DNA of 64,000 nucleotides from Schmidtea polychroa. Taxonomy: Eukaryota. The notes under the pieces were generated by a model that had not been told where the DNA came from, did no database searches, and worked only from the letters and a program-made list of their open reading frames with translations. The translations under genes were made by a program, and so were the position numbers. Positions within the stretch are counted from its first letter, which is position 1. Every line of letters starts with the position of its first letter. Shown piece after piece: positions 1-64,000 of the stretch. The DNA lies in the NCBI GenBank assembly GCA_044892525.1, contig CM097888.1, positions 81,282,001-81,346,000 of the forward strand, written 5' to 3'.

Positions 1-1791
1 CACTTGCTCATTATATATTATTATGATACATTCTCTAGAGAATATTAAACTTATCAATTTTCAAAATTCACATAGATATAAACGTGCATGAAAATATGAA
101 GTCATTTAATGAGTATTATCACTTTTATTAATATTTTGACGTCATTTTTAATTACAATTTAATATTTGATATGGTAGAATATATGATTCCAAACCAGTAA
201 CGGTATGGAATCAGAGTTTTAAACATTGTCTAAAATTATTCTAAAATAATTACAGTACACGTTCAGCTTTATAGAAACAAATTATAAATAAAAAAATCAA
301 AATTCAGTTTTTTATTTTATTTAAAAATATAACTAATATGCCACTACATAAGTGAAATGAAAATCATTTAGATTCTTATTTTAGTTGTTATTAACGCATG
401 TAAATTAGTCAGATTTGGAAAATAAAATTAGCAAAATTACAATCACATTTCTGAGTGAAAACTTCCCTCGTAAATATCTTTTGAAGGCATAATTGGAATG
501 GGACAGGGCGCAATAATGCCTTGTTACGGCATGTTTCCATCAAACAGTGACTCACAATACCCACTGTCATATTTATGCCGCGTATAAAAATAGTAGTAAA
601 AATATAATAAATTGGTATTAAATATTTAATGTTTCTAATGTTCAACGTATTTTTAATTAATTGAAAATATGGAGCTATTTTAAGTTTATATTTAGTTTGA
701 TTTATTAATTTTTCGGTAGTAAATATCATATGATTCCTCAATGCTTATTAACGAATTGCTAAGGTTCACAAAGTTTTCAAATTTCTTATATTTTTTCAAT
801 ATATACTTAAATTAATTTAGTTTTACGAAATCGTTCTCTTTTTATTACATTGCCACTATGATCGAAGAAAGACAATATTTAAAATATATATAAGGGATGT
901 CTTTTAAAATCAACACATCATTCAACAACCTGATTATATAAAACGATATCCTGCCTTGGAACTATCCCCGCTATTGAAAGTATTTACTCTACTTATCAAT
1001 CGTGTTTCATTCATTACATTGTCATATTGAATCGTTTTTCGACATCAAAATATGATCTATCAAACCCTGTTAATTCAGGTTTTGTTTTAACCTTCTAGGG
1101 ACCCTCAATACGTAAAAATTATTTGTTATTTATTTATTTTATTTATAGTCACTTGTTTCCATTGCTTTTCCTATAAATTATTCATTATTTTTCTTTTAAT
1201 TAATTAAGTTTTTATCACCCTAGCAATCGGCTTAAAGATTTCTAACATTTCTTTAAAAATATCCTAAGTGCCAGTTGCAACTGATTAAGATAGTTCATTT
1301 TAGGAATGACTGATATAATCAAATCTAAAAATTCTAGTTTCCTTCTAGAATTCCAATAGTCCAAAAAATTTAATAAAGCAACCCAATTTCGTCCGCAGAA
1401 AATTTCATAATACTAATTCTGCAAAAAACAGTTTTTAGTTAAGTAAAAATGAGAAATAATTACATACTAACCCCATCGTAGAACGCTCACGATGATGAAA
1501 GGTCAAAGTTCATTTTGTATCAATAAACTTGACCAAAATACTCAATCGAATAAAAGATGTATTCATTTATCAGTGACAGGAACAATGAAAATGACTGTAT
1601 ATATGATATAATCTGTTATGTTACAATTAGCTTCAACTTTATCTTTGAAAACATTGTCAATTTATTATTAGTCATTGCTAACATTATTAAATTATGAACT
1701 AGATTTGCCTTTCTTATTAATCATTTCTATTAATGGAGCAAACCAAATGTTTGAACAGAACAAATTTTGATCATTTTTAAACAATAGATAT

Positions 1792-2259
1792 CAGAGGTTC
1801 CCAACTTTTATAGGGCTGCTCACATAAGATTACTTTCTTACCATAATACCATTGAAATTAAATAAAAATATTTTGATGTATTAAAACAAAATGTATATAT
1901 ATATTATTGATTTTTACCTTTTATTTTAGGTGTAACACACAATTAGGTCAATGCAAGTGGAAGTTGTGGATAAAGTGGACTATAAAAGTGTCATTCGGTT
2001 TTGCCTTTTCTTGGTAAAGGCAGCCAGATAATTATTGGAAATTTGACACGAGTCTATCGAGATAAATGTCCCTCAAACTCTACAATTAAATTCTTGATTG
2101 CAAAATTTAAAAGGAGACGTCAAAATGTGAATGAAGAAAGAGAATGGCGTTCCACGTCCTCGACAAAAGAGAACAATAAAGAAAAATTGGAGAAAATAAA
2201 GATTCTTTAGATATATTAACTTTTTAGATCAGATAATAACAACTTGTTGGGAACCGCTG
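1792..2259. mobile_element. Non-autonomous element with hAT-type TIRs enclosing a mariner fragment
   Basis: CAGAGGTTCCCAAC at 1792-1805 and GTTGGGAACCGCTG at 2246-2259 are inverted repeats of the same type as the 4425 MITE. No matching 8-bp TSD (ATAGATAT vs ATATAAGA). Confidence 0.5.
1960..2210 (+). pseudogene. Mariner transposase N-terminal HTH relic
   Basis: Translation VDKVDYKSVIRF..FLGKGSQIIIGNLTRVYRDKCPSNSTIKFLIAKFKRRRQNVNEE resembles the Mos1-type HTH region (E.R.VI.F...ELT.VYGD..PS.STV..W...FK.GR..V.D). Frameshifted and truncated. Confidence 0.7.
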
Positions 2260-4424
2260 ATATAAGATAATTTCCTAATATATCTATCTAAAGAGACGCA
2301 ATATAATAAACTTTCCCAATTATTTTAACAAAATTTAAATTAATATTTTATAATTATGTTAAAGATTGAAAATTTAAATTGACATGTGTCTCGAGCTCAT
2401 AATTTTTATTTGTAATATATATAGAATAATTTACTACATTGTAATTATTACATATGTATATTGTTAGAAAATATATCATTAATTAATGCATTGAAAATAA
2501 ATATTTGTATCATTCTCTAAATGTTATCAATATTCTAAGTTACTCAAAAAGAAAGTTTGTTAGTGATAAAAAAACAAAACAGATTTCCATTAAAAATTAG
2601 AGATGAAATTTCTCTTTTTATCAACATAAAATGATTATTATTATATGTAATATTTCCAATGGCATGCAAAAATCTCCACACTTACCATTCTAGTCGAAGA
2701 TTGTAAATTTTGACTGAAATGAAAACAAGTTTGAAAAGTAGGCACAATGTTTCGACAAACAAACTAATAAGAAAGATTTTTCATGCGATTGGCTGGTTTC
2801 CTTGAAAATATTTATTAGTATTTTTTATTTATATCAGAAAATTTGTATCTATCCCAATGACTAATTTGACTCAGGAAGTTCATTGAATTGCCCAACTGTC
2901 TAGTTAATTCTTATTTGTTATTAATCATTTATTTAAATTATAATTATAATCAAAAGATTTTAAGCTAGTGTTCAAATTGTCTAAAATATATAAATGAAAT
3001 AACATTCAACTTTCACATAAATTGAATGATAAATGACAGGCATGGAATACATAAACTAAATTGAATTTCAACTTTAACGGTCGCATTTTATTGAAATATT
3101 AACCTTTTGCACTCCGTTGGCAACTATATGTCGCCACTATTTATAAGCTATACGACTTAAATAGTCATCGATTGTTGTTATTTTTGCTTAAATAAATTAA
3201 ATTACTAATATATCTAATGCTTTGAATGCACATGATACCTTTTTTTATTTTTTAATTAATTTTGTCTTAAGTCTACCATTTTTGTTTGAAATTTCAAAAA
3301 TGTATGTTGGAGTTATACAGGTATTTCATACAAAAAAATTCAAGAGTTGAAAGGTTTGTTGCTTCATTTCAAAAAGTATTATATATTTATATTTGTGAAA
3401 TTTTTGTATTTCTTAATATATTAAGTGTATAACGTTTTAAGAACTTTTAGCATAGTAAGTTATGGAAATACTATATATATATATATATATATACATATAA
3501 ATGGTATGCTATGAATATATAATTTAAGTTCCAATTTCAAATTTATTTTATCTAAAATATATTAATGTTAATAGAAGTCCGCAAATTGTTAAGCAAATCA
3601 GAGAAATTATTAGTAATAGTTATATTTTATAGGTTAATTTGTAGTTCACAACTTGTAAAGACAGATAAAAAATCTCCTTAGAATTGTGTAAATTATGGAT
3701 AAAAGTATGCATTCTTTCTCAAAAATTGAAAAGAGGTCATAAAGAAATCATAAATATTATTGAAAATAAAAATAAAACAAAAGAGATAGGATTAAGGAAA
3801 GTAGAGAACAATTGTTTGACATTTTGTCAGTTTGTACAGAATTTATATAATTTTAAGGTATAATTTTCAATGAAACAAAGCGAAATTTTAATAATCGACT
3901 CAAGTAAAATTGAAAAAAAGTCAAGTGTGAATCACACTGTGTGATACGTAAAAAAAAGAACCCATGAATATAATTTGTCATATTATTATAAGTTATACAA
4001 TAATGAATTTGACATCAATTATGAACTTGATGTTAAAAAGATACCTAATGTAATTTAAGTAAAATATCTGAACAGAATATTCTATAAAATCTTACTCAAT
4101 AATTGCTAAAAAGTATGGATTAAATAATTAAAAGTTCAGTCAATTTAAAAAGAAATTCGATGTAAAAAAGGAATGGTTCCAAATTTTAACACCAATTACG
4201 TTTTATGTTCGAAATATAAATTAATATTCTGCTTAATGTTTCAAAAATTGATATGATTTAAGATTTCATTGCAGACGTTTGTAGCCTTGGGTGGTTCAGT
4301 CGCAGATCTTCAATAAATTATATCATTATATTAAAATTAGTTTTAAAAGGGTACTCATTAGAATTTTTAGATCGACATAATGATCTATTCAGTGAAATAG
4401 TTCTTAAAATTGATTATACTAATG

Positions 4425-4647
4425 CAGTGGTTCCTAATCTTTAAGAAATTACGGAGCGCTTTTCATCATAAGAATAATTTGCGGAGCACCAAATCATAAA
4501 AATATGATTTAACAATAAAATTAATATGAACATTGATTTTATTTATACAGGTTACAAATAAACATAAGATAAAAAATCATTGCAAAATAACCAATATTTG
4601 ATGGAGAACTTATAACATTCTCGTGGAGCACCGGTTGGGAACCTCTG
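4425..4647. mobile_element. hAT-derived MITE, 223 bp
   Basis: TIRs CAGTGGTTCCTAA / TTGGGAACCTCTG; perfect 8-bp TSD TACTAATG at 4417-4424 and 4648-4655. Confidence 0.9.
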
Positions 4648-5665
4648 TACTAATGTAATATGTGAACATATATTGTGCAATTTAGAAAAGCTAGTCACAT
4701 ATTTTGATGATGAAGGAACATTGATGTTTTATGTTTAGATGAAGTAAAAAATAAAAATACAATTTCAAACTATATTTTATTTATATTATTTACTTAAAAT
4801 AAACATTAAAATAAAAATCTAATAAAAAAGAAATATTTTGTTACTATAGAAATAAAATTATAAGTTTTAATGAAAATAAATGAAATGTTGAGACAATAAT
4901 TTTCTTGAAATTTAATTTTTCTTATTAAATGTCAAAAATACAATTAATAGTATCGAATAACTTAGTGACAAAATCTGTAATGATGATTTGATTAATAATG
5001 TCAAACAGTGAATTTTTTAACAAGATTTTGAAAAAATAATAATGAACTTTTTTTTCATTATGTATTATAATAATTTAAAAAAATTCTTTTTATATGTTGC
5101 AATCTTTTACAGCTTCACTTGACATTTAAAATATTAAATTGCAATTTATGAATATTTCCCTTAATTCGTAATTAGATTTTTATAGGTAAGTGACAAAATA
5201 CATTCGGCGTTTTTGAATTAAAAATTCAATCAATTAATAAATTAATTCAAGCTCAAAATTGAATTATTATGTTGCAGAATAACATATTTTACATTGATGA
5301 AAATAATTACTATTTTTTTACTATTAATCAGTGCGTTATATTTTACAATAAATAAATACAATACAATAAAAATATTTTTGAACAAAAAAATTATATATAT
5401 ATTTATGTATGCATTAATAAACGAAATTATTTCCATTCCAATTTAGTAGCAATTTTATACTTTTTAATAACAGTATTTAGTTGATGAAATTAATTTTAAA
5501 AGAATGTAGGCGCTTATTGTTAATAACCATTGAACCAAAATAATTATGATAATTGTATTTCTTTTGTTATTTATGATAAGACTATCGAGTAAAAAAATAT
5601 ATTTGGAATATAATATAAAAGTTAGTTCAAATAAGTTTAAAAGTACTTAAACATACAGTAGGTAC

Positions 5666-5825
5666 NNNNNNNNNNNNNNNNNNNNNNNNNNNNNNNNNNN
5701 NNNNNNNNNNNNNNNNNNNNNNNNNNNNNNNNNNNNNNNNNNNNNNNNNNNNNNNNNNNNNNNNNNNNNNNNNNNNNNNNNNNNNNNNNNNNNNNNNNNN
5801 NNNNNNNNNNNNNNNNNNNNNNNNN
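5666..5825. other. Assembly gap (160 N)
   Basis: Run of N. Confidence 1.
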
Positions 5826-6418
5826 CTGATATTTTTATATTTATTATTATTACATCGTTTAAATATGAATTTTCGGAAATGTCTATAATGAAAGGTTTCT
5901 ACAATTATTCCTCAAACAAAAATGATAAAAATGAGTATGTGGTATCAAATGAAAGATATTTATAATACAAAGAAGTACAAATCTGAGAATGATCTTACGC
6001 TAGAATATCATTATAATAACTCAAATGGTCTCCTATCCAAAACTTTAATTTTCCAATAGTAATTAGTATTGAACTTATGAAACAATCAAATCAAAATTTC
6101 TAAAAAGATCTATTGAAATCTAAAATTTGTTAATAATTAAAATCTTTTAAAAGTTGACAACTCAACAATTTAATCTATTGCCAGCGAGATCTTTAATGTT
6201 TAACCGAATTTTAAAAAATTAGTGTGAAAATGGATTTGTTCTATAAACAAACCAGAATTATTCAATAAATGATGAATAAAAGTAATAATAATACGTCTGT
6301 GTTGTGATGATTTTATATGAGTTGTTCCAAATAAATAAATTTGTTTTTAATACTTTTACACCAAAAACTTAAAATAATAACCTCAATTTCTTGATATGGT
6401 TTCAAAAAGAGGATACAT

Positions 6419-6574
6419 NNNNNNNNNNNNNNNNNNNNNNNNNNNNNNNNNNNNNNNNNNNNNNNNNNNNNNNNNNNNNNNNNNNNNNNNNNNNNNNNNN
6501 NNNNNNNNNNNNNNNNNNNNNNNNNNNNNNNNNNNNNNNNNNNNNNNNNNNNNNNNNNNNNNNNNNNNNNNNNN
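6419..6574. other. Assembly gap (156 N)
   Basis: Run of N. Confidence 1.
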
Positions 6575-7679
6575 AGTGTAAATGTAGCATTTCCGTATTC
6601 GTAAAATACTTGTTTTACATTCATAATAGTGTCTTCACTGTAACAGGACTGTAAATTAAAAGAAAACGTGAATTATGATATTTAGAACATCAATGTTGTA
6701 CATAATTATGACGTATTACTAACAAAAATAATGGAAATTTTAATGTTTTTGATTTGCCTACTAAAAAAATAGATTATACCTGCTTCGCTCGATTTACGAA
6801 AATATGTGTAATAGGAATTAAAAATTCAACATATATAAAAATTGTTTTAATGGAACTATTTTTGGTTGGCTATATTTAAATACAATTGACTACTTATTTA
6901 TTGATGGCATGGATGACAAGAAGTACTGAAGTGCATTTAACAACCTAATTTATTACTAATTGGGTTTTATATATATTTTAACGAATATTGATTGAATTTT
7001 GAGATTATTTTCAGTTTACCTAGGTTTTGTATGAGAAGTCTCCCTACCAAATTTGGTTAAATTTGGATGCAAATTGAGGTTGCATATAGGAGGGCACACA
7101 CAAACTTTGAGAAATATGGATATAGAAGATATTCAAGATATTTATAAATGGTTGAAAAGTGGTTCTTTGTCCGCTTTAAACTGCAGGTGCTGCAAATTAG
7201 CTATCACTTATAGCTATCGCTTTTGGTCTTTTAATATCAATTATAACTAATTTAAAAATAAAAACATGCGTTTTCATATAGTCGAGTTTGTATAAGAGGG
7301 AAATGGACAAATATATTAAGACCTTTATAGTTGACTATCAGTTTACTGAATAGTATTAAGGTTTGTTAAAATTCTACACTGTAAATGCATCAAGAGTGAT
7401 AAAACACTTTTAACGCAGGTTAGAGAATCCTTAACCATTGGAATTTAGCAATTCTAGCAAGGACGGAAATGCAGTGCATTTAATTTCTATAGTATTTTCT
7501 ATAGTAATATATAGTGAAAAGTTGTTTTAAATATAACAAAGAAATATTTCTGTCATTAAGGGGCCACGCGAATAATGGAGTTTGACGACGTTTTCCCAGA
7601 CCCGGATTTAATGAGTTATCCATAGGAAATCATGAACTATTGTCAGTTAATAGGTAGTAGATGAATTCTCAGTGTGTAT

Positions 7680-7890
7680 TTCCTATTTAACCCTGTGCAA
7701 AATGGTGAACAAAATCACGGAACTCATTGTTGTTCAATAGAAACACAATAAAGGATTATCAAGTCAGTCCACAGTGGATTTTTGGTTGAAATTGATGAGG
7801 AAACAAGAAGTGTTATCATGATGGATGTTCTTCCAACGAATGCCGAAACTCTGATTAAACAGCACATTGAACCGTGATCCGAAAACTGGT
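7680..7890 (+). pseudogene. Merlin (ISXO2/IS1595-like) transposase relic
   Basis: Frameshifted KHNKG...PQWIFG..IDEETRSVIMMDVLPTNAETLIKQHIEP matches the Merlin motif KYN.GR...QWVFG..ER.T.......R.A.TL..II..HIEPG. Confidence 0.6.
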
Positions 7891-8205
7891 GCAAATAAAA
7901 ATTTGCTAAAGAATTCAAAGAAACTGAATAAGAAAAATAAAAATTCATATGAATACATGTGGAAATAACAGTTTGAACAAAAACCTTGTTGTTTCTTCTT
8001 GCCTTTCTATTATACTAATCGAATAGTTCATTATTGTTTTATTTAATATTATTTTTATAACAATTGAAACCAGGTGGAAGACATAATAAAGTATCTTGAA
8101 TTTAAATAAAAGGTCTTGCTATTAGTGCTTACAATACCGGGATCCCGGATACCAGACAAATTTATGATACCGAAATACCGGGATTATGATTTTTTTTGGT
8201 TAGAC

Positions 8206-8596
8206 CAGTGTTGTCCAAACTTTTTTTGAGCCACGGCACACTTAGCTGAATTAAAAATTTTCGCGGCACACCTAAATTTTTTTTTGCTTTATTTGCAATT
8301 TTTATTGCACTTTTACTAATCTTTTAATAAGAAATGAAAAACTTATTTACTTGAAATAAATTTAATGTAAAAAATTTTAAATTTAGAAAAATTAGATAGT
8401 CAATATTTCTAGTAAGAAATATAAATATGATTGTAAACAAATAAATTTCGCACTTAATTTACTGATTAACATTTAAATTTGAAATAAATTTTAAAATATC
8501 CACAATTCAATTTCCTTTTATTAAGTTTTTTGGAAAAACGGTTTTTTTGAGTTATTTTTTAAAAAATTTCATGGCACACAGTTTGGATAACACATG
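8206..8596. mobile_element. hAT-derived MITE, ~390 bp, nested in another hAT-like end (ATACCGGGAT subterminal repeats at 8135-8184)
   Basis: TIRs CAGTGTTGTCCAAAC / GTTTGGATAACACATG; GGTTAGAC duplicated at 8198-8205 and 8596-8603. Confidence 0.8.
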
Positions 8597-10092
8597 GTTA
8601 GACAATTATTAAAATACCAAGTACTTCCTTATGTAATACTTCCTCTGATAAAAGCGTATCTAAAGAGCACAAAACTAAGGGTAAATCATTCAAGATTTTA
8701 ATTAGAAGTACTCCCATCGTTCAATTTGGTATTTTAACCGTTTGCGGACGGAATAAGCTATCGTATAAGCCATTTAAGGTCAAAATATGTATTAAGTACT
8801 CCGAAAGTACTTCCCATTTTATGATCAAGTATCCCATATTTAATTTAGGAGCTCGTTGGCCGAAAGGACAAAGGTGTCAGAAATCTACATAATAGATATG
8901 TAAAATTTGAGGACCCGAATTTGATCCTATTCGAAGTCTGTTAAATAAAAAGGATTTTCAAGAAATTTAAGTATTTATGAGCTCTCTATGCTGATGCTTA
9001 CCCAAAACAGGCTTTCAAGTTGTGAGGGGGGATTAAGTTATATAATTTTATTTTCATGTAATTGTTTGTGATTGTCATTATAGGTTAGGAAAGTAGTAAG
9101 TAGTAGCTAGTTGCGTATAACCCTTCTCGTGTAAGAGTGTCAATGCTTGAATGGTTCATATGCGGGTTTCAAATTCAATTCAAATTCAAGTACTTCCCAT
9201 ATTTTATTTACCACTTACTCAAAATTCGTATAAATTTTGAGGGAAATGACATTTTCCAAATATAATTGGTACAAATACTCGAAATGGCATGTCAAACAGA
9301 AAATTTCCCTTTAAAATGTGAAGCTGCAATGTCATTGAAAATCATTATTTAAATATATAAATTTAATTAGTCTAATCGATAAATATTAAATAAAAATTAT
9401 TTAGGTAAGATAATAAACTCTTTTCTATTGTAAAATATATTATAAAATTATATAAAAATTTCAGAAAAATGACTGAAACAAAGCATAAATAATTGAAATC
9501 AATAATATTTAAATTTAAATCTAAAATCAATTATATTTAAATATAAAATGGATACTAAAAAATTGTATGAAGTAATGATATGAATACGGTGGTTATGGTA
9601 TAATAACATTTAGTTATTAAAAAGATCTTGTTATATAATATTTAATAAATTCCTAATAATAATTATTAATAAAATTGAGTTGATTTCATCAATCTTACAA
9701 TGTACTTTTAATAACTTAATTATTATTTCAATCTGAGAAACTACTTTAAAAAAACAATATAAAATTTAAAATGAATAAAATCTAGATATTTAATAATAAG
9801 GAAAATTTTAAATCTTCAATAAAGAGGAGAGAAGAGTTGAGTATAGCAATAGTTGGATAGCAACAAATAATTTATGCAAATATTTCATAATTTCCAAAAA
9901 TCCCGGATAAATTTGTCATCATTCTATAAGAAGCTGATAGGGAGATTAAAAAATGAGAATCATTAGGGGTCGTATTTGGCATTATTTCCCACAAGAAATG
10001 TATTAGAATTATGTTACTATCTTAAATTTTGCTGATTTTAAATGAAATTCACACAAAACATTTAATAAAAATGTAAATTTCAGTCTTTCTAC

Positions 10093-10824
<732 letters not shown>

Positions 10825-11249
10825 AATCAATTATTATTAAAATAGTAAAATTATATATAAATATTTACTATGATAAAACAACAATGACCTACAGCATAAA
10901 AAATAATTAAAGGAGTATGTAAGAAAAAAATGCTTACATTAATATAAAAATTATTACATATTGTTGTATATAATTATGTAAATCAAACCTGTAAAAAAAT
11001 GTAAATTTTAATTCATTAAAATTTTACGAGATATTGATGATTGTCAAAGACCATCTGAATAAACTATTTATTTTACTCGTTGGAAAAATCGGTTATGGTT
11101 CTTTATATAGACAGAGCTCTTTATTATTCTAATTATTATTCTATTTCAATGGTTATAGTGAAGTATGAAGTTGGATAATGGATATATATAAATACGTGTC
11201 AACCAAAATTATATTTGTGTTGGGCTAGAACTGACTTCTAGACCCAAAT

Positions 11250-11830
11250 TGCTAATTGTGACCGAGATGTGTAGGTACACAGCATGTAAAAAAGCAAAAA
11301 GTATAGTTAAATATTAAAAACCACACTAAATAAACAATAGTAATTAAAGGAAAAAACAACAAAAACCTAAAACATAGAAATTAAATAAAATTCATACAGA
11401 AGCAAGAAGTTATGCAAAATCTAACTCAAAAATAACCAAATAAACATAGAATTACCAAAAGCAAACTCGAATAACTTAAAAGACGATAAAAACAGTAAAA
11501 CATTCCAGAAAAACCCAGAACATTCTATAAAAATGGCGATGACCATCACAACAGTCATCTAGAACAACAAAAGTTAAAGAAAATAAATAAATTAGCATTA
11601 AAAAACAAAAATCTCAAAAAGAAATTCATAAAAACATCAGTTAAAATAAAAATTAAATTAAAAGTAAAATAGAATGTTCTGGAACCGTTCCAAATCCATC
11701 ATGGACGTAAAATTAATGAAAAATAATTAGAAAATAAAAATATAAAAATAAAAACAAAAATTATAGCACTAAAATTTCCATTAAAAATGTCAAAATCACG
11801 AAATAGAAAATTCTGGAATAAAAAGAATTC
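11250..11830 (+). repeat. Strand-asymmetric A-rich interspersed repeat (homologous to 49165-49720 on the minus strand)
   Basis: Shared block TTCT(G/A)GA..CCAAA(T/C)CCATCATG..AATAATTAGAAAATAAAA. A similar T-rich tract lies at ~18950-19400. Confidence 0.55.
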
Positions 11831-12949
11831 GAGTTTGTTTTAATGCATCAATACATACACGTGTACAAAATAGGTATATATACCGACGCATTTTCGTCAC
11901 AATTCAGATATTCTTGTATGCCAAAAATTTTTTTTTTACCGAAATTTTGGACAACACTGAAAGTAAGGACCGTTGATTAATTTCATTTTTATTTGTATTG
12001 CATTATTATTATGTTTATTATATTCTTATCTTGTTTATTTTTTTTTCTATTACTGAACAAGAGTGACCAGCGTCGTCGTAAACGGATGGCATCCACGACG
12101 CTGATCAGCCTTGCTCCCACTAATTATTTCACATGCACTATACGGGTCTACGACCTCACATGCACTAAAATTCAATTTTTAACCGGAAGGTCGCCACGAA
12201 CAAATGGTTTCTAACCAGGAGTAGGGCGGTAAATCCATCCAGGTAGTTGGCATAGTCGCAGGGACTATGCGGACGAAATAAAATGCGGGCAAGTAATCGC
12301 GGAAAACATATTACAATAAGGCCTATCGTACCGTATTCAGTTGAATCGGGAAAGTAGGAAAATTTTAATTAATTCGACCTTCCGGTAAACGACACATCTA
12401 AATTACACACTCAAATATTCTATAGGAAATACATCATTAGGAACAACTAAACGGGAAAGATCCCAGACTCAATTTATCACAAAAGTTATCAAGTAGTCGG
12501 CTAATTGCACAAACTATTATTCAATATGCTCAATATTAACTATTGTTATTAGATTTTATTGATATTATTCATAATTATGTTCGATTTTAAAGATAATCTA
12601 ATCACGTTCAATGATGTATTAATTACAAGTCTTTATACTTACCTTACGGGTATTGAAATCCTTAAGAATTCTATTTTGCTTTGATAGTACTATCACCTCC
12701 AGGATCATTATCATTATCCTCAACTCCCTTTTCTCGTTGTCTTCATAGAGAGTGTGTCATCACCATCAGTATGTAATTGCATAGATCGGTATATTAAACT
12801 TAAAGAAAAGGTAATCTTTCTCGCCAATGTCACAAAGTCGTCAAACCACCAGTTCATGGTTATAACCCAACTGGAATATGTATAACTTACCTAGTTTCAT
12901 AAATGGTTCTTTGAACTATATATTTATTCATCAATCTCCTAACTTATTC

Positions 12950-13400
12950 TGATGTATATATTTAATATTAAAATGACAGTTTATAAATTTTCATATAGAA
13001 ATATCCTAACTTAGTTGGGTATATATATTTAACTTATAAAATATAAAAATGATAGTTTATAAATTTTCATAGATGATCCTCTGAATTATATATCTATCGT
13101 CCAATACCTAGATACCCTAATTTATTTTGATATATATTCAACTTACAAAATGTTAAAATGATAATTTATAAATCTACATAATTAGCCCTAAATTATATAT
13201 TTACCTAATTGTCCTAGATTCACTTATTTATATATATATTTAGCTTATATAATATGGAATCACTAATTTATAAATATTCATAAACATCCCCCCCCTGAAT
13301 CCTACCTTCATTATCTATTATACTAATATCTGAAAGTAACCTATTCAATATATACTTAGTCTTTAAAATGGTAAACTAATGATTTCATGAACACCCCCCT
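12950..13400. repeat. Degenerate tandem array, ~5 units of ~70-120 bp
   Basis: Recurrent ATATATT.AACT.ATA.AAT..AAATGA.A.TTTATAAAT.T.CATA, with C-runs in the last units. Confidence 0.6.
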
Positions 13401-13499
13401 GGATTATACATCTATTACCCACTGCATAAAACTTACACTTTTTATCAGGATTAACCTTATCGTTATTGCCATTATTAACATTGCTATTGTATTATCTTT

Positions 13500-13514
13500 A
13501 ATGTTACGATTACG

Positions 13515-13557
<43 letters not shown>

Positions 13558-13816
13558 GTAGTATTATCATTATTATTATTGGTAATGTATCACTACTATT
13601 ACTATCTCCATCACTATAATCATTATTATTAAAAAATTATTATTGTTATTATCATTACGATTATCATTACTATCATTATTATCATTACTGAGGCTATTAA
13701 TTCATTATTATTATTATTATTATTTTTGGTTGTTGTTGTTGTTGTCATTACTAATACTATCAATTCATTATTGTTATTATTATTATTATTTTTATTATTG
13801 TTGTTGTTACCTTTAA

Positions 13817-13851
<35 letters not shown>

Positions 13852-13870
13852 GTAACATGATTATATATGG
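13500..13870. repeat. Compound (ATT)n/(ATC)n/(GTT)n microsatellite
   Basis: Directly visible; explains the poly-Leu and poly-Ile ORFs at 13387 and 13760. Confidence 0.95.
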
Positions 13871-14361
13871 CATGTTACTATTAATAGGAAAATTCGAAAC
13901 CGACAATATCGATTTTTTTTGTAACAAAGTTAGACCAATAATACCGCTTCTATTATTAGTAACAGCCCTACAAACCAAGGGTTAACCCCTACGAACTACT
14001 CCTAACTAATCGAATGGGTGATACATACTCTCTCAAGAACGGACCAATCAACGTCAACTAAAGTGGTGATAACTCCAATCTGTATGGGAAAACCAGGACA
14101 CTGGCAGACTTGACCCTGTTACCCAGGAGTAGAACTCATGTATGCCAAGGGACCGGGTCCCCGAGAGCAACGACCTGAATTAGAATACCTGCCCAGTAGG
14201 ATCAAAAGTTAAGAATAATAATAATTCATGATTGCTAATTATGCATATTTCCCGGAAGAGTTAACCAAATTACTTGATAAATTACTTTACGATACATAAA
14301 ATTTACTTAAAAGAGATGCAACCAAAGTGAAAATATATTTAATGAAATCAACAATATTTGC

Positions 14362-14870
14362 TTACGAAACCATTCTAGCAAGTAAAAGAGTCTCACCAGT
14401 AATACCAAGGAATGAATAGAAGAGGGCTACTCGGAAACCCTCGGGGTCCAATTGCTGTTGTAAATTCTCATGGCATATAGATCGAGGAAAGAAAAATTTC
14501 CGAAACAAATATAAATTTCCAAAATTCCCACTTAAATGCCCCACGAATTGAGTATATAGGCATATCTGGGATTAATACCAAGCGACAATAACCCCAACAC
14601 GTTAACTGCCTGAAATGCCATTTCCAAAATGGAGGGCTTGAAAACCCATTCCTAACACTAGACAAATTTAAAAAATGAAAGGTTGACTTACCCGTCGAAT
14701 ATCAGCTGATGAATGAGCCACTTACAACCACTATGGTCAGGGATTCACAAAGAGCTGAATGTAAATTCAGTCAATTTGCAATATCCGCTTTCCATAGTGG
14801 GTCAGAGCAGCATAAATTCCACTGACCATATTGGTTCCAAGTTTTTCTTGTTAATTTACTGACTATATAG
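14362..14870 (-). pseudogene. Spliced, decayed gene of unknown hydrophobic protein
   Basis: Donor GG|GTAAGT near 14691 and acceptor TTTGTCTAG| 34 bp later join in phase: ...WNLCCSDPLWKADIAN*LNLHSALCESLTIVVVSGSFIS*YSTG|VLGMGFQALHFGNGISGS*RVGVIVAWY*SQICLYTQFVGHLSGNFGNLYLFRKFFFP... Four internal stops. Confidence 0.4.
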
Positions 14871-14933
14871 TAAGTTAACAAATTAAAATTTTAATTAACT
14901 TAAACAACGGATTCTAAAATGAATAATTTTAGC

Positions 14934-15185
14934 TTTAATTTATAAAACGTAAATTACCCATTTTTATGGTATTAATTACCAAACCAGTAAGGGTGGCTTT
15001 AAATTTATTCCATTAAAATCGAACTTTAAATTTAATTTATAAAATGTAAATTACCCATTCTTAGGATATTACTTACTAAAGCAGTAAGGGTGACTTTAAA
15101 TTTATTTCATTAAAATTGAACTTTAAATATAATTTATAAAATGTAAATTACCCATTTTTATCGTATTAATTATCAAATCCGTAAG
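14934..15185. repeat. 97-bp tandem repeat, 2.6 copies
   Basis: Units start at 14934, 15031 and 15128 (T.TAATTTATAAAA.GTAAATTACCCATT...). Confidence 0.9.
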
Positions 15186-15327
15186 ACTATTGTCGAGTGG
15201 GTGAACTGTTGGGTGAAATGTATATTATGCTAAAATGTGAGTGGTGAAAGTGTATTCAGACGTTTTTGACTAACCCCGTAGTTGGATGGACAGGGAGTCG
15301 TGTTAATGTCCCTTTATCATTACAGAT

Positions 15328-15786
15328 ATGCCCAACACCATGATATGGAACGCACAGGCCGGACCCTCATCCTTCGATTCAAGCCGCGGACCACCAAGCG
15401 AGGAAACAGACGAAGCCGTACGACTACGGGAAGATGCAGAGGTTGCCCGCCTAAGGTCCCGGTGGATATGGTACAAAATCCACGATTGGACCTATCAGAA
15501 TGTGGTTCCAGTGACCCCGAAGATCGAACCGTATATTAATTATACGTCACTGACTCTGAGTGACGCCTTCGACAATGTGAAAGAGGCGGTGGACCGGCTA
15601 GACCGGCTCGAAACATCAGTCCTGGCCGGCGAGTTGGAAGACATCGACGGCTACGCCCGAGCCCAGTGCCACCCAAAGCGGACCGCAGCTCTTCGCCGGG
15701 AGCTGGAGTACTTAGGAACTTCTCGACGGGGAGCGGAACCGGCGAGAAAACGTGGGCGTCCGCGGAAAACCGCCCAATTCAACTAA
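15328..15786 (+). CDS. Unknown 152-aa protein with C-terminal AT-hook (RKRGRPRK); cassette copy 1, ORF1
   Basis: GC-rich open ORF preceded by acceptor TTTATCATTACAG|AT-ATG. 12/31 identities by hand to 34942-35295 in the core (D.....V.RL...E.....G.LED.DG.A) plus the shared AT-hook. Confidence 0.65.
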   Translation: MPNTMIWNAQAGPSSFDSSRGPPSEETDEAVRLREDAEVARLRSRWIWYKIHDWTYQNVVPVTPKIEPYINYTSLTLSDAFDNVKEAVDRLDRLETSVLAGELEDIDGYARAQCHPKRTAALRRELEYLGTSRRGAEPARKRGRPRKTAQFN

Positions 15787-16184
15787 GATAATCGCCGGGC
15801 CAAATATCCGCACCTTGTGATGCGACTTCGAGTGGACTCTTACTCACTATAATGATTAGCATGTCTCGACTTCGTTATCATCGCAGTGTAAAGTGTGATT
15901 GTCTTGCAATTCTGCATTTGATTTTCTCTTAACCTATGTGAAAATGTTGTTATTTTATGTTTTGGTTTATTAATATTAAGTTGCTTGTTCGAATTTCCTT
16001 ATTGTATACGTATATACTGATATTCCTTTAAACGTTGACTATTATCACCAACCTCATAACATCTTAGTGAAACTCATAAGACCGGAGTTGGGGTTTAGGT
16101 GCGCACGGATGCGGGCTGCGACGGGGAGATTATAACTTTTGCCACAATGGTGTTAGCGATATAACGTGGATACTTGACGAAAGT

Positions 16185-16674
16185 GTGAAGAGATGCTCAT
16201 TTTTATTTATTTCAGTGATAAAACTCCTGGAAGAAATGAGAGCCGACAGAGAGAGGGCGCAACGACAGGTAGAAGAGTATCGGGCCAAGTTAATGCGACT
16301 TAAGGCCCATTGCCGAAACTTCGAGGGCACCTGGTTCCCGCCCACAGAGATGAAGAAGCGAATGAAACTCATCACCCAGTTGCAACTCCAGAGCGCCCAA
16401 GATCAAGTTGAGTTGCGGGCCCTCCGCCTGAGGGTGAGAGAGCTGGAAGTCCAGTCGCACCAACAAAACCTTGATCGAGAGGTCATCTCCGGGATCCGCA
16501 ATGGATGAGCTGCTCCACCAACGAAAGGAATGCGCAGCGTCGAAGATCCCGAAGAAGAAGATCCGGCCGGGTAAAGCGGCGCGGGCGAAAATCCGCCAAG
16601 CCTGTCAGGCCCAAGCGACGCTCAAGGCTACTTCGTCAGAGTCTGCACCGAAAGAACCGACTATAACCCTATGA
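16185..16674 (+). CDS. Unknown coiled-coil protein; cassette copy 1, ORF2 (overlapping basic tail ORF 16471-16674)
   Basis: Acceptor TTTTATTTATTTCAG| at 16215. VIKLLEEMRADRE...KAHCRNFEGTWFPPTEMKK has 20/48 identities by hand to the 33565-33786 ORF. AATAAA at ~16694. Confidence 0.65.
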
Positions 16675-16789
16675 GTTTTGATTTTGTGTTGTGAATAAAT
16701 ATTATGGGTGTATTCATATCTGGGTATTTCGAATTTGCCATAATGTTGAGTTTCGGAATAGGGACAAAGAAAAACGGACATAGGCCTTC

Positions 16790-16990
16790 TATCGGCAGTC
16801 CGTGAACCCCAGTGGGTACTAGACAATTATAGTATGCTAAGCATGCTCACTTTTTGCTAGTGCCCAAGCCCTTGATACAGTACCAACGTTGATTACTCAA
16901 CGGGTATCAAGTGGTCAGCTATAAATTGTATTCTTGGTTACGCTGGAAACAGCATGAGGGGGTAAAGATTTTTCAGTACCTGTAACCCAC
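16790..16990 (+). ncRNA. Candidate structured RNA element (three stems), cassette copy 1
   Basis: Stems 16814-22/16857-65, 16870-77/16903-10 (inner 16886-91/16896-901) and 16936-42/16981-87. Pairing is preserved with different sequence in copy 2. Strand of function unknown. Confidence 0.55.
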
Positions 16991-18099
16991 CATTTGTGTT
17001 CATTATCATTAGCAGGTAAAATTATAACGCAGCATAAATTTTTTTTTATTTTGGAAAATTGCAACCTTCCAAAAATTTCATTGCATATTTTGTTGAAAAT
17101 GAAATGGAAATTGTTGAGGATGTCTAAATTGTAAAATTGTATAATTGTTAAATGAATAAAATCAGCAGTGGATGTATGAAATGTAGATTGTTTTGGAAGT
17201 CGGGATATAAAAATGGAGAAAATAAAATTCTATGTCTCGACAGCTGCCAGAAATAATAGAGAGATTAGGGATGAGCGAAGAATTATATTATGTACTTTAT
17301 GAGAATCAGATTAATTATTTTTCAAGAATTAGTTTATTTAATTTTTAAGAATTAGATTATTTATTTTCCAAGAATTATATTATTTACTTTACAAGAATCC
17401 TATTGTTTATGTTATCAAACTTACCGCCTCAGTCGAATGTGAGATTTCTGGATTGATTTATGACTATGGTTGTGTTTATACTGGTGATCTATGTTGGCCG
17501 AGTCCATCCGACAGTAGATCAAAATTATCGGTTTATCTGAGAATCTTAAGACGATTGTTAAAACTGAACTTTGTCACATTTAATCCGAATTGTTTAAAAG
17601 TGGTTGATGATAGTGAATTTGGCAATTTAACTGAGGGGTTCTAAATAAGTTTACGGAGAATTACAAACAATCGTAGCTAATTCGTATGAGACGGAAATGA
17701 TGATGAAGTTGATGTTTACGTGTGGTTTATCTCGACGCGGCGACCGATTAATCTGTTGTGAACTTATCGTCGACGAATTTTCGTGGGAAAATGACGAATT
17801 GTAGTCATGACAAATGAAAACTGGATTTTGTGAAAAAATTCTTCCTAGCCTACACCTATGCCTGATCGTAAATTGAACTCTCGTTGAAATGTCAGACCAA
17901 ACGTTGGATGATTATTAACGAACGGTGAATAAGATTAGTAAAGAGTTGACACAAACGATGTCGGTTCACAAATCTTTGGGAATTACAATAACTACTCTAC
18001 GGAAAAAATTCTCTCAGTGATTATTCTATGTCTAGAAATTCTACGCATTTCAAGATTGCTGCAATGGTCTTCGAATTTTCACCTGTGGTTATGCATGTG

Positions 18100-18590
18100 A
18101 TTACCTTGGATATTCTCACACCTCGAAGATGATGCTACTACTTCTTTTCTCTTTGTAGAGCTACTTTTCGTCTTACCACCTCTCATGGTACTAGTACCGA
18201 CTATTATCGGACGACCACGCTAGACGGTTCGACACCTTATGTACATGTTATCATAATATATCAATATCAACATAAATGAAATAATAATTATTATCTATAA
18301 ATACTACTTACCAGCGACCATGCCCTTTGTCTCCGAGTATGATGCTCCTCACCTCATCTGCGATTTCTGATACCGAAGCATTAAACTCAATTGATAACCC
18401 TACCACTAAATCTTTATCCAAAATCCACATCATTCCCATAGTCTTCAACTCGTGTTGCAGATGACATTCAAATTCATTCATAAATCTTGCAAATGCTGAA
18501 ATTCGTGGATATCTTGCATCTTCATTTTCGGGGTGGCAGTTAGCGATCATACTCAGTCGTCCAGACGGCATCGTCGCTGGCTCCGTGAAG
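18100..18590 (-). pseudogene. Spliced decayed gene with RGRP (AT-hook core-like) basic C-terminus
   Basis: Exon ...VRSIILGDKGHGRW ends at 18312 with GTAAGT donor. Acceptor ACATAAG| at 18236 (76-bp intron). Continues in phase as CRTV*RGRPIIVGTSTMRGGKTKSSSTKRK with one TAG. Confidence 0.45.
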
Positions 18591-20391
18591 AGAAAATATG
18601 AAAACATAATGATCATAATATTTTAATTACTACAACTACATCCGTGATTTAATCATATAAATGGAATGAACTATAATCAAATAAATAAATAAATAAAAAT
18701 CGTTTTACTTTATCTTAATTCTCTTATTCAAAGTGCTAAATCGACTTGTCGAATCCTCCGGAATGAAGCTGTAATAATTCGAATTGATATCGAGAAAGTT
18801 ATCCTTGGAGTTTAATCGTAATGTCCCTGTGCTTTGTTAGTCCTAACTGATTAGAAACCTGTCTTAAGAATTTAGAAATTAAGGGAACTAACTAAATGAC
18901 CGCTTTATATATTAATTTTCATCCCATCAGGACTTAGTTGGGGTGTAATTTCGCTGTTTTCTTTATTTTTTAGGTTTTATTCGTTTTCCTCAAATTATTT
19001 ATTTGTTTTAATTATCTATCTTATTTGGTTATTTAATTTTTATATTTTTACTTATTTTGGTGGGTTTTCCGTTGATCATTTTGCGTGTAGTTTGCTATTT
19101 TAACTTTCTTGTGTGTTTATTTTATATTTTTATGCTTAATTTTATTTATTTTGATTCTCGGTTGTTGTTTGGTTGTCCGATTTTAATTATTTTCTTTTAT
19201 TTGTTTGTAGGGTCACTTGCTTTGTAGTTTGTTGGTTCTTATTCATGGTTTCCTTACTCGGATTTCTTGTTGGTTTTAATTTCTTGTTTTCTCTTTTTAT
19301 TTAATTTTCCTACTCACTTAGCTATTAGTAATAGCCTATTACACTCAACTTTATTTAATATGGTATTTAATTTTTAACCATTCGTCCCCATTTCTAATTC
19401 TCACAACTTCGCTCCGATTTTTTTATGATTCTTACAGCTTCATTCCGGTTTTTATAACTTTTAACCCAACAATGACTTTAAAAAGGTTAAGAATCACGGA
19501 ATCACTCTACTACTCTTGCTCCAGTCCAACAATAATTTAGAGGTGGAGCTAACCGGCAAAATCTGACCAATTAAAAGAGTGACTATCACTCGCGGGTTTT
19601 TCGACTCTCAAAAATTTCTGTTATCCAGCTCAAGCTCCTACTTCTCCACCATCCAAAAATAACAGACGGACTCCACCGGTACCCATACTCTGATCTAGTG
19701 ACAAGGTTTTGGAAAAATAAAAGAATTCACTGAGGAGATCATCTGTGCACTAACTCATGGAGGCTTGATTAAGGTTATACAACCCTGTTCACATTTCATC
19801 AATCTAGTGTCATATAACGATTAAAATAATAACGAAAATATTTTTTCAATGGCAGAATAAAAATCATTTGTGGTTTCTAGTTAAGGTATACGAAAGTCAT
19901 GACATAAGCATAATTTAACAGTCTTGAACGCTAAAAAAATAATTTCCCAGTTCCAAGTTCAATATGCTAAGGATAAAAAAGTATATAGCCTGAATAGTCA
20001 AAATTAAAACTTGTAGCAGGCCTCAATCATTATGAAAAACATAGTTGTAAACTAAAGACAAAATTTATTACGAAATTCAGTAATATAGAAAAATTTTTGA
20101 ATTCTTTGAAAACAAAGATATGGAACACTCAGAACCAGGATGATCATTAATGAGGGGAAAAGTATAGCGAATACTCTAATATTACAATTGGTACCACATT
20201 AATTCATTAAATTAAAATTGATGTTTGTGAATTCGGAGTGTTTAAAATAATTAATTGCAACCTTTCTCATAAAATTAATTTTTAAATATTTATCAGTTAT
20301 TTGCTTAAAATTTTATTATTACTAAATCTCATTTAAAAAATATTTTTTGATTCAAAGTTTTTGTTGGTTTAATTACTATAACATAGTACAA

Positions 20392-23300
20392 ATGACTGGA
20401 GTTGATACTGATTGCATGACAATAACTCGATATATTCTTCATGAACAACGTAAACATCCACATGCTTCTGGTGATTTCACTCAAATTTTGACTGCTATTT
20501 CAACAGCTGTAAAAGCTGTTTCGACTTATGTTCGAAAGGCTGGAATTACTAAATTGTAAAATATCTTTTTTAAAATTTTAATTATAATAATCATTAAGAT
20601 TTGGTCTAATTGGAAATACAAATGTACAAGGTGAGGAAGTGAAAAAATTGGATGTTATAGCAAATGAACTGTTTATTAATATGTTAAAATCATCATTTAA
20701 AACTTGTTTAATGGTATCGGAAGAAAATGACGAAATTATTCACGTTTCGAAGGAAGAAGAAGTATAACAGATTATTGGAAATTTAACTAGTTAAAAATGA
20801 TTAGGGAAAATATGTTGTTTGTTTTGATCCTTTGGATGGTTCATCTAATATCGATTGTTTGGGATCAATCGGATCTATTTTTGCAATTTATTTGCGGAAA
20901 TCCAAGGATGCACCTTCGATTTCAGATGCCTTGCAACCTGGGAAAAAATTAGTAGCAGCTGGATATGCATTGTATGGAAGTGCAACAGTATTAGTCGTCT
21001 CCCTCGGTGATGGTGTTAATTGTTTCATGCTCGATCCGGTAAAAATTATATTTTTAATCCAGTTTTAATTGAATTGTTTGATATTTTGATTTATTAATTC
21101 AGATTCTAATTGATCATGTAAAAAGAATTAAGTAGTCACCAATTTCAATATATATATATATATATAGTATTGGACTCGAATTAATGTTTATATTAGTATT
21201 ACTTACAATCAATCATCGACGATGTTTTGCAATTTATATGTAAATGTTAGTGTCCGTTACTGTTTAGCAATCCAGGCATGTGATATTGAGATCCGTGGCT
21301 TATATTCTTAATTTTTTTACAATTTATTCTTTGTCTATTTTTCCCGATTTTAAGGATATTGGAATGGGGGGGGAGTAACCAAATTTTGTAATTCTTTTAT
21401 AGTTATCATCTAGATTTTCTTTATGTTATCCAATTTATTCAGTTTTCTATAATTTCCGAACACTTAGAAACATATATAGCGGCTGGTAGATATCTGGTAT
21501 GCTTGGATGGCTCGAAGGGGGGCGGGACGGGTTAATGATTATTTTATAATTAATAATTTTCTATAGGTCATTTTAGCTATTTTTGAATTTCCTTATAGCA
21601 TTTAGTTTAGATATTAAATGACCTATTTATTGCCTGTGAATATTTATGGATAGTGCCAGGTGGGTTTGTGTGGGGAGGGGTGCTGATTATTATATTGATA
21701 TTGACATTTTGCTGGTTACAATTGATTATGTTTTTCGCTTTTTCTGTGTCAGTAAATTGCCCTATTACCCATATAAGTTATTACCTGGGGATATTTATGT
21801 ATATCTATTCCGGATGTACCGGAGAGTGGGGGGGGGGCAAATATTATTTTATTATTGTTGACATTCAGTTAATTATTTTAGTTATTTCATATTACCATTT
21901 AGCCTTTAATTTAGTCATTTAATTATCTACATTACCCTTTTATTACCTGGAAATATTTATAAGTATCTCTGGGTTCCAGATGTACCGGGGGGGGGTGTGC
22001 AAATATTATTGGCAATCAGTTGATTATTAACAAGTTGCACAACAGCCAGAGAGATTAGTTCAAAGATTTCCCTTTTGCAAGCAATAGAGTTTGTCGCTGA
22101 CAGTTGGTGAGCTATAAAAACCACCACAATACAGAACTGTTTTACTGATTGCGACTTTAAACCCTTAGATATTTCCGAAATTTTAAGCAATGAGGAAAAT
22201 GAGGATACATTGCAAGTTGCTATTATTAACTATGAAGAATTTTCAACAATATATAACAATTTACATGTTACGATGATAATGAAAACTGTGAGCATTCAAT
22301 TGTAGAAGGTATTAAATCAAAACATGAAAAATTAGACGAAGATGATGATGCTGATGATGAGTCACCTGTGCCTGTGACTAACCAGGAGGCAAAAAGTGTA
22401 TGGCCGTATTACAGCGTTATTTTATGCAGGAAGGAAATGAAGGGAGCCCTATATCCGCACTGAATATCTGTGCTGATTTTTTACAAGTGAAATGTTACAA
22501 AAACAAAAGACAGGCTACACTTGACTCATTTTTGCATTGAATTAAATTTATTATTTTAATTACGAAATATTTTTTTTTAGAAAAATTTATTTGTAATTTA
22601 TATGATAATTTATATTACCTATATGCAATTTACAGTTTTCAAGAGTTTATAAAATAAAATTATTAAAAAAAATATGCATTGTTTAATTTTATTTGTGTAT
22701 TACTGGTTAATGGCCTTAGTTGCCAAAACCAAATCAATGAATTTAAAAAAATGGGAAATTCGCTTAATAGGAACAAAATGCCCAAGTCCCGATGTGTCCC
22801 AATTAAACGGAATCGACTATATATATATATATATATATATATAAGGTCGATTATGGCGAATGTCACCTCAGCGTAACCCTATAAATTACGCTGAACACTG
22901 AAAATAAAATGGAGTAGGTTACAATGAAATTATGCTTGTCTCAAAGAATCAGCTGGCGAATTTTGAATATTTACTTTGGCCAGTGCGAAGTTACAAAAAT
23001 AATTGACAGACAATTCAATTTAGATACTTTTTGCACTTTAGCCTTTCACAATCTTACATTCATAATGATTTGTTTTACTTTATCGCAAACATTAGCTACT
23101 TCCCTTGAATATTTGATGTTCATTTACATATGGACGTATTGAATGACATACAATACATTATTTGATTAAAAGCACAAAATGAAAATATCCTGTGGTAATG
23201 ACTGTCATAGGTACCATGTAAGAAATTTGTTCCTATCTGAGATCAAATGCTGTAACTTTGTAAACAGATCACAGTAATATCGCAATTTTTGTACCGCTCT

Positions 23301-26300
23301 TATCAAATACATTACAAGTACATTTAAAATCTTATAAACTTGGCGTATCAACAACTCATATCATCCTTGTATCGCTAAATAGGTGTAAAGACCAAGTTCG
23401 TAATTGCATCCGCTATTGCTAATGGACTAAATAGAATAAAGTGGGTTCTTGGGGGCGGGGGTCTGGCCACAAAGTTACTGGATTCGATCCCGGGTGATAT
23501 TGGGTTTTTACAAGGTACCGAATACAGCAAAATAAACTAGAAACTAATCTGCCATTAGAAATCATATTGAAAACCACTGTAAACCCGAAAATGAAAACCA
23601 TTTGAATCAACATATTGATTTATAGTCGATAATAAATTACGGTAAAAGAAACTGTAAATAAAACAGATCAAAGGTGAAAAAGATAAACGATATTGATTAT
23701 TATTAAATATTTGAAATCAATTTTTTTAAAGCTTAATTATGTCAATTAATTGTTAATGATTTTTTCAAAATAAAATAAAAAATGAAATTAAACTAAAATA
23801 CTATTAAATAAAGTGACTAGATTTTTTTTAACCCAAAAGCAATCTAGAGGATAGGGAAATGCGGTAATTACAAAATAATTTAATCAATTTTTTTTCAATA
23901 ATGTATAACTTTCTTTTAAAACATAATAAAAGTCTTCACGCATATACCGCAAATTTACATTCACTGAAGTCACTGCTGATAAGGTTTCTTTGTTTATTCT
24001 AGATTTGTCACTACTCCAGAAATCATTAATAATTGAAAATGCCCTTTCAGCTATCGCATTAGTATCTGGGAAGCACAAATCAAGTCATTTCAAATTTTTT
24101 ATAGGAATATGCTCATCTTTAAAATATTTATTTATTTCTATCCAACGAAACTTAACTTCTATTCTATTTTTATTCCATTCATACAATGTTTCCATTGAAC
24201 AATACATGTTTACTCGAAGAGTTCCTTGTCATCGATAACAATTTCGTGATTCCTTCAAAATCTCTTCCTAATCAAATTTATATTTTCTGTATCTCGTCAT
24301 TCTCTTTGAAAATCCATATAATCGGAGCTTTAATAATTGATTTTCACAATATTGTCCAAAACAATTCAAGAAGTATATAACATGAGAAAAGCAGTCCTTA
24401 AGTAGGGCATGAGAATTTGTACTATAATACATATTATACGTATCCCACAGTATTGAGGGTTAAATTAGAAATTGGCATTATTCAATTTTAAGGTCACTCT
24501 GTTGGATAATAACAGAACGTTCTGATAGGTGTTACAACTGCTATTACCGTACAAAATTTTGAAGATTTTTGTTTTTATTATTTTTTTCCCTTATCATTTC
24601 TCTTATTTTCCTAATAAGAGCAAAATGTATATAAGGTTGTAACTTTTAATCTTATGTTGTTATCAATTTGTTATTTTGCCCTAAATATAATGTTACTATA
24701 GACCATATTGAATATATTCAGTAGTTTTTTTAGCAAACTTTAAACAATGAATTAATTTTCATAAACAATTGGACTTTGTTATAAATGCACTATATCTCCA
24801 ATGTACTAAGGTAGTTAAAATTCAAATCTCAAAACAGCATTTTATCGAAAGTCGTAATATTAATAAGTCATTTGTGAAAGAAGCTCCCTTTCTTGTTTAA
24901 AGATAAAAGAGAAGACTATTGCATTTCTAACATTAAGCAATTGGAAATAGTTTAAAGAAAGAATAAAAAATAAACTGTCACAAATAAAATTTTGTAAAAT
25001 GTGCATATTGCATCTTTATTTGTTTTTAAACTCTTGTTTCTCTAACTTCTTTGAACCTTTATGGAATTATTTCAGAATTGACAAAAAGTATTGCTCAACC
25101 TATTTGTAGCATGTGTAAATCAATCTTGTTTGAATAGTTTTTCGAAATTTTATCAGGATACAGTTTTTAATCTTACTTAATTTTTATCTTTGATAATATC
25201 GACCAATAAATTATTAATAAAATCTTTCATTACCATATAATATTCACGGTTGGACATACGAATTTGGCATTTTCCTCTATTTTTCTGATTTTCATTGGTT
25301 TCGCCGTATATCTTTGTCGTTTTTTTATCTGTAAATAATTAAGCAGATTTTGGTGAAACTTGCTTGTTTATTACAATTGTTGAGGATACCTAAATGATAA
25401 ATAACATAATAAATAAATAAATTACCTGGGGGAAGATCGCCGTGACAAACGGGACGATCTATGGGAACTCAGAAAAGAAAACGAAAGTAAAAAGAAATTA
25501 AAAATGAGAAAGATAAATCAAATAAGAGGAAAGAAGCAAGAAATTTAAACAAAGGTCATTGTTAATTAAGAAGTACAAATGAAGGTGGAATTTCAAATTC
25601 CATGAAAACAAAATAGGAGAAAAAGCCGTATCTTGACAGCTTGTCAAAGATAGCGAAATTGTCTGGAGAAGACGGCTTAATAAAAAAGGAAAATGGGAAA
25701 ATATCTTGATCTGTCAGAGATAAGGCTGAGGAAAAGGAAAATGGAAAACAGAATCTGTCGCCAGTGCCACAAATGAAACAGACTATATAAAGCAGAACAG
25801 TTGACCGAGAAATTAGAACAAAATTAGAGACGAAAAGAGTTAAAAAGGAATCTCAAAGGGAGAGTTTTAAGGAACAATTAAAGAGAGAATTAAACAGAGT
25901 TCAGAACAGAGTGAAACGAGAAGTGACGAGAATCTTTTGTAAAATTGAATATAAAGTGGAAGTGGAGTAAATAAATTAGTGGTCAAAGCAAATAGAACGA
26001 TCGATCAACGTACCCTGTAATTGTGTAGTGGATGGCTTAGTTGATGTTGGGGTTACAGAAAGGGCTATTCTTCACGTAGTGTCGAAATAAGCTCTGTCTG
26101 ATAAATTGGTTTATAGTTAATTGGGTGTAATTGAAATTTGTACAATCCAGTGTGAATATTAATAAAGCCTATCGTGTTCGAGAGTGTTAAATTGTAAATT
26201 AATAAACACGCTTTGGATTCAGAGTAAAAGTTTGAATTTACAAACCGTTTCACCAACCCAATAACCCAACAAAGTTAAGTACATTAATAAACAAGCAAAT

Positions 26301-29300
26301 ATGCAATAAATAAACATATACATTGAGCACCCTGAGATTTTTTAAGTGAAGAATTATTAGAGAATATCTTAAAAAATTAAATAGTCAAAACAATTTTTGC
26401 CAATAAAATCTAAAATTCCAAGTTGGTTTGTACTTTTTCCTTGGCAACAAATTTCAATGTTCAATTACTTGAGTTTTGAAGATCAAGGCTTAATAAATTA
26501 AATAATTGATTTATTTTATCTAAAAATTGAGATATAAAAAGAGGATTGGGGTTTTACAGTATAATCAAATCTCGACAAATAGTTTACTTGTCAAATTGAC
26601 CATATGAACTAACAGTCTTTGTACATTATACACAAGCTTATTATGTATCTTTAAGCCATTCATTTTGAAAGAGCCGAGATATTTATCGATTTTAAAATAT
26701 TGATAAGTTCTATCAGCCAAATTTTGCGTGTTTTGTAGTTATAGCTAATGTAAATTTATAAGTTCTTTAAGGAAGATGAAAATTTTGCTTTCCCATAATA
26801 AACTTGCCCCACTTTCATAAAAGGACTCAGTGTTATAAAAACTCTTTTTATATTGGGAATATTGGTATAATATACTCTACCTACAATGTGATTTTTAATT
26901 AGCGACGAATGCAGCAAAATAATGAATAATATCCAAACATTCGGCAAAAGTAGTTAAACTGTACTGTTGTACAAGACAAGACAGTGCTGACCTTTTCTAA
27001 CGTGATTTTTACACACGAGAATGATATTTAGTTAAATCAATCCAAGAACTGTCTTGCATAGTTATGTTATAATTTGTGCAAAAACCCGTTTCTGTTATTA
27101 TATAATCATTTTAGTGTTAAATGCGAATATACTTTACAGTCACAGCAATTTACGTGACCAAAACCTAAAAGATTTTACTGATAATTTGTTATTTATAGAT
27201 GTTTTATTTCTTATTTTGATATCACTGAAATCTTTTACCTTCAGCATTGATGTGCTATTTTTTGATTTCTTTTTGTCTTGTAATCAATAGCAAATAATGA
27301 CTGTCGAAAATTTCTGTATTTTTGAATTTTTTTTTCTGTCAAAAAATCTATTATTTTAAAATCGACTTCCAGGGACTTGGTGAATTTATTTTGATGGAAG
27401 CCAATATGAAAATTAAGCCCCGGGGTAAAATTTATTCGGTCAATGAAGGATATTCTAAATATTGGGACAAAGCTGTTACGGAATATATCCATAATAAAAA
27501 ATTTCCAGAAGTATATGCCGTTTATACAGTTCTCAACTCATTGTATTTGTAGAAAGGCAAGCCTTATGGGGCCCGATATATCGGTTCCATGGTTTCTGAT
27601 ATTCATAGAACTCTTGTCTATGGTGGAATATTTTTATATCCAGCTTCAAGTGAAACTCCTAGTGGAAAGGTAATAGAAAATTTGATTTTCTCACTGATTT
27701 CTATTAATTTAATAATTATATTTCTTGGTCATGTTGCTTTTCTTCGCTTTTCAGTTTCATTGTTTTTTTCTCTATTATCCTTTTGATTTAATTTAATAAT
27801 TTAGGAATCAATTTATTTATTAATATTATTTTTATAATTGATTACATTATGAAATAGATATTAATGATTTAGAAAATTAATATAATTTAAATAGAATTCT
27901 ATAAAATTATTAAAATATTAAACGCTCTGGTAAAAATGATATAATTTGGAACTAAGCAACGTATTCAGGCCAGATCATAACAAATATTAATCTTTGTTAT
28001 TGTTGAGCATGGTAAACGCTACCAAATACGTGACTGTCGTCATATCTACTGCCACATGTGCTTATATTATTGAATTACATTCGTCAGTCATTGCAACGAA
28101 AATGTGAAAAACACGATTTGTGTGTGTGTGTATGTATGTACCATTTGCACAGTGAATTGATTTTTTATTGGCGTATCTGACAAATGAGAATTCGTGTTCA
28201 ATTTTAAGTATGTCTCTTAACACAACAATTTTTCTTGGGAAATATCTTGTTACTTTCATTTCTCTAAATTCGAGCCTCTATCTGCACTTGATACAATTCG
28301 TCGTTCCCCTTATATCTCGAAATGGGTGGCCGTTGACTTAGAAATCAAAATAAAGCAGCCGAAGCAAGATTCATTGATTTGTTTGAATAGAAAAGTATTT
28401 TACAAAGATTTTGTTATCAAAAAAATTAGGAAAGTTTCAATTTAGGTAACTTTAGATGACGTTGAAATGAAGTGTTAATAACTTCGAAATTAAATCATTA
28501 TCCAATCAAAAGGTAGATAATTCAAAAAAACTGTTTAAATAAACACGGTAGGCTTTGAATTAAAAAGAGAGTTTGAAGGCTATAAATCAGTAATATATCG
28601 ATATATAACTGATTTATAGTCTTCAAACTCTTTTTAATTCAATGGATAAAATAATCAGTGGTGAAATTGAAAGAAATAAAAGTTCTTATAATATTACGGT
28701 AGACTTTATTAATAAAAATCGCCATTCATACATATATTTCGATAGCATCACTATCACTATCATGTTACTTACATACATGAGAGATAAATAACTATACAAT
28801 ATTGATAATTTATAAATAAATTATTAGATCTATAAATTTTTAAAAATAATGATCATGTGAAAATATTTTGGTATTACATGAATGGATTGCATAAGGACAT
28901 TGTATTCACATGTGAAACTGAGAAAGACTCATCCATAGCGATTCGTGACTTGTTAATTAAACGTAAATATGAACAATATGAGACTGAGATTTATAGAAAA
29001 CCAGCAGATACTGGCCTCTATACTACCCCAGATAGTTTTTGTGAATTTAAATATAAGAGAAATATGGTGAAACGATTGGTTTATCGATCATGGTGCTTAT
29101 CTTCCACTTTTAAAAATCTCAGTAAAAAGTGTAGATAAATTAGTTGAATTACTGATGAAGAATGGCTACTCAAAACGGTTTTTATTGTTAACGTTGAAAG
29201 AGACTGTTGATAAATGTATGAATAATGCTAAGGATCGTAGTATGAATAAATATAAATTGACTGATATGTCGAATGATGTAGTGAATATGAGTATTGATAC

Positions 29301-32300
29301 TAACAAAGAAGATGAGCCAAAATATACGATGGTATTGCCGTATTTGAAGGATATAAAGATTACAAAAGAAAAATAAGTTAACAACTTCGTAAATTGAATT
29401 ATAGAATTGTTTCAAAATCGTGCAAAGTACGTAGTATGTTTGTTAGTAAATCTCAAACTCCAGTTGGATTGTGTTCGGATCTCGTTTATCAATTCACGTG
29501 TAATGGGTGTAATGCCACATACATTGGAGAGACTTCCAGTCATCTCTGTACTCGAGTTCAAGAACACTGTCGACCGAATCGACCGAAGGATCACAATAAA
29601 GTCTGTAGGAGAGAATTAGGAATGTCGGATTTTAAAATCTTATCAAAAAACTTTGATAAATTTTTTGAGCGTGTGATATGTGAAGCATTATTGATAAGAA
29701 CTTTTAATCCGAAAATCAATGTGCAGAATGCAGTGAATACGTGTTAGTGATAGTGATGCTATCGAAATGTATAGTGAAAAAGATGTGAAAAAGATTTCAT
29801 AGTCGGAAATTTTCAGTTGTTTATTTTTAATAAACTTGAAATTTATGTTGGAACCAGGAAAATTGATAAATAAAACTATTATTGAATAATATTATAAGAA
29901 CTATTTTCAATTTCCACCACTGATTTCTTTTCCATTGATATTGTATTTATTTAAAAGCTTGACTATGAATCAGTAAATATATCGATATTTTTTTGATATC
30001 TTTACTCATTCATAGTCAAGTTTTTTAATAAATACATTATTGAATAAATATATATTTAGTTTAATATTAGATCGAATAATTTTAATGTAATCAATACTTA
30101 TCAGATAATTTCTAAAAATTTTGATGTCTTGCAAAGTGATTCTGAGAACGTTTTTTCATGACTGTGAGGTATCGGTTATAATCTTCTCTTTGTTTCTGCC
30201 ATCATGAAAAATACACAGATATCTCTAACTCAAATTTTTTTATGTCAACGCAATTATTTTCATCTCGCAATGAAAGTCCATATTATTTCTTCCGACATTC
30301 ATAAAGTCTTTAATTCAGCAGTAGTTAATCATCATTTGCCATCATCATTGCCAGAAATGAGTCTGTGAATTATATATTTCTCCATAAACAAATGGACAGA
30401 TAGAAAGGCAATTCAGGAGAATACGAGAGCTGATAAATGCTACTTTACGGGACAGAGGGAAGACGGTTTGGGCAGAGATACTACCAGAAGTCGAATTTAC
30501 ATTAAATGCAACCAAACAAAAACGACAGGAAAAAGCCCGGTAGAGATAGTTTTGGAAAAAAGATTAGCAGGGATAAATGACACGGGTCAAAATAAAAACA
30601 GGTAAAGAAAGAACAAGAAGAACAAACAAGGAGGAAATTCAACCTTGGGAGAAGATGTGTTAGTAAAATTAGAAACACGCAACAAAAGCCAGGACAGATA
30701 TGAGGGACCATATAAAATGATCGAGAAAGTGCATGACAGACGATATGTCTTAAGAAACGAGAATGGTAAAAAGAATGAAAGAAACGTGGAAAAACTTTAA
30801 AAATTTCTTAGGAAGGGGATATGAGGACGATGAAAGATTCTAAAAGTTTTTATTGGAAATTTTGTTAAATTTTAAAAGTATTTTTAAAGATTGAAATTTT
30901 TTTAAATAAAAAACAAAAGAAAATACAAGTTTTGAGTGTATTTAAATAAAATTTATGGAATTATCTAGTGATTTGCAAGAAATTAACAAGAAATTCTTTA
31001 AAGGCATTGCAAAAAAAAGCTTTAACGGATGGGAATCCTAATATACAAAATCACAAACCAGTCACAATGTAAATAAATTATTTGTTTTAACTTTTCTTTC
31101 TTGCAGACAGTGGCGTAGCTATGGTGGGGCGGGGGGCGGGCCGCCCTGGGCGGCACTTGCTCTGGGGTGGCATATTCGTGATGAGATCGTCTGTATGGTT
31201 CTTAAACCTGAATGCACTAAAATAAATATATACGTATATATCCACGAATAGCAAGAGCTTAACAATAACTTATTTATTATTTTAAGAAATGTTGAATTTA
31301 AGAAACTTGCCAGTCATAAAAGGCTGCCCCTATAGATACAAATATTTTTTTTATTTTAATACCAATTTATATAAACAACTTTTGTATACAATATTTTTAG
31401 TTGTTGGCTAATTTTATAATTAATTTATTTTGTGTTTTTTACTCTGTAATGATATGTTAATTTTTTCTTGTTTTATACTATTTGATATATTGCATTCTAT
31501 TGTATTATTTAAAAATTAAATATAATGATAATTTGACAATGCTTAATTTATTATATGTTTTAATGTATTATAAAACACTTTGTTTAAATAAGAAAAAAAT
31601 ATTTCATACAAGAATAAATAGTATGTATATGTGAAGGGTATGTAGCGTATTTGGAAAAGGAGGCAAGATGGGCCGTCTGTTTTGGAAAGTTTTTATTTTA
31701 AAAAATGTACAGGGGGCAGCTATTTTAAGGATCGCCCCGAGCGGCACATACCCTAGCTACACCACTGCTTGTAGATATAAAAATTTTTCCCCAGCTTCTT
31801 CAGTGAAATATGACAATGTGACAGTTATATATGTACAAAAAGAATATTCCGAGCAAAATTAATCAAAATCATAAAATAAAATTTATCTTTTATTTTAACT
31901 TAAAATTGTAATTTTCTTTTTCTAAAATAGTGCAGGTTTTTGCAAATCGATAAAAAATATTGAAAATTTGTTTATTTGAATATAACTCATTGATTTTGAC
32001 AATCGGCATTTTAATGTTATAAATTCTTCTTGTTAGAAGTTTTCCCCCATCAAATTTGCTATTAATTTATGCTTTTAAAGTTGTTAATTTTGGATTTTAG
32101 AATATTAACTTAAAATATCGTTTATAAATATTTATTTTGCAGTTGAGACTTCTTTATGAGTGTAACCCAATAGCATTCATAATAGAACAGGCTGGTGGGG
32201 TAGCGCATTCTGGTAAAGAACGTATACTTGATATTCAGCCAACTGAAATTCATCAACGCAGTCCAATATTTCTCGGAAGCAAAGATGATGTGGAGGAATA

Positions 32301-32331
32301 TTTAAAAATTCATAAAAAATATCACAATTAG
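20392..32331 (+). CDS. FBP1: Fructose-1,6-bisphosphatase class 1, 334 aa, 6 exons
   Basis: Exons 20392-20555, 20599-20761, 20805-21038, 27373-27510, 27553-27669, 32143-32331 total 1005 nt. GT-AG introns of 43, 43, 6334, 42 and 4473 bp. Motifs [53 protein letters not shown]. Confidence 0.97.
21350..22010. repeat. Degenerate satellite, ~150-165-bp period, each unit with a G-run
   Basis: G-runs near 21365, 21520, 21675, 21830 and 21990. The last two units share TTATTACCTGG..ATATTTAT..GATGTACCGG..GGGG..CAAATATTATT. Confidence 0.6.
22030..22818 (+). mobile_element. Tigger/pogo 3' relic in FBP intron 3
   Basis: C-terminal [19 protein letters not shown]...KRQATLDSF* type sequence. Right TIR GTCCCAATTAAACGGAATCGACT followed by (TA)n. 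Confidence 0.7.
23880..25330 (-). mobile_element. Decayed hAT transposase
   Basis: hAT dimerisation domain [27 protein letters not shown] at 23884-24078, with degraded coding-like sequence upstream. Ends not defined. Confidence 0.7.
25441..26057 (+). mobile_element. LTR (~617 bp) preceded by a purine tract
   Basis: GGGGGAAGA before (C/T)GTGAC start; TATATAAA at ~25785; ends TGTTGGGGTTACA. No TSD found. Confidence 0.55.
28557..30026 (+). mobile_element. 5'-truncated Penelope-like retroelement with inverted pLTR
   Basis: RT C-terminus ([23 protein letters not shown]) and GIY-YIG ([29 protein letters not shown]). 28557-28765 is an inverted copy of 29746-30026. Confidence 0.85.
30330..31802 (+). 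mobile_element. Ty3/Gypsy 3' fragment: integrase end, PPT and 3' LTR (interrupted by a MITE)
   Basis: [41 protein letters not shown] then TATGAGG at 30820. LTR-like end GCTTCTTCA at ~31802. Same family as 50234 and 58229. Confidence 0.7.
31108..31767. mobile_element. hAT-derived MITE, 660 bp
   Basis: TIRs CAGTGGCGTAGCT / AGCTACACCACTG; TSD CTTGCAGA / CTTGTAGA. Confidence 0.9.
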
Positions 32332-32499
32332 GTATTTCTAGTCGGTTTTAATTACCTATTATATAGTTAAAAATAAAATCTAGTGATTTATTTTATATTA
32401 TTATTTTTATTATTGTATATTATATATATTTTGAAATATTTGTTTAAATATTTATTTAAATATTTATTTAAATATTTGCTTGAATATTTGTTTTTAGGA

Positions 32500-32900
32500 A
32501 GTAAATTTTTATGTTGAAGTTGACTCTTCAAATCTTGCAAGTCTTGATAGAATATCAGTATTCGAATGATATCTCCCTATTCGATATTGAGTCTCTAAAT
32601 CAAATACTTATTACTCTGCTTTCCACATATAGAATTTCCATGCATTTAGAGAATCCAATTTTAGAAAACATTACACTTCATGTAACCCAGAATTTGTGTT
32701 CTTGTTCATGATTTCAGCAAATAAAAATTTTACTTAACCATTTCACTCCATACAAATCCATTTTCTTTCTTCAGTATCTTCCGTAATGACTTTTAGCATT
32801 GGCACTTATGGGGGTGTCATTTGAATGTTATAGGGCCGCTTATAGATTTGGTATTTACTCTTCCCTAAACGCCTTCATGATTATTTTACTTTTTACCCAT
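32500..32900 (-). pseudogene. Ty3/Gypsy RNase H region relic
   Basis: Fragments YGVKWLSKI and NTDILSRLARFEE, typical of the RT-RNase H end. Multiple frameshifts. Confidence 0.5.
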
Positions 32901-33039
32901 GTTTGTAAAGTCCACAGTGACTGAGAGTCAATGAGCAGATGAACTCCACTACTAGAACTACTTACTCCCTTTTCATTTTCGGGTTCAGAACTTCCTATAG
33001 GTCTTACTACACTTTTCATTATCTCTCCCTTTAGATTTA

Positions 33040-33240
33040 GTGGGTTACAGATAGTGCATATTTTACCTTTCCGAGCTTTTACCAGTGTAACCCAGAATAC
33101 AATGATGTATTATCGCTTGGCGCCCATTGAGTGGTCAATGTCAGTACTGCACCAAGTGGGAGAGTGCTCGCAAAAAGTGAGCTCACTACTTGCACTATAG
33201 TTGTCAAGCACTCATTTGGGTTCACGGACGGCCAATAGAA
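33040..33240 (-). ncRNA. Candidate structured RNA element, cassette copy 2
   Basis: Stems 33213-05/33170-62, 33156-49/33123-16 (inner 33140-35/33130-25) and 33093-86/33049-42. Homologous to 16790-16990. Confidence 0.55.
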
Positions 33241-33389
33241 GACTTATGTTCGATTTATATTGGTCCCTTTACTAGATTGTTTTCCCTACTCCAGTATACT
33301 TTCGTCATACACACCATACAGATAGAAGCCCACCTATACGCACACATACATATGTACACATGAAACGACTACCTTTTAATAACAAATAT

Positions 33390-33786
33390 TTATTTACTAA
33401 TGTACACGGCACATTCGAAACTCCTCTTCTGCTGAGCTGGGTTGGCCATACGAGTCTTTTCAATTTTTCCCGCGTATCGCGGCCCGATCGTTGTCGCTTT
33501 GGTTTGATGGGTTGTGCGGGTGATCTTCTCCAGCGCCCGCACTTGAATTTTTAGCCCGTATATTTCAGTTTGAACCTGGGCGCTCTGAAGTTGGAGTTAC
33601 TGTATCAACTTCAGCTGTTTTTTTTATTTCGGTGGAGTTGAACCAGGTGCTCCCGAGTTCTCGACATCGCGCCTTGAATTTGACTATTTGGGTCTGCAGC
33701 TTCTCCATTTGTTGGTGCGCCTGCTTCCGGTCCTTGTTCATGTTTTCCATTAGCTCGAACACTAAATAATGACACGTGAATTTCAA
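33390..33786 (-). pseudogene. Coiled-coil ORF2, cassette copy 2 (frameshift in an A-run)
   Basis: Acceptor TGTCATTATTTAG|TG. VFELMENMNKDRKQAHQQMEK..KARCRELGSTWFNSTEIKK, then LQLQSAQ in a shifted frame as in copy 1. Confidence 0.6.
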
Positions 33787-33933
33787 AATAACGTATACCG
33801 ATGTTCTATCAAGTTGACACAGATTACAGTCACACTGCGTCTGAAACAGTTACACTCCTTAATTTCCTCAGAGTTTATTCCTTAACTGGATGTTCATTTA
33901 GTCAACTCTAAGTTCCCTTTTTTAGATCTTTCC

Positions 33934-34652
33934 TGTGTGATGAAAATGTTGGGGTTAGCGCAAAAACCAAAAATTCATATAAAAGTAAAAGTGCAAAATT
34001 AATTAAAATTTAATAAAAATCAATATTGGGTATGGTTGAACGCCAAATTGATAGACGAATTCAGAAATTATAATAAAAATTTATATAAGTGTTCACAGGG
34101 AAAGTTAAAGCGAAAAAAAACAAATTAATTAATCGGTAATGGAAAACCCGAGTCAATGGAAACCCCGAGCCCATAGGAAACCTGATTCGCAGTGATACCC
34201 GAGAAGTGAGATAAAAAGAGGAATATTTTGAGCTCTAATCAAGAGTAAACAAATTAGAAATCCAAAAATATTAATTTAGGATAATTTAGCGCAATTTTCT
34301 AGATAATTGGCCTCTTATGAAAAGTATAATAAGAGAGCTCAGAAGTGAACTAGCCGCCATTTGGTCGAAGAAAGGAAAAGAAAACAGAAGCATAATTCGC
34401 CGATCGATAATTTGAAGGAGAAATATATTGCGACTCGAAGCAGAAAAGATGATTACCCCTTGGGTTTTTCTACCTTATCGCGTGAAAAGTATCTAGAGAG
34501 AAAGGTGCAAATAGTGACAAATTGTAATTGTGATAAAGATTTAATAAAAAGTATTCTGTGTTGGGTTTGAGTTATTTGGCTGAATAAGAACACGAGGAGT
34601 CAGAGAGATAGCCGACTTTCAATTAAAAATCCAACAAAAATAAAGCTCAACA
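33934..34652 (+). mobile_element. Possible solo LTR inserted between ORF1 and ORF2 of cassette copy 2
   Basis: Absent from copy 1. Starts TGTG(TG)ATG, candidate end CTCAACA; flanks TTTCC/TATCC match at only 4/5. Confidence 0.3.
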
Positions 34653-34941
34653 TATCCTTAAAATGTTTTTCTAAATTAATATGAATACGAAAACCAAAAT
34701 TCATTAAATTAATCTTTTAAGAAAACAAACAATAAACATATCCAATGCCACTAATATCCCGCCGAAAGCATGTACACAAGCAATACGTATTGTTAGACAA
34801 AAGAAAATCTATAAAATACTGTCATAATGTGGGAGCAATCAGAGTTACACATTGCTACGATACTTAGTCAAACTTATTGGTCCATAATGGACAAGATCGC
34901 GGGGAAAACTTGTGTGGCCAATGTGACACTTGCCGGTGGTT

Positions 34942-35295
34942 TCAGTCCCTTCTACCTATTTTTCGGGGTCGTCCTCGTTTTCTGGGTATCACTAGCTGTG
35001 GTGATTGGACGTTGGTCGAGCTTGTGTAGACCCGCTCCTGCCCCATTTGGATGCCTGACATCCAATCGGTTTCCATCCCGCTGAGGGCATCTCCATCCGG
35101 ATCCTCCAACTTTCCGGTTCGGATTCGGTGCTCTATCTCACGGAGCCGTGCTACCGAATAGCCTATATCGTCAATGTACTGTATACGGTCCTCCCGCTCT
35201 GGGTTGGTCATGGCTTCTTGTTTCACCCAGCATGGGGCTCCTGGTTCCCTGCCCGTCTGGGCTACCTGAGGACGGCAGTGGAGCTCAATTGTCAA
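34942..35295 (-). CDS. AT-hook ORF1, cassette copy 2
   Basis: ...YIDDIGYSVARLREIEHRIRTGKLEDPDGDA...PRKRGRPRKI; homologous to 15328-15786. Confidence 0.6.
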   Translation of the reverse strand: MTIELHCRPQVAQTGREPGAPCWVKQEAMTNPEREDRIQYIDDIGYSVARLREIEHRIRTGKLEDPDGDALSGMETDWMSGIQMGQERVYTSSTNVQSPQLVIPRKRGRPRKIGRRD

Positions 35296-35564
35296 CCCAT
35301 CAGACCAATGGTTTTCAATGTGTGCTCCACAGACCTCGGGGGCTCCTCGGCAAGGTTTAAAGAGCTTCTTAAAATTTTACAATTTCTGAAATTTTTGAAA
35401 TTCAGTGATGAACGCCGACATATGTCCTTCTACCGACGTCTTGAACCCACTCAAAAAGTCTAAAAGGGAGTAGTCTTAACACAGAGGCTCATCTGCCTTT
35501 TAGGTCTCATGATTCCGTGCATTATCAACATGGTCGTAATCATGGGTACCTAGTTAGTTTTGAT

Positions 35565-36627
35565 TTGGGGCCTGCCGAAGTGACTTTTTTGCCGAAGTCC
35601 GAAGTTCAAATTTTTAAATTACTATTTGGCCGAAGCCGAAGTCGAATCAAATGTCTGGTGCGCGAAAATAATTTAGGGACCTGTACCTACTGCAATGACC
35701 TACGGCGATACCAAGAAAGGAATCAACGCTAACCAAAATTATAACTAAATTATAGCTAACCAAAGCAGATGTGGCTGATGAAGATGATGTGGAAGGTGTT
35801 GGGCCTGCTGGCACTTCATCACGCGAGTTGTCCGTCGACGTTACAGCATTCATTGCATCCAGAAGCCATTGTTTTGCAGTGGCAGCAGTTTCCGCGTTAA
35901 AGAGACGAAGCTTGTACACTGGATCCAAAGCAGTAGATAACACGCACAACTTATTATTTTTAACGTTAGCATACCTGCGGCTGAGATCCGCAAGCATTTC
36001 AGCACGCATTGTTTGAATGCAGAGGTCTTCACCCTCCTTTGCTGGTCTCTTCAAAACTGCCTGAAGTACACGCACACTTGGAATAATCATTCCGCTTGTT
36101 GCAGGTGACAAACTAGCATTCCGCTTTTCCTCTTCAAATGGACGCAATGTCGACACGACCATTTCAATTAAGTTCCACTGATTGTTTGTCAGATTGGTGA
36201 CTTCGTTGTCTTGGATGTAGAGAGCTATTGCTTTTCTCTGTTCGATCAAACGTATAGTCGGAGATTAACGTATAAGGCTGCTATAGTGTAGAGAATAGAG
36301 ATGCATGAACATGAACGGCTATTGTGTACACAGCGACACAGCCACGGCTAGGCTAGACTTGTCAGTGTTCGTATGACATAGCCGTAGAAAGGAAAATCGA
36401 TAGTAAAGAAAAATGAACAACAACAACTAAGATTTTATTTACTTTCATTGTTTGCGTGTCGCCATTAATTTTAATGTAAATAATCACGGAACAATAATAA
36501 TTTATTATCGCTCAAGCAAAATTTCAATATTTGGATCGTACAGGGTCTATTGCCGAAGTCCGAAGTTTCCGAAGTGTTTGAACTTTGGTCCGAATCGAAG
36601 TTCAAATCAAAGTTCGGCAGGCCACTA
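35565..36627 (-). mobile_element. Internally deleted hAT (ZBED-like) transposon, 1063 bp
   Basis: TIRs TTGGGGCCTGCCGAAG / TTCGGCAGGCCACTA; TSD GTTTTGAT on both sides; CCGAAG subterminal repeats; transposase fragment 35647-36249 (WNLIEMVVSTLRPFEE, STALDPVYK). Confidence 0.9.
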
Positions 36628-37376
36628 GTTTTGATTAATCCTCTGGCGTTTTACACCTACTAATGCCTAGATTTTCCGTAATTGCCAACAAACTGAAAGA
36701 TAGAAAAGAAGCCAAAATAGGCAAAATGAATGGGAAACCATAATAAAACGGGTGGCAAATTTGTATAATAACATGCACTAGAAGGATTATTTATTTAAGA
36801 TATCCAACAAATTAAGCAAGCAATTAACAAATACTTAAAAAAATATTAAATAATTCAATCAAGCAAATAACAGATAGGCAATTGCAAAAAAAAGAAATAT
36901 CTACAATTTAACAAAATTTGTGAATATAGCAGAGTTACAAGAAGCAAAAATTTAATATGTTTGAGTGATGACAACCAAGGGTCAAGTAATATAAAGAAAA
37001 CAAATGTTTGAATGATTTCCTCCTAAAATATAATACAAAATGTTCTCTTATCTTTAAAATTTGCTGTAAAGCATATAAACTTTGAAAATCAACACGACAT
37101 TTTTTCGAGTAATTTTTCTATTCTATTTCGACTATACCTTTTATAAAATAAAATATTCAACTAAATTTCTAGAAAATATAAAATTTATGACCTAAGATGT
37201 TTAGTACTGACTTTATTTAAATTGTTAATTTAACCAAATTTACATTTTATAAATAATGTTTATTTTCTCGACTTTGTAATTTTGTTTTATTGCATTATCG
37301 GCCACATTTAAAGCGGTATTTTAAATCAATATAATTTTAATTATTTTTTAAAATTAATATATTAATATATTAACAA

Positions 37377-38780
37377 ATGTTCGAAATAATGGATATCACG
37401 ATGAAGTTTATGGATATGAATAAAGAAGTTCTATTATTTTTATGTATATTCCTGTTCATGTGGTTGACCTATTTGTGGGATGCTTACTTAGATTGTAGAC
37501 AGCAAAAGGTTCTTAATAAATTAGTCGAGCCTACAACTGAAACTTCTTTAATAATGAATGAAGAAAATTATAAAAAAGCAAGGCTTTATAGTATAGATAC
37601 TAAAAGATTTGGCTCGTATCATAAATTATACCAAATGGTAGAATCCTCTCTTGTGTTGTATTATAATATTTTACCATGGCTGTGGAAGTTTTCGCTTTCC
37701 TTAATTGTGAGCAAAGTCGAAAATTTGACAGTTATTCAAGAGTTGAATGCGTCTATGCTGTTTTTATTAATTGCTGGTCTGTATTCGTTTGTTTTTGGCA
37801 TGCCTTGGAAAGTGTATAGTATATTTGTTATTGAGGCAAGACATGGTTTCAATAAACAAACACCTTTTTTCTTTATTAAAGACCAGATCAAGTCTTTGTT
37901 TGTATCAGTCATTATAATGTTACCAATTTCATATTGTTTATTATTCATTATAAAGTTAGGGGGTCCATATTTTTATGTGTATGCATGGTGTTTTGCTTTT
38001 GTAATAATGATGTTTTTAATGTTTGTTTATCCTGAATTTATAGCTCCATTATTCGATAAATATACTCCGTTAGCTGATGGTGAATTGAAAAAAGGAATTG
38101 AAAATCTTGCTGAGAAAATTGGATTTCCACTGAAAAAGTTATATGTTGTCGAGGGTTCTAAGAGGTCTAGTCATAGTAATGCTTATTTTTATGGAATTTG
38201 GAAAAATAAAAGAATCGTTTTGTTTGATACATTGTTGCAGAATTATGTGACAGATTCAGACTTGAATAAAACAGAAAATGATGAAAGTTCAGACGGGAAA
38301 AAAGGTTGCAATGATGAAGAAGTTATTGCTGTTTTAGGACATGAATTAGGCCATTGGAAATTAAATCACGTATTACAAAGTTTAATAATTAGTCAAATTA
38401 ATCTGTTTCTTATGCTTTTTATGTTTGGTATTTTGTTTAATTTAAATGTCTTGTTTAGAGCTTTTGGTTTCGTGGAAATAGAAACACCCACTTTAATTAG
38501 GTTGTTATTGATAATTTGCTATTTATTTAGTCCTTATCATTTCGTTTTGGAATTTTTTATGACTTTGTTGTCAAGAAAAAAGGAATTTGAAGCTGATGAG
38601 TTTGCAGTAAACCTGGGCTATGGAGAAAAATTGATTAATGCATTAGTTAAACTGCATAATGATAATTTATCATTTCCAATTTTTGACAATTTGTATTCAA
38701 TTTTTAATCATTCTCATCCTCCTATTTTAGAAAGAATAGAAGCTATTAAGAATAATAAAGAATATAAAAAAACAAAATGA
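37377..38780 (+). CDS. ZMPSTE24: CAAX prenyl protease 1 (peptidase M48), 467 aa, single exon
   Basis: HELGH zinc motif, VVEGSKRSSHSNAYFYG, IVLFDTLL, EFEADEFA, HSHPPILERI; multiple TM segments; uninterrupted ORF. Confidence 0.97.
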   Translation: MFEIMDITMKFMDMNKEVLLFLCIFLFMWLTYLWDAYLDCRQQKVLNKLVEPTTETSLIMNEENYKKARLYSIDTKRFGSYHKLYQMVESSLVLYYNILPWLWKFSLSLIVSKVENLTVIQELNASMLFLLIAGLYSFVFGMPWKVYSIFVIEARHGFNKQTPFFFIKDQIKSLFVSVIIMLPISYCLLFIIKLGGPYFYVYAWCFAFVIMMFLMFVYPEFIAPLFDKYTPLADGELKKGIENLAEKIGFPLKKLYVVEGSKRSSHSNAYFYGIWKNKRIVLFDTLLQNYVTDSDLNKTENDESSDGKKGCNDEEVIAVLGHELGHWKLNHVLQSLIISQINLFLMLFMFGILFNLNVLFRAFGFVEIETPTLIRLLLIICYLFSPYHFVLEFFMTLLSRKKEFEADEFAVNLGYGEKLINALVKLHNDNLSFPIFDNLYSIFNHSHPPILERIEAIKNNKEYKKTK

Positions 38781-38886
38781 AAAATTTAATTCAGTTTTTG
38801 AGTTGTTAATATTTATTTAAATAAATATTGAAATTAACTTTTTTTTGTTATAATGAATTCATTTAGTCCAAATTTTTAAAATCATT

Positions 38887-40433
38887 ATGGCTTCTAATTT
38901 AGATGTTGAAGTACTTTCAAAGTATAATAATATTTTATTAGTTATTTCCAATAACCATAATTTAAAAGGTGTATTATTACCTGTTAATGACGAGTAATTT
39001 TATAACAATAAATATATCTAATTGTTATCATTAATTATAGAAACAAACTTCGATTAGAACATTTTATTAATAATTATAATAAAGAAAACAATAATATTGA
39101 AGTGAAACCTGAACAAGAAAGCTTATTTTGTATACCTGATTCAACGTTGTCTCATTCAGCAGTAGAATCAAATATGAGCACCAATCTCAGTAATAATAAT
39201 GACGTGTGTAAAAAATGTAAACGTGTATTAAAAGCAACTAAACGAAAATTAGTAAGCAGAGAAGTAGAACGCCTTACTAATCATGGATTCAATGAAGTAA
39301 TTTTAAAGAAAAAAAACATATCGAGACGATCTACAAAAACTAAAGAAGAATTAGTTAACGGAGAAAAGTTCAATGGAAAAATTTATAAAAAGAGATCACA
39401 TGATCAAAATAAGGAAAGTGATTCAGATTTAAATAACGGTGGTTCTAAGGTTTTAAATGCCAAAAAAGACGAAGTTTTATCCATTCGAAAAACTAAAGAC
39501 AGAGCTCTTAAAACAAAAGCTAATGAGAAGATAATTGACTTATGTACTAGAAAACCAAGTAAGGTCAAAAAGTACAAACAAGAATTAAAAAAGAAATTAA
39601 AAATAGATCACTCTGATGAAATATTATCCGCGAATTCACCAGTTAAAGTGTCCGATGCATCTATATATGATTTTGTTGATGAAGATTACGAATCTGAACC
39701 CATTAAACCTTTATATAAAGAAAATAAAAAGTCTTATTTCATTGATAAAAGTAGTAATTCTACGAAACTCGATAAACGAAGCTATCAACGAAAGTTACCA
39801 GCAAAAGCTAGTAATAAAGATGATGAAATTCATTCAAATCCTGGCATTATGTTTTATGAATATAAAGGTACTAAGTTTAGTATAAATAATATAGTTTGGG
39901 CTAAAATTCCGGGCTATCCATTTTGGCCGGCACATATTAAGTCATTCGATAATGTAAGTGCCTCGAAATCTCAGGGTAAAAGGTGTCGAATTAATTGGAT
40001 TGGTTGGAATCAAAAGTCATTTCTACCACTTAAATCTCTATTGCATTTCGAAGAGCATTTCAAAATGAAGTATTCCACGAAGTTCAAATCACAAAAGTAT
40101 AAAACCGCTATTGAACTCGCTTGTAAAGAATTGAATTTAAATCTTGATGATTTGATAGGAGAATTGCCTAAGAAATCGCCAATGTCGGATAGGAATAATT
40201 CATCGCAAAATTCAAACCACGGCAAAAGGAAATCAATAGATTTAGATGACATTTTCCCTACTAAGAAAAATTCGAAAAATATTTCAGACATTGATGTGGT
40301 TGCCAAAGCTTATTCGGATGAAGATACGGACGAAGAGGAAAAAGCTCGATCTGCCTTGATCACAGCCGAAAGTTTGGAGGCGAACAGAATGATGTCGGAC
40401 ATGATGATGAAAAAGACTGAATTTGATTACTAA
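38887..40433 (+). CDS. PWWP domain protein, PWWP2-like, 499 aa, 2 exons
   Basis: Exon 1 38887-38993, 47-bp GT-AG intron, exon 2 39041-40433 (1500 nt total). IVWAKIPGYPFWPAHI...INWIGWNQKSFLPLKSLLHFEEHF..KYKTAIELA resembles the PWWP2 domain. Confidence 0.88.
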
Positions 40434-41174
40434 AGTCTGTAAAAAAAATAAGTTTTTTGTAATATTTAACATTTGTACACATTTATTTTACTTATACTCC
40501 AGAATGGATTTTTGTATAAATTATTAATTTATCCTTGCAAGATACATTTGTACAAATTTATTTCATTGACTTTATAACTTGATAATTGTAAACTGTGATC
40601 AATTGTTTAATGTGTCTTATTAATACTTTGCATGGTGGAATTTTAAATAAATTTTCAATTGACTTTTTTTGATTACTAAATATTTCCAAATTATTCTTCA
40701 TTTTGAAATGTTTTCCAACTGAAGCCACGTCGAGAATTCATCAATTCACTGGAAACGCTATCTGTAATGAAGAATGTATTGTTGCCAGCATATATTTGTT
40801 AAAACGTGTTGGAACGCATTGAGAATTCAATTCACTGAAACTCTAACATTTATATAACATCGCTGGTTAAATGTACAAATCAGTCATATTGAATCAGTAA
40901 ATTTTAAATATTCAATTAATCTATAATACGTTTATTATAATTTCATTCATGAATACTAACTCATCAGATTTCTCCTTTGGGGCAACCGGCAATAATGGCG
41001 AAACTAGAAAATTATTGTACGAAATAAATTCACCATCCGATTCTTCATATTCACAAAGTGTGAGATGCGATTCATTTTCTAGCATGGGAAATATTCATAT
41101 GCAAGTTGTTCAGAAAGATACAAAGAAAATCCTTAAAATAATAAATCTTATCATACTAATTTCTATATATGCTT

Positions 41175-41664
41175 ACGGATTAGTTTTAGTTTTTAAAAAG
41201 TAATAAATGATTTCGGAAATATTAAACTTTCTAAAATCCAAAATGTTCCCCTCCCAAATGAGAACCTTTCTAACCATATTTCCATTATATTTGAAATTGT
41301 CCCTTAATTTAATAAGATAAATTGAATCAGTAATGATCTCATCGTTTCCATGATGTTGTCATTCTCTGTATACAAAGTTTTGTAAAGTTAACTTCATAAT
41401 TTCGGGTCTAGATTAAAATTTTGAAGGATGTAAAAAGATAAAACATGAGATAGTTAATTTAAGGCAAGCAAAGTTTAACGTAAGTCTGTAAACATTTATA
41501 CGTGGCATTTTAGTGATGTTTTCACTTTTAAGGAAGAAAGTTTTTAAATGTTTAGATAACTCAACACAAGTTTGACGAAAACCAATAATTTCTATGCATA
41601 ATTTACTATTCGTGAATGTTAAGGTATTGTAATGAGATATTTGGTTGCCCAGTTCTCTATGCAA
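41175..41664 (-). pseudogene. Possible decayed coding sequence of unknown origin
   Basis: One minus frame is open for ~163 codons except two stops (41413-15 and ~41361). A 45-bp GTAAGC..TTTTAAG intron-like segment follows. No family recognised. Confidence 0.3.
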
Positions 41665-41945
41665 TATTATGTAACCCCTTGATTGTTGTCTTTGTGTTTG
41701 CTTTATTAATATTGAATGCTTGGGTCTGCAAATTATGTCATTGCCTTTATTTATTTCATTTCAATTAGTTACACGTGTACTATAGACAGGATATATATAT
41801 ATATATGTGTGTGTTAGGTCTGTAAATTAGGTAATCACATCTAAAAATTTCCACTGTTTACTTTGATTTGCATAACGGTCTCCATAAGGTATAGAAACAA
41901 TTGGAAATTATTATAGTATTTATTTATAGGAACAAATATAGGTTG

Positions 41946-42140
41946 CAAGGTTGCCAGACCTCCCGATTTCGTCGGGAGTCTCCCGTTATGAAAGTATATT
42001 TCCCGACTCCCGATATACATGCCAAAAACTCCCGATTTGTAAAATGCTATATAATAAATTTAGTGTTCATTATTAGTCAGCCATCCTTCATTTTTTTTTC
42101 GTTACTCCCGACATGATGTTTTCAAAATCTGGCAACCCTG
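41946..42140. mobile_element. hAT-derived MITE, 195 bp
   Basis: TIRs CAAGGTTGCCAGA / TCTGGCAACCCTG; TSD ATAGGTTG / ATAGATTG; CTCCCG subterminal repeats. Confidence 0.85.
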
Positions 42141-43049
42141 ATAGATTGTATGAATTATTTGGTACCATTGTAGAATGTAGTCTACTACTCTGGAATGCAC
42201 ACAAGATTTTCATTTTGGCGGCTCAACTTCTTTTAAATATTTTGAATATATAATACTTGATTAAAATAAAATATTAAGTAGCTTTATATTCATTTTGGAT
42301 AGGAAGGAGGTGATATTCATACACATATTTGGAAAACTTTGATTATTTTAATTAATTTTAATATGCGATAGAGTATACAAATGATAAAATTGAAATTAAA
42401 TATTTATATTCATTTTTCGTTTATGTTTCAGCAATTCGTTTAGTATGTCCTCTATATTTAAGTTAACTTCTTGGTGGACATTCAACAAAAACAATTTTAT
42501 GCTTTAGATTTCTATAGGAAAAAGTCACCAGGATATCCCTGGACCATTTCAACTGCCACTCCTCTATTTTTGAATTCAACCAGGATCTCTAAATGCTTTG
42601 TGGGTGAAAACTTGAAGTTGAGTTAATATAGTTTTGCTGTCATTGACTGCACGATGTATGTAACTAGCGTGGAATAATCACCAATGATCCTGCAACTCAT
42701 CAGAATGTGTTGTTGATTACATTTGATTATATAAAATAGTGTTTGAAACATCGAAAAACCCTGGGTACATTCACACGCTTTCCACGATTACGATTGTCAT
42801 CAAGGTGCTCAGCCCGTGATTTTACTTTTTCCTACCAGCAAATTTAGTCACGTCTATTTAAACTGGTTCATCGGATGTACCTTGTAGTTGTCTAAGGTGA
42901 TTGGCAGAAACGATGTCTGAACTTATTTTGCTATAAAAGATTAACCAGTTCACTAAATTGTTGGATAATTTTTCGATATCTCGCTCCACTGTATCATTAG
43001 AAATTATGGTAGGTTACGAATAGGGAAAAATTTCCAAATAACAAAGCAA

Positions 43050-44000
43050 AAAAACAGCTCTCAATTTCTTTTTCTCTTGTATTTTCTTGAGGCTTGAGTT
43101 GTTTCTTTACTTATGGTGTTGCTGTTGGTAGCCCCGTTAGTATCACTGCAATGGTCGGAAACAATTTTTGTTCTTAATACGACGGCACTTTACCCACTCC
43201 TTCGTTGGTGTAGAAACCAGCGCTCGACTCGATGATGCTTTGCATCTGTTTCCGAATCGTAATTTAAAAACTTTTTCAAGATAAACAACGGCTTGTTTAC
43301 CATTCAAAGGCTCTAATACTTTATTCATGAACTTTTTAAATGTTGCAGGCGTAGCAACAAAGCCAAAAGGTATATGGTTAAAACAGTATTCAGTAATACT
43401 TGTGGAAAATGCTGTTTTTAATTTAGATTCATCTTGCAGCTCAATTTGATAATAAGCATGTCCTTAATCAAGGGTGCTAAAATGTTTGGCGTTATCACTT
43501 CATTTAATGCTCTAAACATATCCTAATATCATTTTTCTTTTTTACACACACTAAAGGTGAGTTCCAAGGAGACTCACAGTGAGTTCTTATTTTGTTTTCC
43601 TCTTTATCCTTAATATTTTTTTTCAATTTTCTCAGTTAGATGTAATGGTTGGCTCCTAAGGTTCACATTTGGTTAATATCTCATGTTTTACTAAATTGAT
43701 TTAGCTTACATCCTAATTATGTTTCATAAATATATTTTCATAGTCTTTATTTATTTTATTCATAGCAACATCTCAACGAATTTGATAATTATTTTTTAAA
43801 TTACTGGTTTTTCCATCGTCCAACATTAAAATATTTTCTTTTCGTGAGTTCAATACCAATTTTATATTAAATTAATCTAAATATTAAACCTTCCTATTAC
43901 ACTTGGTAAAATTTCATTTGTTATAAAGAAATCGACCTTATTTCCTTGAATTTTTTATAATTTTTATTTTTAACGAAACTTTCTTATTATTTTTAAGGAG
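43050..44000 (-). mobile_element. Deleted Ty3/Gypsy pol relic
   Basis: AYYQIELQDESKLKTAFST..YCFNHIPFGFVATPATFKKFMNKVL..AVVYL (RT) joined to integrase-like sequence. Confidence 0.7.
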
Positions 44001-44063
44001 CTCTTATCAATAAATTAGTGTTTTCAACTTTTACATTTTTGAGCGCGTTTGGTAGTTCTGGTG

Positions 44064-46470
44064 TGTCACAGGTAAACCCAATTTTACATTGTCAAGTTGT
44101 CGCCCAACGCAACCCATAATGCAATGGTTTGCTATGCCATTCGACACCCGTTGGATGATCAACGTTGGAACAGTGTTGGATGAGAGAATACTCGCGAACT
44201 ATAAAATATTAAAAGAGAGTTTGACTGCTACTCCGCATTTCCTATGCTGCTGTTCATTAGTTCATTAGCTAGAATTTTCTCACTCTGTACGTCCTGTTGT
44301 AATGATTGGATCTAATCTCTCGCTCTAAAGTAATATATCATGATTAAAGTGCTTGAAGGTATGGGAAATTGCTAAGTATTAGTTAAGTAATTTTAATAGT
44401 TATATACACAGTCAAAGTTTATAAAGTTTAATTATTTACTATTTATTTTTACATCAAAATTTCACCAGAAAAAAAACTCTATAGGACATCGTTTCCCCCC
44501 TCTACTCTGTATCCACTGCTGTAAATTATCTCAGGCACTACCCGTCATCGTCGTTGATTCCCAATTCTTCACACTAACAAAATGATAACGAAGAAAATAA
44601 ACAACACTTTTATTTCGACTTAATAAAAACACATCAATGCTCCAAATACATCAAGCACCAATCGTGGCATCGGATTTTGTTCGGGAACCGACTTTGTGTA
44701 CGTCTGTTGGATGTCTCAACTGGATGCCAAAGCACATTTTCTAGCACTTCGATTTCGCTATTCAAGTATTGTGCAAGATCTATTTTCCATGATTGATCTA
44801 CCAGGTTACATTGTTCGCCACCAGTACTGGGAATCAGTCACGTTCAACGCGAGGTAGATGTCCAATGGCTTCGTGTATTGCATGAACAACCAGGGACCGA
44901 GCTAACCGCGTGTCGCTCAGTATGGGTTCCTTCGTGAGCATAATCATAGGTTCCTATTAGTGGTTCGCAGATAATCCACATTTTACTATGTCGTGTTGTC
45001 GCTAACGCAACCAAAGATACAATGGTTTGCATCTGTTGAATGATGAACGTTTGAACTGTTTGTACTGGGCGAATACTCGTGAAAAGTTTGTCACCTTTGT
45101 CACAATCAATTATCCTTGTGGTGACAAATTTCATTATCCACTCTTCTTTGAGTATTCGAGCCATTGCCTTCTCATATTGTATTTTAACCGCATGTAGGGA
45201 AATAAATTTACTGCGATAGTCAATAATCCCAATAACGTATAGTTCACCTCTTATTACTGGTTGTAATGAGCCACAAAAATTCATGTTAATTCTCTTGTAT
45301 AACTTAGAATCGTTTGTACATATCATTTTTCTTTAATTCTTGTTGTATCAACCTTTCGTTTTTAACAATTTTCACAAGCTTGTACAGTATTAAGAACAGA
45401 TTGTTCTAAATCTTTCATGTTAAAATTGTTTGATATATGCATTTTGACTTTCATAGCACCAGCATGATAAATCTTTTTATAATACTCTATGATGAACTTA
45501 GATTTGTTATCCTTTGGAATCCAAATTTTGTTATCAGTTGTTACTACAACTCCATTTATGTATTTAAAGAATGTTTTATTCGGGTTTTTATCAATACTTT
45601 CTTTCAACCTTTCAATATTTTTGCCATTTTTTTCTATTATTAGTGTTAACAATCTGGTTTTTAACTTACCCATCTTAGGGTTTTCATGAACGTTTGGTAA
45701 ACGTTTCAAACCAAAGCGTTAGCGTTACTATGATTTTCACCTTTTCTGCATTGTAAATCAATGTCTAAACTGCCAAGATAATTTATCCATGTTTGAAATT
45801 GTGAAGTAATAGCTTTCTTAGTTTTCATCATAAATGTAATAGCTTTGTGATCTGTTCTTAGTATAAAACCCTTACCATATAAATAATGCTTAAAATGATT
45901 CGTAAAATAAAATTTAGATAATAATAATCTAGATAATAGCCTAATTTATGCTTACTCATGGGCCGAGATTTATACGCAATGACTCTTTTTTATTTCACTT
46001 TGTTTGAGATAATACAGCACCGATGAGATCAAAGCATCGTTATCCAATATGAACAGCTTAGTAAAATCTGAAAATTTTAAAACAGATGTAGACGTTGATT
46101 TTAGCTTTAAATTTTGAAAAGAACTTTCACAGTCATCAGTCCACATTAGTTTCTTTTGTCTACTCCCACATAGCGCTTCTAATACTTTTGAGTCTTTTGT
46201 ATAATTTCCTATAAATTTGCAATAACAATTTGCTAGGCCTAAAAATCCTCCCAAACTGGCTTCATTCTTTTTGAATTGACATTTAGATGGGCATATTTTT
46301 GAGTTTGCTAATTCAATATTTTGAAATACTTTTTCAATAGTTTTATAATGTTCATCTAGTATTATAGAGAAGATAAGGATATCATCAAGATTCAATTCAC
46401 CAAGAACAAGATTCATAAGTCTTTGAAATGTTGCTGGTGCGGAAGCTATCCAAAATGGCATTATATTGAA
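44064..46470 (-). mobile_element. Ty3/Gypsy 3' part: RT-RH-INT remnants, PPT and 3' LTR (44488-44064)
   Basis: [28 protein letters not shown] (RT); YHAGAMK..CENC (zinc finger); integrase core at 44844-45326; PPT AGGGGGGAAACGA then TGT...ACA 425-bp LTR. Confidence 0.8.
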
Positions 46471-46698
46471 GTAATACCCTCTACCAAATTTTCCTATCAT
46501 TGAAATATCAGGTCTAGCCTGAAGTGCTTTCAAGAATGCCTTAGTTCCAGATCTTGCAATTGTTCTCAAATTATTAATAAAATCTGCCTTTGTCATTCCG
46601 ATTCCAGTGTCGATAATAGTTAAAGTTCCAGCATCTTTATCGTGAATCATTTGAATCATTAAATCATTTGCATTGTCAGCATGATACACAGCTTCCAT
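46471..46698 (-). pseudogene. HSP90: HSP90 N-terminal ATPase fragment A
   Basis: [53 protein letters not shown] vs canonical [19 protein letters not shown](K/R)[28 protein letters not shown]. Confidence 0.92.
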
Positions 46699-48137
46699 TT
46701 AGCAAAAAGTAGTTGTTCGATCATCATATTTCCGAGTCATTATAACGAATAAAAACGAAACTTCAAAAAATCTTTATTCTACAGAATACGCACGAAACTC
46801 CTTTTTCAATCAAACTATGAAACTTTCAGAAAAAATTCAATATTAAGTCAATTAATAAAATTCAAAATACATTGTCCACGCACGTGTGCGTACACATAGA
46901 TATATACAACTTCAAAACAATACGCACACAGACGCGATAATTAACCTCAGGATTAACCATCCTCCCCATTTGACACCTTGGTGTCAATCTCAAATCCCCA
47001 TTACCTTCTTCTTCTACAATTAAACATAGTTTGGAGATACATCTCAATATCTCTTTTCCATCGCATTTAATTCTCATCACATGTAGTTTTCTGTCTTCTC
47101 CAGCCATCGCTTCAATTACCTTCCCTATTGGCCACTTTCCATACTCATTCTTTTTGTCTAATACCCATTTTGTTGACCCTGCCTGAAAATCATCTTCTAT
47201 CTTATTCCATTTGCCAAATATGACCATTTAACTTTTAACTCTGCCATTCAGTTGCCTCGTAAAATACGTCCGACCTCGATTGGAGCTTTCTCTTCCTCAG
47301 GATATACCTTATACTCTTGGCCAATCATATGTCCTGGTATTTGGTTGAGTCTCATACACGACTTCGTTTGTGGATTTTAGGATCTCCCCTTCTTATTGTA
47401 TCCATCTTCTCAATTCCTCTATCGTCTCATTTTTCATTTTGTCTTTCTACCATTTATAATCCAGATTAGTGGTTAACTTTCCCAAACATTTTTGAAAAAG
47501 ACAACCAGTCTTCAACTCGGATTCTTTCCCAGTGAATTTAAAGTGAACAGTGACTGTTTAAAATAGCCCCACAAACAAATCTAAATCCTTCAGCTCTCCT
47601 TCTTGAATTGGCCGAAACTTGTCCATCTCTTCTAACATAGCCAAGTTTTCATCCCCACCATATCGCCTATTCAAGTTTTCTGTATCCATTTGATAAGCCT
47701 CTGCCGAATATCCTAGGTTTTCTATAATTATTTTAATGGCTGATTGTGAAGGTACTTGTGCAGGTGAAACATCTTTTCTACATCTTCTCCTTCTGCTTTG
47801 TATACACACGCAATAAAAGCTACTTCTCACGGTCCGTACTTTTTCATTTTACGTTCAAAGACAGGTATTGTAATCTTTTGTAGGCTTTCCAGTTTTCTTT
47901 TCGGCACTGAATTCTTTTTCTTGATTGTTTCATTCGCATTTTCCTTCTCTTCTTAAAAGACTGATTTGTCTTTTTTTGCCATTAGTTCCTCAATTATTCG
48001 ATGCTTTTCTCGATTTCTTGCAAATCTTTGTCTAATACTACAGTGATATCCAATATTTGCAATTCTTTACTAATAGTTCTAAGATGCTCCAATTCTTCAT
48101 CTAGACTCTCCTTTGATCTTCAAATTTAGTCATCGTT

Positions 48138-48361
48138 TCCACCACATAACCTAACTAATAGGTTCAGAATTTCCCCATTATGAACATTATAATCGTGTAA
48201 GGTCCTCCTCTTGTTCAACAGTTTGTCATCGCAATTTATTCTTTGTATCTCAATTGAAATTCCTTCTATTCTATGAAGATTAACCATAATACTCTCAATT
48301 GTTTCACTTGCTCCCACTTTAAAAGCAGTATACGCTCCGTTATCGTTCTCACAAATATATG
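48138..48361 (-). pseudogene. Ubiquitin-like domain, full length with one 1-nt deletion, upstream of and in frame with gag-like sequence
   Basis: HIFVRTIT/G-AYTAFKVGASETIESIMVNLHRIEGISIEIQRINCDDKLLNKRRTLHDYNVHNGEILNLLVRLCGG. 224 nt, versus 225 expected for ubiquitin residues 2-76. Confidence 0.8.
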
Positions 48362-48819
48362 AAAAGAGTGCCGGGGCCTATAGTATCTTCAATTTCCCTT
48401 GCTGACCTAGGTATCAAACTCCCTCATCCACTGGAACTTACACAATGGAAACCTATTTCCTTTGAGACAAACGTATAACTCTTTCCCCAAACTTCATAAA
48501 ATTATAGCACCTTAAAAAGACGCCCGCTAAACTAACTCTAAAAACTGGGGAGTGAAGGGTGGCCAAAACTGATTTAAAATGCCTCAAATAATTTTCAACA
48601 TACATATATAAAAAATTAACAATATTCAAAATTGATTTTGATTGCCTCACATCACTTTCAATATTCATGTATAAAAAATTAAACTAATAATCACTTATCT
48701 GATACTGTCTATATCACCTTTAGTTTGGTAAGGCTGGATCATCTGGATCACCTGCGCGATTAATCTCTTTTCTGGTGCATAGCCCCTTGAAGGGAACCAC
48801 ACTGCTACCATGGTGAATT

Positions 48820-48938
48820 GAGTAGAACCCCTTACTCAATTGTCCTATAATTGAAACATCAGCTCCAGCCTGAAGTGCTTTCACGAATGCCTTAGTTCCA
48901 GATCTTGCAATTGTTCTCAAATTGTTAATCAAATCTGC
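48820..48938 (-). pseudogene. HSP90: HSP90 N-terminal ATPase fragment B
   Basis: [39 protein letters not shown]; ~14 mismatches in ~118 nt versus fragment A. Confidence 0.9.
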
Positions 48939-49734
48939 GAAACTTCAAAAATATCTTTATTCTACAAAATACGCGTGAAACTCCTTTTTCGAAACAAACT
49001 ATGAAACTTCCAGAAAACTTTCAATAATAAGTCAATTAATAAAACTAATAAAGTTCAAAATACATTGTATGTGACTGTGTGCGCACACATAGATATATAC
49101 ATTGTATATTATACAATTTCAAAACAACACAGACGTGATAATTAACCTCAGGATTGACCAATTATTTATGATTTATTTTATTTTCTAATTATTATATTTT
49201 ATTTAATTATATTTATTTCGCCATCATGATGGGTTTGGTCATTTTCTAGAATTTTCTATGCTATTTTTAATATTTTTATAATATAATTCCTATTTTTTAT
49301 TAACCAATTTTCTAAATTTTATATTTTTATCTAGTTGTTCGTTTCGGGGCCATGTAAGATTTCGTCATTTTCATAGAATATTCTAGTGGGTTTTATATAA
49401 TTTTTATTATTCCTAATCGATTTTTTATGCTATTTTAATGAACTCCTTCTATTTCTAGTTTCTATTTTCTTTTGTCACAATTTGAATTTGCCTACTCCTG
49501 GATATTTGTTTATACTATTTTATGTTTGTTTGTGCAATACTTCTTGCTTTTGCTATTAATTTACTTTATTTTTGTGTTTCTTCATTTTGATGTTGAGTAG
49601 TCTTTAATGTGTTTCTTTGGTGTTTTAATTGTTTTTCGATTTTTACTCGACTATGTCTGCGAGCTGTTTTTACACATTCTGATCACAAAATCAAATTTAT
49701 TTGGGTATAAAGTCAGGTTTTACCCAATACTTCT

Positions 49735-50233
49735 TTAATGATGACACCTATTTTGGTTCCTGTATCCAAAAAATATAAATTTTAATACCCCCCCCCCCCC
49801 CCCCTCCCTATCGCATTTTATTAATCTATCATAGCCGTTATATAAAGTGCCTACTTTATTGGTCACCGGTTTTCTCGACATCTTTGTTGTTGTTGCCGTG
49901 GTTGTGATTGTCGATATTACTGAGCTAGAGAACATCTCCAGTTTTGAACCACATCTTTTGAATGGCTTCATAACCGCAATCTCTTCATTTTTCATTTCTT
50001 TATTAATCTCTTATATCTTTTTAATAATATCCTTAATCTCATTTACATTGGAAATATTTCTCAACTTGATTTCTCTTTTTTATCTTTATTTCTCCTCCGA
50101 TAATTCGGATAATTTTTTGCCAATCGATCAATCGTCATATTATACCAATAATGCTACACATTATTTCCAATTAAAAATATTTTTCTTTTCTTCAAAGGAT
50201 CATTGAAATTATTATGTCCAGTTCTTTCATCTG
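49735..50233 (-). mobile_element. LINE relic (ORF1 tail and start of APE endonuclease); target of the Gypsy insertion, continues after 56709
   Basis: NGYDRLIKCDREGGGGGVLKFI resembles the APE motif GY....DR...GGGV..YI. Confidence 0.5.
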
Positions 50234-50733
50234 TGTGAGGTGTTTTCAGCTGAGAATTAAATATTTCAATTATTTATTACAATAATTTTAAATGATAAAT
50301 AATTGACTATTTAAAATAACTTTTAAAAACATTTTTAAATTGAATTTTTTAAATTGAAATTTTTAAATTTTGAAATTAAAAAATTAAACAAAAAAGTAAA
50401 TCATTTTTAAATAAATATATTTTAAATATCATAATTTTAATAAATGGTCTTTGAAATATTTTATTCAACGCTGAAAATTTGTTTGGAAATTATACAATAT
50501 TTCATTAAATAAATACTTGGAATTATGACGTTAACTTTTGAACCGGATTTAAAAAATAATTTAGAAGATGTGTTAGCAGCTTCTAATATGTCGACCACGT
50601 CTATGGATTTTTTCATAAAGAAGCTATTTCCAAACGATTATCATAAATGAGATGACGTTGAAGCATTCATTAAAGAATGCGATTAATATTTTAAAGTGGA
50701 TCGAATTATTGATCGATAAACATATCATATCAT

Positions 50734-50736
<3 letters not shown>

Positions 50737-50813
<77 letters not shown>
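50737..50813. repeat. (AT)38 microsatellite inside gag
   Basis: Directly visible, preceded by (CATAT)3. Confidence 0.95.
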
Positions 50814-50816
<3 letters not shown>

Positions 50817-53800
50817 GTTGACCAATATATCAAGTGTTATAAGGAAAGATTGCGGAAGAAATTCGTCAAGAAAACAAGTTTGGCAGAGGATTTACAATCT
50901 GCTATGTCTTATAGACAGACGAGTAAGGAGCCCGATAAATATTTTACTATCATAGACGAGTTAGTCGATAAAATATTGGGGCATGAGTTAAACAAGGAAA
51001 GTTTAACAGAATATCTGCTGGTATACTGTGCAGCCGAGAAGACTTTAAAACGAAAATTATGTCTAAGTGACACCAAAGAAACAACAGAAGTGAAGAAAAA
51101 CATCAAGAAGTTACACGAATCTCGTATAGTTGCAGAAGAGATCTATGCAGTGAGAGAAAGAAGGCCAGAACAGAATATGCTGACTCCCAAATTATTAATT
51201 ATTATAATAAAAATAAAATATAAAGTATTATAGAAAAAGATGTGAAAGATACAGAGGTAGCGAAAGAAGAAAATAATGTAATTAGGAAAGTAAACAGATT
51301 CATAAAAAAGGATTTTGCAGAAAAAGAAAGAGACAAAATACAAATACTCACATTAGATGAATGGAAAAATGATATTATTAGTTATGATAAAATGCAAGGC
51401 CAACCAAGTGTAACTATTAGAATACAAGACCAGAAGATGGAATGCTTGCTCGATACAGGCGCTACAGTAAATGTCATGAGTTGGAGCAAATTTGAGAAAC
51501 TTAAAGATGTAAAATTAACAACAACGACTGATACATTGAGATGTGCAAATAATAGTGTTTTAGAAACGAAAGGTAAAGTAATATTAGAAATAGGAATAAA
51601 TGTTTGGAAAAGAAGGGTAAAGTTTACGATAATAAGCTATTAGACTCCAGAGGTAATTGGTGGTATAGTCGCAAAAACAATTTGGTATACAACTAAAGTT
51701 GCCAGTAGAAGAGGTCGAGAAAACGAAGCAAGAGTACATATACAGTATCGCAGCCAATTTTTGGAAGACAATAACAGAGATGGAACGATTTCAAATAGCA
51801 AAGAATACTTTAAAGATAAATAACCCGATACTACTAAACATTATAAAAAAGAATCAAAATGTTTTTATGGCTGATAAATGGGACATTGGCTGCACAAAGC
51901 TGTTGAAGCATAAAATAGAAACTCAAGGAAAACCGATAAATATTAAACCTTGGAGACAACCAGTCAACTTAGAAGGTAAAATAGATAAAGCGATAAAAAC
52001 TTATGGGTAAAACAATATTATCAAAAAGTGTAATTCACCATGGAACACTCCATTAATATGCTCCTGGAAGAAAGAAAATCAAGATATCAGGTCTTGATTT
52101 CAGGCAATTAAACCTAGTAACAGAGAGACAGGCGTTCCCTATGCCGAATATAGCAGAGATGTTAGCGAAATTGGGTGGAGCAAAGTATTTCAGTTCGATA
52201 GATCTTGGAAATGCAGATTATCAAGTAGAACTAGAAGATAATCAAAGTTAAAAACGGCGTTTTCAACCAAATCAGGTCAATACTGTTTTAACAGAATGTC
52301 ATTTGGAATAGCAGTGGCACCAAGTACATTTCAGGAACTGATGGGAAAAGTATTAATGGGTGCGAGATATGCAGCAGTATACCTAGACGATATTTTGATA
52401 TTTACAGAAACGATCAATCATCACTACGAAGTTTTAAATGAAGTGCTGGATAAAATTGGGAAGGCGGGTCTTAGTGCCATATCCTTAAAGAGGAAGTTAA
52501 ATTTTTAGTCCACATAATCAACAAAGATGGAATACGGACCCATCAAAGCTTGACGCGATTAAATCATCTGAAAAGTCAAAATGTGTTAAGAATCTGAGAA
52601 GCTTCCTAGGAATATTTAATTAATACAGAAGATTTTTAAGGGAATACGCAAAAAAGGCAAGAGTTTTAGAAGAGCTATGCGGGTTAAACAACCAAAAATC
52701 AATTTGGACTGACGGATGCAACATCGCATTCGAAAATAGGAAAAATGCTTTAATGTCCTCACCTATTCTAGGGTTTCCAGATTTCGAAAGAGAATTCATT
52801 CTAGATACTAATGCGAGTTTTGACACGATTGGAGCAGTATTATCACAGAAAGACGACAACGGGTGCGAAAAGGTTATAGCATACGGTTCTCATGCAATGA
52901 GCAATCATGAAAAGGGAAAAAGGATATATAACAAGGAAAGAGTTGCTGGCAATCTATTATTTTTGCCAACACTTCAATTATTAATTATATGGAAAACGGT
53001 TCATTTTGAGAACAGACCACAAGGCTAACACGTTTTTGTCATCCACAAAGAAACCAATAACAACGCAATTTCAGACATGGATTAACTACCTCAGTAGCCT
53101 GGATATTAAAATAGAGTATAGAAAAGGTACGAATCATGCAAATGCAGATATGTTGTCAAGGAGTACATGTGGAACATGCACACAATGTTTATTGGCACAC
53201 GAAGACGTGAAAGTGGAAAGAATGAAAACCGGAAGAATAAACACGAAGGAAAAAGCTGAAGATTATAAGTGGCAAAAAGATAATACAGAAATAGAACAAA
53301 TAAAAAAGGAAATAGCACAGGGTTCAAGTTAAAAATTTATACTGGTAGACAACGTGTTGAAAACTATAGAGGGTAAGATATGGATACCTAGAGACAAAAG
53401 ACAAGAAATGATAAAGAGTCTGCATATTTTGCAATCACACGCAGGAGCAGAAAAGGTGACAAAATATGTAGCGGACAATTACGATATGGGAGACATAAAA
53501 GAATCAGTAAAAGAAATAATTGGACAATGTGAGGCATGCCAAAGAACGAAAGTTGTGACAACAAAGATGAAGGAAGAGACAATAAAACTGACGGCAGAGG
53601 AGCCATTGGAGAAAGTGTACATTGATATATGTGACCCATTACAGGAAACATTTAGAAAGAAAATATATATAGTCGCAATGATTGATCAATTTAGCAGATA
53701 TATCTCTCTTACTGCTGTCGCTAAACAGGATGAAGAAACGGTGAAGGAAACAATACTACAAAAATGGATTCTTAGATTTGGAGCACCAAAGGAAATTCAC

Positions 53801-54593
53801 ACAGATTGTGGAAAAGTATTTGAATCTAAGACGATGAAAGATTTCACAAAATCAAGTCCATACCACCATAATGCAAATGATGTGATAGAACGTCAATTCA
53901 CGACAATAAGAGACTATTTAAATGCACCATTAAAAGAAAGAAGTAGAACAGATTGGGCAGAGATCATACCAGAGATTGAATTTACCATGAATGCAACATT
54001 TCAGAAATCAATAGGGCGAAGTCCCACAGAACTAATATTTGGAAGAAAAATAGCTCTAGAATAATTTCATAGTAAGCGCCGTTTTCACAAAAAGAAGACA
54101 CACGAGAAACAACGCAAACAAAAAGATCATTCAATATTGGAGGTGAGGTTCTGGTAAAAGTCGAATCAAGAACGAAAGACAAGGTAAGATACGAAGGGCC
54201 ATACAGAATAATGCAGAAGATCCATGATCGCCGATATCTCCTACAAGACCAAAGTGGGAAAATGCTTCAAAGAAATGTTGAAAAGATAAAGAAATTTCTT
54301 AAAGAAGGGGATGTGAGGTGTTTTCAGCTGAGAATAAAATATTTCAATGATTTATTAAAATAATTTTAAATGATAAATAATTGACTATTTAAAATAACTT
54401 TTAAAAACATTTTTAAATTGAATTTTTTAAATTGAAATTTTTAAATCTTGAAATTAAAAAATTAAACAAAAAAGTAAATCATTTTTAAATAAATATATTT
54501 TAAATATCAAAATTTTAATAAATGGTTTTTGAAATATTTTATTCAACGCTGAAAATTTGTTTGGAAATTATACAATATTTCATTAAATAAATA

Positions 54594-56634
54594 CATTAAC
54601 GATTCACAAAAGGCAACTTCGCAAAAAGAAACTTTTCACAAAAAGAAACTAACGTAAAGAAACTTTTTTTGATTCAAATTAAAAAAGTGATTCAATAAAA
54701 GGAACTTTTGAAAATTTTGCTTTGTATATTTTGTTTAACGTAAATGTTTAACATTGCTAAATTTTCAAATAACTTTTGATTTACGTTAAATTTATTATAC
54801 CTGAGGTATTGCACTGTTAATGAAGCTATATAGTATGTACTATAAAATTCAATTTTAAACATTAAATATTCAAAAATAGCATTTGTTAGGCCCGCTATGA
54901 ATAAAAGAAAACAGAAACTAACAATTGAGGATAAATGTAATATCCTGACTGCATTGGAAGATGGTACCAAAGCCAACAATATTTGCGCACAATACGGTGT
55001 GAATAAAAGTACAATTTCTAAGATCAGAAATAACAAAGAAAACATAAAAGAATTTGCAAAGAATTCTATCCAGTCTACGAACAAAATTAAGAGAATTTCT
55101 ACAGTTAAATTTCCAGATATTGAAAAGGCCCTTTATCAGTGGTTTTTAAATGAGACACTCAAGCATAACATAATTAACGATGATATGCTTAGAATCAAAG
55201 CGCTAGAATTTCACCGTGATTTGAACTCTGACATTTTGTTTTCAGGCAGTCACGGTTGGATTCAAAAATTTAAAAGACGGCATTCAAATTCGAATCCTCA
55301 AAATTTGCGGAGAAAAATTATCCGCTAATGATTCTGCTGTACCTGCATTTATTGAAAATTTTAAGACGAATATTCAACGGCTAGGATTGCGACCTGAGCA
55401 AATATACAACGCAGATGAAACTGGATTAATTGTCAAAAATTTGAATTCCAAAACTTTAGTAACCAATCAAGAAAAATCTGCACCAGGTAGAAAATCCAGC
55501 AAAGAACGGATTACTGTAATGGGGTGTGTGAATGCAACTGGACAGCATAAACTACCCTTGATGATTATTGGGCGATCTAAAAATCCACGCTGCTTCAAAA
55601 ATACGACTTTACCTAGCATGCACTACCACTCATCAAAAAATGCGTGGCAAACAGGAGCGCTGTTTAAAGAATGGTTCCATGACGTATTTGTGCCAGAAGT
55701 TAAAAGAAATTTGATGCAGAAAAACTTACCTTTGAATGCGATTCTTCTGCTGGATAATGCCAGCTCCAATTGTTGTGGGGAAGAATTGAAATCGAGTGAT
55801 GGAAACATTTCGGTTATATATTTTCCTCCAAACACAACAGCGTTATTGCAACCACTCGATCAAAATATTATAAGATCACTAAAAACGTTGTACCGCAAGA
55901 AACTCTTACTCAGTTTATTGTCTCACAATAATCAAAATTTAGACGAAAAATTAAAGCACGTTACATTGAAAGAAGTTGTTTACATGGTGGTGGAGGCATG
56001 GAATGAAGTTAATATTCAAACAGTCAATTCTAGTTTTAAGCATCTGTTCTGCTCAGTTGATGAAATAATTTTTAATTTGCCACAGAATCACTTTTTAGAA
56101 GAGGACGAAATTCCATTAATAGAACTTTACCACCATGTAGTTCCAGGAGATAATATGAATGACGAGCAGATATTGAATTGGGCAAGAGGAAGTAACGAAA
56201 TGTCAAGATCATTAATTACCGAGGGCGAAATAATTGAAAATATTAATATGGATGATGCAGACAATTGTGGTGATTTTTCAAGCCCTGATGTTGACATTGC
56301 ACTCAGGAGCGTAAATGTAACTCTTAATGGGGCCGAATCTAATTTATCCATTTCTGATATATTGTTTCTTCGCAATATCAGAGACAAAATAACTTTAAAG
56401 AAGATTATGAACTAGTGTTTTCTACAATAAAAGTTTGTTTTCGTTATATATGCTATTTCTAATTGCTTAGTGATAAATATAAAATAATATTTACTTTAAA
56501 ATGTACTTAGAAATTGTTGTTTTTGCACACAAAATAGAATTGTACACTAAATTCACAAAAATAAACTTTTTACAGAAAAAGAAACTTTTTTTGAATTTTG
56601 TGTCAAAGAAGTTTCTTTTTCTGAATCTTCACTG
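54594..56634 (+). mobile_element. Tigger/pogo DNA transposon, 2041 bp, near-intact
   Basis: TIRs CATTAACGATTCACAAAAGGCAACT / AGTTTCTTTTTCTGAATCTTCACTG; TA TSD. CENP-B HTH plus DDE (YNADETG, LLLDNA, QPLDQ) from 54897 to 56415 with a single extra base near 55283. Confidence 0.95.
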
Positions 56635-57014
56635 TACTTGGAATTATGACGTTAACTTTTGAACCGGATTTAAAAAATAATTTAGAAGATGTGTGCTTCT
56701 AATAATCTGTTTAATGCTTGCATCGTTTTTTCGATTTATTTTATCCTCCATTGTCATTTGACATAAACGTCTTCATGTTCTGCAGAGATTTCAGAATTGC
56801 TATTTACGTGTATTTTATGTCCCAATCTAGAAATAGTGCCGGTGTTCAAATTCTTTATACCTTTCCTGTACTCAATATTTATTGGGGAATTCTAAAATCT
56901 ACTCAAAGAAATTATTTAATTCAAAATTTCCTAAAAGTTTTTTCAATTCAAAATCTACCCAAAAAATAAATAAAATTCTTAGTTTACTTGAAAAAGGCAG
57001 TGCCGAAAATTTGT

Positions 57015-57120
57015 GAATATCAAAAACATCGATATATTTACTGATTCATAGTCAAGCTTTTTAATGAATCGAATGGAAAAGAAATCGGTGTTAAATTTGG
57101 AAAAAAAGTCCTTTTAATAA
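57015..57120 (-). repeat. Penelope pLTR fragment
   Basis: ATCGATATATTTACTGATTCATAGTCAAGCTTTT..AATGGAAAAGAAATC is the reverse complement of 29900-30000. Confidence 0.7.
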
Positions 57121-57299
57121 ATCAAATTAAATTTAGAAATTGATATTTTGAAAGCCTGCATATGCAAATTGACATAATGGTCGAAAACACAGAGTGAGTA
57201 AGAAATTGAAAAAGAGTTAAAGTTGTATAAAAGGAGCCAGAAGAATTTCTATTTAAACTAAATAAGATCTAAATTCTGTTTGAAGCAGTTTTCCTGATA

Positions 57300-57900
57300 G
57301 CCACCTGTTCCGATTATCATGCAAAAGATTTAATTGTATCAGTAAAAATTGTAACGGTTATGATTTGTAGAGTTGGTTTATTGTATTGGGCTTTTATTCT
57401 GATCGAGAGAACGAAGAGTAAGATTATAAACTCTATCCTGCGGAATAATAATTATAAATCAACATAATGTTTGGGGGAAGACAGACGGATTATGACTTTT
57501 GGATACATAGAAAGCCTTTAACGTATACATAAAAAGGTTGAATGTGATGATATCGAAAGGATGCTGCACATAAGACAATATATGGCAAAAGAATCTTTAA
57601 ACCTAATCGAATATTGGGGATATTCTGCAGAAGCCTATAAGCTAGCAATAGAAAGCTGGATAGACAATATGGAGGAGATTAACGAAAATAGTTGGCAATC
57701 ATATATTAGATTGAGAAATTTCGACCAATCCAGATATTTACTCAACAGTCTTGTCAACGATGATTGAAGGAATTAATTTCTGTTGGAATGTAGTGAGTAG
57801 TGAGGGTAGAAAGTGGTTGAAAAGTATTGGTATGACCTATTGCCAAGCTGTTCCATATCGAGAATAATGAATTGAGAGAGTTAGTTGTTAAAAATTCCGA
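57300..57900 (+). mobile_element. BEL/Pao relic (gag DUF1759 and pol end)
   Basis: RQYMAKESLNLIEYWGYSAEAY; (R)PIAKLFHIE. Confidence 0.6.
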
Positions 57901-58228
57901 GTTATGTCAAGAGAGGAGAATGATCAATTTTTAAAAATATAAATTTCTTTTTTTCCTTTTTATTTTTCTTTACATAAATATTTTTTTATGTTCATTTTCT
58001 GAAATTTTCGTTTTTATTTTTTTGGGAAATCAAATTTATCTGGCAGACGAGGAACAAAATGAATTCTTTTCTAATTTAAATTGGCTTTCAATAATAAATG
58101 ATGCGAGCTTTCAAATTGAAGTAGATGAACTCATAATAATTGAAAATAAAGAGCGAAAATTTGAAACAAATTTATTATACGACGATCCGATTAACATGCG
58201 CGTCCGCAGGAATTTTCCCAATGGGAGA

Positions 58229-59188
58229 TGTGAGGAGTTAAAATTAAAATGTTAAATTAAAATTATTTCATGATTAAATTTTGTAAAATTAAAAGTGAAA
58301 CTTAAATTATGTGAAATATATTAGAATTAAAATGGTTTAAAATTAAAAAGAATATTTTTGGAATATATTTGGAAGGAAAATCAACAGAATGAAATGGTAC
58401 ACGAATAAAGGAATAAATAGAGAGGATATGGAAAAGCGAATAGAGGATAAAACACTAATAACAAACGGAAGCAAAACAGTAAGAAACTTCGAAATGGGAG
58501 ATATGGTTTTGATCAAACAAGAAGTTAGAAATAAAGACTATAGTGAATACAAATATAACAGTGATTAATATTTTATTTGATAAGATGATTGAGAGGTGCT
58601 TCAGTTTTTTGCTACTTCTGTCTGTGCTTCTGCATTTTTAAAAAGAGACTCTACTTTTGTTTCCAGTTATTTAAACAAATTTAATTCAAATAAATTAAAT
58701 TAAATATTCAAATATATGGTGGAGGAACTACAAAGACGAAGCAAAGTGGGAAGGGCCGTACAAAGTGATAAAGAAAATACATGAACGGAGCTATTTACTT
58801 AAAGATCAAAATGGAAGACGGTAGTTAGAAATGTTGAGAAGATCAAACATTTTAAAAAAGGGGGATGTGAGGGGTTAAAATTAAAATGTTAAATTAAAAT
58901 TATTTCATGATTAAATTTTGTAAAATTAAAAGTGAAACTTAAATTATGTGAAATATATTAGAATTAAAATGGTTTAAAATTCAAAAGAATATTTTAATAT
59001 TAATTTTGAAATAAAATAATTTTTAATAAAATTGCAATTCAAGTATAAATGTGGTATGTTTATAAAAAGACAATGTCCCAAGAATATTTGTTTATATAAG
59101 CAGATTTTTTATGAAATAGAATTTTGGATATTTTTAGACTTAGTAATTTATTTGATGACAGAGGAACTGAATGTTATAGCTTCTAACA
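58229..59188 (+). mobile_element. Ty3/Gypsy remnant: truncated LTR, integrase tail, PPT and full LTR (58866-59188)
   Basis: Direct repeat 58229-58358 vs 58866-58995; KWEGPYKVIKKIHERSYLL; PPT AAAAAAGGGGGA; LTR TGTGAGG...GCTTCTAACA. Confidence 0.8.
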
Positions 59189-59699
59189 GGGGCAAAAATT
59201 TTTTTTTACCAAATAGACCCTTTTTTCTAGCGGGAAGAGAGTTAAAAAAAAGGCAGGAAGCCTCTTTAAATTAAATACTTTTATTAATTTTTTTTGTCTT
59301 GGGTTTTTCCAAAATTGTTTGAGTGCATCTATTAAAATTTGTTTAAATTAATCGAAAAATGAAATGGTTTGGGAAATCCAGGGGGGAGCAAGTGCCCCCA
59401 CTTGCTGCACCCCCTTACGGATTCCCATGCCGATTAATAAAACAACTCAATATGAGTGAAAGAATTTGAATGTTTCTAGTAATGCACAAAAAAAGAAAAG
59501 AAATTACAAATTGAAACAGCGAAATTAGATGGCGAATTTGAGATATAAACACGACATATACTAATGGATTATGAAGTCAATTTATTCTGAAACATATAGT
59601 ATTTTTATGCAGTAACGGTGCGATATCAAAATCCGGACAAATTAACAAAACATATTAACGAATCCCCAGAAAAAGGCGAATAAACCATTTATCCATGAA

Positions 59700-60660
59700 A
59701 TAATTTGTCAATATGTGCAACAAAGTACATACAGCAATTTTAAATGTCAAACAACTGATCGAGGACCACTTGTGCAGATTGTTCGTAGAAATTTTCAGAT
59801 AGTTTTAAAGTCATTCTGCACAACAGTGTCAGACAAATTTTGGATGCATCATTGGATACGGCGTTGCAATTGTTGGAATGAATTTGCATCACAGCAGTCT
59901 CAGTAAATCCCAGCTTTGAGGAGTGCACAATAATTTTCCACATGGTGACACCGGGGAAGGTTTGATTCCTTAAGGACAAATGGAATGTGGAATTCATGAA
60001 GCAGGGACTGTGTTGCTCTTGTGTAATGCACAGAGGCCAAATCAGGCCAAAACATGATATTGTCTGCACTGTGGAAATGGTTAATGAATGACAATAATTT
60101 GGTACGAATACAGTACGAATACACTGTTTGGACGAGGTAAGAAAACAGGATTACTCACCATTTTTCAGTGATTCATATCCAGACCATCAGCTGAACAGAA
60201 AACTTTCGTTCAGTACGAAATTTGATGCCATCTAGTGCATAGGCAATGTCAGGTGCATAAAGATTGTCATTCCCGGGGATGAAGTCACATTTAAATTTAA
60301 AATAGGACTCATCATCAATGTTCCCTCTAAGCCATAAGCAGCAGTGCGCGCAAAGTCAGCTGCGCTGAGCAGCCTTTAAATACAAATGAGCGTCAAAATG
60401 CTATAACGTGGTTTTAAGAGTTTTAAAACGACACTGTATTCTATAACTGTAGCGACTATGTTGAAAACTAAGTAGATATCCGGTCTTCGCTGCTGGTGGT
60501 CCATTTACATCGACAATTTCCGTGTGCTTTTTACTAGGAACAACTGCCATGAAACGGTTGAATTAAATATACTGCGCTGAAAATAATTTTGCTGCGCGCG
60601 CGCGCACGCGTGCAGCTTTGAGGGAACGTTGCTCATCATCCATTATGATAATTTAATATC
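59700..60660 (-). mobile_element. Tc1/mariner (ITmD37E-like) transposase relic
   Basis: IIMDDESYF...FWPDLASVHY...VENY: the FWPDLAS.HY motif is typical of DD37E-type elements. Split by a MITE. Confidence 0.7.
60316..60631. mobile_element. hAT-derived MITE, 316 bp
   Basis: TIRs CAATGTTCCCTCTAAG / CTTTGAGGGAACGTTG; perfect TSD CTCATCAT; GCGC subterminal repeats. Confidence 0.92.
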
Positions 60661-61126
60661 ATATAATTTCAAACAAGTTAATTACAAATAAGAAATATAA
60701 ATATACAATTTTCGATTAGTTTTGTGATGAAGAACCATATTTTCAAAATATTAATTTTAAAGGAAAAATGTTTGAAAATGGTCCTATGAAATCACTGGGA
60801 TCTCATAATTTTTATTCTGCAAATAATGAATCTCATTTCGAACAAACTGCCTATTCAAATTTTGTTAATCAGAAATATAATTTTACGATTTTCGATATAT
60901 ATTTATAGTACTTTCTGGTTATCTCCACCTCATCAAAAACGACCAGTCCCCACGTGACCTGTACCCCTAAGGGGCCAAAATACTTTGTCGGATAAACTCA
61001 GACTATATGTAAATGTCTATATGACTATAATTACTTGGCCGATTTAAAAAGATTTTTATAATTGAAACTGTTCATTTTGTGTTGTTTATTATTTTAGTTT
61101 TTGTGTGATTATTTATCTTGACATTC

Positions 61127-61930
61127 TTATCTACATTCTGCTGGAATAGTTTTCTGAATTGTCATGTTCATTGTAAATTCAATTTCTGACAAAATCTCCT
61201 CCCAATCTTTTATCAATTGGTTTTTAAAAAAAGCAAACTTGTAGGCTCGAATTGCTCTGAATTGTCTTTCTATCAATCTGTTAGTACTATGATGATATTT
61301 ACAGGAATATCGTAATGTAATATCATATTTATAAGCAAGCTCTTTAAGATTACAAGATTCGAATCTTTTCTCACAATCTAATACCCTGGGAACACCGAAT
61401 TCCAATATCTAGTGCTTTTTGTCTGACGGAACGCTCCGGAACGGCGTTCCGGCACCTTTTTTCGCTGAATGATTTTAAAAAATTGACATATGTTTTGGTT
61501 TTTTGTCATATTTCTATTTCTGACATTTCAAATAGTCAATTAAAATCAAATCCTTCGCATTATGTTGATTTATGGTTACCTCGAGGAAGACATTCTGCTG
61601 TAGACACTAAGAGCAAGGAAAGAAGTCGAGATGATTTGTCTGAGGAAAATTGGAAAAAATTATGGAATTTGCTCTAAACAACTTTACGATTTCATTTTTT
61701 TTTACATTTTTTCTACATTATAAAATTTATCGGTAATAAGTTACTAATAACTAATAAATGTATATTTTGTTTCCTGCATAATTATTTTATTTGTTAGCTA
61801 ATTTCAGCGTCAATTTTTTGCATATAAAGGATAGTACAGATACGTTCCGGCACTTTTTTTCCAGAAAAAAAGCACTGCCAATATCTATTCTTTCATTAGT
61901 AGTTTAGTTATTTATTTCTCTATTCATTAA
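61127..61930 (-). pseudogene. Ty3/Gypsy integrase core relic (split by a MITE)
   Basis: ILEFGVPRVLDCEKRFES..YHHSTNRLIERQFRAIR..DWEEILSEIEFTMN. Confidence 0.75.
61410..61877. mobile_element. hAT-derived MITE, 468 bp
   Basis: TIRs TAGTGCTTTTT / AAAAAAGCACTG; perfect TSD CCAATATC; GTTCCGG subterminal repeats. Confidence 0.9.
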
Positions 61931-63249
61931 CTGCTTTTAATTATTATTATATTTTTAATGTAATTTTTAAAAAATTGGTTATGAATCAAGTGATTTTTCA
62001 AGTGAAAAAGGAAAAAGACTGCAGAAAATTAGTGAATTTCAATAAAAACAATGAGTGAGTAGTTCCAAGTACGCCGTTCGTCAGTAAACTTCTTGTGGCC
62101 TGTATGGACGATAGTTAGTGAAAAGCGTAAACGTACTTAACGCCCGGTGTCTACATTTGGTACGCAGCCGTGTATCCGTGCCAAGCTTGCAACGTGTAAG
62201 TCGGGCAATCATGGAGCGCCACAGGTAAGAGTAAAATAAGATGGAAAGATCGGGAACTGAGTTCATATTTTCAGTTTGCTCATAGTTCCAAATTCTTATT
62301 ATCGAACACTAAGAGCTAGTCATACTAGTGTTCAGTGGGCCGTGTGGGCAAGCAACTTTTCATTTCTTTAATAATAATTAACTCATAATGAAATTCGACA
62401 ATAAACATAAAATTCACACTTAAACTACGACTTTATCTTTTACTATAGGACACTAAAGACTCATCGCACTAATATCCGGTGGGCGATGTGAGGCGAGTAA
62501 CTAATATCAAATTGACTCAACATAACAATAACAATTACAGCAAAATCCAATTTCTTATTAATCATGACAAAGCTTAGGCAAATACATTAAATAGATTAAG
62601 ACAGATCCCTAGAAGTTTGTTCTAAATGTTGATGATTAATGTAAAGAAATAAATTAATGAAAAAAAGGTCGGATCCCTACTCAAAACTTTAGAGAGATAG
62701 TTTTAAATAACACACTATAAGAAAAAGAGTAAATGAAAATAACAGCAGATCACCGATCAATATTTTAGAAAGATAGTATTGGATAGAGGGGAGAAGCATG
62801 CAGAAGCAAAAGATAGTAAAGAAACAAATGAGTGACATCGCCACCCGTAGGTAAAATACTTTAAGTCCCGTACCGAAGGGTACATTGGAATGTGTATGTG
62901 AACTGTGAAAATATGTTTTATCTTAAACGAATAAATGATGTACTATTGAAGTTCACCCCAGACGGACTGTGGATGAAAGACGTTTAGGTGAACGTATGAA
63001 TACTAAATGATATTTTCGATCTACCCACCATTTATAACTGGACTTGTATCAAAAATTTTGACGTTGCCTTTAACATAAGCACCGGGCTGCATAAAATCAA
63101 TATTATGATCTCGCGACTAGCATCAAGGACATTTGAATGAATGGAATAGCATCGTTCCCCAACACTTGTCCAATCAAAATGTGTAATTATTTTGTATTGA
63201 AACCCTTTTCATTTAATTTTAGTGATAAACCTGATGGAAAATATGTGTG

Positions 63250-64000
63250 CCGATCGAGAAGCTGCACTACGATTGGTAGAAGTGGCAGTTCCTATTCGTG
63301 AGCTAACCCCTGACAATTATTTCCTAGAACACAGCCAGGCCACAGTTTTCTCCAAGCAGAATTGAGAGTTCTCTTGGTGACCCCATTCCAAGCTTTATAG
63401 ATGATTTGTAGACACTTCATGATATGGAAATTATTTTTCCTGAATTCTCGGAGAGTAAGATTTGTTCCTTCAGTTACCTCAAAGCATCGCTGAAATAATG
63501 CTTTTGTATAAAGCTTTTTAAAGTTCGAAAAAATTTGCTGATCCATGGGCTGAAGTAGTGGAGTGGTATTGGAAGGAAAGAACTGCACTTAATAAACTCG
63601 AATTCCTCCAGTAAGTCATCCTCGAGACTTGCAGGATGAGCAGGGGCATTGCCCATAATTAGCAAAACATTAAGTGGCAGATTATTTTCTAAAAGGTATT
63701 TTTCTCTGTAAGACTGAAGACCTCATTGACCCACTCAAAGAACAAGATACTAGTGACCCAAGCTTTGCTGTTGGACCTTTACATAACATTTAACTGACTC
63801 TTCTGTACCTTGCATTTCTTGAAGGGTCGTGGATTCTCGGATCGATACACCAGCAAGAGCTTAATTTTAAAATCCCCGTTTGTATTAAAACAAAACAAGA
63901 GGGTGAGACGGTCTTTCATGGGGTTGTGACCTGGCATTGCATTCTTTTCTATAGTAATGTAAGTCCTCTTTGGCATCTTTTTCCAAAAAAGCCCTGATTC
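63250..64000 (-). mobile_element. Tigger1/TIGD1-like transposase DDE region, decayed, runs off the window
   Basis: MPGHNPMKDRLTLL, L.MGNAPAHP, FFPSNTTPLLQPMDQQI, NSAWRKLWP. Confidence 0.88.

Follow-up and report, generated by a model that had tools for sequence, protein, structure and literature searches.

Genes inside the long terminal repeat of a Burro-type giant element of Schmidtea polychroa

The window analysed here, a stretch of 64,000 nucleotides from Schmidtea polychroa (assembly GCA_044892525.1, contig CM097888.1, positions 81,282,001 to 81,346,000), harbors two copies of a two-gene cassette. Each comprises an ORF with an AT-hook-like motif (ORF1), a spacer, an acceptor-preceded coiled-coil ORF (ORF2), a poly(A)-type signal and a terminal block. 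A preliminary description based on the letters of this DNA had placed both copies and the order of their parts correctly, and the RKRGRPRK and CR..E.TWF..TE.KK motifs, the ORF2 acceptor, the AATAAA at 16,694 and the raised GC content (0.43-0.47 vs 0.2-0.35) were recovered as well. Between the copies, 29 of 101 aligned ORF1 residues are identical (E 9e-5), ORF2 matches at E 6e-11, and the terminal blocks (16,760-16,990 and 33,268-33,040) share 71% identity over 234 nt (E 5e-23). The first copy comprises the following features:

11,214-11,217, plus strand: left 4-bp target-site duplication, TTTG
11,218-16,992, plus strand: solo long terminal repeat (LTR) of a Burro-type element, TG…CA, 5,775 bp, recognized by its ends and flanks and by 93-98% matches to both ends of 4/4 elements of 31-37 kb
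11,218-11,885, plus strand: putative U3, a promoter region rich in A (52%) that is conserved between subfamilies and inherited separately from all sequence downstream
11,873-11,883, plus strand: TATA-like box GGTATATATAC, present within two mismatches in 38/40 sampled LTR stretches
11,886-11,962, plus strand: putative leader exon (start position inferred); it has a conserved ATG at 11,918, and its last base, A, precedes the donor GT at 11,963
14,691-14,812, plus strand: conserved non-coding hairpin in the putative intron, in some subfamilies only
15,328-15,786, plus strand: ORF1, 152 aa, with an acidic N-terminus, two to three helices and a C-terminal RKRGRPRK AT-hook-like motif; the acceptor AG ends at 15,325
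16,216-16,508, plus strand: ORF2 exon, a long coiled coil starting with TG after the acceptor AG at 16,214-16,215; frameshifted in this copy
16,694-16,699, plus strand: AATAAA, likely poly(A) signal
16,755-16,992, plus strand: structured 3' block, the putative U5, which adjoins the primer-binding site in full elements
16,993-16,996, plus strand: right 4-bp target-site duplication, TTTG

The cassette, initially labelled unclassified, consists of genes inside the LTR of a known giant, env-bearing gypsy element of the Burro type. In 4/4 full elements examined, gag-pol is flanked by the same LTR sequence in direct orientation, the 5' LTR is followed by a primer-binding site, and 4-bp duplications and LTR ends are present. 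The LTR pairs are 99.5-100% identical in three of these elements and 96-99.7% in one, and LTR-to-LTR spacing amounts to 30-31 kb plus one LTR, in agreement with the size of more than 30 kb that characterizes Burro. Pfam domains between the LTRs are, in order, gag, CCHC, MATH, fusion glycoprotein, protease, RT, RNase H, integrase, ankyrin, BIR, RING and TRAF; the Burro list used for comparison gives gag, CCHC, MATH, env before protease, RT-RH-IN, ankyrin and BIR (PMC6431247, section 7). No clear Pfam match at E 0.01 was obtained in the elements examined for BCL2-like, dUTPase-like or SUMO-like parts. In one copy, the gag-MATH-env-PR-RT-RH-IN-ankyrin frame spans about 4,770 codons from stop to stop, and the huge frame of Burro is reported at 4,873 aa (PMC6431247). 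The assignment to the Burro type is made by size and domain order rather than by comparison with the Burro-1/GYPSM1 reference sequence. Extension of genomic matches to element ends, LTRs and linked pol, as suggested at the outset, yielded full elements, and the idea of accessory genes of a large, Burro-like mobile element is supported, the genes belonging to a Burro-type element itself.

The first copy is a solo LTR, with TG…CA ends, TTTG on both sides and no interior, which accounts for the lack of a reverse transcriptase nearby. Among sampled LTRs of which both ends could be seen, 16 of 30 are likewise solo, and 27/40 sampled LTRs carry both ORFs. Such LTRs are far from restricted to two copies, as had been supposed: ORF2 matches at 83% or more in 150 of 150 scored places, out of 5,557 candidates, and one LTR motif has 1,475 exact copies in the genome. 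The second copy of the window is an old relic, accompanied by two insertions:

33,038-35,376, minus strand: 5'-truncated LTR relic with an ORF1 remnant (35,376-34,942), a frameshifted ORF2 from 33,762 and the 3' block to 33,038
33,949-34,636, strand not assigned: 688-bp insertion in the spacer, missing from three relatives
35,565-36,627, minus strand: hAT-type insertion upstream of ORF1 with terminal inverted repeats and an 8-bp duplication; hAT-like RNase H fold at E 0.018, under the cut-off

Its ORF2 is frameshifted near 33,600. Neither a primer-binding site nor a U3 was found, and placement inside an intact element was rejected on these grounds and for want of Burro pol nearby. The gypsy RNase H relic that had been reported beside this copy was not substantiated: three frames gave no Pfam hit, and there was no tblastn match with Burro or window gypsy proteins. 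By eye, however, short stretches there resemble gypsy motifs.

The AT-hook-like motif of ORF1 is invariant in 15/15 aligned proteins. Against Pfam AT_hook (PF02178), ORF1 scores 15.9 bits, with a family cut-off of 17.4; at E 0.1, the family is matched by 7 of 15 ORF1 members. The R-G-R-P core and flanking basic residues are common to ORF1 and HMGA-type AT-hook proteins, whereas in ORF1 the motif occurs once, at the C-terminal end of a helical protein, and stays under the Pfam cut-off. ORF2 of the first copy is frameshifted near 16,500 and comprises 97 codons vs 144-157 in intact sisters, so that the basic C-terminal part of the latter is not read. The pI of ORF2 products is 9.9-10.7, and the predicted structure is a coiled coil (pLDDT 82.5). 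The motif and the basic tail are kept in two database proteins of about 30% identity.

Both ORFs are under purifying selection across many copies. At dS 0.6-1.5, dN/dS is 0.23 for ORF1 (48 pairs) and 0.16 for ORF2 (43 pairs), for copies picked by protein similarity and open frames (15/16 ORF1, 22/27 ORF2); in the closest pairs it is about 0.7. The selection initially proposed is borne out by these values of about 0.16-0.23 between subfamilies. They lie well below 1, and the situation named beforehand as contradictory, two copies only with dN/dS about 1, was not encountered.

The TATA-like box and the conserved donor lie 4.2 kb upstream of ORF2. The last exon base at the donor is A in 36/37 LTRs (25 distinct contexts; one donor ends in G), counts that are not independent, since the donor motif was imposed by the search and the copies share ancestry; at like motifs within the intron, A precedes the GT in only 13 of 90 cases. 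Donor bases -2 to -8 vary, and both GTAAG and GTGAG are in use. YAG|TG is found at the start of ORF2 in 32/32 cases, while later third codon positions vary, and many ORF2 alleles contain no other early Met; the decayed copy L067 shows GG|TG instead of AG|TG. As the donor exon ends in A and the ORF2 exon starts with TG, splicing would create the ATG of ORF2, and this start codon is likely formed only by the splice (A|TG). As a correction to the earlier account, ORF1 too has an acceptor directly before its ATG, at a spacing of 2 nt in 14 copies and 1 nt in three; 11 further cases with YAG immediately adjacent were left out of the evidence, being mostly an internal Gln-Met pair. A YAG 0-3 nt before the ATG occurs in 7/8 accessory ORFs with their own ATG vs 76/741 control ATGs, and three of the seven double as an in-frame stop before the ORF. 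Before gag, there is no YAG within 0-3 nt of the ATG and no strong acceptor. Splicing had been considered probable from the start; the signals conserved across LTRs agree with this and make it likely that the ORFs are produced by splicing from the LTR's own promoter.

Other candidate signals were discarded. A donor at 14,870 is not conserved, and no conserved donor supports a short intron or mini-exon in the ORF1-ORF2 spacer. A hammerhead in the block at 14.7 kb was rejected, as the core is not conserved and an Rfam match is lacking; an Rfam search over the LTR gave no match at all. Flatworm spliced leaders end in AUG, and spliced-leader trans-splicing was rejected for ORF2, which this AUG would put out of frame. 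Contigs from seven runs, whose kind was guessed, were searched with two stretches that do not contain the leader; they provided no usable junction, and none of the matches listed has a loose end at one of the two acceptors. One contig continues from ORF1 into ORF2 without a splice, and another joins the ORF1 interior to a point just before ORF2 with unknown letters between. With one exact probe, no intron-less genomic copy was found vs 210 unspliced ones. At the 3' end, AATAAA or ATTAAA precedes the LTR end by 298-366 nt in 17 of 23 distinct LTR ends (not in L041), and the structure of the 3' block comprises 52 pairs, 12 of them with changes on both sides (22 sequences).

The pairwise identities of 44 LTRs indicate that the parts of the repeat have separate histories. 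Rank correlation between ORF2 and U3 is 0.27 and between ORF2 and the 3' block 0.81; the partial correlations are -0.08 and 0.79. In 12 discordant LTRs, identity drops at 11,880-11,890. Among nine 5' LTRs, the element interior follows U3 (0.51), not ORF2 (0.10). Leader, ORFs and structured 3' block hence travel together, while the sequence upstream of the TATA box follows the interior, and the LTR of the window is itself a mosaic of this kind. ORF2 alleles of about 40% protein identity are found on backbones that are 91-99% identical in DNA. Recombination also occurs inside the module: of 18 supported ORF2 splits, 11 conflict with the first intron stretch, 5 with the 3' block and 15 with U3, and discordant dS reveals that ORF1 and ORF2 recombine with each other. 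The pattern fits the exchange, during first strand transfer, of an R-U5 module about 5 kb long; the cassette likely moves between elements as such a module. The same outcome has been described for intermolecular first strand transfer (PMC6894440).

Taken together, we regard the following model as probable. Three of its parts, a transcription start directly behind the TATA box, the splicing and the R-U5 assignment, are somewhat firmer than the whole. A short leader exon would be transcribed from the TATA promoter of the LTR and spliced to either of two acceptors, one per ORF, with the ORF2 start codon assembled at the junction (A|TG). The ORFs would lie within the R-U5 segment of about 5 kb, which would be swapped between co-packaged genomes at first strand transfer. 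The products may be the element's own nuclear regulators, by analogy with complex retroviruses. A tentative division of labor, for which we would claim a little less than even confidence, has ORF1 binding the A-rich U3 via its AT-hook and activating or de-silencing transcription in the manner of Tax/Tas; the ORF2 product, a coiled coil with a basic tail, would help genomic RNA to exit the nucleus unspliced, past the LTR poly(A) site and the numerous acceptors, as Rev/Rem do. Solo LTRs would supply both proteins in trans. A farther-reaching version, which we hold to be doubtful, sees Tax-like and Rev-like regulatory genes on minus-strand strong-stop DNA, in a 3-5.7-kb R-U5 module that extends from cap site to primer-binding site, has a splice-gated start and is swapped whole, leaving ancient alleles on a young backbone; many hundreds of solo LTRs would then be expression units in their own right, with regulatory effects in trans on the family and perhaps on host genes nearby.

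No homologue, family or fold that would support a function came out of the database searches. Pfam and PDB-sequence searches assigned no family to either ORF, and a protein database search with the ORFs returned only P0001, an unspliced genomic gene call. The ESM Atlas gave generic coiled coils only, at low recognition, as did fold searches against PDB folds and BFVD (best Z 7.1, rmsd 7.2 over 94), and none of 539 pattern matches in metagenome contigs was confirmed. No match to Tat, Tax, Rev or Rem was obtained in Pfam, PDB sequences, BFVD or PDB folds, where the query models are loose helices (pTM 0.26 and 0.36) and a miss excludes nothing. For a snakehead retrovirus, acidic and basic patches had prompted the guess of a Tat role, which did not hold up (PMC12193657).

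MMTV sag is located in U3, and the ORFs could likewise lie in a giant U3, with genomic RNA starting near the 3' end of the LTR (short R) and the TATA box and leader serving as an internal accessory promoter. This layout is favoured by the 3' end, where a structured block comes after a poly(A)-like signal placed about 300 nt from the LTR end, as is usual for R-U5; in addition, to our knowledge a strong-stop DNA of 5 kb would be far longer than any known. The giant U3 predicts, however, that the ORFs go with the interior and are broken from the 3' block, and the opposite was seen: with the start site as inferred, ORF2 follows the 3' block and not the region upstream of the TATA box, and we consider a giant U3 unlikely. 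Similarly improbable is a reading in which ORF1 and ORF2 make up a single gene as its two exons, or in which both are fused to a leader peptide of 12-14 residues with A|TG as an internal Met. The leader ATG is in the fusing phase in 21/34 LTRs and the contig that joins the ORF1 interior to the ORF2 acceptor region would suit a fusion, but 13/34 leaders are out of phase, several with stops, and A|TG is kept nevertheless. Moreover, no phase-1 donor is common to more than 7 of 16 ORF1 copies, the motif before the ORF1 stop does not vary, and the acceptor-to-ATG spacing of ORF1 alternates between the two lengths given above.

The proteins could also act, within the same architecture, as specificity or host-interaction factors, namely in self/non-self exclusion between alleles, in interference with piRNA silencing or as tethers for integration into AT-rich DNA, a reading that appears possible, though less probable than not. 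Strongly diverged alleles on nearly identical backbones look like maintained diversity, the remaining accessory ORFs are apoptosis/ubiquitin-type host modulators, and Burro RNA rises after smedwi-2 knock-down (PMC8532177); selection, on the other hand, is purifying within and between allele groups, and ORF1 and ORF2 recombine, unlike a locked toxin-antidote pair. It is highly improbable that the ORFs are dead passengers, captured from host exons and persisting solely through the copying of LTRs. Broken copies are numerous, including both ORF2 copies of the window, and the ratio near 0.7 in the closest pairs would be in line with decay, but the low ratios between subfamilies were obtained with synonymous sites near saturation and spacers unalignable, and no host paralogue exists among the scored genome matches or in the databases.

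In HTLV, the start codon of Tax is supplied by a tiny exon upstream. More generally, the regulators of complex retroviruses (Tax/Tas/Tat, Rev/Rex/Rem) parallel the scheme proposed here, being small and basic and arising from one shared 5' donor that is joined to different acceptors (Rem, PMC11998498; snakehead retrovirus ORFs, PMC12193657). The genes of these regulators, unlike the ORFs described here, occupy the 3' end of the element interior or overlap with U3, and no homology or fold match to them was obtained. MMTV sag is also a protein gene in an LTR, retained in most proviruses, polymorphic and recombining, yet it encodes one membrane protein under positive selection (PMC11998498); the Burro-type LTR encodes two soluble basic proteins without sequence similarity to it, whose genes are under purifying selection and lie between the promoter and the primer-binding site. 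Burro/GYPSM1 itself shares the size above 30 kb, multi-kb LTRs, one huge gag-to-ankyrin frame and BIR/RING/TRAF accessory ORFs, while the review's passages on it list no ORFs in the LTR, splicing programme, U3/R boundary or LTR-module exchange (PMC6431247). The element is thus known, and the new part is the LTR-borne genes, as far as the literature search reached: it found no prior description of Burro LTR genes, the primary accounts (Jurka 2007, Grohme et al. 2018) and the Repbase GYPSM1 entry being outside its reach, and listed no comparable case of LTR-encoded or R/U5 ORFs or of split start codons.

Burro belongs to the most active elements of planarian stem cells (PMC6884822) and is a main target of PIWI silencing (PMC8532177). 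The findings bear on how a 35-kb element expresses about nine accessory ORFs and offer exact coordinates for a promoter, one donor, an acceptor series, a poly(A) signal and a structured 3' block. If the model is true, genes between cap site and primer-binding site, a splice-made start codon and the exchange of LTR alleles of about 5 kb would extend the known roles of LTRs, and solo LTRs, usually treated as inert promoters, would here be complete genes. Among plant elements, Ogre likewise combines LTRs of great length (1.9-6.5 kb) with additional ORFs whose function is unknown, these ORFs being reported from the internal region rather than from the LTR (PMC6431247, section 7).

Both cassettes that the preliminary description had placed in the window, each consisting of a gene for an AT-hook-like protein (ORF1) and a gene for a coiled-coil protein (ORF2), were located there. 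Compared within the window, the two ORF1 proteins share 29 identical residues out of 101 aligned (E 9e-5), those of ORF2 match at E 6e-11, and identity between the terminal blocks is 71% over 234 nt; in Pfam, the proteins of both genes stayed below the cut-off. The cassette is a real feature and, contrary to the initial view, is not restricted to two diverged copies, as ORF2 and ORF1 each occur at no fewer than 150 scored genomic places (5,557 and 1,790 candidates, respectively). Many of these matches form same-strand pairs spaced 30-50 kb apart. Four of the pairs were retrieved piecewise as full elements, and window positions 11,218-16,992 match both ends of all four. TG…CA ends occur in all four, together with duplicated 4-bp target sites and, 3' of the 5' repeat, a motif resembling a primer-binding site. 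Their interiors encode gag, CCHC, MATH, a viral fusion glycoprotein, protease, RT, RNase H, integrase, ankyrin, BIR, RING, and TRAF. A matching domain layout is described for the giant gypsy-like Burro/GYPSM1 (PMC6431247), an element that is itself already known. The LTR ends and interior domains thus uphold the proposal that a large Burro-like mobile element supplied the genes; the label "unclassified" falls, copy 1 lying within the LTR of a Burro-type element. Since this LTR is flanked by TTTG on each side and the interior is absent, copy 1 (+) is a solo LTR, with the following layout:

11,886-11,962, putative leader exon (donor GT at 11,963)
13,515-13,851 and 14,934-15,185, ATT microsatellite and 97-bp tandem repeat in the putative intron
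14,691-14,812, conserved non-coding hairpin (about -37 kcal/mol)
15,328-15,786, ORF1
from 16,216, ORF2
16,755-16,992, 3' block

A 29-nt LTR motif has 1,475 exact copies in the genome. For a sample, 40 LTR stretches were taken out of the first 54 listed places, the 14 skipped being mostly an element's second LTR. ORF1 is matched in 30 of them, ORF2 in 30, and both in 27, a few matches belonging to nested neighbours. The sampled copies measure about 2.6 to 6.2 kb; both ends are visible in 30, of which 16 are solo LTRs.

ORF2 is directly preceded, as described earlier, by an acceptor, which is pyrimidine-rich; many ORF2 alleles lack an early Met. Neither the spacer nor ORF1 offers a conserved donor, and a candidate at 14,870 was rejected because it is not conserved. 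A conserved donor is found at the 5' end of the LTR, 90 nt 3' of the TATA-like box, in 37 of the 40 sampled LTRs. The exon before it ends in A in 36 of these 37, compared with 13 of 90 comparable intron motifs, and bases -2 to -8 are variable. The ORF2 start reads YAG/TG (slash, junction) in 32/32 cases of the sample, and the splice predicted from these signals, over a 4,253-nt intron, would create an ATG. ORF1 possesses its own ATG, 1-2 nt beyond an acceptor. A YAG stands at the ATG of 7/8 accessory ORFs including ORF1 (three of the 7 double as in-frame stops) versus 76/741 control ATGs. In the full elements (genomic pieces L041-L060 and L153-L160), an AG lies 0-3 nt 5' of the ATG of each interior accessory ORF (six YAG, one AAG), and no clear acceptor was found for gag, which suggests that a single leader is spliced to the whole acceptor series. 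The leader ATG is in a fusing phase in 21/34 LTRs; as it is out of phase or stopped in the others, it is probably dispensable. Among the contig matches listed, which lie outside the leader, no spliced junction was seen: one contig presumed to be RNA-derived crosses the ORF1-ORF2 spacer unspliced, and another links the inside of ORF1, across a run of unknown letters, to the region of the ORF2 acceptor. One exact probe for an intron-less genomic copy returned 0 versus 210 unspliced.

Pairwise identity correlations over 44 colinear LTRs set the part upstream of the TATA-like box (putative U3) apart: its correlation with the leader, the intron, ORF2, and the 3' block is weak (0.27-0.38), and these four are intercorrelated at 0.61-0.83. 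In partial correlation, ORF2 reaches -0.08 against the upstream part and 0.79 against the 3' block; the difference between the two ORF2 correlations persists on resampling (0.40-0.65). For 28 position-picked LTRs, the respective ORF2 correlations are 0.39 and 0.73. In 12 LTRs selected as discordant with the window LTR, itself also a mosaic, identity to it falls at 11,880-11,890, from close to 100% to 50-80%. In a set of nine 5' LTRs belonging to one group, DNA 3' of the primer site tracks the upstream part (0.51), not ORF2 (0.10); one LTR pair shows 97% identity upstream, 70% in ORF2, and 99% past the primer site. Between elements whose ORF2 proteins are about 40% identical, interior identity is 91-99% across gag-pol and the 3' accessory genes; over the initial 1-2.6 kb past the primer site it is 76-86%. 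This pattern fits intermolecular first strand transfer, by which one genome's R-U5 is joined to the other's U3 (PMC6894440, in part). On the simplest reading of these sequence comparisons, transcription would hence start just 3' of the TATA box, and an R-U5 module of ~5 kb would contain both genes. Recombination inside the module occurs as well.

In 17 of 23 LTR ends, an AATAAA-like signal stands some 300-370 nt from the end; it is followed by a structured block with 52 pairs, 12 of them changed on both sides. The last 238 nt of the LTR (16,755-16,992) form a conserved multi-helix RNA whose covariation exceeds that of all 500 shuffles. It has no match in Rfam and is a candidate packaging, priming, or export element. 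The outer stem of the hairpin at 14,691-14,812 is changed on both sides in three copies; the hairpin is absent from three other near subfamily copies.

Pairwise counts among natural copies picked for open frames (15 ORF1, 22 ORF2) gave dN/dS values of 0.23 for ORF1 and 0.16 for ORF2 at dS 0.6-1.5, which agrees with the past purifying selection assumed before; picking open, similar copies pulls such values downward. For both genes, the four closest pairs yield about 0.7. Saturation affects 15/105 ORF1 and 127/231 ORF2 pairs, and the spacers of the same copies are hardly alignable.

The ORF1 model comprises three loose helices and a disordered AT-hook-like tail (pLDDT 66, pTM 0.26); for ORF2 the model is a long coiled coil that is hinged at the conserved CR..E.TWF.P motif and carries a basic tail (pLDDT 82.5, pTM 0.36). 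Sequence and fold searches with both gave no match pointing to function. A profile search of 1.84 billion proteins returned four matches: an unspliced genomic gene call (P0001), two remote ORF2-like parts sharing only about 30% identity with the copies here, and one repeat artefact. In the database gene models P0003 (97.7% in hhalign) and P0005, an ORF2-like C-terminal part is fused to other exons, in one case those of a calponin-homology host protein that a gene of this genome matches at 89-92% identity; they may be gene-prediction fusions or reflect exon capture by an LTR in a related species. Both might be nuclear regulators, with ORF1 working on the A-rich U3 and ORF2 controlling the fate of unspliced RNA, since they would be the cap-proximal products of an element whose single donor, numerous acceptors, and poly(A) signal within the 5' LTR call for such control. 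This tentative proposal is given slightly less than an even chance; a similar guess failed in snakehead retrovirus (PMC12193657, in part). Roles in specificity or anti-silencing are a close rival.

MMTV sag offers a precedent for an LTR-encoded gene (PMC11998498, in part). The literature searched, including parts of PMC6431247, PMC8532177, PMC11410931, PMC6884822, PMC13238120, and PMC10899757, yielded no description of LTR genes downstream of the promoter, a splice-made start codon, or allelic exchange of the module; the original Burro accounts (Grohme et al. 2018, Repbase) may already show the ORFs.

Copy 2 (33,038-35,376, -) is an LTR that is both old and truncated; identity to its best relatives is 84% at the DNA level and 62-70% at the protein level. 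Its 3' block terminates at 33,038 and the primer site is absent; the spacer carries a 688-bp insertion, ORF2 is frameshifted, and a hAT-type insertion lies upstream. The sequence as far as 37,500 yielded no U3, and searches did not confirm the adjoining Gypsy relic reported previously.

The solo LTR (from 11,218) stands head to head with a spermidine synthase gene (10,049-10,830, -), about 400 bp upstream of its first coding exon, and may for this reason affect its promoter. Further features of the window are:

37,374-38,780, +, CAAX prenyl protease (M48) gene, single long open frame
39,012-40,433, +, PWWP-domain gene, single long open frame
45,970-46,698, -, HSP90-like ATPase fragment (Pfam E 7e-5, below cut-off), in frame into a reverse-transcriptase fragment
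54,846-56,415, +, Tc5/CENP-B-type DDE transposase, two frames

DNA related to 45,970-46,698 is found again at 48,817-49,160.

Follow-up and report, generated by a model that had tools for sequence, protein, structure and literature searches.

Two small cassettes in this DNA carry a similar noncoding block at their 3' ends, and the question is whether that block encodes a structure under selection, at which level the structure would act, and from what sequence it arose. The window (the whole stretch of 64,000 nucleotides analyzed here) consists of AT-rich metazoan DNA with a GC content of 20 to 30% and many decayed gypsy, pogo, and hAT transposable elements. Two GC-richer islands, at about 13.9 to 17.0 kb on the plus strand and about 33.0 to 36.7 kb on the minus strand, each carry a diverged copy of one small cassette; runs of N occupy 5666-5825 (160 bases) and 6419-6574 (156 bases). 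A sequence-only reading of this locus had described a three-stem element downstream of each cassette, with compensatory substitutions between the copies. The stems and motifs that it quoted were all located in both copies where it had placed them. The coordinates of these and the other features are collected in Table 1.

Both cassettes have the same layout, with an ORF piece that ends in an AT-hook-like motif and, 3' of it, ORF2, which encodes a coiled coil and a basic tail. The upstream pieces of cassettes 1 and 2 are 28% identical (E = 4e-7), and the two copies of ORF2 share 39 to 55% amino-acid identity by tblastx. A search of 1.8 billion representative proteins with the ORF2 exon returned a single relative cluster (P0001/P0123). 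P0001 derives from two short metagenome contigs, L004 and L006, and is 85% identical to ORF2 copy 1 at the protein level and 88% at the DNA level; it had no match in viral contigs. Relative to the intact P0001, the ORF2 of cassette 1 contains one frame change, and that of cassette 2 contains one relative to both copy 1 and P0001. The dN/dS between copy 1 and its metagenomic relative (P0001/L004) was 0.12, which points to purifying selection on ORF2 and, therefore, to a protein that is functional now or was so recently. Pfam searches of the cassette pieces gave sub-threshold AT_hook and hAT-like_RNase-H matches only, neither cassette contained a reverse transcriptase (RT) domain, and no convincing terminal inverted or long direct repeats were found around the cassettes. 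The two-ORF cassette is lineage restricted and probably derived from a mobile element. The 3' region of the metagenomic relatives is absent from L004 and L006 because both contigs terminate 21 nt past the ORF2 stop codon. These contigs (ENA samples ERZ2271643 and ERZ2270917) are of low coverage, are 99.4% identical, and share the same end base; their common end point could be an assembly break at a following repeat. Two further observations concern the cassettes themselves. Upstream of cassette 2, a 205-codon open piece (35650-36264, minus strand) has a sub-threshold match to the hAT-like RNase-H fold with an LDP..K-type motif; it has no counterpart in cassette 1, and no homologue was found for it in the protein search. 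It may belong to the cassette or be the relic of an adjacent hAT element. Within cassette 1, a 97-bp AT-rich unit is present in three tandem copies between the GC-rich pieces (14925-15215, plus strand), with the second and third copies 87% and 67% identical to the first.

Table 1. Features of the cassettes, the block and its relatives, numbered from the first letter of the window
Feature	Positions	Strand	Size or basis
Cassette 1 upstream ORF piece, ending in AT-hook-like RKRGRPRK	15307..15783	+	weak Pfam AT_hook match
Cassette 1 ORF2, coiled-coil and basic tail	16200..16674	+	protein relative P0001
AATAAA, copy 1, 20 nt past ORF2 stop	16694..16699	+	read from sequence
Block copy 1, whole noncoding module 3' of cassette 1 ORF2	16763..16990	+	blastn and alignment with copy 2
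CCGTGAACC motif, alternative partner of the stem 3 5' arm	16800..16808	+	RNAalifold
Copy 1 stem-loop 1: outer 9 bp, middle 3 bp, apical hairpin 5 bp	16814..16865	+	17 pairs
Copy 1 stem 1 helices	16814-16822/16857-16865; middle 16824-16826/16854-16856; apical 16831-16836/16842-16847	+	
Copy 1 stem-loop 2: outer 8 bp, inner hairpin 6 bp, 4-nt loop	16871..16911	+	14 pairs
Copy 1 stem 2 helices	16871-16878/16904-16911; inner hairpin 16887-16892/16897-16902	+	
Copy 1 stem 3, loop holding the invariant GTAAA	16936..16987; arms 16936-16942/16981-16987	+	MAFFT alignment
Block copy 2, 3' of cassette 2 ORF2	33040..33266	-	blastn and alignment with copy 1
Copy 2 stem 3	arms 33093-33086/33049-33042	-	
Copy 2 stem-loop 2	33156-33116; arms 33156-33149/33123-33116	-	
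Copy 2 stem-loop 1	33213-33162; arms 33213-33205/33170-33162	-	
AATAAA, copy 2, overlapping the ORF2 stop codon	33389..33394	-	read from sequence
Cassette 2 ORF2, coiled-coil	33390..33849	-	tblastx to copy 1
Cassette 2 upstream ORF piece with AT-hook-like motif	34945..35376	-	comparison with cassette 1
Copy 3, diverged block relative	44058..44227	-	CM R1 22.4 bits; nhmmer 1e-38; pairwise z = 14-19
Copy 4, relative of the block's 3' two-thirds, in frame in integrase-core ORF	44957..45131	-	CM R1 14.0 bits; nhmmer 1e-32
Degenerate Ty3/gypsy-like pol: RT, RNase H, integrase zinc finger, integrase core	44847..46698	-	Pfam, BLASTP/tblastn

The block lies 88 nt past ORF2 in copy 1 and 123 nt past it in copy 2, on the same strand as ORF2 in each case, and an AATAAA precedes it in both copies, in agreement with its earlier placement 3' of the ORF2 poly(A) signal. 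Over about 230 nt, ending in ...GTAACCCAC, the two copies are 71 to 73% identical, compared with about 60% for the ORF2 coding core and about 47% for the spacer and downstream flank, which is chance level here. A blastn comparison gave 16760-16990 against 33268-33040 as the sole significant DNA similarity between the cassettes (71%). By these identities, no other part of the two cassettes, which have diverged strongly elsewhere, is as well conserved as the block. Mismatches between the copies fall 23/22/19 by codon phase, with no periodicity, and both copies contain stops in every frame; the block shows no coding signal in either cassette. As a single sequence, copy 1 folds with a z score of -3.6.

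The evidence for a selected fold comes from stem-loops 1 and 2. In this two-stem structure, which was chosen with both copies in view, 31 of 31 pairs are formed in both copies despite 18 substitutions; stem-loop 1 keeps 17/17 pairs in copy 2 with 5 double changes, and stem-loop 2 keeps 14/14 with 3. The changed pairs comprise 8 double compensatory changes and 2 single changes compatible with wobble pairing, and none is broken. When the 3' partners were shifted by 1 to 3 columns as a register control, pairing was 31 to 50% and there was at most one double change. The RNAalifold consensus energy was -46.75 kcal/mol, compared with -21.0 ± 3.8 kcal/mol for 1,000 column shuffles (best, -34.5), a distance of about 6.7 standard deviations. 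In neutral simulations with substitutions matched in number and type to those observed, 20.8 ± 2.4 of the 31 pairs survived, and all 31 survived in 5e-6 of runs. Transitions and transversions were found in a 16:2 ratio in paired columns and an 18:21 ratio in unpaired columns (Fisher P = 0.003). The stems are not merely more conserved than their surroundings, given that the substitution density was equal (29%) in paired and unpaired columns. The minimum free energy (MFE) fold of each copy, taken on its own, yields the same two stem-loop domains. We also applied a more conservative count, in which the whole MFE structure of one copy was carried over to the other with its weak pairs included: 54 of 67 pairs were kept, compared with 45.2 ± 3.2 (P = 0.004), and 53 of 68 were kept when the other copy's MFE was used (P = 0.018). 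The surplus of retained pairs by this count is modest.

We conclude that stems 1 and 2 are selected as a sense-strand structure, most likely of RNA, although the covariation amounts to one pairwise comparison because the well-folded copies number only two. Statistically supported covariation, by which structured cis-regulatory RNAs are recognized in general terms, is present for these stems, as judged from two sequences. The details of stem 1 differ from the earlier description: the stem itself is present, its apical hairpin had been left off the list, and the GCTCACTTTTTG motif, which had been considered unpaired, in part pairs inside stem 1. Matched double changes could also arise without selection, through template-switch mutations or conversion between the inverted-repeat arms of a hairpin, and a single such event can alter both arms at once. 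We consider this origin highly improbable here. The eight double changes fall in four different helices, G-U intermediates are found where copying of one arm from the other would have produced perfect Watson-Crick pairs, and the substitution density is the same inside and outside the stems.

The level at which the structure acts can be addressed by comparing the strands. The sense strand folds with -42.0 kcal/mol and the antisense strand with -33.2 kcal/mol in one copy, compared with -34.7 and -33.0 kcal/mol in the other, and the stems contain three G-U pairs per copy. A DNA-level signal, in which single-stranded hairpins of the block would serve to replicate or transpose the cassette in the manner of Helitron or parvovirus-like termini, would be in keeping with a block that is terminal in its unit and holds several hairpins. 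The G-U (in DNA, G-T) pairs and the difference in strand energy, however, favor one strand, and RNA. Moreover, the block ends in ...CCAC rather than, like a Helitron, in a CTRR preceded at about 10 nt by a short GC-rich hairpin (no CTRR end is present in the block, and a Helitron 3' terminus was rejected as a candidate), no matching structure or inverted repeat is found at the other end of the cassette, and no Rep or transposase is consistently linked to it, the hAT-like piece being confined to copy 2. We therefore regard a DNA-level signal as very unlikely. The structure proposed by the sequence-only reading was borne out in part, as a sense-strand structure under selection in stems 1 and 2, in which substitution is compensatory, transition biased, and tolerant of G-U pairs and is accompanied by no coding signal.

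That reading had attributed compensatory change to three stems. This holds for stems 1 and 2 and fails for stem 3, which shows no double change and has an alternative partner. The stem 3 helix (GGTTACG/TGTAACC) is found in both copies, and the differences between them are single changes compatible with wobble pairing. RNAalifold prefers the upstream motif CCGTGAACC (16800-16808) as the partner of 16936-16946, which is the 5' arm of stem 3; this motif is identical in copies 1 and 2 and nearly identical to TGTAACC, the motif of the stem 3 3' arm. The 5' arm is accordingly modeled with two mutually exclusive partners, CCGTGAACC or TGTAACC, either of which it can be predicted to pair with. In a MAFFT alignment made blind to structure, stem 3 pairing in copies 1 to 4 of the block was 7/8, 8/8, 7/8, and 6/8, with one A-U to G-U to G-C series and two mismatches across the four copies. 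The four-copy support for stem 3, which depends on this alignment, is suggestive.

Copies 3 and 4 were recovered as new minus-strand hits (44227-44133 and 45131-45022) of a covariance model built from stems 1 and 2, and both extend into the 3' domain of the block, a part that lies outside the model. Pairwise local alignments among the copies scored 8 to 19 standard deviations above shuffles, and an nhmmer profile of the shared 140 nt found exactly four places in the window (1e-32 to 1e-38). By these scores, the four copies are homologous. The structural model (R1) and a model of the sequence only (R2) gave 22.4 versus 19.6 bits for copy 3 and 14.0 versus 16.5 bits for copy 4, and the fold of copy 3 on its own was no better than shuffles (z = -0.2). 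Given that the structural model adds nothing and that copy 3 folds like shuffles, we treat copies 3 and 4 as sequence relatives and not as evidence of structure. The search for homologues with a covariance model, which had been recommended earlier, was successful in finding these two copies and brought no structural gain from them. A four-sequence pair count on the alignment fitted by the covariance model (92.6% paired, 13 double-change pairs) was discounted because the structure itself guided that alignment and copies 3 and 4 score just as well under the sequence-only model. No cassette was recognizable upstream of copy 3, where similarity was at chance level; an extension of copy 3 homology into the cassette was suggestive by eye and proved to be at chance level when tested.

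The position of copy 4 bears on the origin of the block. The degenerate Ty3/gypsy-like pol in which it lies has Pfam matches to RVT_1, RT_RNaseH, RT_RNaseH_2, and Integrase_H2C2 and is broken about five times, by three in-frame stops and two frame changes. Copy 4 is situated inside a 162-codon open frame (45332-44847, minus strand) 3' of the RT, RNase H, and integrase zinc-finger pieces. Residues 13-86 of this ORF align with the other integrase of the window (E = 3e-12), and residues 10-86 align with the PFV integrase core. All of the integrase alignments (BLASTP, PFV, and tblastn) stop at an F-T-S motif, whose codons in copy 4 are already about 24 nt into the stretch with homology to copies 1 to 3; F-[A/T]-S is encoded there in the same frame by all four copies. 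Downstream of F-T-S, no integrase similarity was found, and an integrase origin of the block itself is without statistical support. Translations of the block had no match in Pfam or PDB, and the silence of Pfam is weak evidence because its integrase-core model ends near F-T-S. The corresponding DNA of the other integrase showed no similarity to the block. Mismatches between copies 3 and 4 fall 8/7/11 by phase, with no codon periodicity, and copy 4 alone is open.

Because copy 4 is in frame in the integrase-core region of a Ty3/gypsy-like pol, the element, and specifically the 3' two-thirds of the block, is related to a retroelement. We consider it likely that these two-thirds were derived from gypsy-type integrase-core coding sequence; the alternative to such descent is that one copy of pol picked up block sequence. 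Copies 3 and 4 have nothing that corresponds to the first ~75 nt of the block, where the 5' arm of stem 1 and CCGTGAACC are located. If the block did come from integrase, then stem 1 joins cassette-specific sequence to integrase-derived sequence, and the structure would be younger than that fusion. We found nothing specific on structured RNAs inside integrase-coding regions in the literature, including a review of Ty1 and Ty3 (PMC4974528), and an exact look-up of the copy 4 ORF protein and the Ste24 ORF protein described below, made in search of syntenic loci, returned no record. The integrase-coding DNA of copy 4 may form a long interrupted hairpin of its own (45160-45070, minus strand), its outer and inner helices each perfect over 8 bp, in a register unlike that of copies 1 and 2 and with a fold z score of -2.3. 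A weak similarity to the block at 52811-52875 on the plus strand (nhmmer E = 1.5; sequence-only model 7.3 bits, E = 0.27), in the second gypsy element of the window upstream of its integrase, is probably due to chance.

These findings allow two other accounts of the block to be weighed. The block could be an inert relic of an integrase gene or other transposable element that was duplicated together with the cassette, with stems that arose by chance. Copy 4 does sit in frame in an integrase ORF, copies 3 and 4 keep the structure no better than a sequence-only model predicts, and the window is crowded with decayed transposable elements. A relic under drift would be expected to keep about 21 pairs rather than 31, however, and would not explain a transition bias confined to paired columns or a consensus energy so far beyond the shuffles; in addition, conservation within the cassette is highest in the block, though the neutral flanks are saturated. 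We find an inert relic unlikely. The second account is that the block is a 3' tail recognized by an RT, that the cassette is a nonautonomous retroposed unit, and that copies 3 and 4 are 5'-truncated insertions. The four copies have one 3' boundary (...CCAC) and differ in their 5' extents, the structure is at the very 3' end of the unit, and the GC content falls sharply past copy 1. On the other hand, the flanks beyond ...CCAC differ in all four copies and hold no tail, whether poly(A), microsatellite, or other short tandem repeats; no target-site duplications were seen; no RT ORF is present upstream in the cassettes; and R2 and LINE elements of Rfam were unmatched. Copy 4 also continues the integrase frame with integrase-like first codons, which fits descent better than insertion. 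We consider an RT-recognized tail quite unlikely, and a SINE or LINE tail was likewise rejected, there being neither an upstream RT ORF nor a tRNA-like part. The sequence-only reading had named an ordinary terminal hairpin of a transposable element as one of the findings that would count against it; the block is indeed related to a transposable element and is not an ordinary terminal hairpin.

We compared the block with catalogued RNA families. An Rfam cmscan of the whole window at gathering thresholds gave no matches, and permissive scans of both copies (E ≤ 10) found nothing inside the block, ribozyme families included, so that the Rfam search called for earlier matched no family under strict or permissive settings. 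Hammerhead, HDV-like, twister, pistol, hatchet, and other Rfam ribozymes were rejected in the absence of catalytic core motifs and covariance-model matches; the earlier remark that no hammerhead core is present was correct and extends to every ribozyme and other Rfam family. ARAGORN detected nothing tRNA-like in the block. No homologues of the block were found in viral contigs, metagenome contigs, or prokaryote genomes. A two-motif pattern of the block had no matches in viral contigs; its three matches in metagenome contigs and one in prokaryote genomes were attributed to chance, given that similarity was confined to the motifs.

An independent small RNA gene or self-cleaving ribozyme downstream of the cassette poly(A) signal would be consistent with a block that follows AATAAA in both copies and combines a multistem architecture with strictly conserved single-stranded motifs. 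Neither the Rfam scans nor the tRNA search supports it, however; a T5 run inside stem 1, internal to the block, would stop RNA polymerase III; no conserved upstream promoter element is present, the spacer being about 48% identical, which is chance level; and homology to an integrase ORF fits a noncoding RNA gene poorly. This account seems to us quite improbable. Nothing points to a ribozyme or to a free-standing new noncoding RNA, and the element is related to a transposable element.

Among known systems, the cis-acting RNA elements of retroelements and retroviruses (constitutive transport, packaging, and dimerization signals) are similar to the block in that they are multihelix modules in the 3' part of a transcript. 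Like them, the block is retroelement related and conserved by compensatory change, with action in cis being our proposal. Among curated retroviral and retroelement RNA families it matches none, either by sequence or by covariance model, and, unlike these elements, it follows a cassette that lacks both gag and pol. In a retroviral CTE-type element, the host export receptor binds paired internal loops; the block has no Rfam match to a transport element of this type. The 3' untranslated region (UTR) stem-loops of non-LTR elements (R2, stringent-type LINE tails, and SINEs) are likewise 3' terminal, structured, and common to different units, and all block copies share one 3' boundary as such tails do. 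The block differs from R2 and LINE tails in having no upstream RT ORF, no 3' tail repeats, and no Rfam R2 match and in that one of its copies belongs to an integrase reading frame. Small retroelement ribozymes are also multistem, junction-like, and linked to mobile elements; the block, unlike them, has no catalytic core. Self-cleaving ribozymes of retroelements include the hammerhead in Penelope-like elements and retrozymes and the HDV-like ribozyme in R2. Exapted 3' UTR modules of transposable elements resemble the block in being partly homologous to an element gene and now in a noncoding 3' position. The usual examples of these are SINE or LTR pieces, and we know of no described case of an integrase coding fragment turned into a covarying two-hairpin RNA. 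By analogy, the block may work like the cis-acting RNA elements of retroelements and viruses or like exapted 3' UTR pieces, and it belongs to none of the families tested.

The one statement that the comparison of the copies supports is that the block is a structured sense-strand RNA under selection. Beyond that, we lean toward the view that a retroelement fragment was exapted here and is maintained as an RNA structure acting in cis at the 3' end of the cassette transcript, and exaptation is the most likely origin because the 3' two-thirds are homologous to the integrase-core coding region. Under this exaptation model, descent would run from integrase gene to block, and the block would consist of two independent stem-loop domains held by selection together with a less certain third helix. 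The cassette transcript would include it, either within a long 3' UTR or through read-through past AATAAA. The main mRNA may end before the block, given that both copies have an AATAAA at the ORF2 stop or immediately beyond it; if so, inclusion of the block would depend on read-through or on the use of an alternative, more distal 3' end. For such a distal site, the invariant GTAAA, which precedes the common ...CCA-C boundary by about 22 nt, would fit. The predicted structure could then act in cis on the cassette RNA, in 3'-end formation, stability, export, or packaging. More tentatively, and with a greater chance of being wrong than right, the block may be integrase-coding DNA that was turned into a selected RNA with two covarying hairpins and a possible two-state third helix, serving as a switch or protein-binding platform. 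Should this bolder version be true, protein-coding DNA of a transposable element would have given rise to a new RNA family.

A clean covariation signal is combined here with an unusual link to an integrase. Confirmation with more copies would add a family of structured RNAs, as yet uncatalogued, from an AT-rich metazoan genome, provide a clear example of retroelement coding DNA reused as RNA structure, and offer a handle on how a small cassette that is otherwise an orphan controls its transcript. Failing such confirmation, the block would remain an ordinary repeat derived from a transposable element.

Several other features of the window were recorded. An intronless 467-aa CAAX prenyl protease (Ste24) ORF is located at 37377-38780 on the plus strand and a 443-aa PWWP-domain ORF at 39102-40433 on the same strand; flatworms supply the best named relatives of the Ste24 ORF, with identities of about 52%, and a single UniParc protein matches it at 91% identity. 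The second gypsy-like element (50652-54064, plus strand) encodes an aspartyl protease and an integrase with a zinc finger. A 283-bp repeat at 50234-50516 and 54312-54594, 98% identical between its copies, may be the LTR pair of this element. Located 3' of it, at 54897-56415 on the plus strand, is a pogo/Tigger-type transposase with CENP-B N-terminal, HTH_Tnp_Tc5, and DDE_1 domains. Finally, the gypsy-like RT ORF at 45970-46698 (minus strand) starts with about 70 residues that match Pfam HATPase_c_3 (6.6e-5) and that we take to resemble the N-terminus of an Hsp90-type ATPase. A second copy of this piece is found 2.3 kb away, within 48723-48944 on the minus strand (46465-46587 versus 48817-48938, 88% identity), and the piece may be a fragment of a host chaperone that was captured by, or fused to, the retroelement.

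Follow-up and report, generated by a model that had tools for sequence, protein, structure and literature searches.

A ubiquitin-like domain fused ahead of Gag in BEL/Pao retrotransposons of Schmidtea polychroa and its possible role as a host-cleaved processing signal

A decayed BEL/Pao element and its ubiquitin-like domain

The window, the whole 64,000-nucleotide stretch of Schmidtea polychroa DNA analysed here, carries on its minus strand, from 49160 to about 46466, a dead and internally deleted BEL/Pao LTR element (Table 1). An earlier note had described a ubiquitin-like domain (Ubl) at the start of a BEL/Pao gag; the position was correct, and the strand is minus. Its description of a ubiquitin-length domain ending in LVRLCGG and broken by one 1-nt deletion is likewise borne out. 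The longer frame matches the Pfam ubiquitin family PF00240 at 34.4 bits (E 1.9e-8; cut-off 25.4), and the domain is spread over two frames, with IFVRT at 48358-48344 and LVRLCGG at 48158-48138. The frameshift corresponds to a one-base gap relative to four of the five sister copies aligned there. The BEL/Pao assignment stands on a weak DUF1759 and a DUF5641 match in the window, and on the full Pao-type domain set of two relatives elsewhere in the genome, L061 and L062. The Gag region of the window copy is 81% identical to L062 over 932 nt, and some 4 kb of pol is absent where window position 47219 joins the integrase end of L062 (subject 3103 to 7067).

Beyond the GG, the same frame was said to continue as a coiled-coil-like stretch. 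The frame does run on, with stops, and reads ESLDEELEHLRTISKE at 48110-48063, but about 100-110 nt are absent from the window directly after GG-NDD relative to the sister copies, so the coil there is not the genuine post-GG sequence. The heads of the two LTRs are identical in 179 of 198 aligned columns, as befits an old copy, and an HSP90 fragment is present in both LTRs. The primer-binding site presumably matches the initiator methionine tRNA; no tRNA gene was found in the 64-kb window.

Table 1. Layout of the retroelement on the minus strand, in 5' to 3' order of the element
Feature	Position in window	Strand	Evidence
5' LTR (TG...CA), short, with HSP90 fragment	48811..49160	-	Comparison of the two LTR heads
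HSP90 ATPase-domain fragment in 5' LTR; frame continues through primer site	48811..48940	-	Direct repeat of the Pfam-positive piece in the 3' LTR
Primer-binding site, decayed	48793..48810	-	
Leader, primer site to Ubl; stops here, open in most young relatives	48362..48792	-	
Ubl, C-terminus LVRLCGG, one frameshift near 48,320-48,330	48138..48361	-	Pfam PF00240
Gag N-terminal helical region, remnant with stops and frameshifts	47850..48137	-	Long helices predicted in a natural relative
Decayed Gag; DUF1759 region about 47435-47725	47219..47849	-	PF03564, 15.9 bits, weak, below cut-off
Integrase end (DUF5641), fused to gag by internal deletion of about 4 kb	46973..47215	-	PF18701, 33.2 bits, above cut-off
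Polypurine tract	46960..46972	-	
3' LTR, longer HSP90 fragment about 46470-46745; low end uncertain, merges into gypsy-type RT	46466..46959	-	HATPase_c_3, 25.9 bits

At its low end, the 3' LTR HSP90 fragment runs into gypsy-type RT/RNase H sequence in one open frame of 242 codons (45970-46745, minus strand). This sequence may be LTR cargo or a neighbouring insertion; the sister copy L199 has a similar RT piece upstream of its primer site. Elsewhere in the window are two adjoining long single-frame host-like genes on the plus strand, encoding a CAAX prenyl protease (Peptidase M48; 37374-38780) and a PWWP-domain protein (39012-40433); a gypsy-like element (50234-54594) in which 283-nt direct repeats, 98% identical, surround RNase H and integrase frames; and a Tc5/pogo-like transposase with CENP-B_N, HTH_Tnp_Tc5 and DDE_1 domains (54846-56415, plus strand).

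The fusion across the genome

On comparison of the window Ubl with its own genome, all 150 of the sequences scored, from 604 candidates, were matches. Of the 100 Ubl-hit loci fetched, 26 were chosen for the length of their frames or their closeness to the window copy. The other 74 were unpicked, frame playing no part in their choice; the window-Ubl list of 150 rows supplied 60 of them, leaving out rows already taken and neighbouring duplicates, and a second list of 154 rows supplied 14. The GG ending is found in 96 of the 100. Because these loci were selected by their likeness to the Ubl, the fair test is offered by 30 loci picked by DUF1759 alone, six of which repeat earlier loci and three of which are tandem neighbours. 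A Ubl lies upstream in 28 of these 30, ending in GG in 26 of the 28, and in 22 of the 30 Ubl and DUF1759 share one open frame. The domain is thus a trait of the family, and natural copies exist with no stop between GG and gag.

The continuous Ubl-gag frame that the note had proposed to look for extends in L061 (2238 codons) and L062 (1866 codons) through RT and integrase, in the order ubiquitin-DUF1759-RT (RVT_1)-Peptidase_A17-DUF5641, with a weak Integrase_H2C2 match in both. This is the Pao-type gag-pol domain order, and the paired TG...CA LTRs, primer site and polypurine tract are likewise those of BEL/Pao elements. Target-site duplications of BEL/Pao elements are 5 bp long; they were recovered in 13 of the 26 loci with automatically resolved LTR ends, every one of them 5 bp. 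Many young copies are derivatives of 4.5-5.5 kb that lack RT. The suggestion that an active ancestor encoded a ubiquitin-Gag polyprotein was right as to the fusion but too narrow as to its age, since the fusion is also carried by young copies with LTRs more than 99% identical and is therefore not only ancestral. No full-length BEL family without a Ubl was available as a control among 20 loci with divergent RT (nine with a Ubl upstream and 11 lacking the 5' end).

All 60 PDB matches listed for the Ubl are ubiquitin, on which ground an origin from NEDD8 or SUMO was rejected, and a chance match was likewise rejected. A predicted model shows a beta-grasp domain, low-confidence residues 73-76 and then the Gag helices (mean pLDDT 76), and carries no information on cleavage; a single-sequence model of Gag was discarded at pLDDT 45. 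By Pfam, PDB comparison and model, a ubiquitin fold thus stands in frame with a downstream protein, as in linear ubiquitin fusions. Fragments of bovine viral diarrhoea virus (BVDV) among the top fold matches reflect only the shared ubiquitin.

Against protein databases, a query of the whole Ubl-Gag region returned mostly polyubiquitins; none of the 120 matches listed carried DUF1759, and among the best 150 representatives none had its best-matching stretch in Gag. A Gag-only query found five distant BEL proteins, 21-24% identical, which, unlike the present family, have no ubiquitin Pfam entry; among proteins of 165-525 aa it found no match. In a listing of sequencing runs, 12 of 16 rows, from four studies and under two organism labels, contain part of the queried stretch, with no RNA among them. 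For the 5' region of a family A copy, about 40% of its sequence words are present in runs X2 and X3, of the second organism label, which is only a lead towards another species.

Three lineages and the origin of the ubiquitin domain

The elements fall into three lineages, distinguished by the tail of the Ubl and the residues that follow it: family A (LRLCGG, then NDEE), family B (LGLAGG, then SPVS) and family C (VALKGG, then SKES). The RTs of B and C are 51-57% identical to that of A, and together they form one clade relative to five outside BEL proteins. An L-x-G-G motif stands at the Gag junction in all three, with Leu73, Gly75 and Gly76 kept and residues 72 and 74 variable.

The window copy is an older side branch of family A, its Ubl grouping with those of four sister copies at 100/100. 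This placement bears on whether the Ubl could be a later retrocopy or chance insertion in one dead element. Such an origin might be suggested by the heavy decay of the window copy and by its Ubl, which in a single-frame alignment shares only about 33% identity with host ubiquitin, but the same junction recurs in the sister copies and the Gag-picked loci, and we give this explanation next to no credence. A processed ubiquitin pseudogene in particular, with a single locus, its own poly(A) or target-site duplication and neutral decay, is ruled out by the Gag-picked loci, by the selection described below and by the absence of any poly(A) tract in the bases flanking the window Ubl; a poly(A) of its own had been named beforehand as the mark of a retrocopy.

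The family A Ubl is identical to host ubiquitin at 51-55 of 75 residues with synonymous sites saturated, and was therefore captured long ago. Family B occurs with one Ubl or with two, and in the double form the additional, upstream ubiquitin derives from unit 2 of the host polyubiquitin gene L194 (dS 0.08-0.18; support 99/94). The second unit, compared with unit 3 of L194, is 94% identical in its 5' half and only 67% in its 3' half, a pattern suggestive of recent template switching, in which copying passed from host polyubiquitin mRNA to the older B Ubl and the old tail was retained. In one B copy (L313:3393-3514), only the last 29 Ubl residues are left, in frame between the primer site and Gag; the RT of this copy has near-identical neighbours about 27 kb apart.

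An open frame from the 5' LTR and its host mRNA cargo

The Ubl had been placed at the N-terminus of gag. It does lie directly before Gag, but the frame of many copies begins within the 5' LTR, 200-400 codons ahead of the Ubl. The primer site is in phase with the GG in 44 of the 70 unpicked copies that have a primer site and out of phase in 26; leader lengths shared by at least two loci are in phase in 14 of 18 cases, against 11 of 27 singletons. Among copies with LTRs at least 99% identical, 16 of 22 are open for more than 100 codons into the LTR, and 21 of 27 Gag-picked copies are open through the primer site. Over the last 200 LTR codons, the Gag frame has 334 stops and the others 876 and 1449; over the first 70 leader codons, the figures are 81 against 337 and 368. 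In 20 non-redundant leaders, taken from 66 in-phase ones, the Gag frame contains 19 stops and the other two 163 and 159, and 13 of the 20 are fully open where 0.07 would be expected; copies share ancestry, so such counts are not independent. In L061 (758-1112), a 78-bp tandem repeat in the LTR grows by whole codons inside the open frame.

The LTR-Gag frame contains 13 kinds of host piece: proteasome alpha-6 (PSMA6), SNF8, a dual-specificity phosphatase (DSPc), a Ras-family GTPase, a TCP-1 chaperonin (CCT), a RING finger, eIF1, actin, HSP90, ClpP, myotubularin, adaptin-N and, directly after the primer site, HSP70. Finer names that we assume for some of these are DUSP12, Rab1, CCT3, RNF126 and coatomer gamma. 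The pieces lie inside the LTRs, in both 5' and 3' copies; they are partial, freely swapped and common to several families, and look like samples of abundant housekeeping mRNAs. SNF8 cargo is 95-98% and chaperonin cargo 99% identical to the host genes. For two pieces, capture was from spliced mRNA, as the eIF1 piece lacks a 59-nt GT-AG intron and the ClpP piece an 88-nt GT-AG intron; the SNF8 and CCT stretch is a single exon and thus uninformative on this point.

The 3'-most match is in the Gag frame for PSMA in 46 of 50 cases, SNF8 in 16 of 19, DSPc in 18 of 18, RING in 20 of 21, CCT in three of three and Rab in three of four; the eIF1, ClpP/myotubularin and actin queries gave no rows in this count. 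As a control for frame bias, the other five frames were scanned in 150 of 212 non-redundant stop-free segments, the 62 shortest being left out. The single new host piece was an antisense glutaredoxin, and the remainder comprised frameshifted known cargo, neighbouring transposons and repeat artefacts. Antisense exceptions upstream of the primer site occur in two old copies, namely this glutaredoxin (L145:7324-7479, plus strand) and an HSP90 piece (L201:1468-1660, minus strand).

Several further observations concern the cargo. A RING-finger piece (L118:6789-7364, minus strand) gave 976 first-look candidates, and all 40 scored were 94-100% identical. The phosphatase cargo of a family B copy (L073:8300-9032, minus strand) retains the catalytic HCxxGxSRS motif. 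The host PSMA6 gene was not found among 14 loci and three further candidates. The LTR-like loci L207-L213, L214-L217 and L220 carry longer proteasome-alpha pieces and, with neither Gag nor a primer site to be seen within some 9 kb, are probably solo LTRs; in one of them the same frame also holds ClpP and myotubularin pieces, and together they explain many of the 80 Proteasome_A_N matches in the genome.

It is conceivable that Gag translation starts at a methionine near the Ubl, which would still be cleaved, while the cargo sits in U3 or is skipped and the long frame is a by-product of sense capture and shared ancestry. An in-frame methionine just ahead of the Ubl in 59 of 69 A copies means that family A might not need the LTR frame to produce Gag. 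First ATGs within the LTR show no bias to the Gag frame (7, 6 and 7 of 20), and the LTR end often has an AATAAA about 40 nt away, which would allow the cargo to be in U3; mRNA capture would, moreover, yield sense, stop-free pieces without selection. Capture accounts for strand but not for phase, however, as the PSMA count illustrates, and the AT-rich leader stays open despite many length changes. In addition, the eIF1 match reaches the last bases of the LTR, and none of 22 B copies has an in-frame methionine within 20 codons of the first ubiquitin. A start at a nearby methionine is accordingly rated as rather unlikely.

Selection and drift of the ubiquitin domain

Among the checks proposed in the note was an estimate of dN/dS on the Ubl. 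Pooled over pairs of stop-free copies, which share ancestry and are not independent, dN/dS in family A is 0.29 for the Ubl, 0.27 and 0.23 for Gag and 0.83 for the LTR cargo. In family B, on the same footing, it is 0.23 for the Gag-proximal Ubl, 0.17 and 0.14 for Gag and 0.89 for the cargo, and the recently captured upstream ubiquitin is neutral at 1.14. The Gag-proximal Ubl is therefore under purifying selection much as Gag is, and the leaders stand at 0.58 and 1.4. As read from these sequences, constraint is confined to the ubiquitin unit that touches Gag, as a processing signal predicts. The SNF8 and CCT pieces have dN below dS relative to the host genes, for which selection on the host side may be responsible.

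The domain has nevertheless drifted from the canonical LRLRGG tail and Leu8-Ile44-Val70 patch, with R74C, I44V and V70S in A and R72G, R74A and I44N in B. All 60 distinct A sequences have Cys in place of Arg74, and the Gly72, Ala74 and Asn44 of B are present in 16 of 16. Deubiquitinases read Arg72, Arg74 and Ile44 of ubiquitin, and the drifted surface is, at the level of sequence, the main argument against canonical deubiquitinase recognition. It favours an explanation in which the Ubl stays on Gag as a folded domain, where it might act as a tag for solubility or expression, offer a binding surface, or keep Gag levels down as a ubiquitin-fusion-degradation handle. Lys48, Lys27 and Lys11 are mostly kept, purifying selection acts over the whole domain beyond the tail, and an internal SUMO-like domain is described in the accessible part of the study on planarian Burro gypsy elements (PMC6431247). 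Retention would leave unexplained why Leu73-x-Gly-Gly lies exactly at the Gag junction of all three lineages despite wide differences elsewhere in their Ubls, and an uncut Gag would carry 200-400 variable residues in many young copies; we regard it as unlikely.

Alternatively, the cargo or the released Ubl could itself be the useful product, as a proteasome, ESCRT or ubiquitin decoy, or the cut could expose an N-degron that sets the half-life of Gag. Several cargos do act in protein turnover or trafficking (PSMA6, SNF8, RING, chaperones), the phosphatase motif mentioned above is intact, and family A would expose Asn, a destabilising N-terminal residue. Families B and C would expose Ser instead, and neither the near-neutral cargo and upstream ubiquitin nor the partial, swapped, housekeeping-like character of pieces shared between families is what a selected product would lead one to expect. 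Such functions appear very unlikely.

Relation to known systems

The present element probably belongs to the Flow group of BEL/Pao, judging from its sequence. The start of the L062 RT matches Flow NC-63 at 38 of 60 residues by eye and is 28-36% identical to five other BEL proteins; the RT tree covered the three lineages and outside BEL proteins, Flow sequences not among them. Members of the Flow superfamily (NC-63, NC-703; PMC3118150) share with it, in the portion of that article available, a single gag-pol frame with DUF1759, RT, Peptidase_A17, integrase and DUF5641, as well as TG..CA LTRs and a 5-bp target-site duplication. The elements are classified there by protease, RT and integrase, and the word "ubiquitin" is absent from that portion.

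The closest functional parallel is found in cytopathic pestiviruses (BVDV Osloss, CP1, CP Rit), where, in the excerpts available, captured host ubiquitin in the polyprotein yields an authentic downstream N-terminus (PMC8310069, PMC13517609), and an S27a-ubiquitin insert ahead of NS3 is cut by cellular ubiquitin C-terminal hydrolases (PMC8310069). As here, the ubiquitin is sometimes double and preceded by other host sequence. The pestivirus inserts are recent, sporadic and near-canonical, reside in an RNA virus and have been shown to be cleaved, whereas the present Ubl is old, fixed over three lineages, diverged and located before Gag, and its cleavage is one that we infer.

Capture of partial, spliced and sometimes multi-gene mRNA pieces through template switching is known from LTR-mediated retroposition (Tan et al. 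2016, PMC5131818), and the sections available include a capture by a Pao element and cite maize Bs1. The retrocopies described there replace internal ORFs between the LTRs, in contrast to the present cargo, which lies inside the LTRs, in elements with full pol frames and in phase with Gag. The accessible part of PMC4299795 likewise concerns internal captures only. Burro giant gypsy elements of planarians (PMC6431247) are also flatworm LTR elements with host-derived polyprotein domains, including a Ubi2/SUMO-like one; they differ in being gypsy elements whose domain is internal, after Gag, and the available text describes neither a GG processing role nor LTR cargo. In line with the earlier note, which knew of no such architecture, the full-text literature (a scope outside which Repbase and subscription papers fall) yielded no LTR element, of BEL/Pao or any other kind, in which ubiquitin precedes Gag, and the variant is apparently previously undescribed.

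A proposed host-cleaved processing signal and its implications

The reading that we consider probable is that the captured GG-ending Ubl acts as a processing signal, cleaved by the host, which frees Gag from whatever is encoded upstream. RNA would begin upstream of the LTR cargo and ribosomes would initiate there, while the reverse transcriptase would, near the LTR end, switch template onto co-packaged host mRNA. Captured pieces would persist only if the frame remained open. Host deubiquitinases would then cut after GG to leave Gag with a fixed N-terminus, and such cleavage would make the amino-acid content of the cargo irrelevant to Gag.

A broader picture can be drawn tentatively, and we would put it at somewhat short of an even prospect. 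An old clade of animal LTR retrotransposons would have fixed host-cleaved ubiquitin in Gag biogenesis and so uncoupled the translation start from the N-terminus of Gag. The LTR would have become a translated cassette of swappable gene fragments, autonomous elements would have carried in-frame host mosaics into hundreds of loci, and both chimeric peptides and a non-canonical ubiquitin would be made in stem or germ cells.

Annotators should be warned that LTR cargo accounts for hundreds of seeming "paralogues" of PSMA6, SNF8, phosphatase, RING and ubiquitin in this genome. The Ubl also offers a concrete reason why an LTR element could capture genes without loss of autonomy. If the proposed cleavage takes place, this would be, as far as the searched literature shows, the first retroelement case of pestivirus-type ubiquitin processing, one fixed over long evolution rather than arising as a dead-end mutation, and these elements would depend on their host for a deubiquitinase required for the maturation of Gag.
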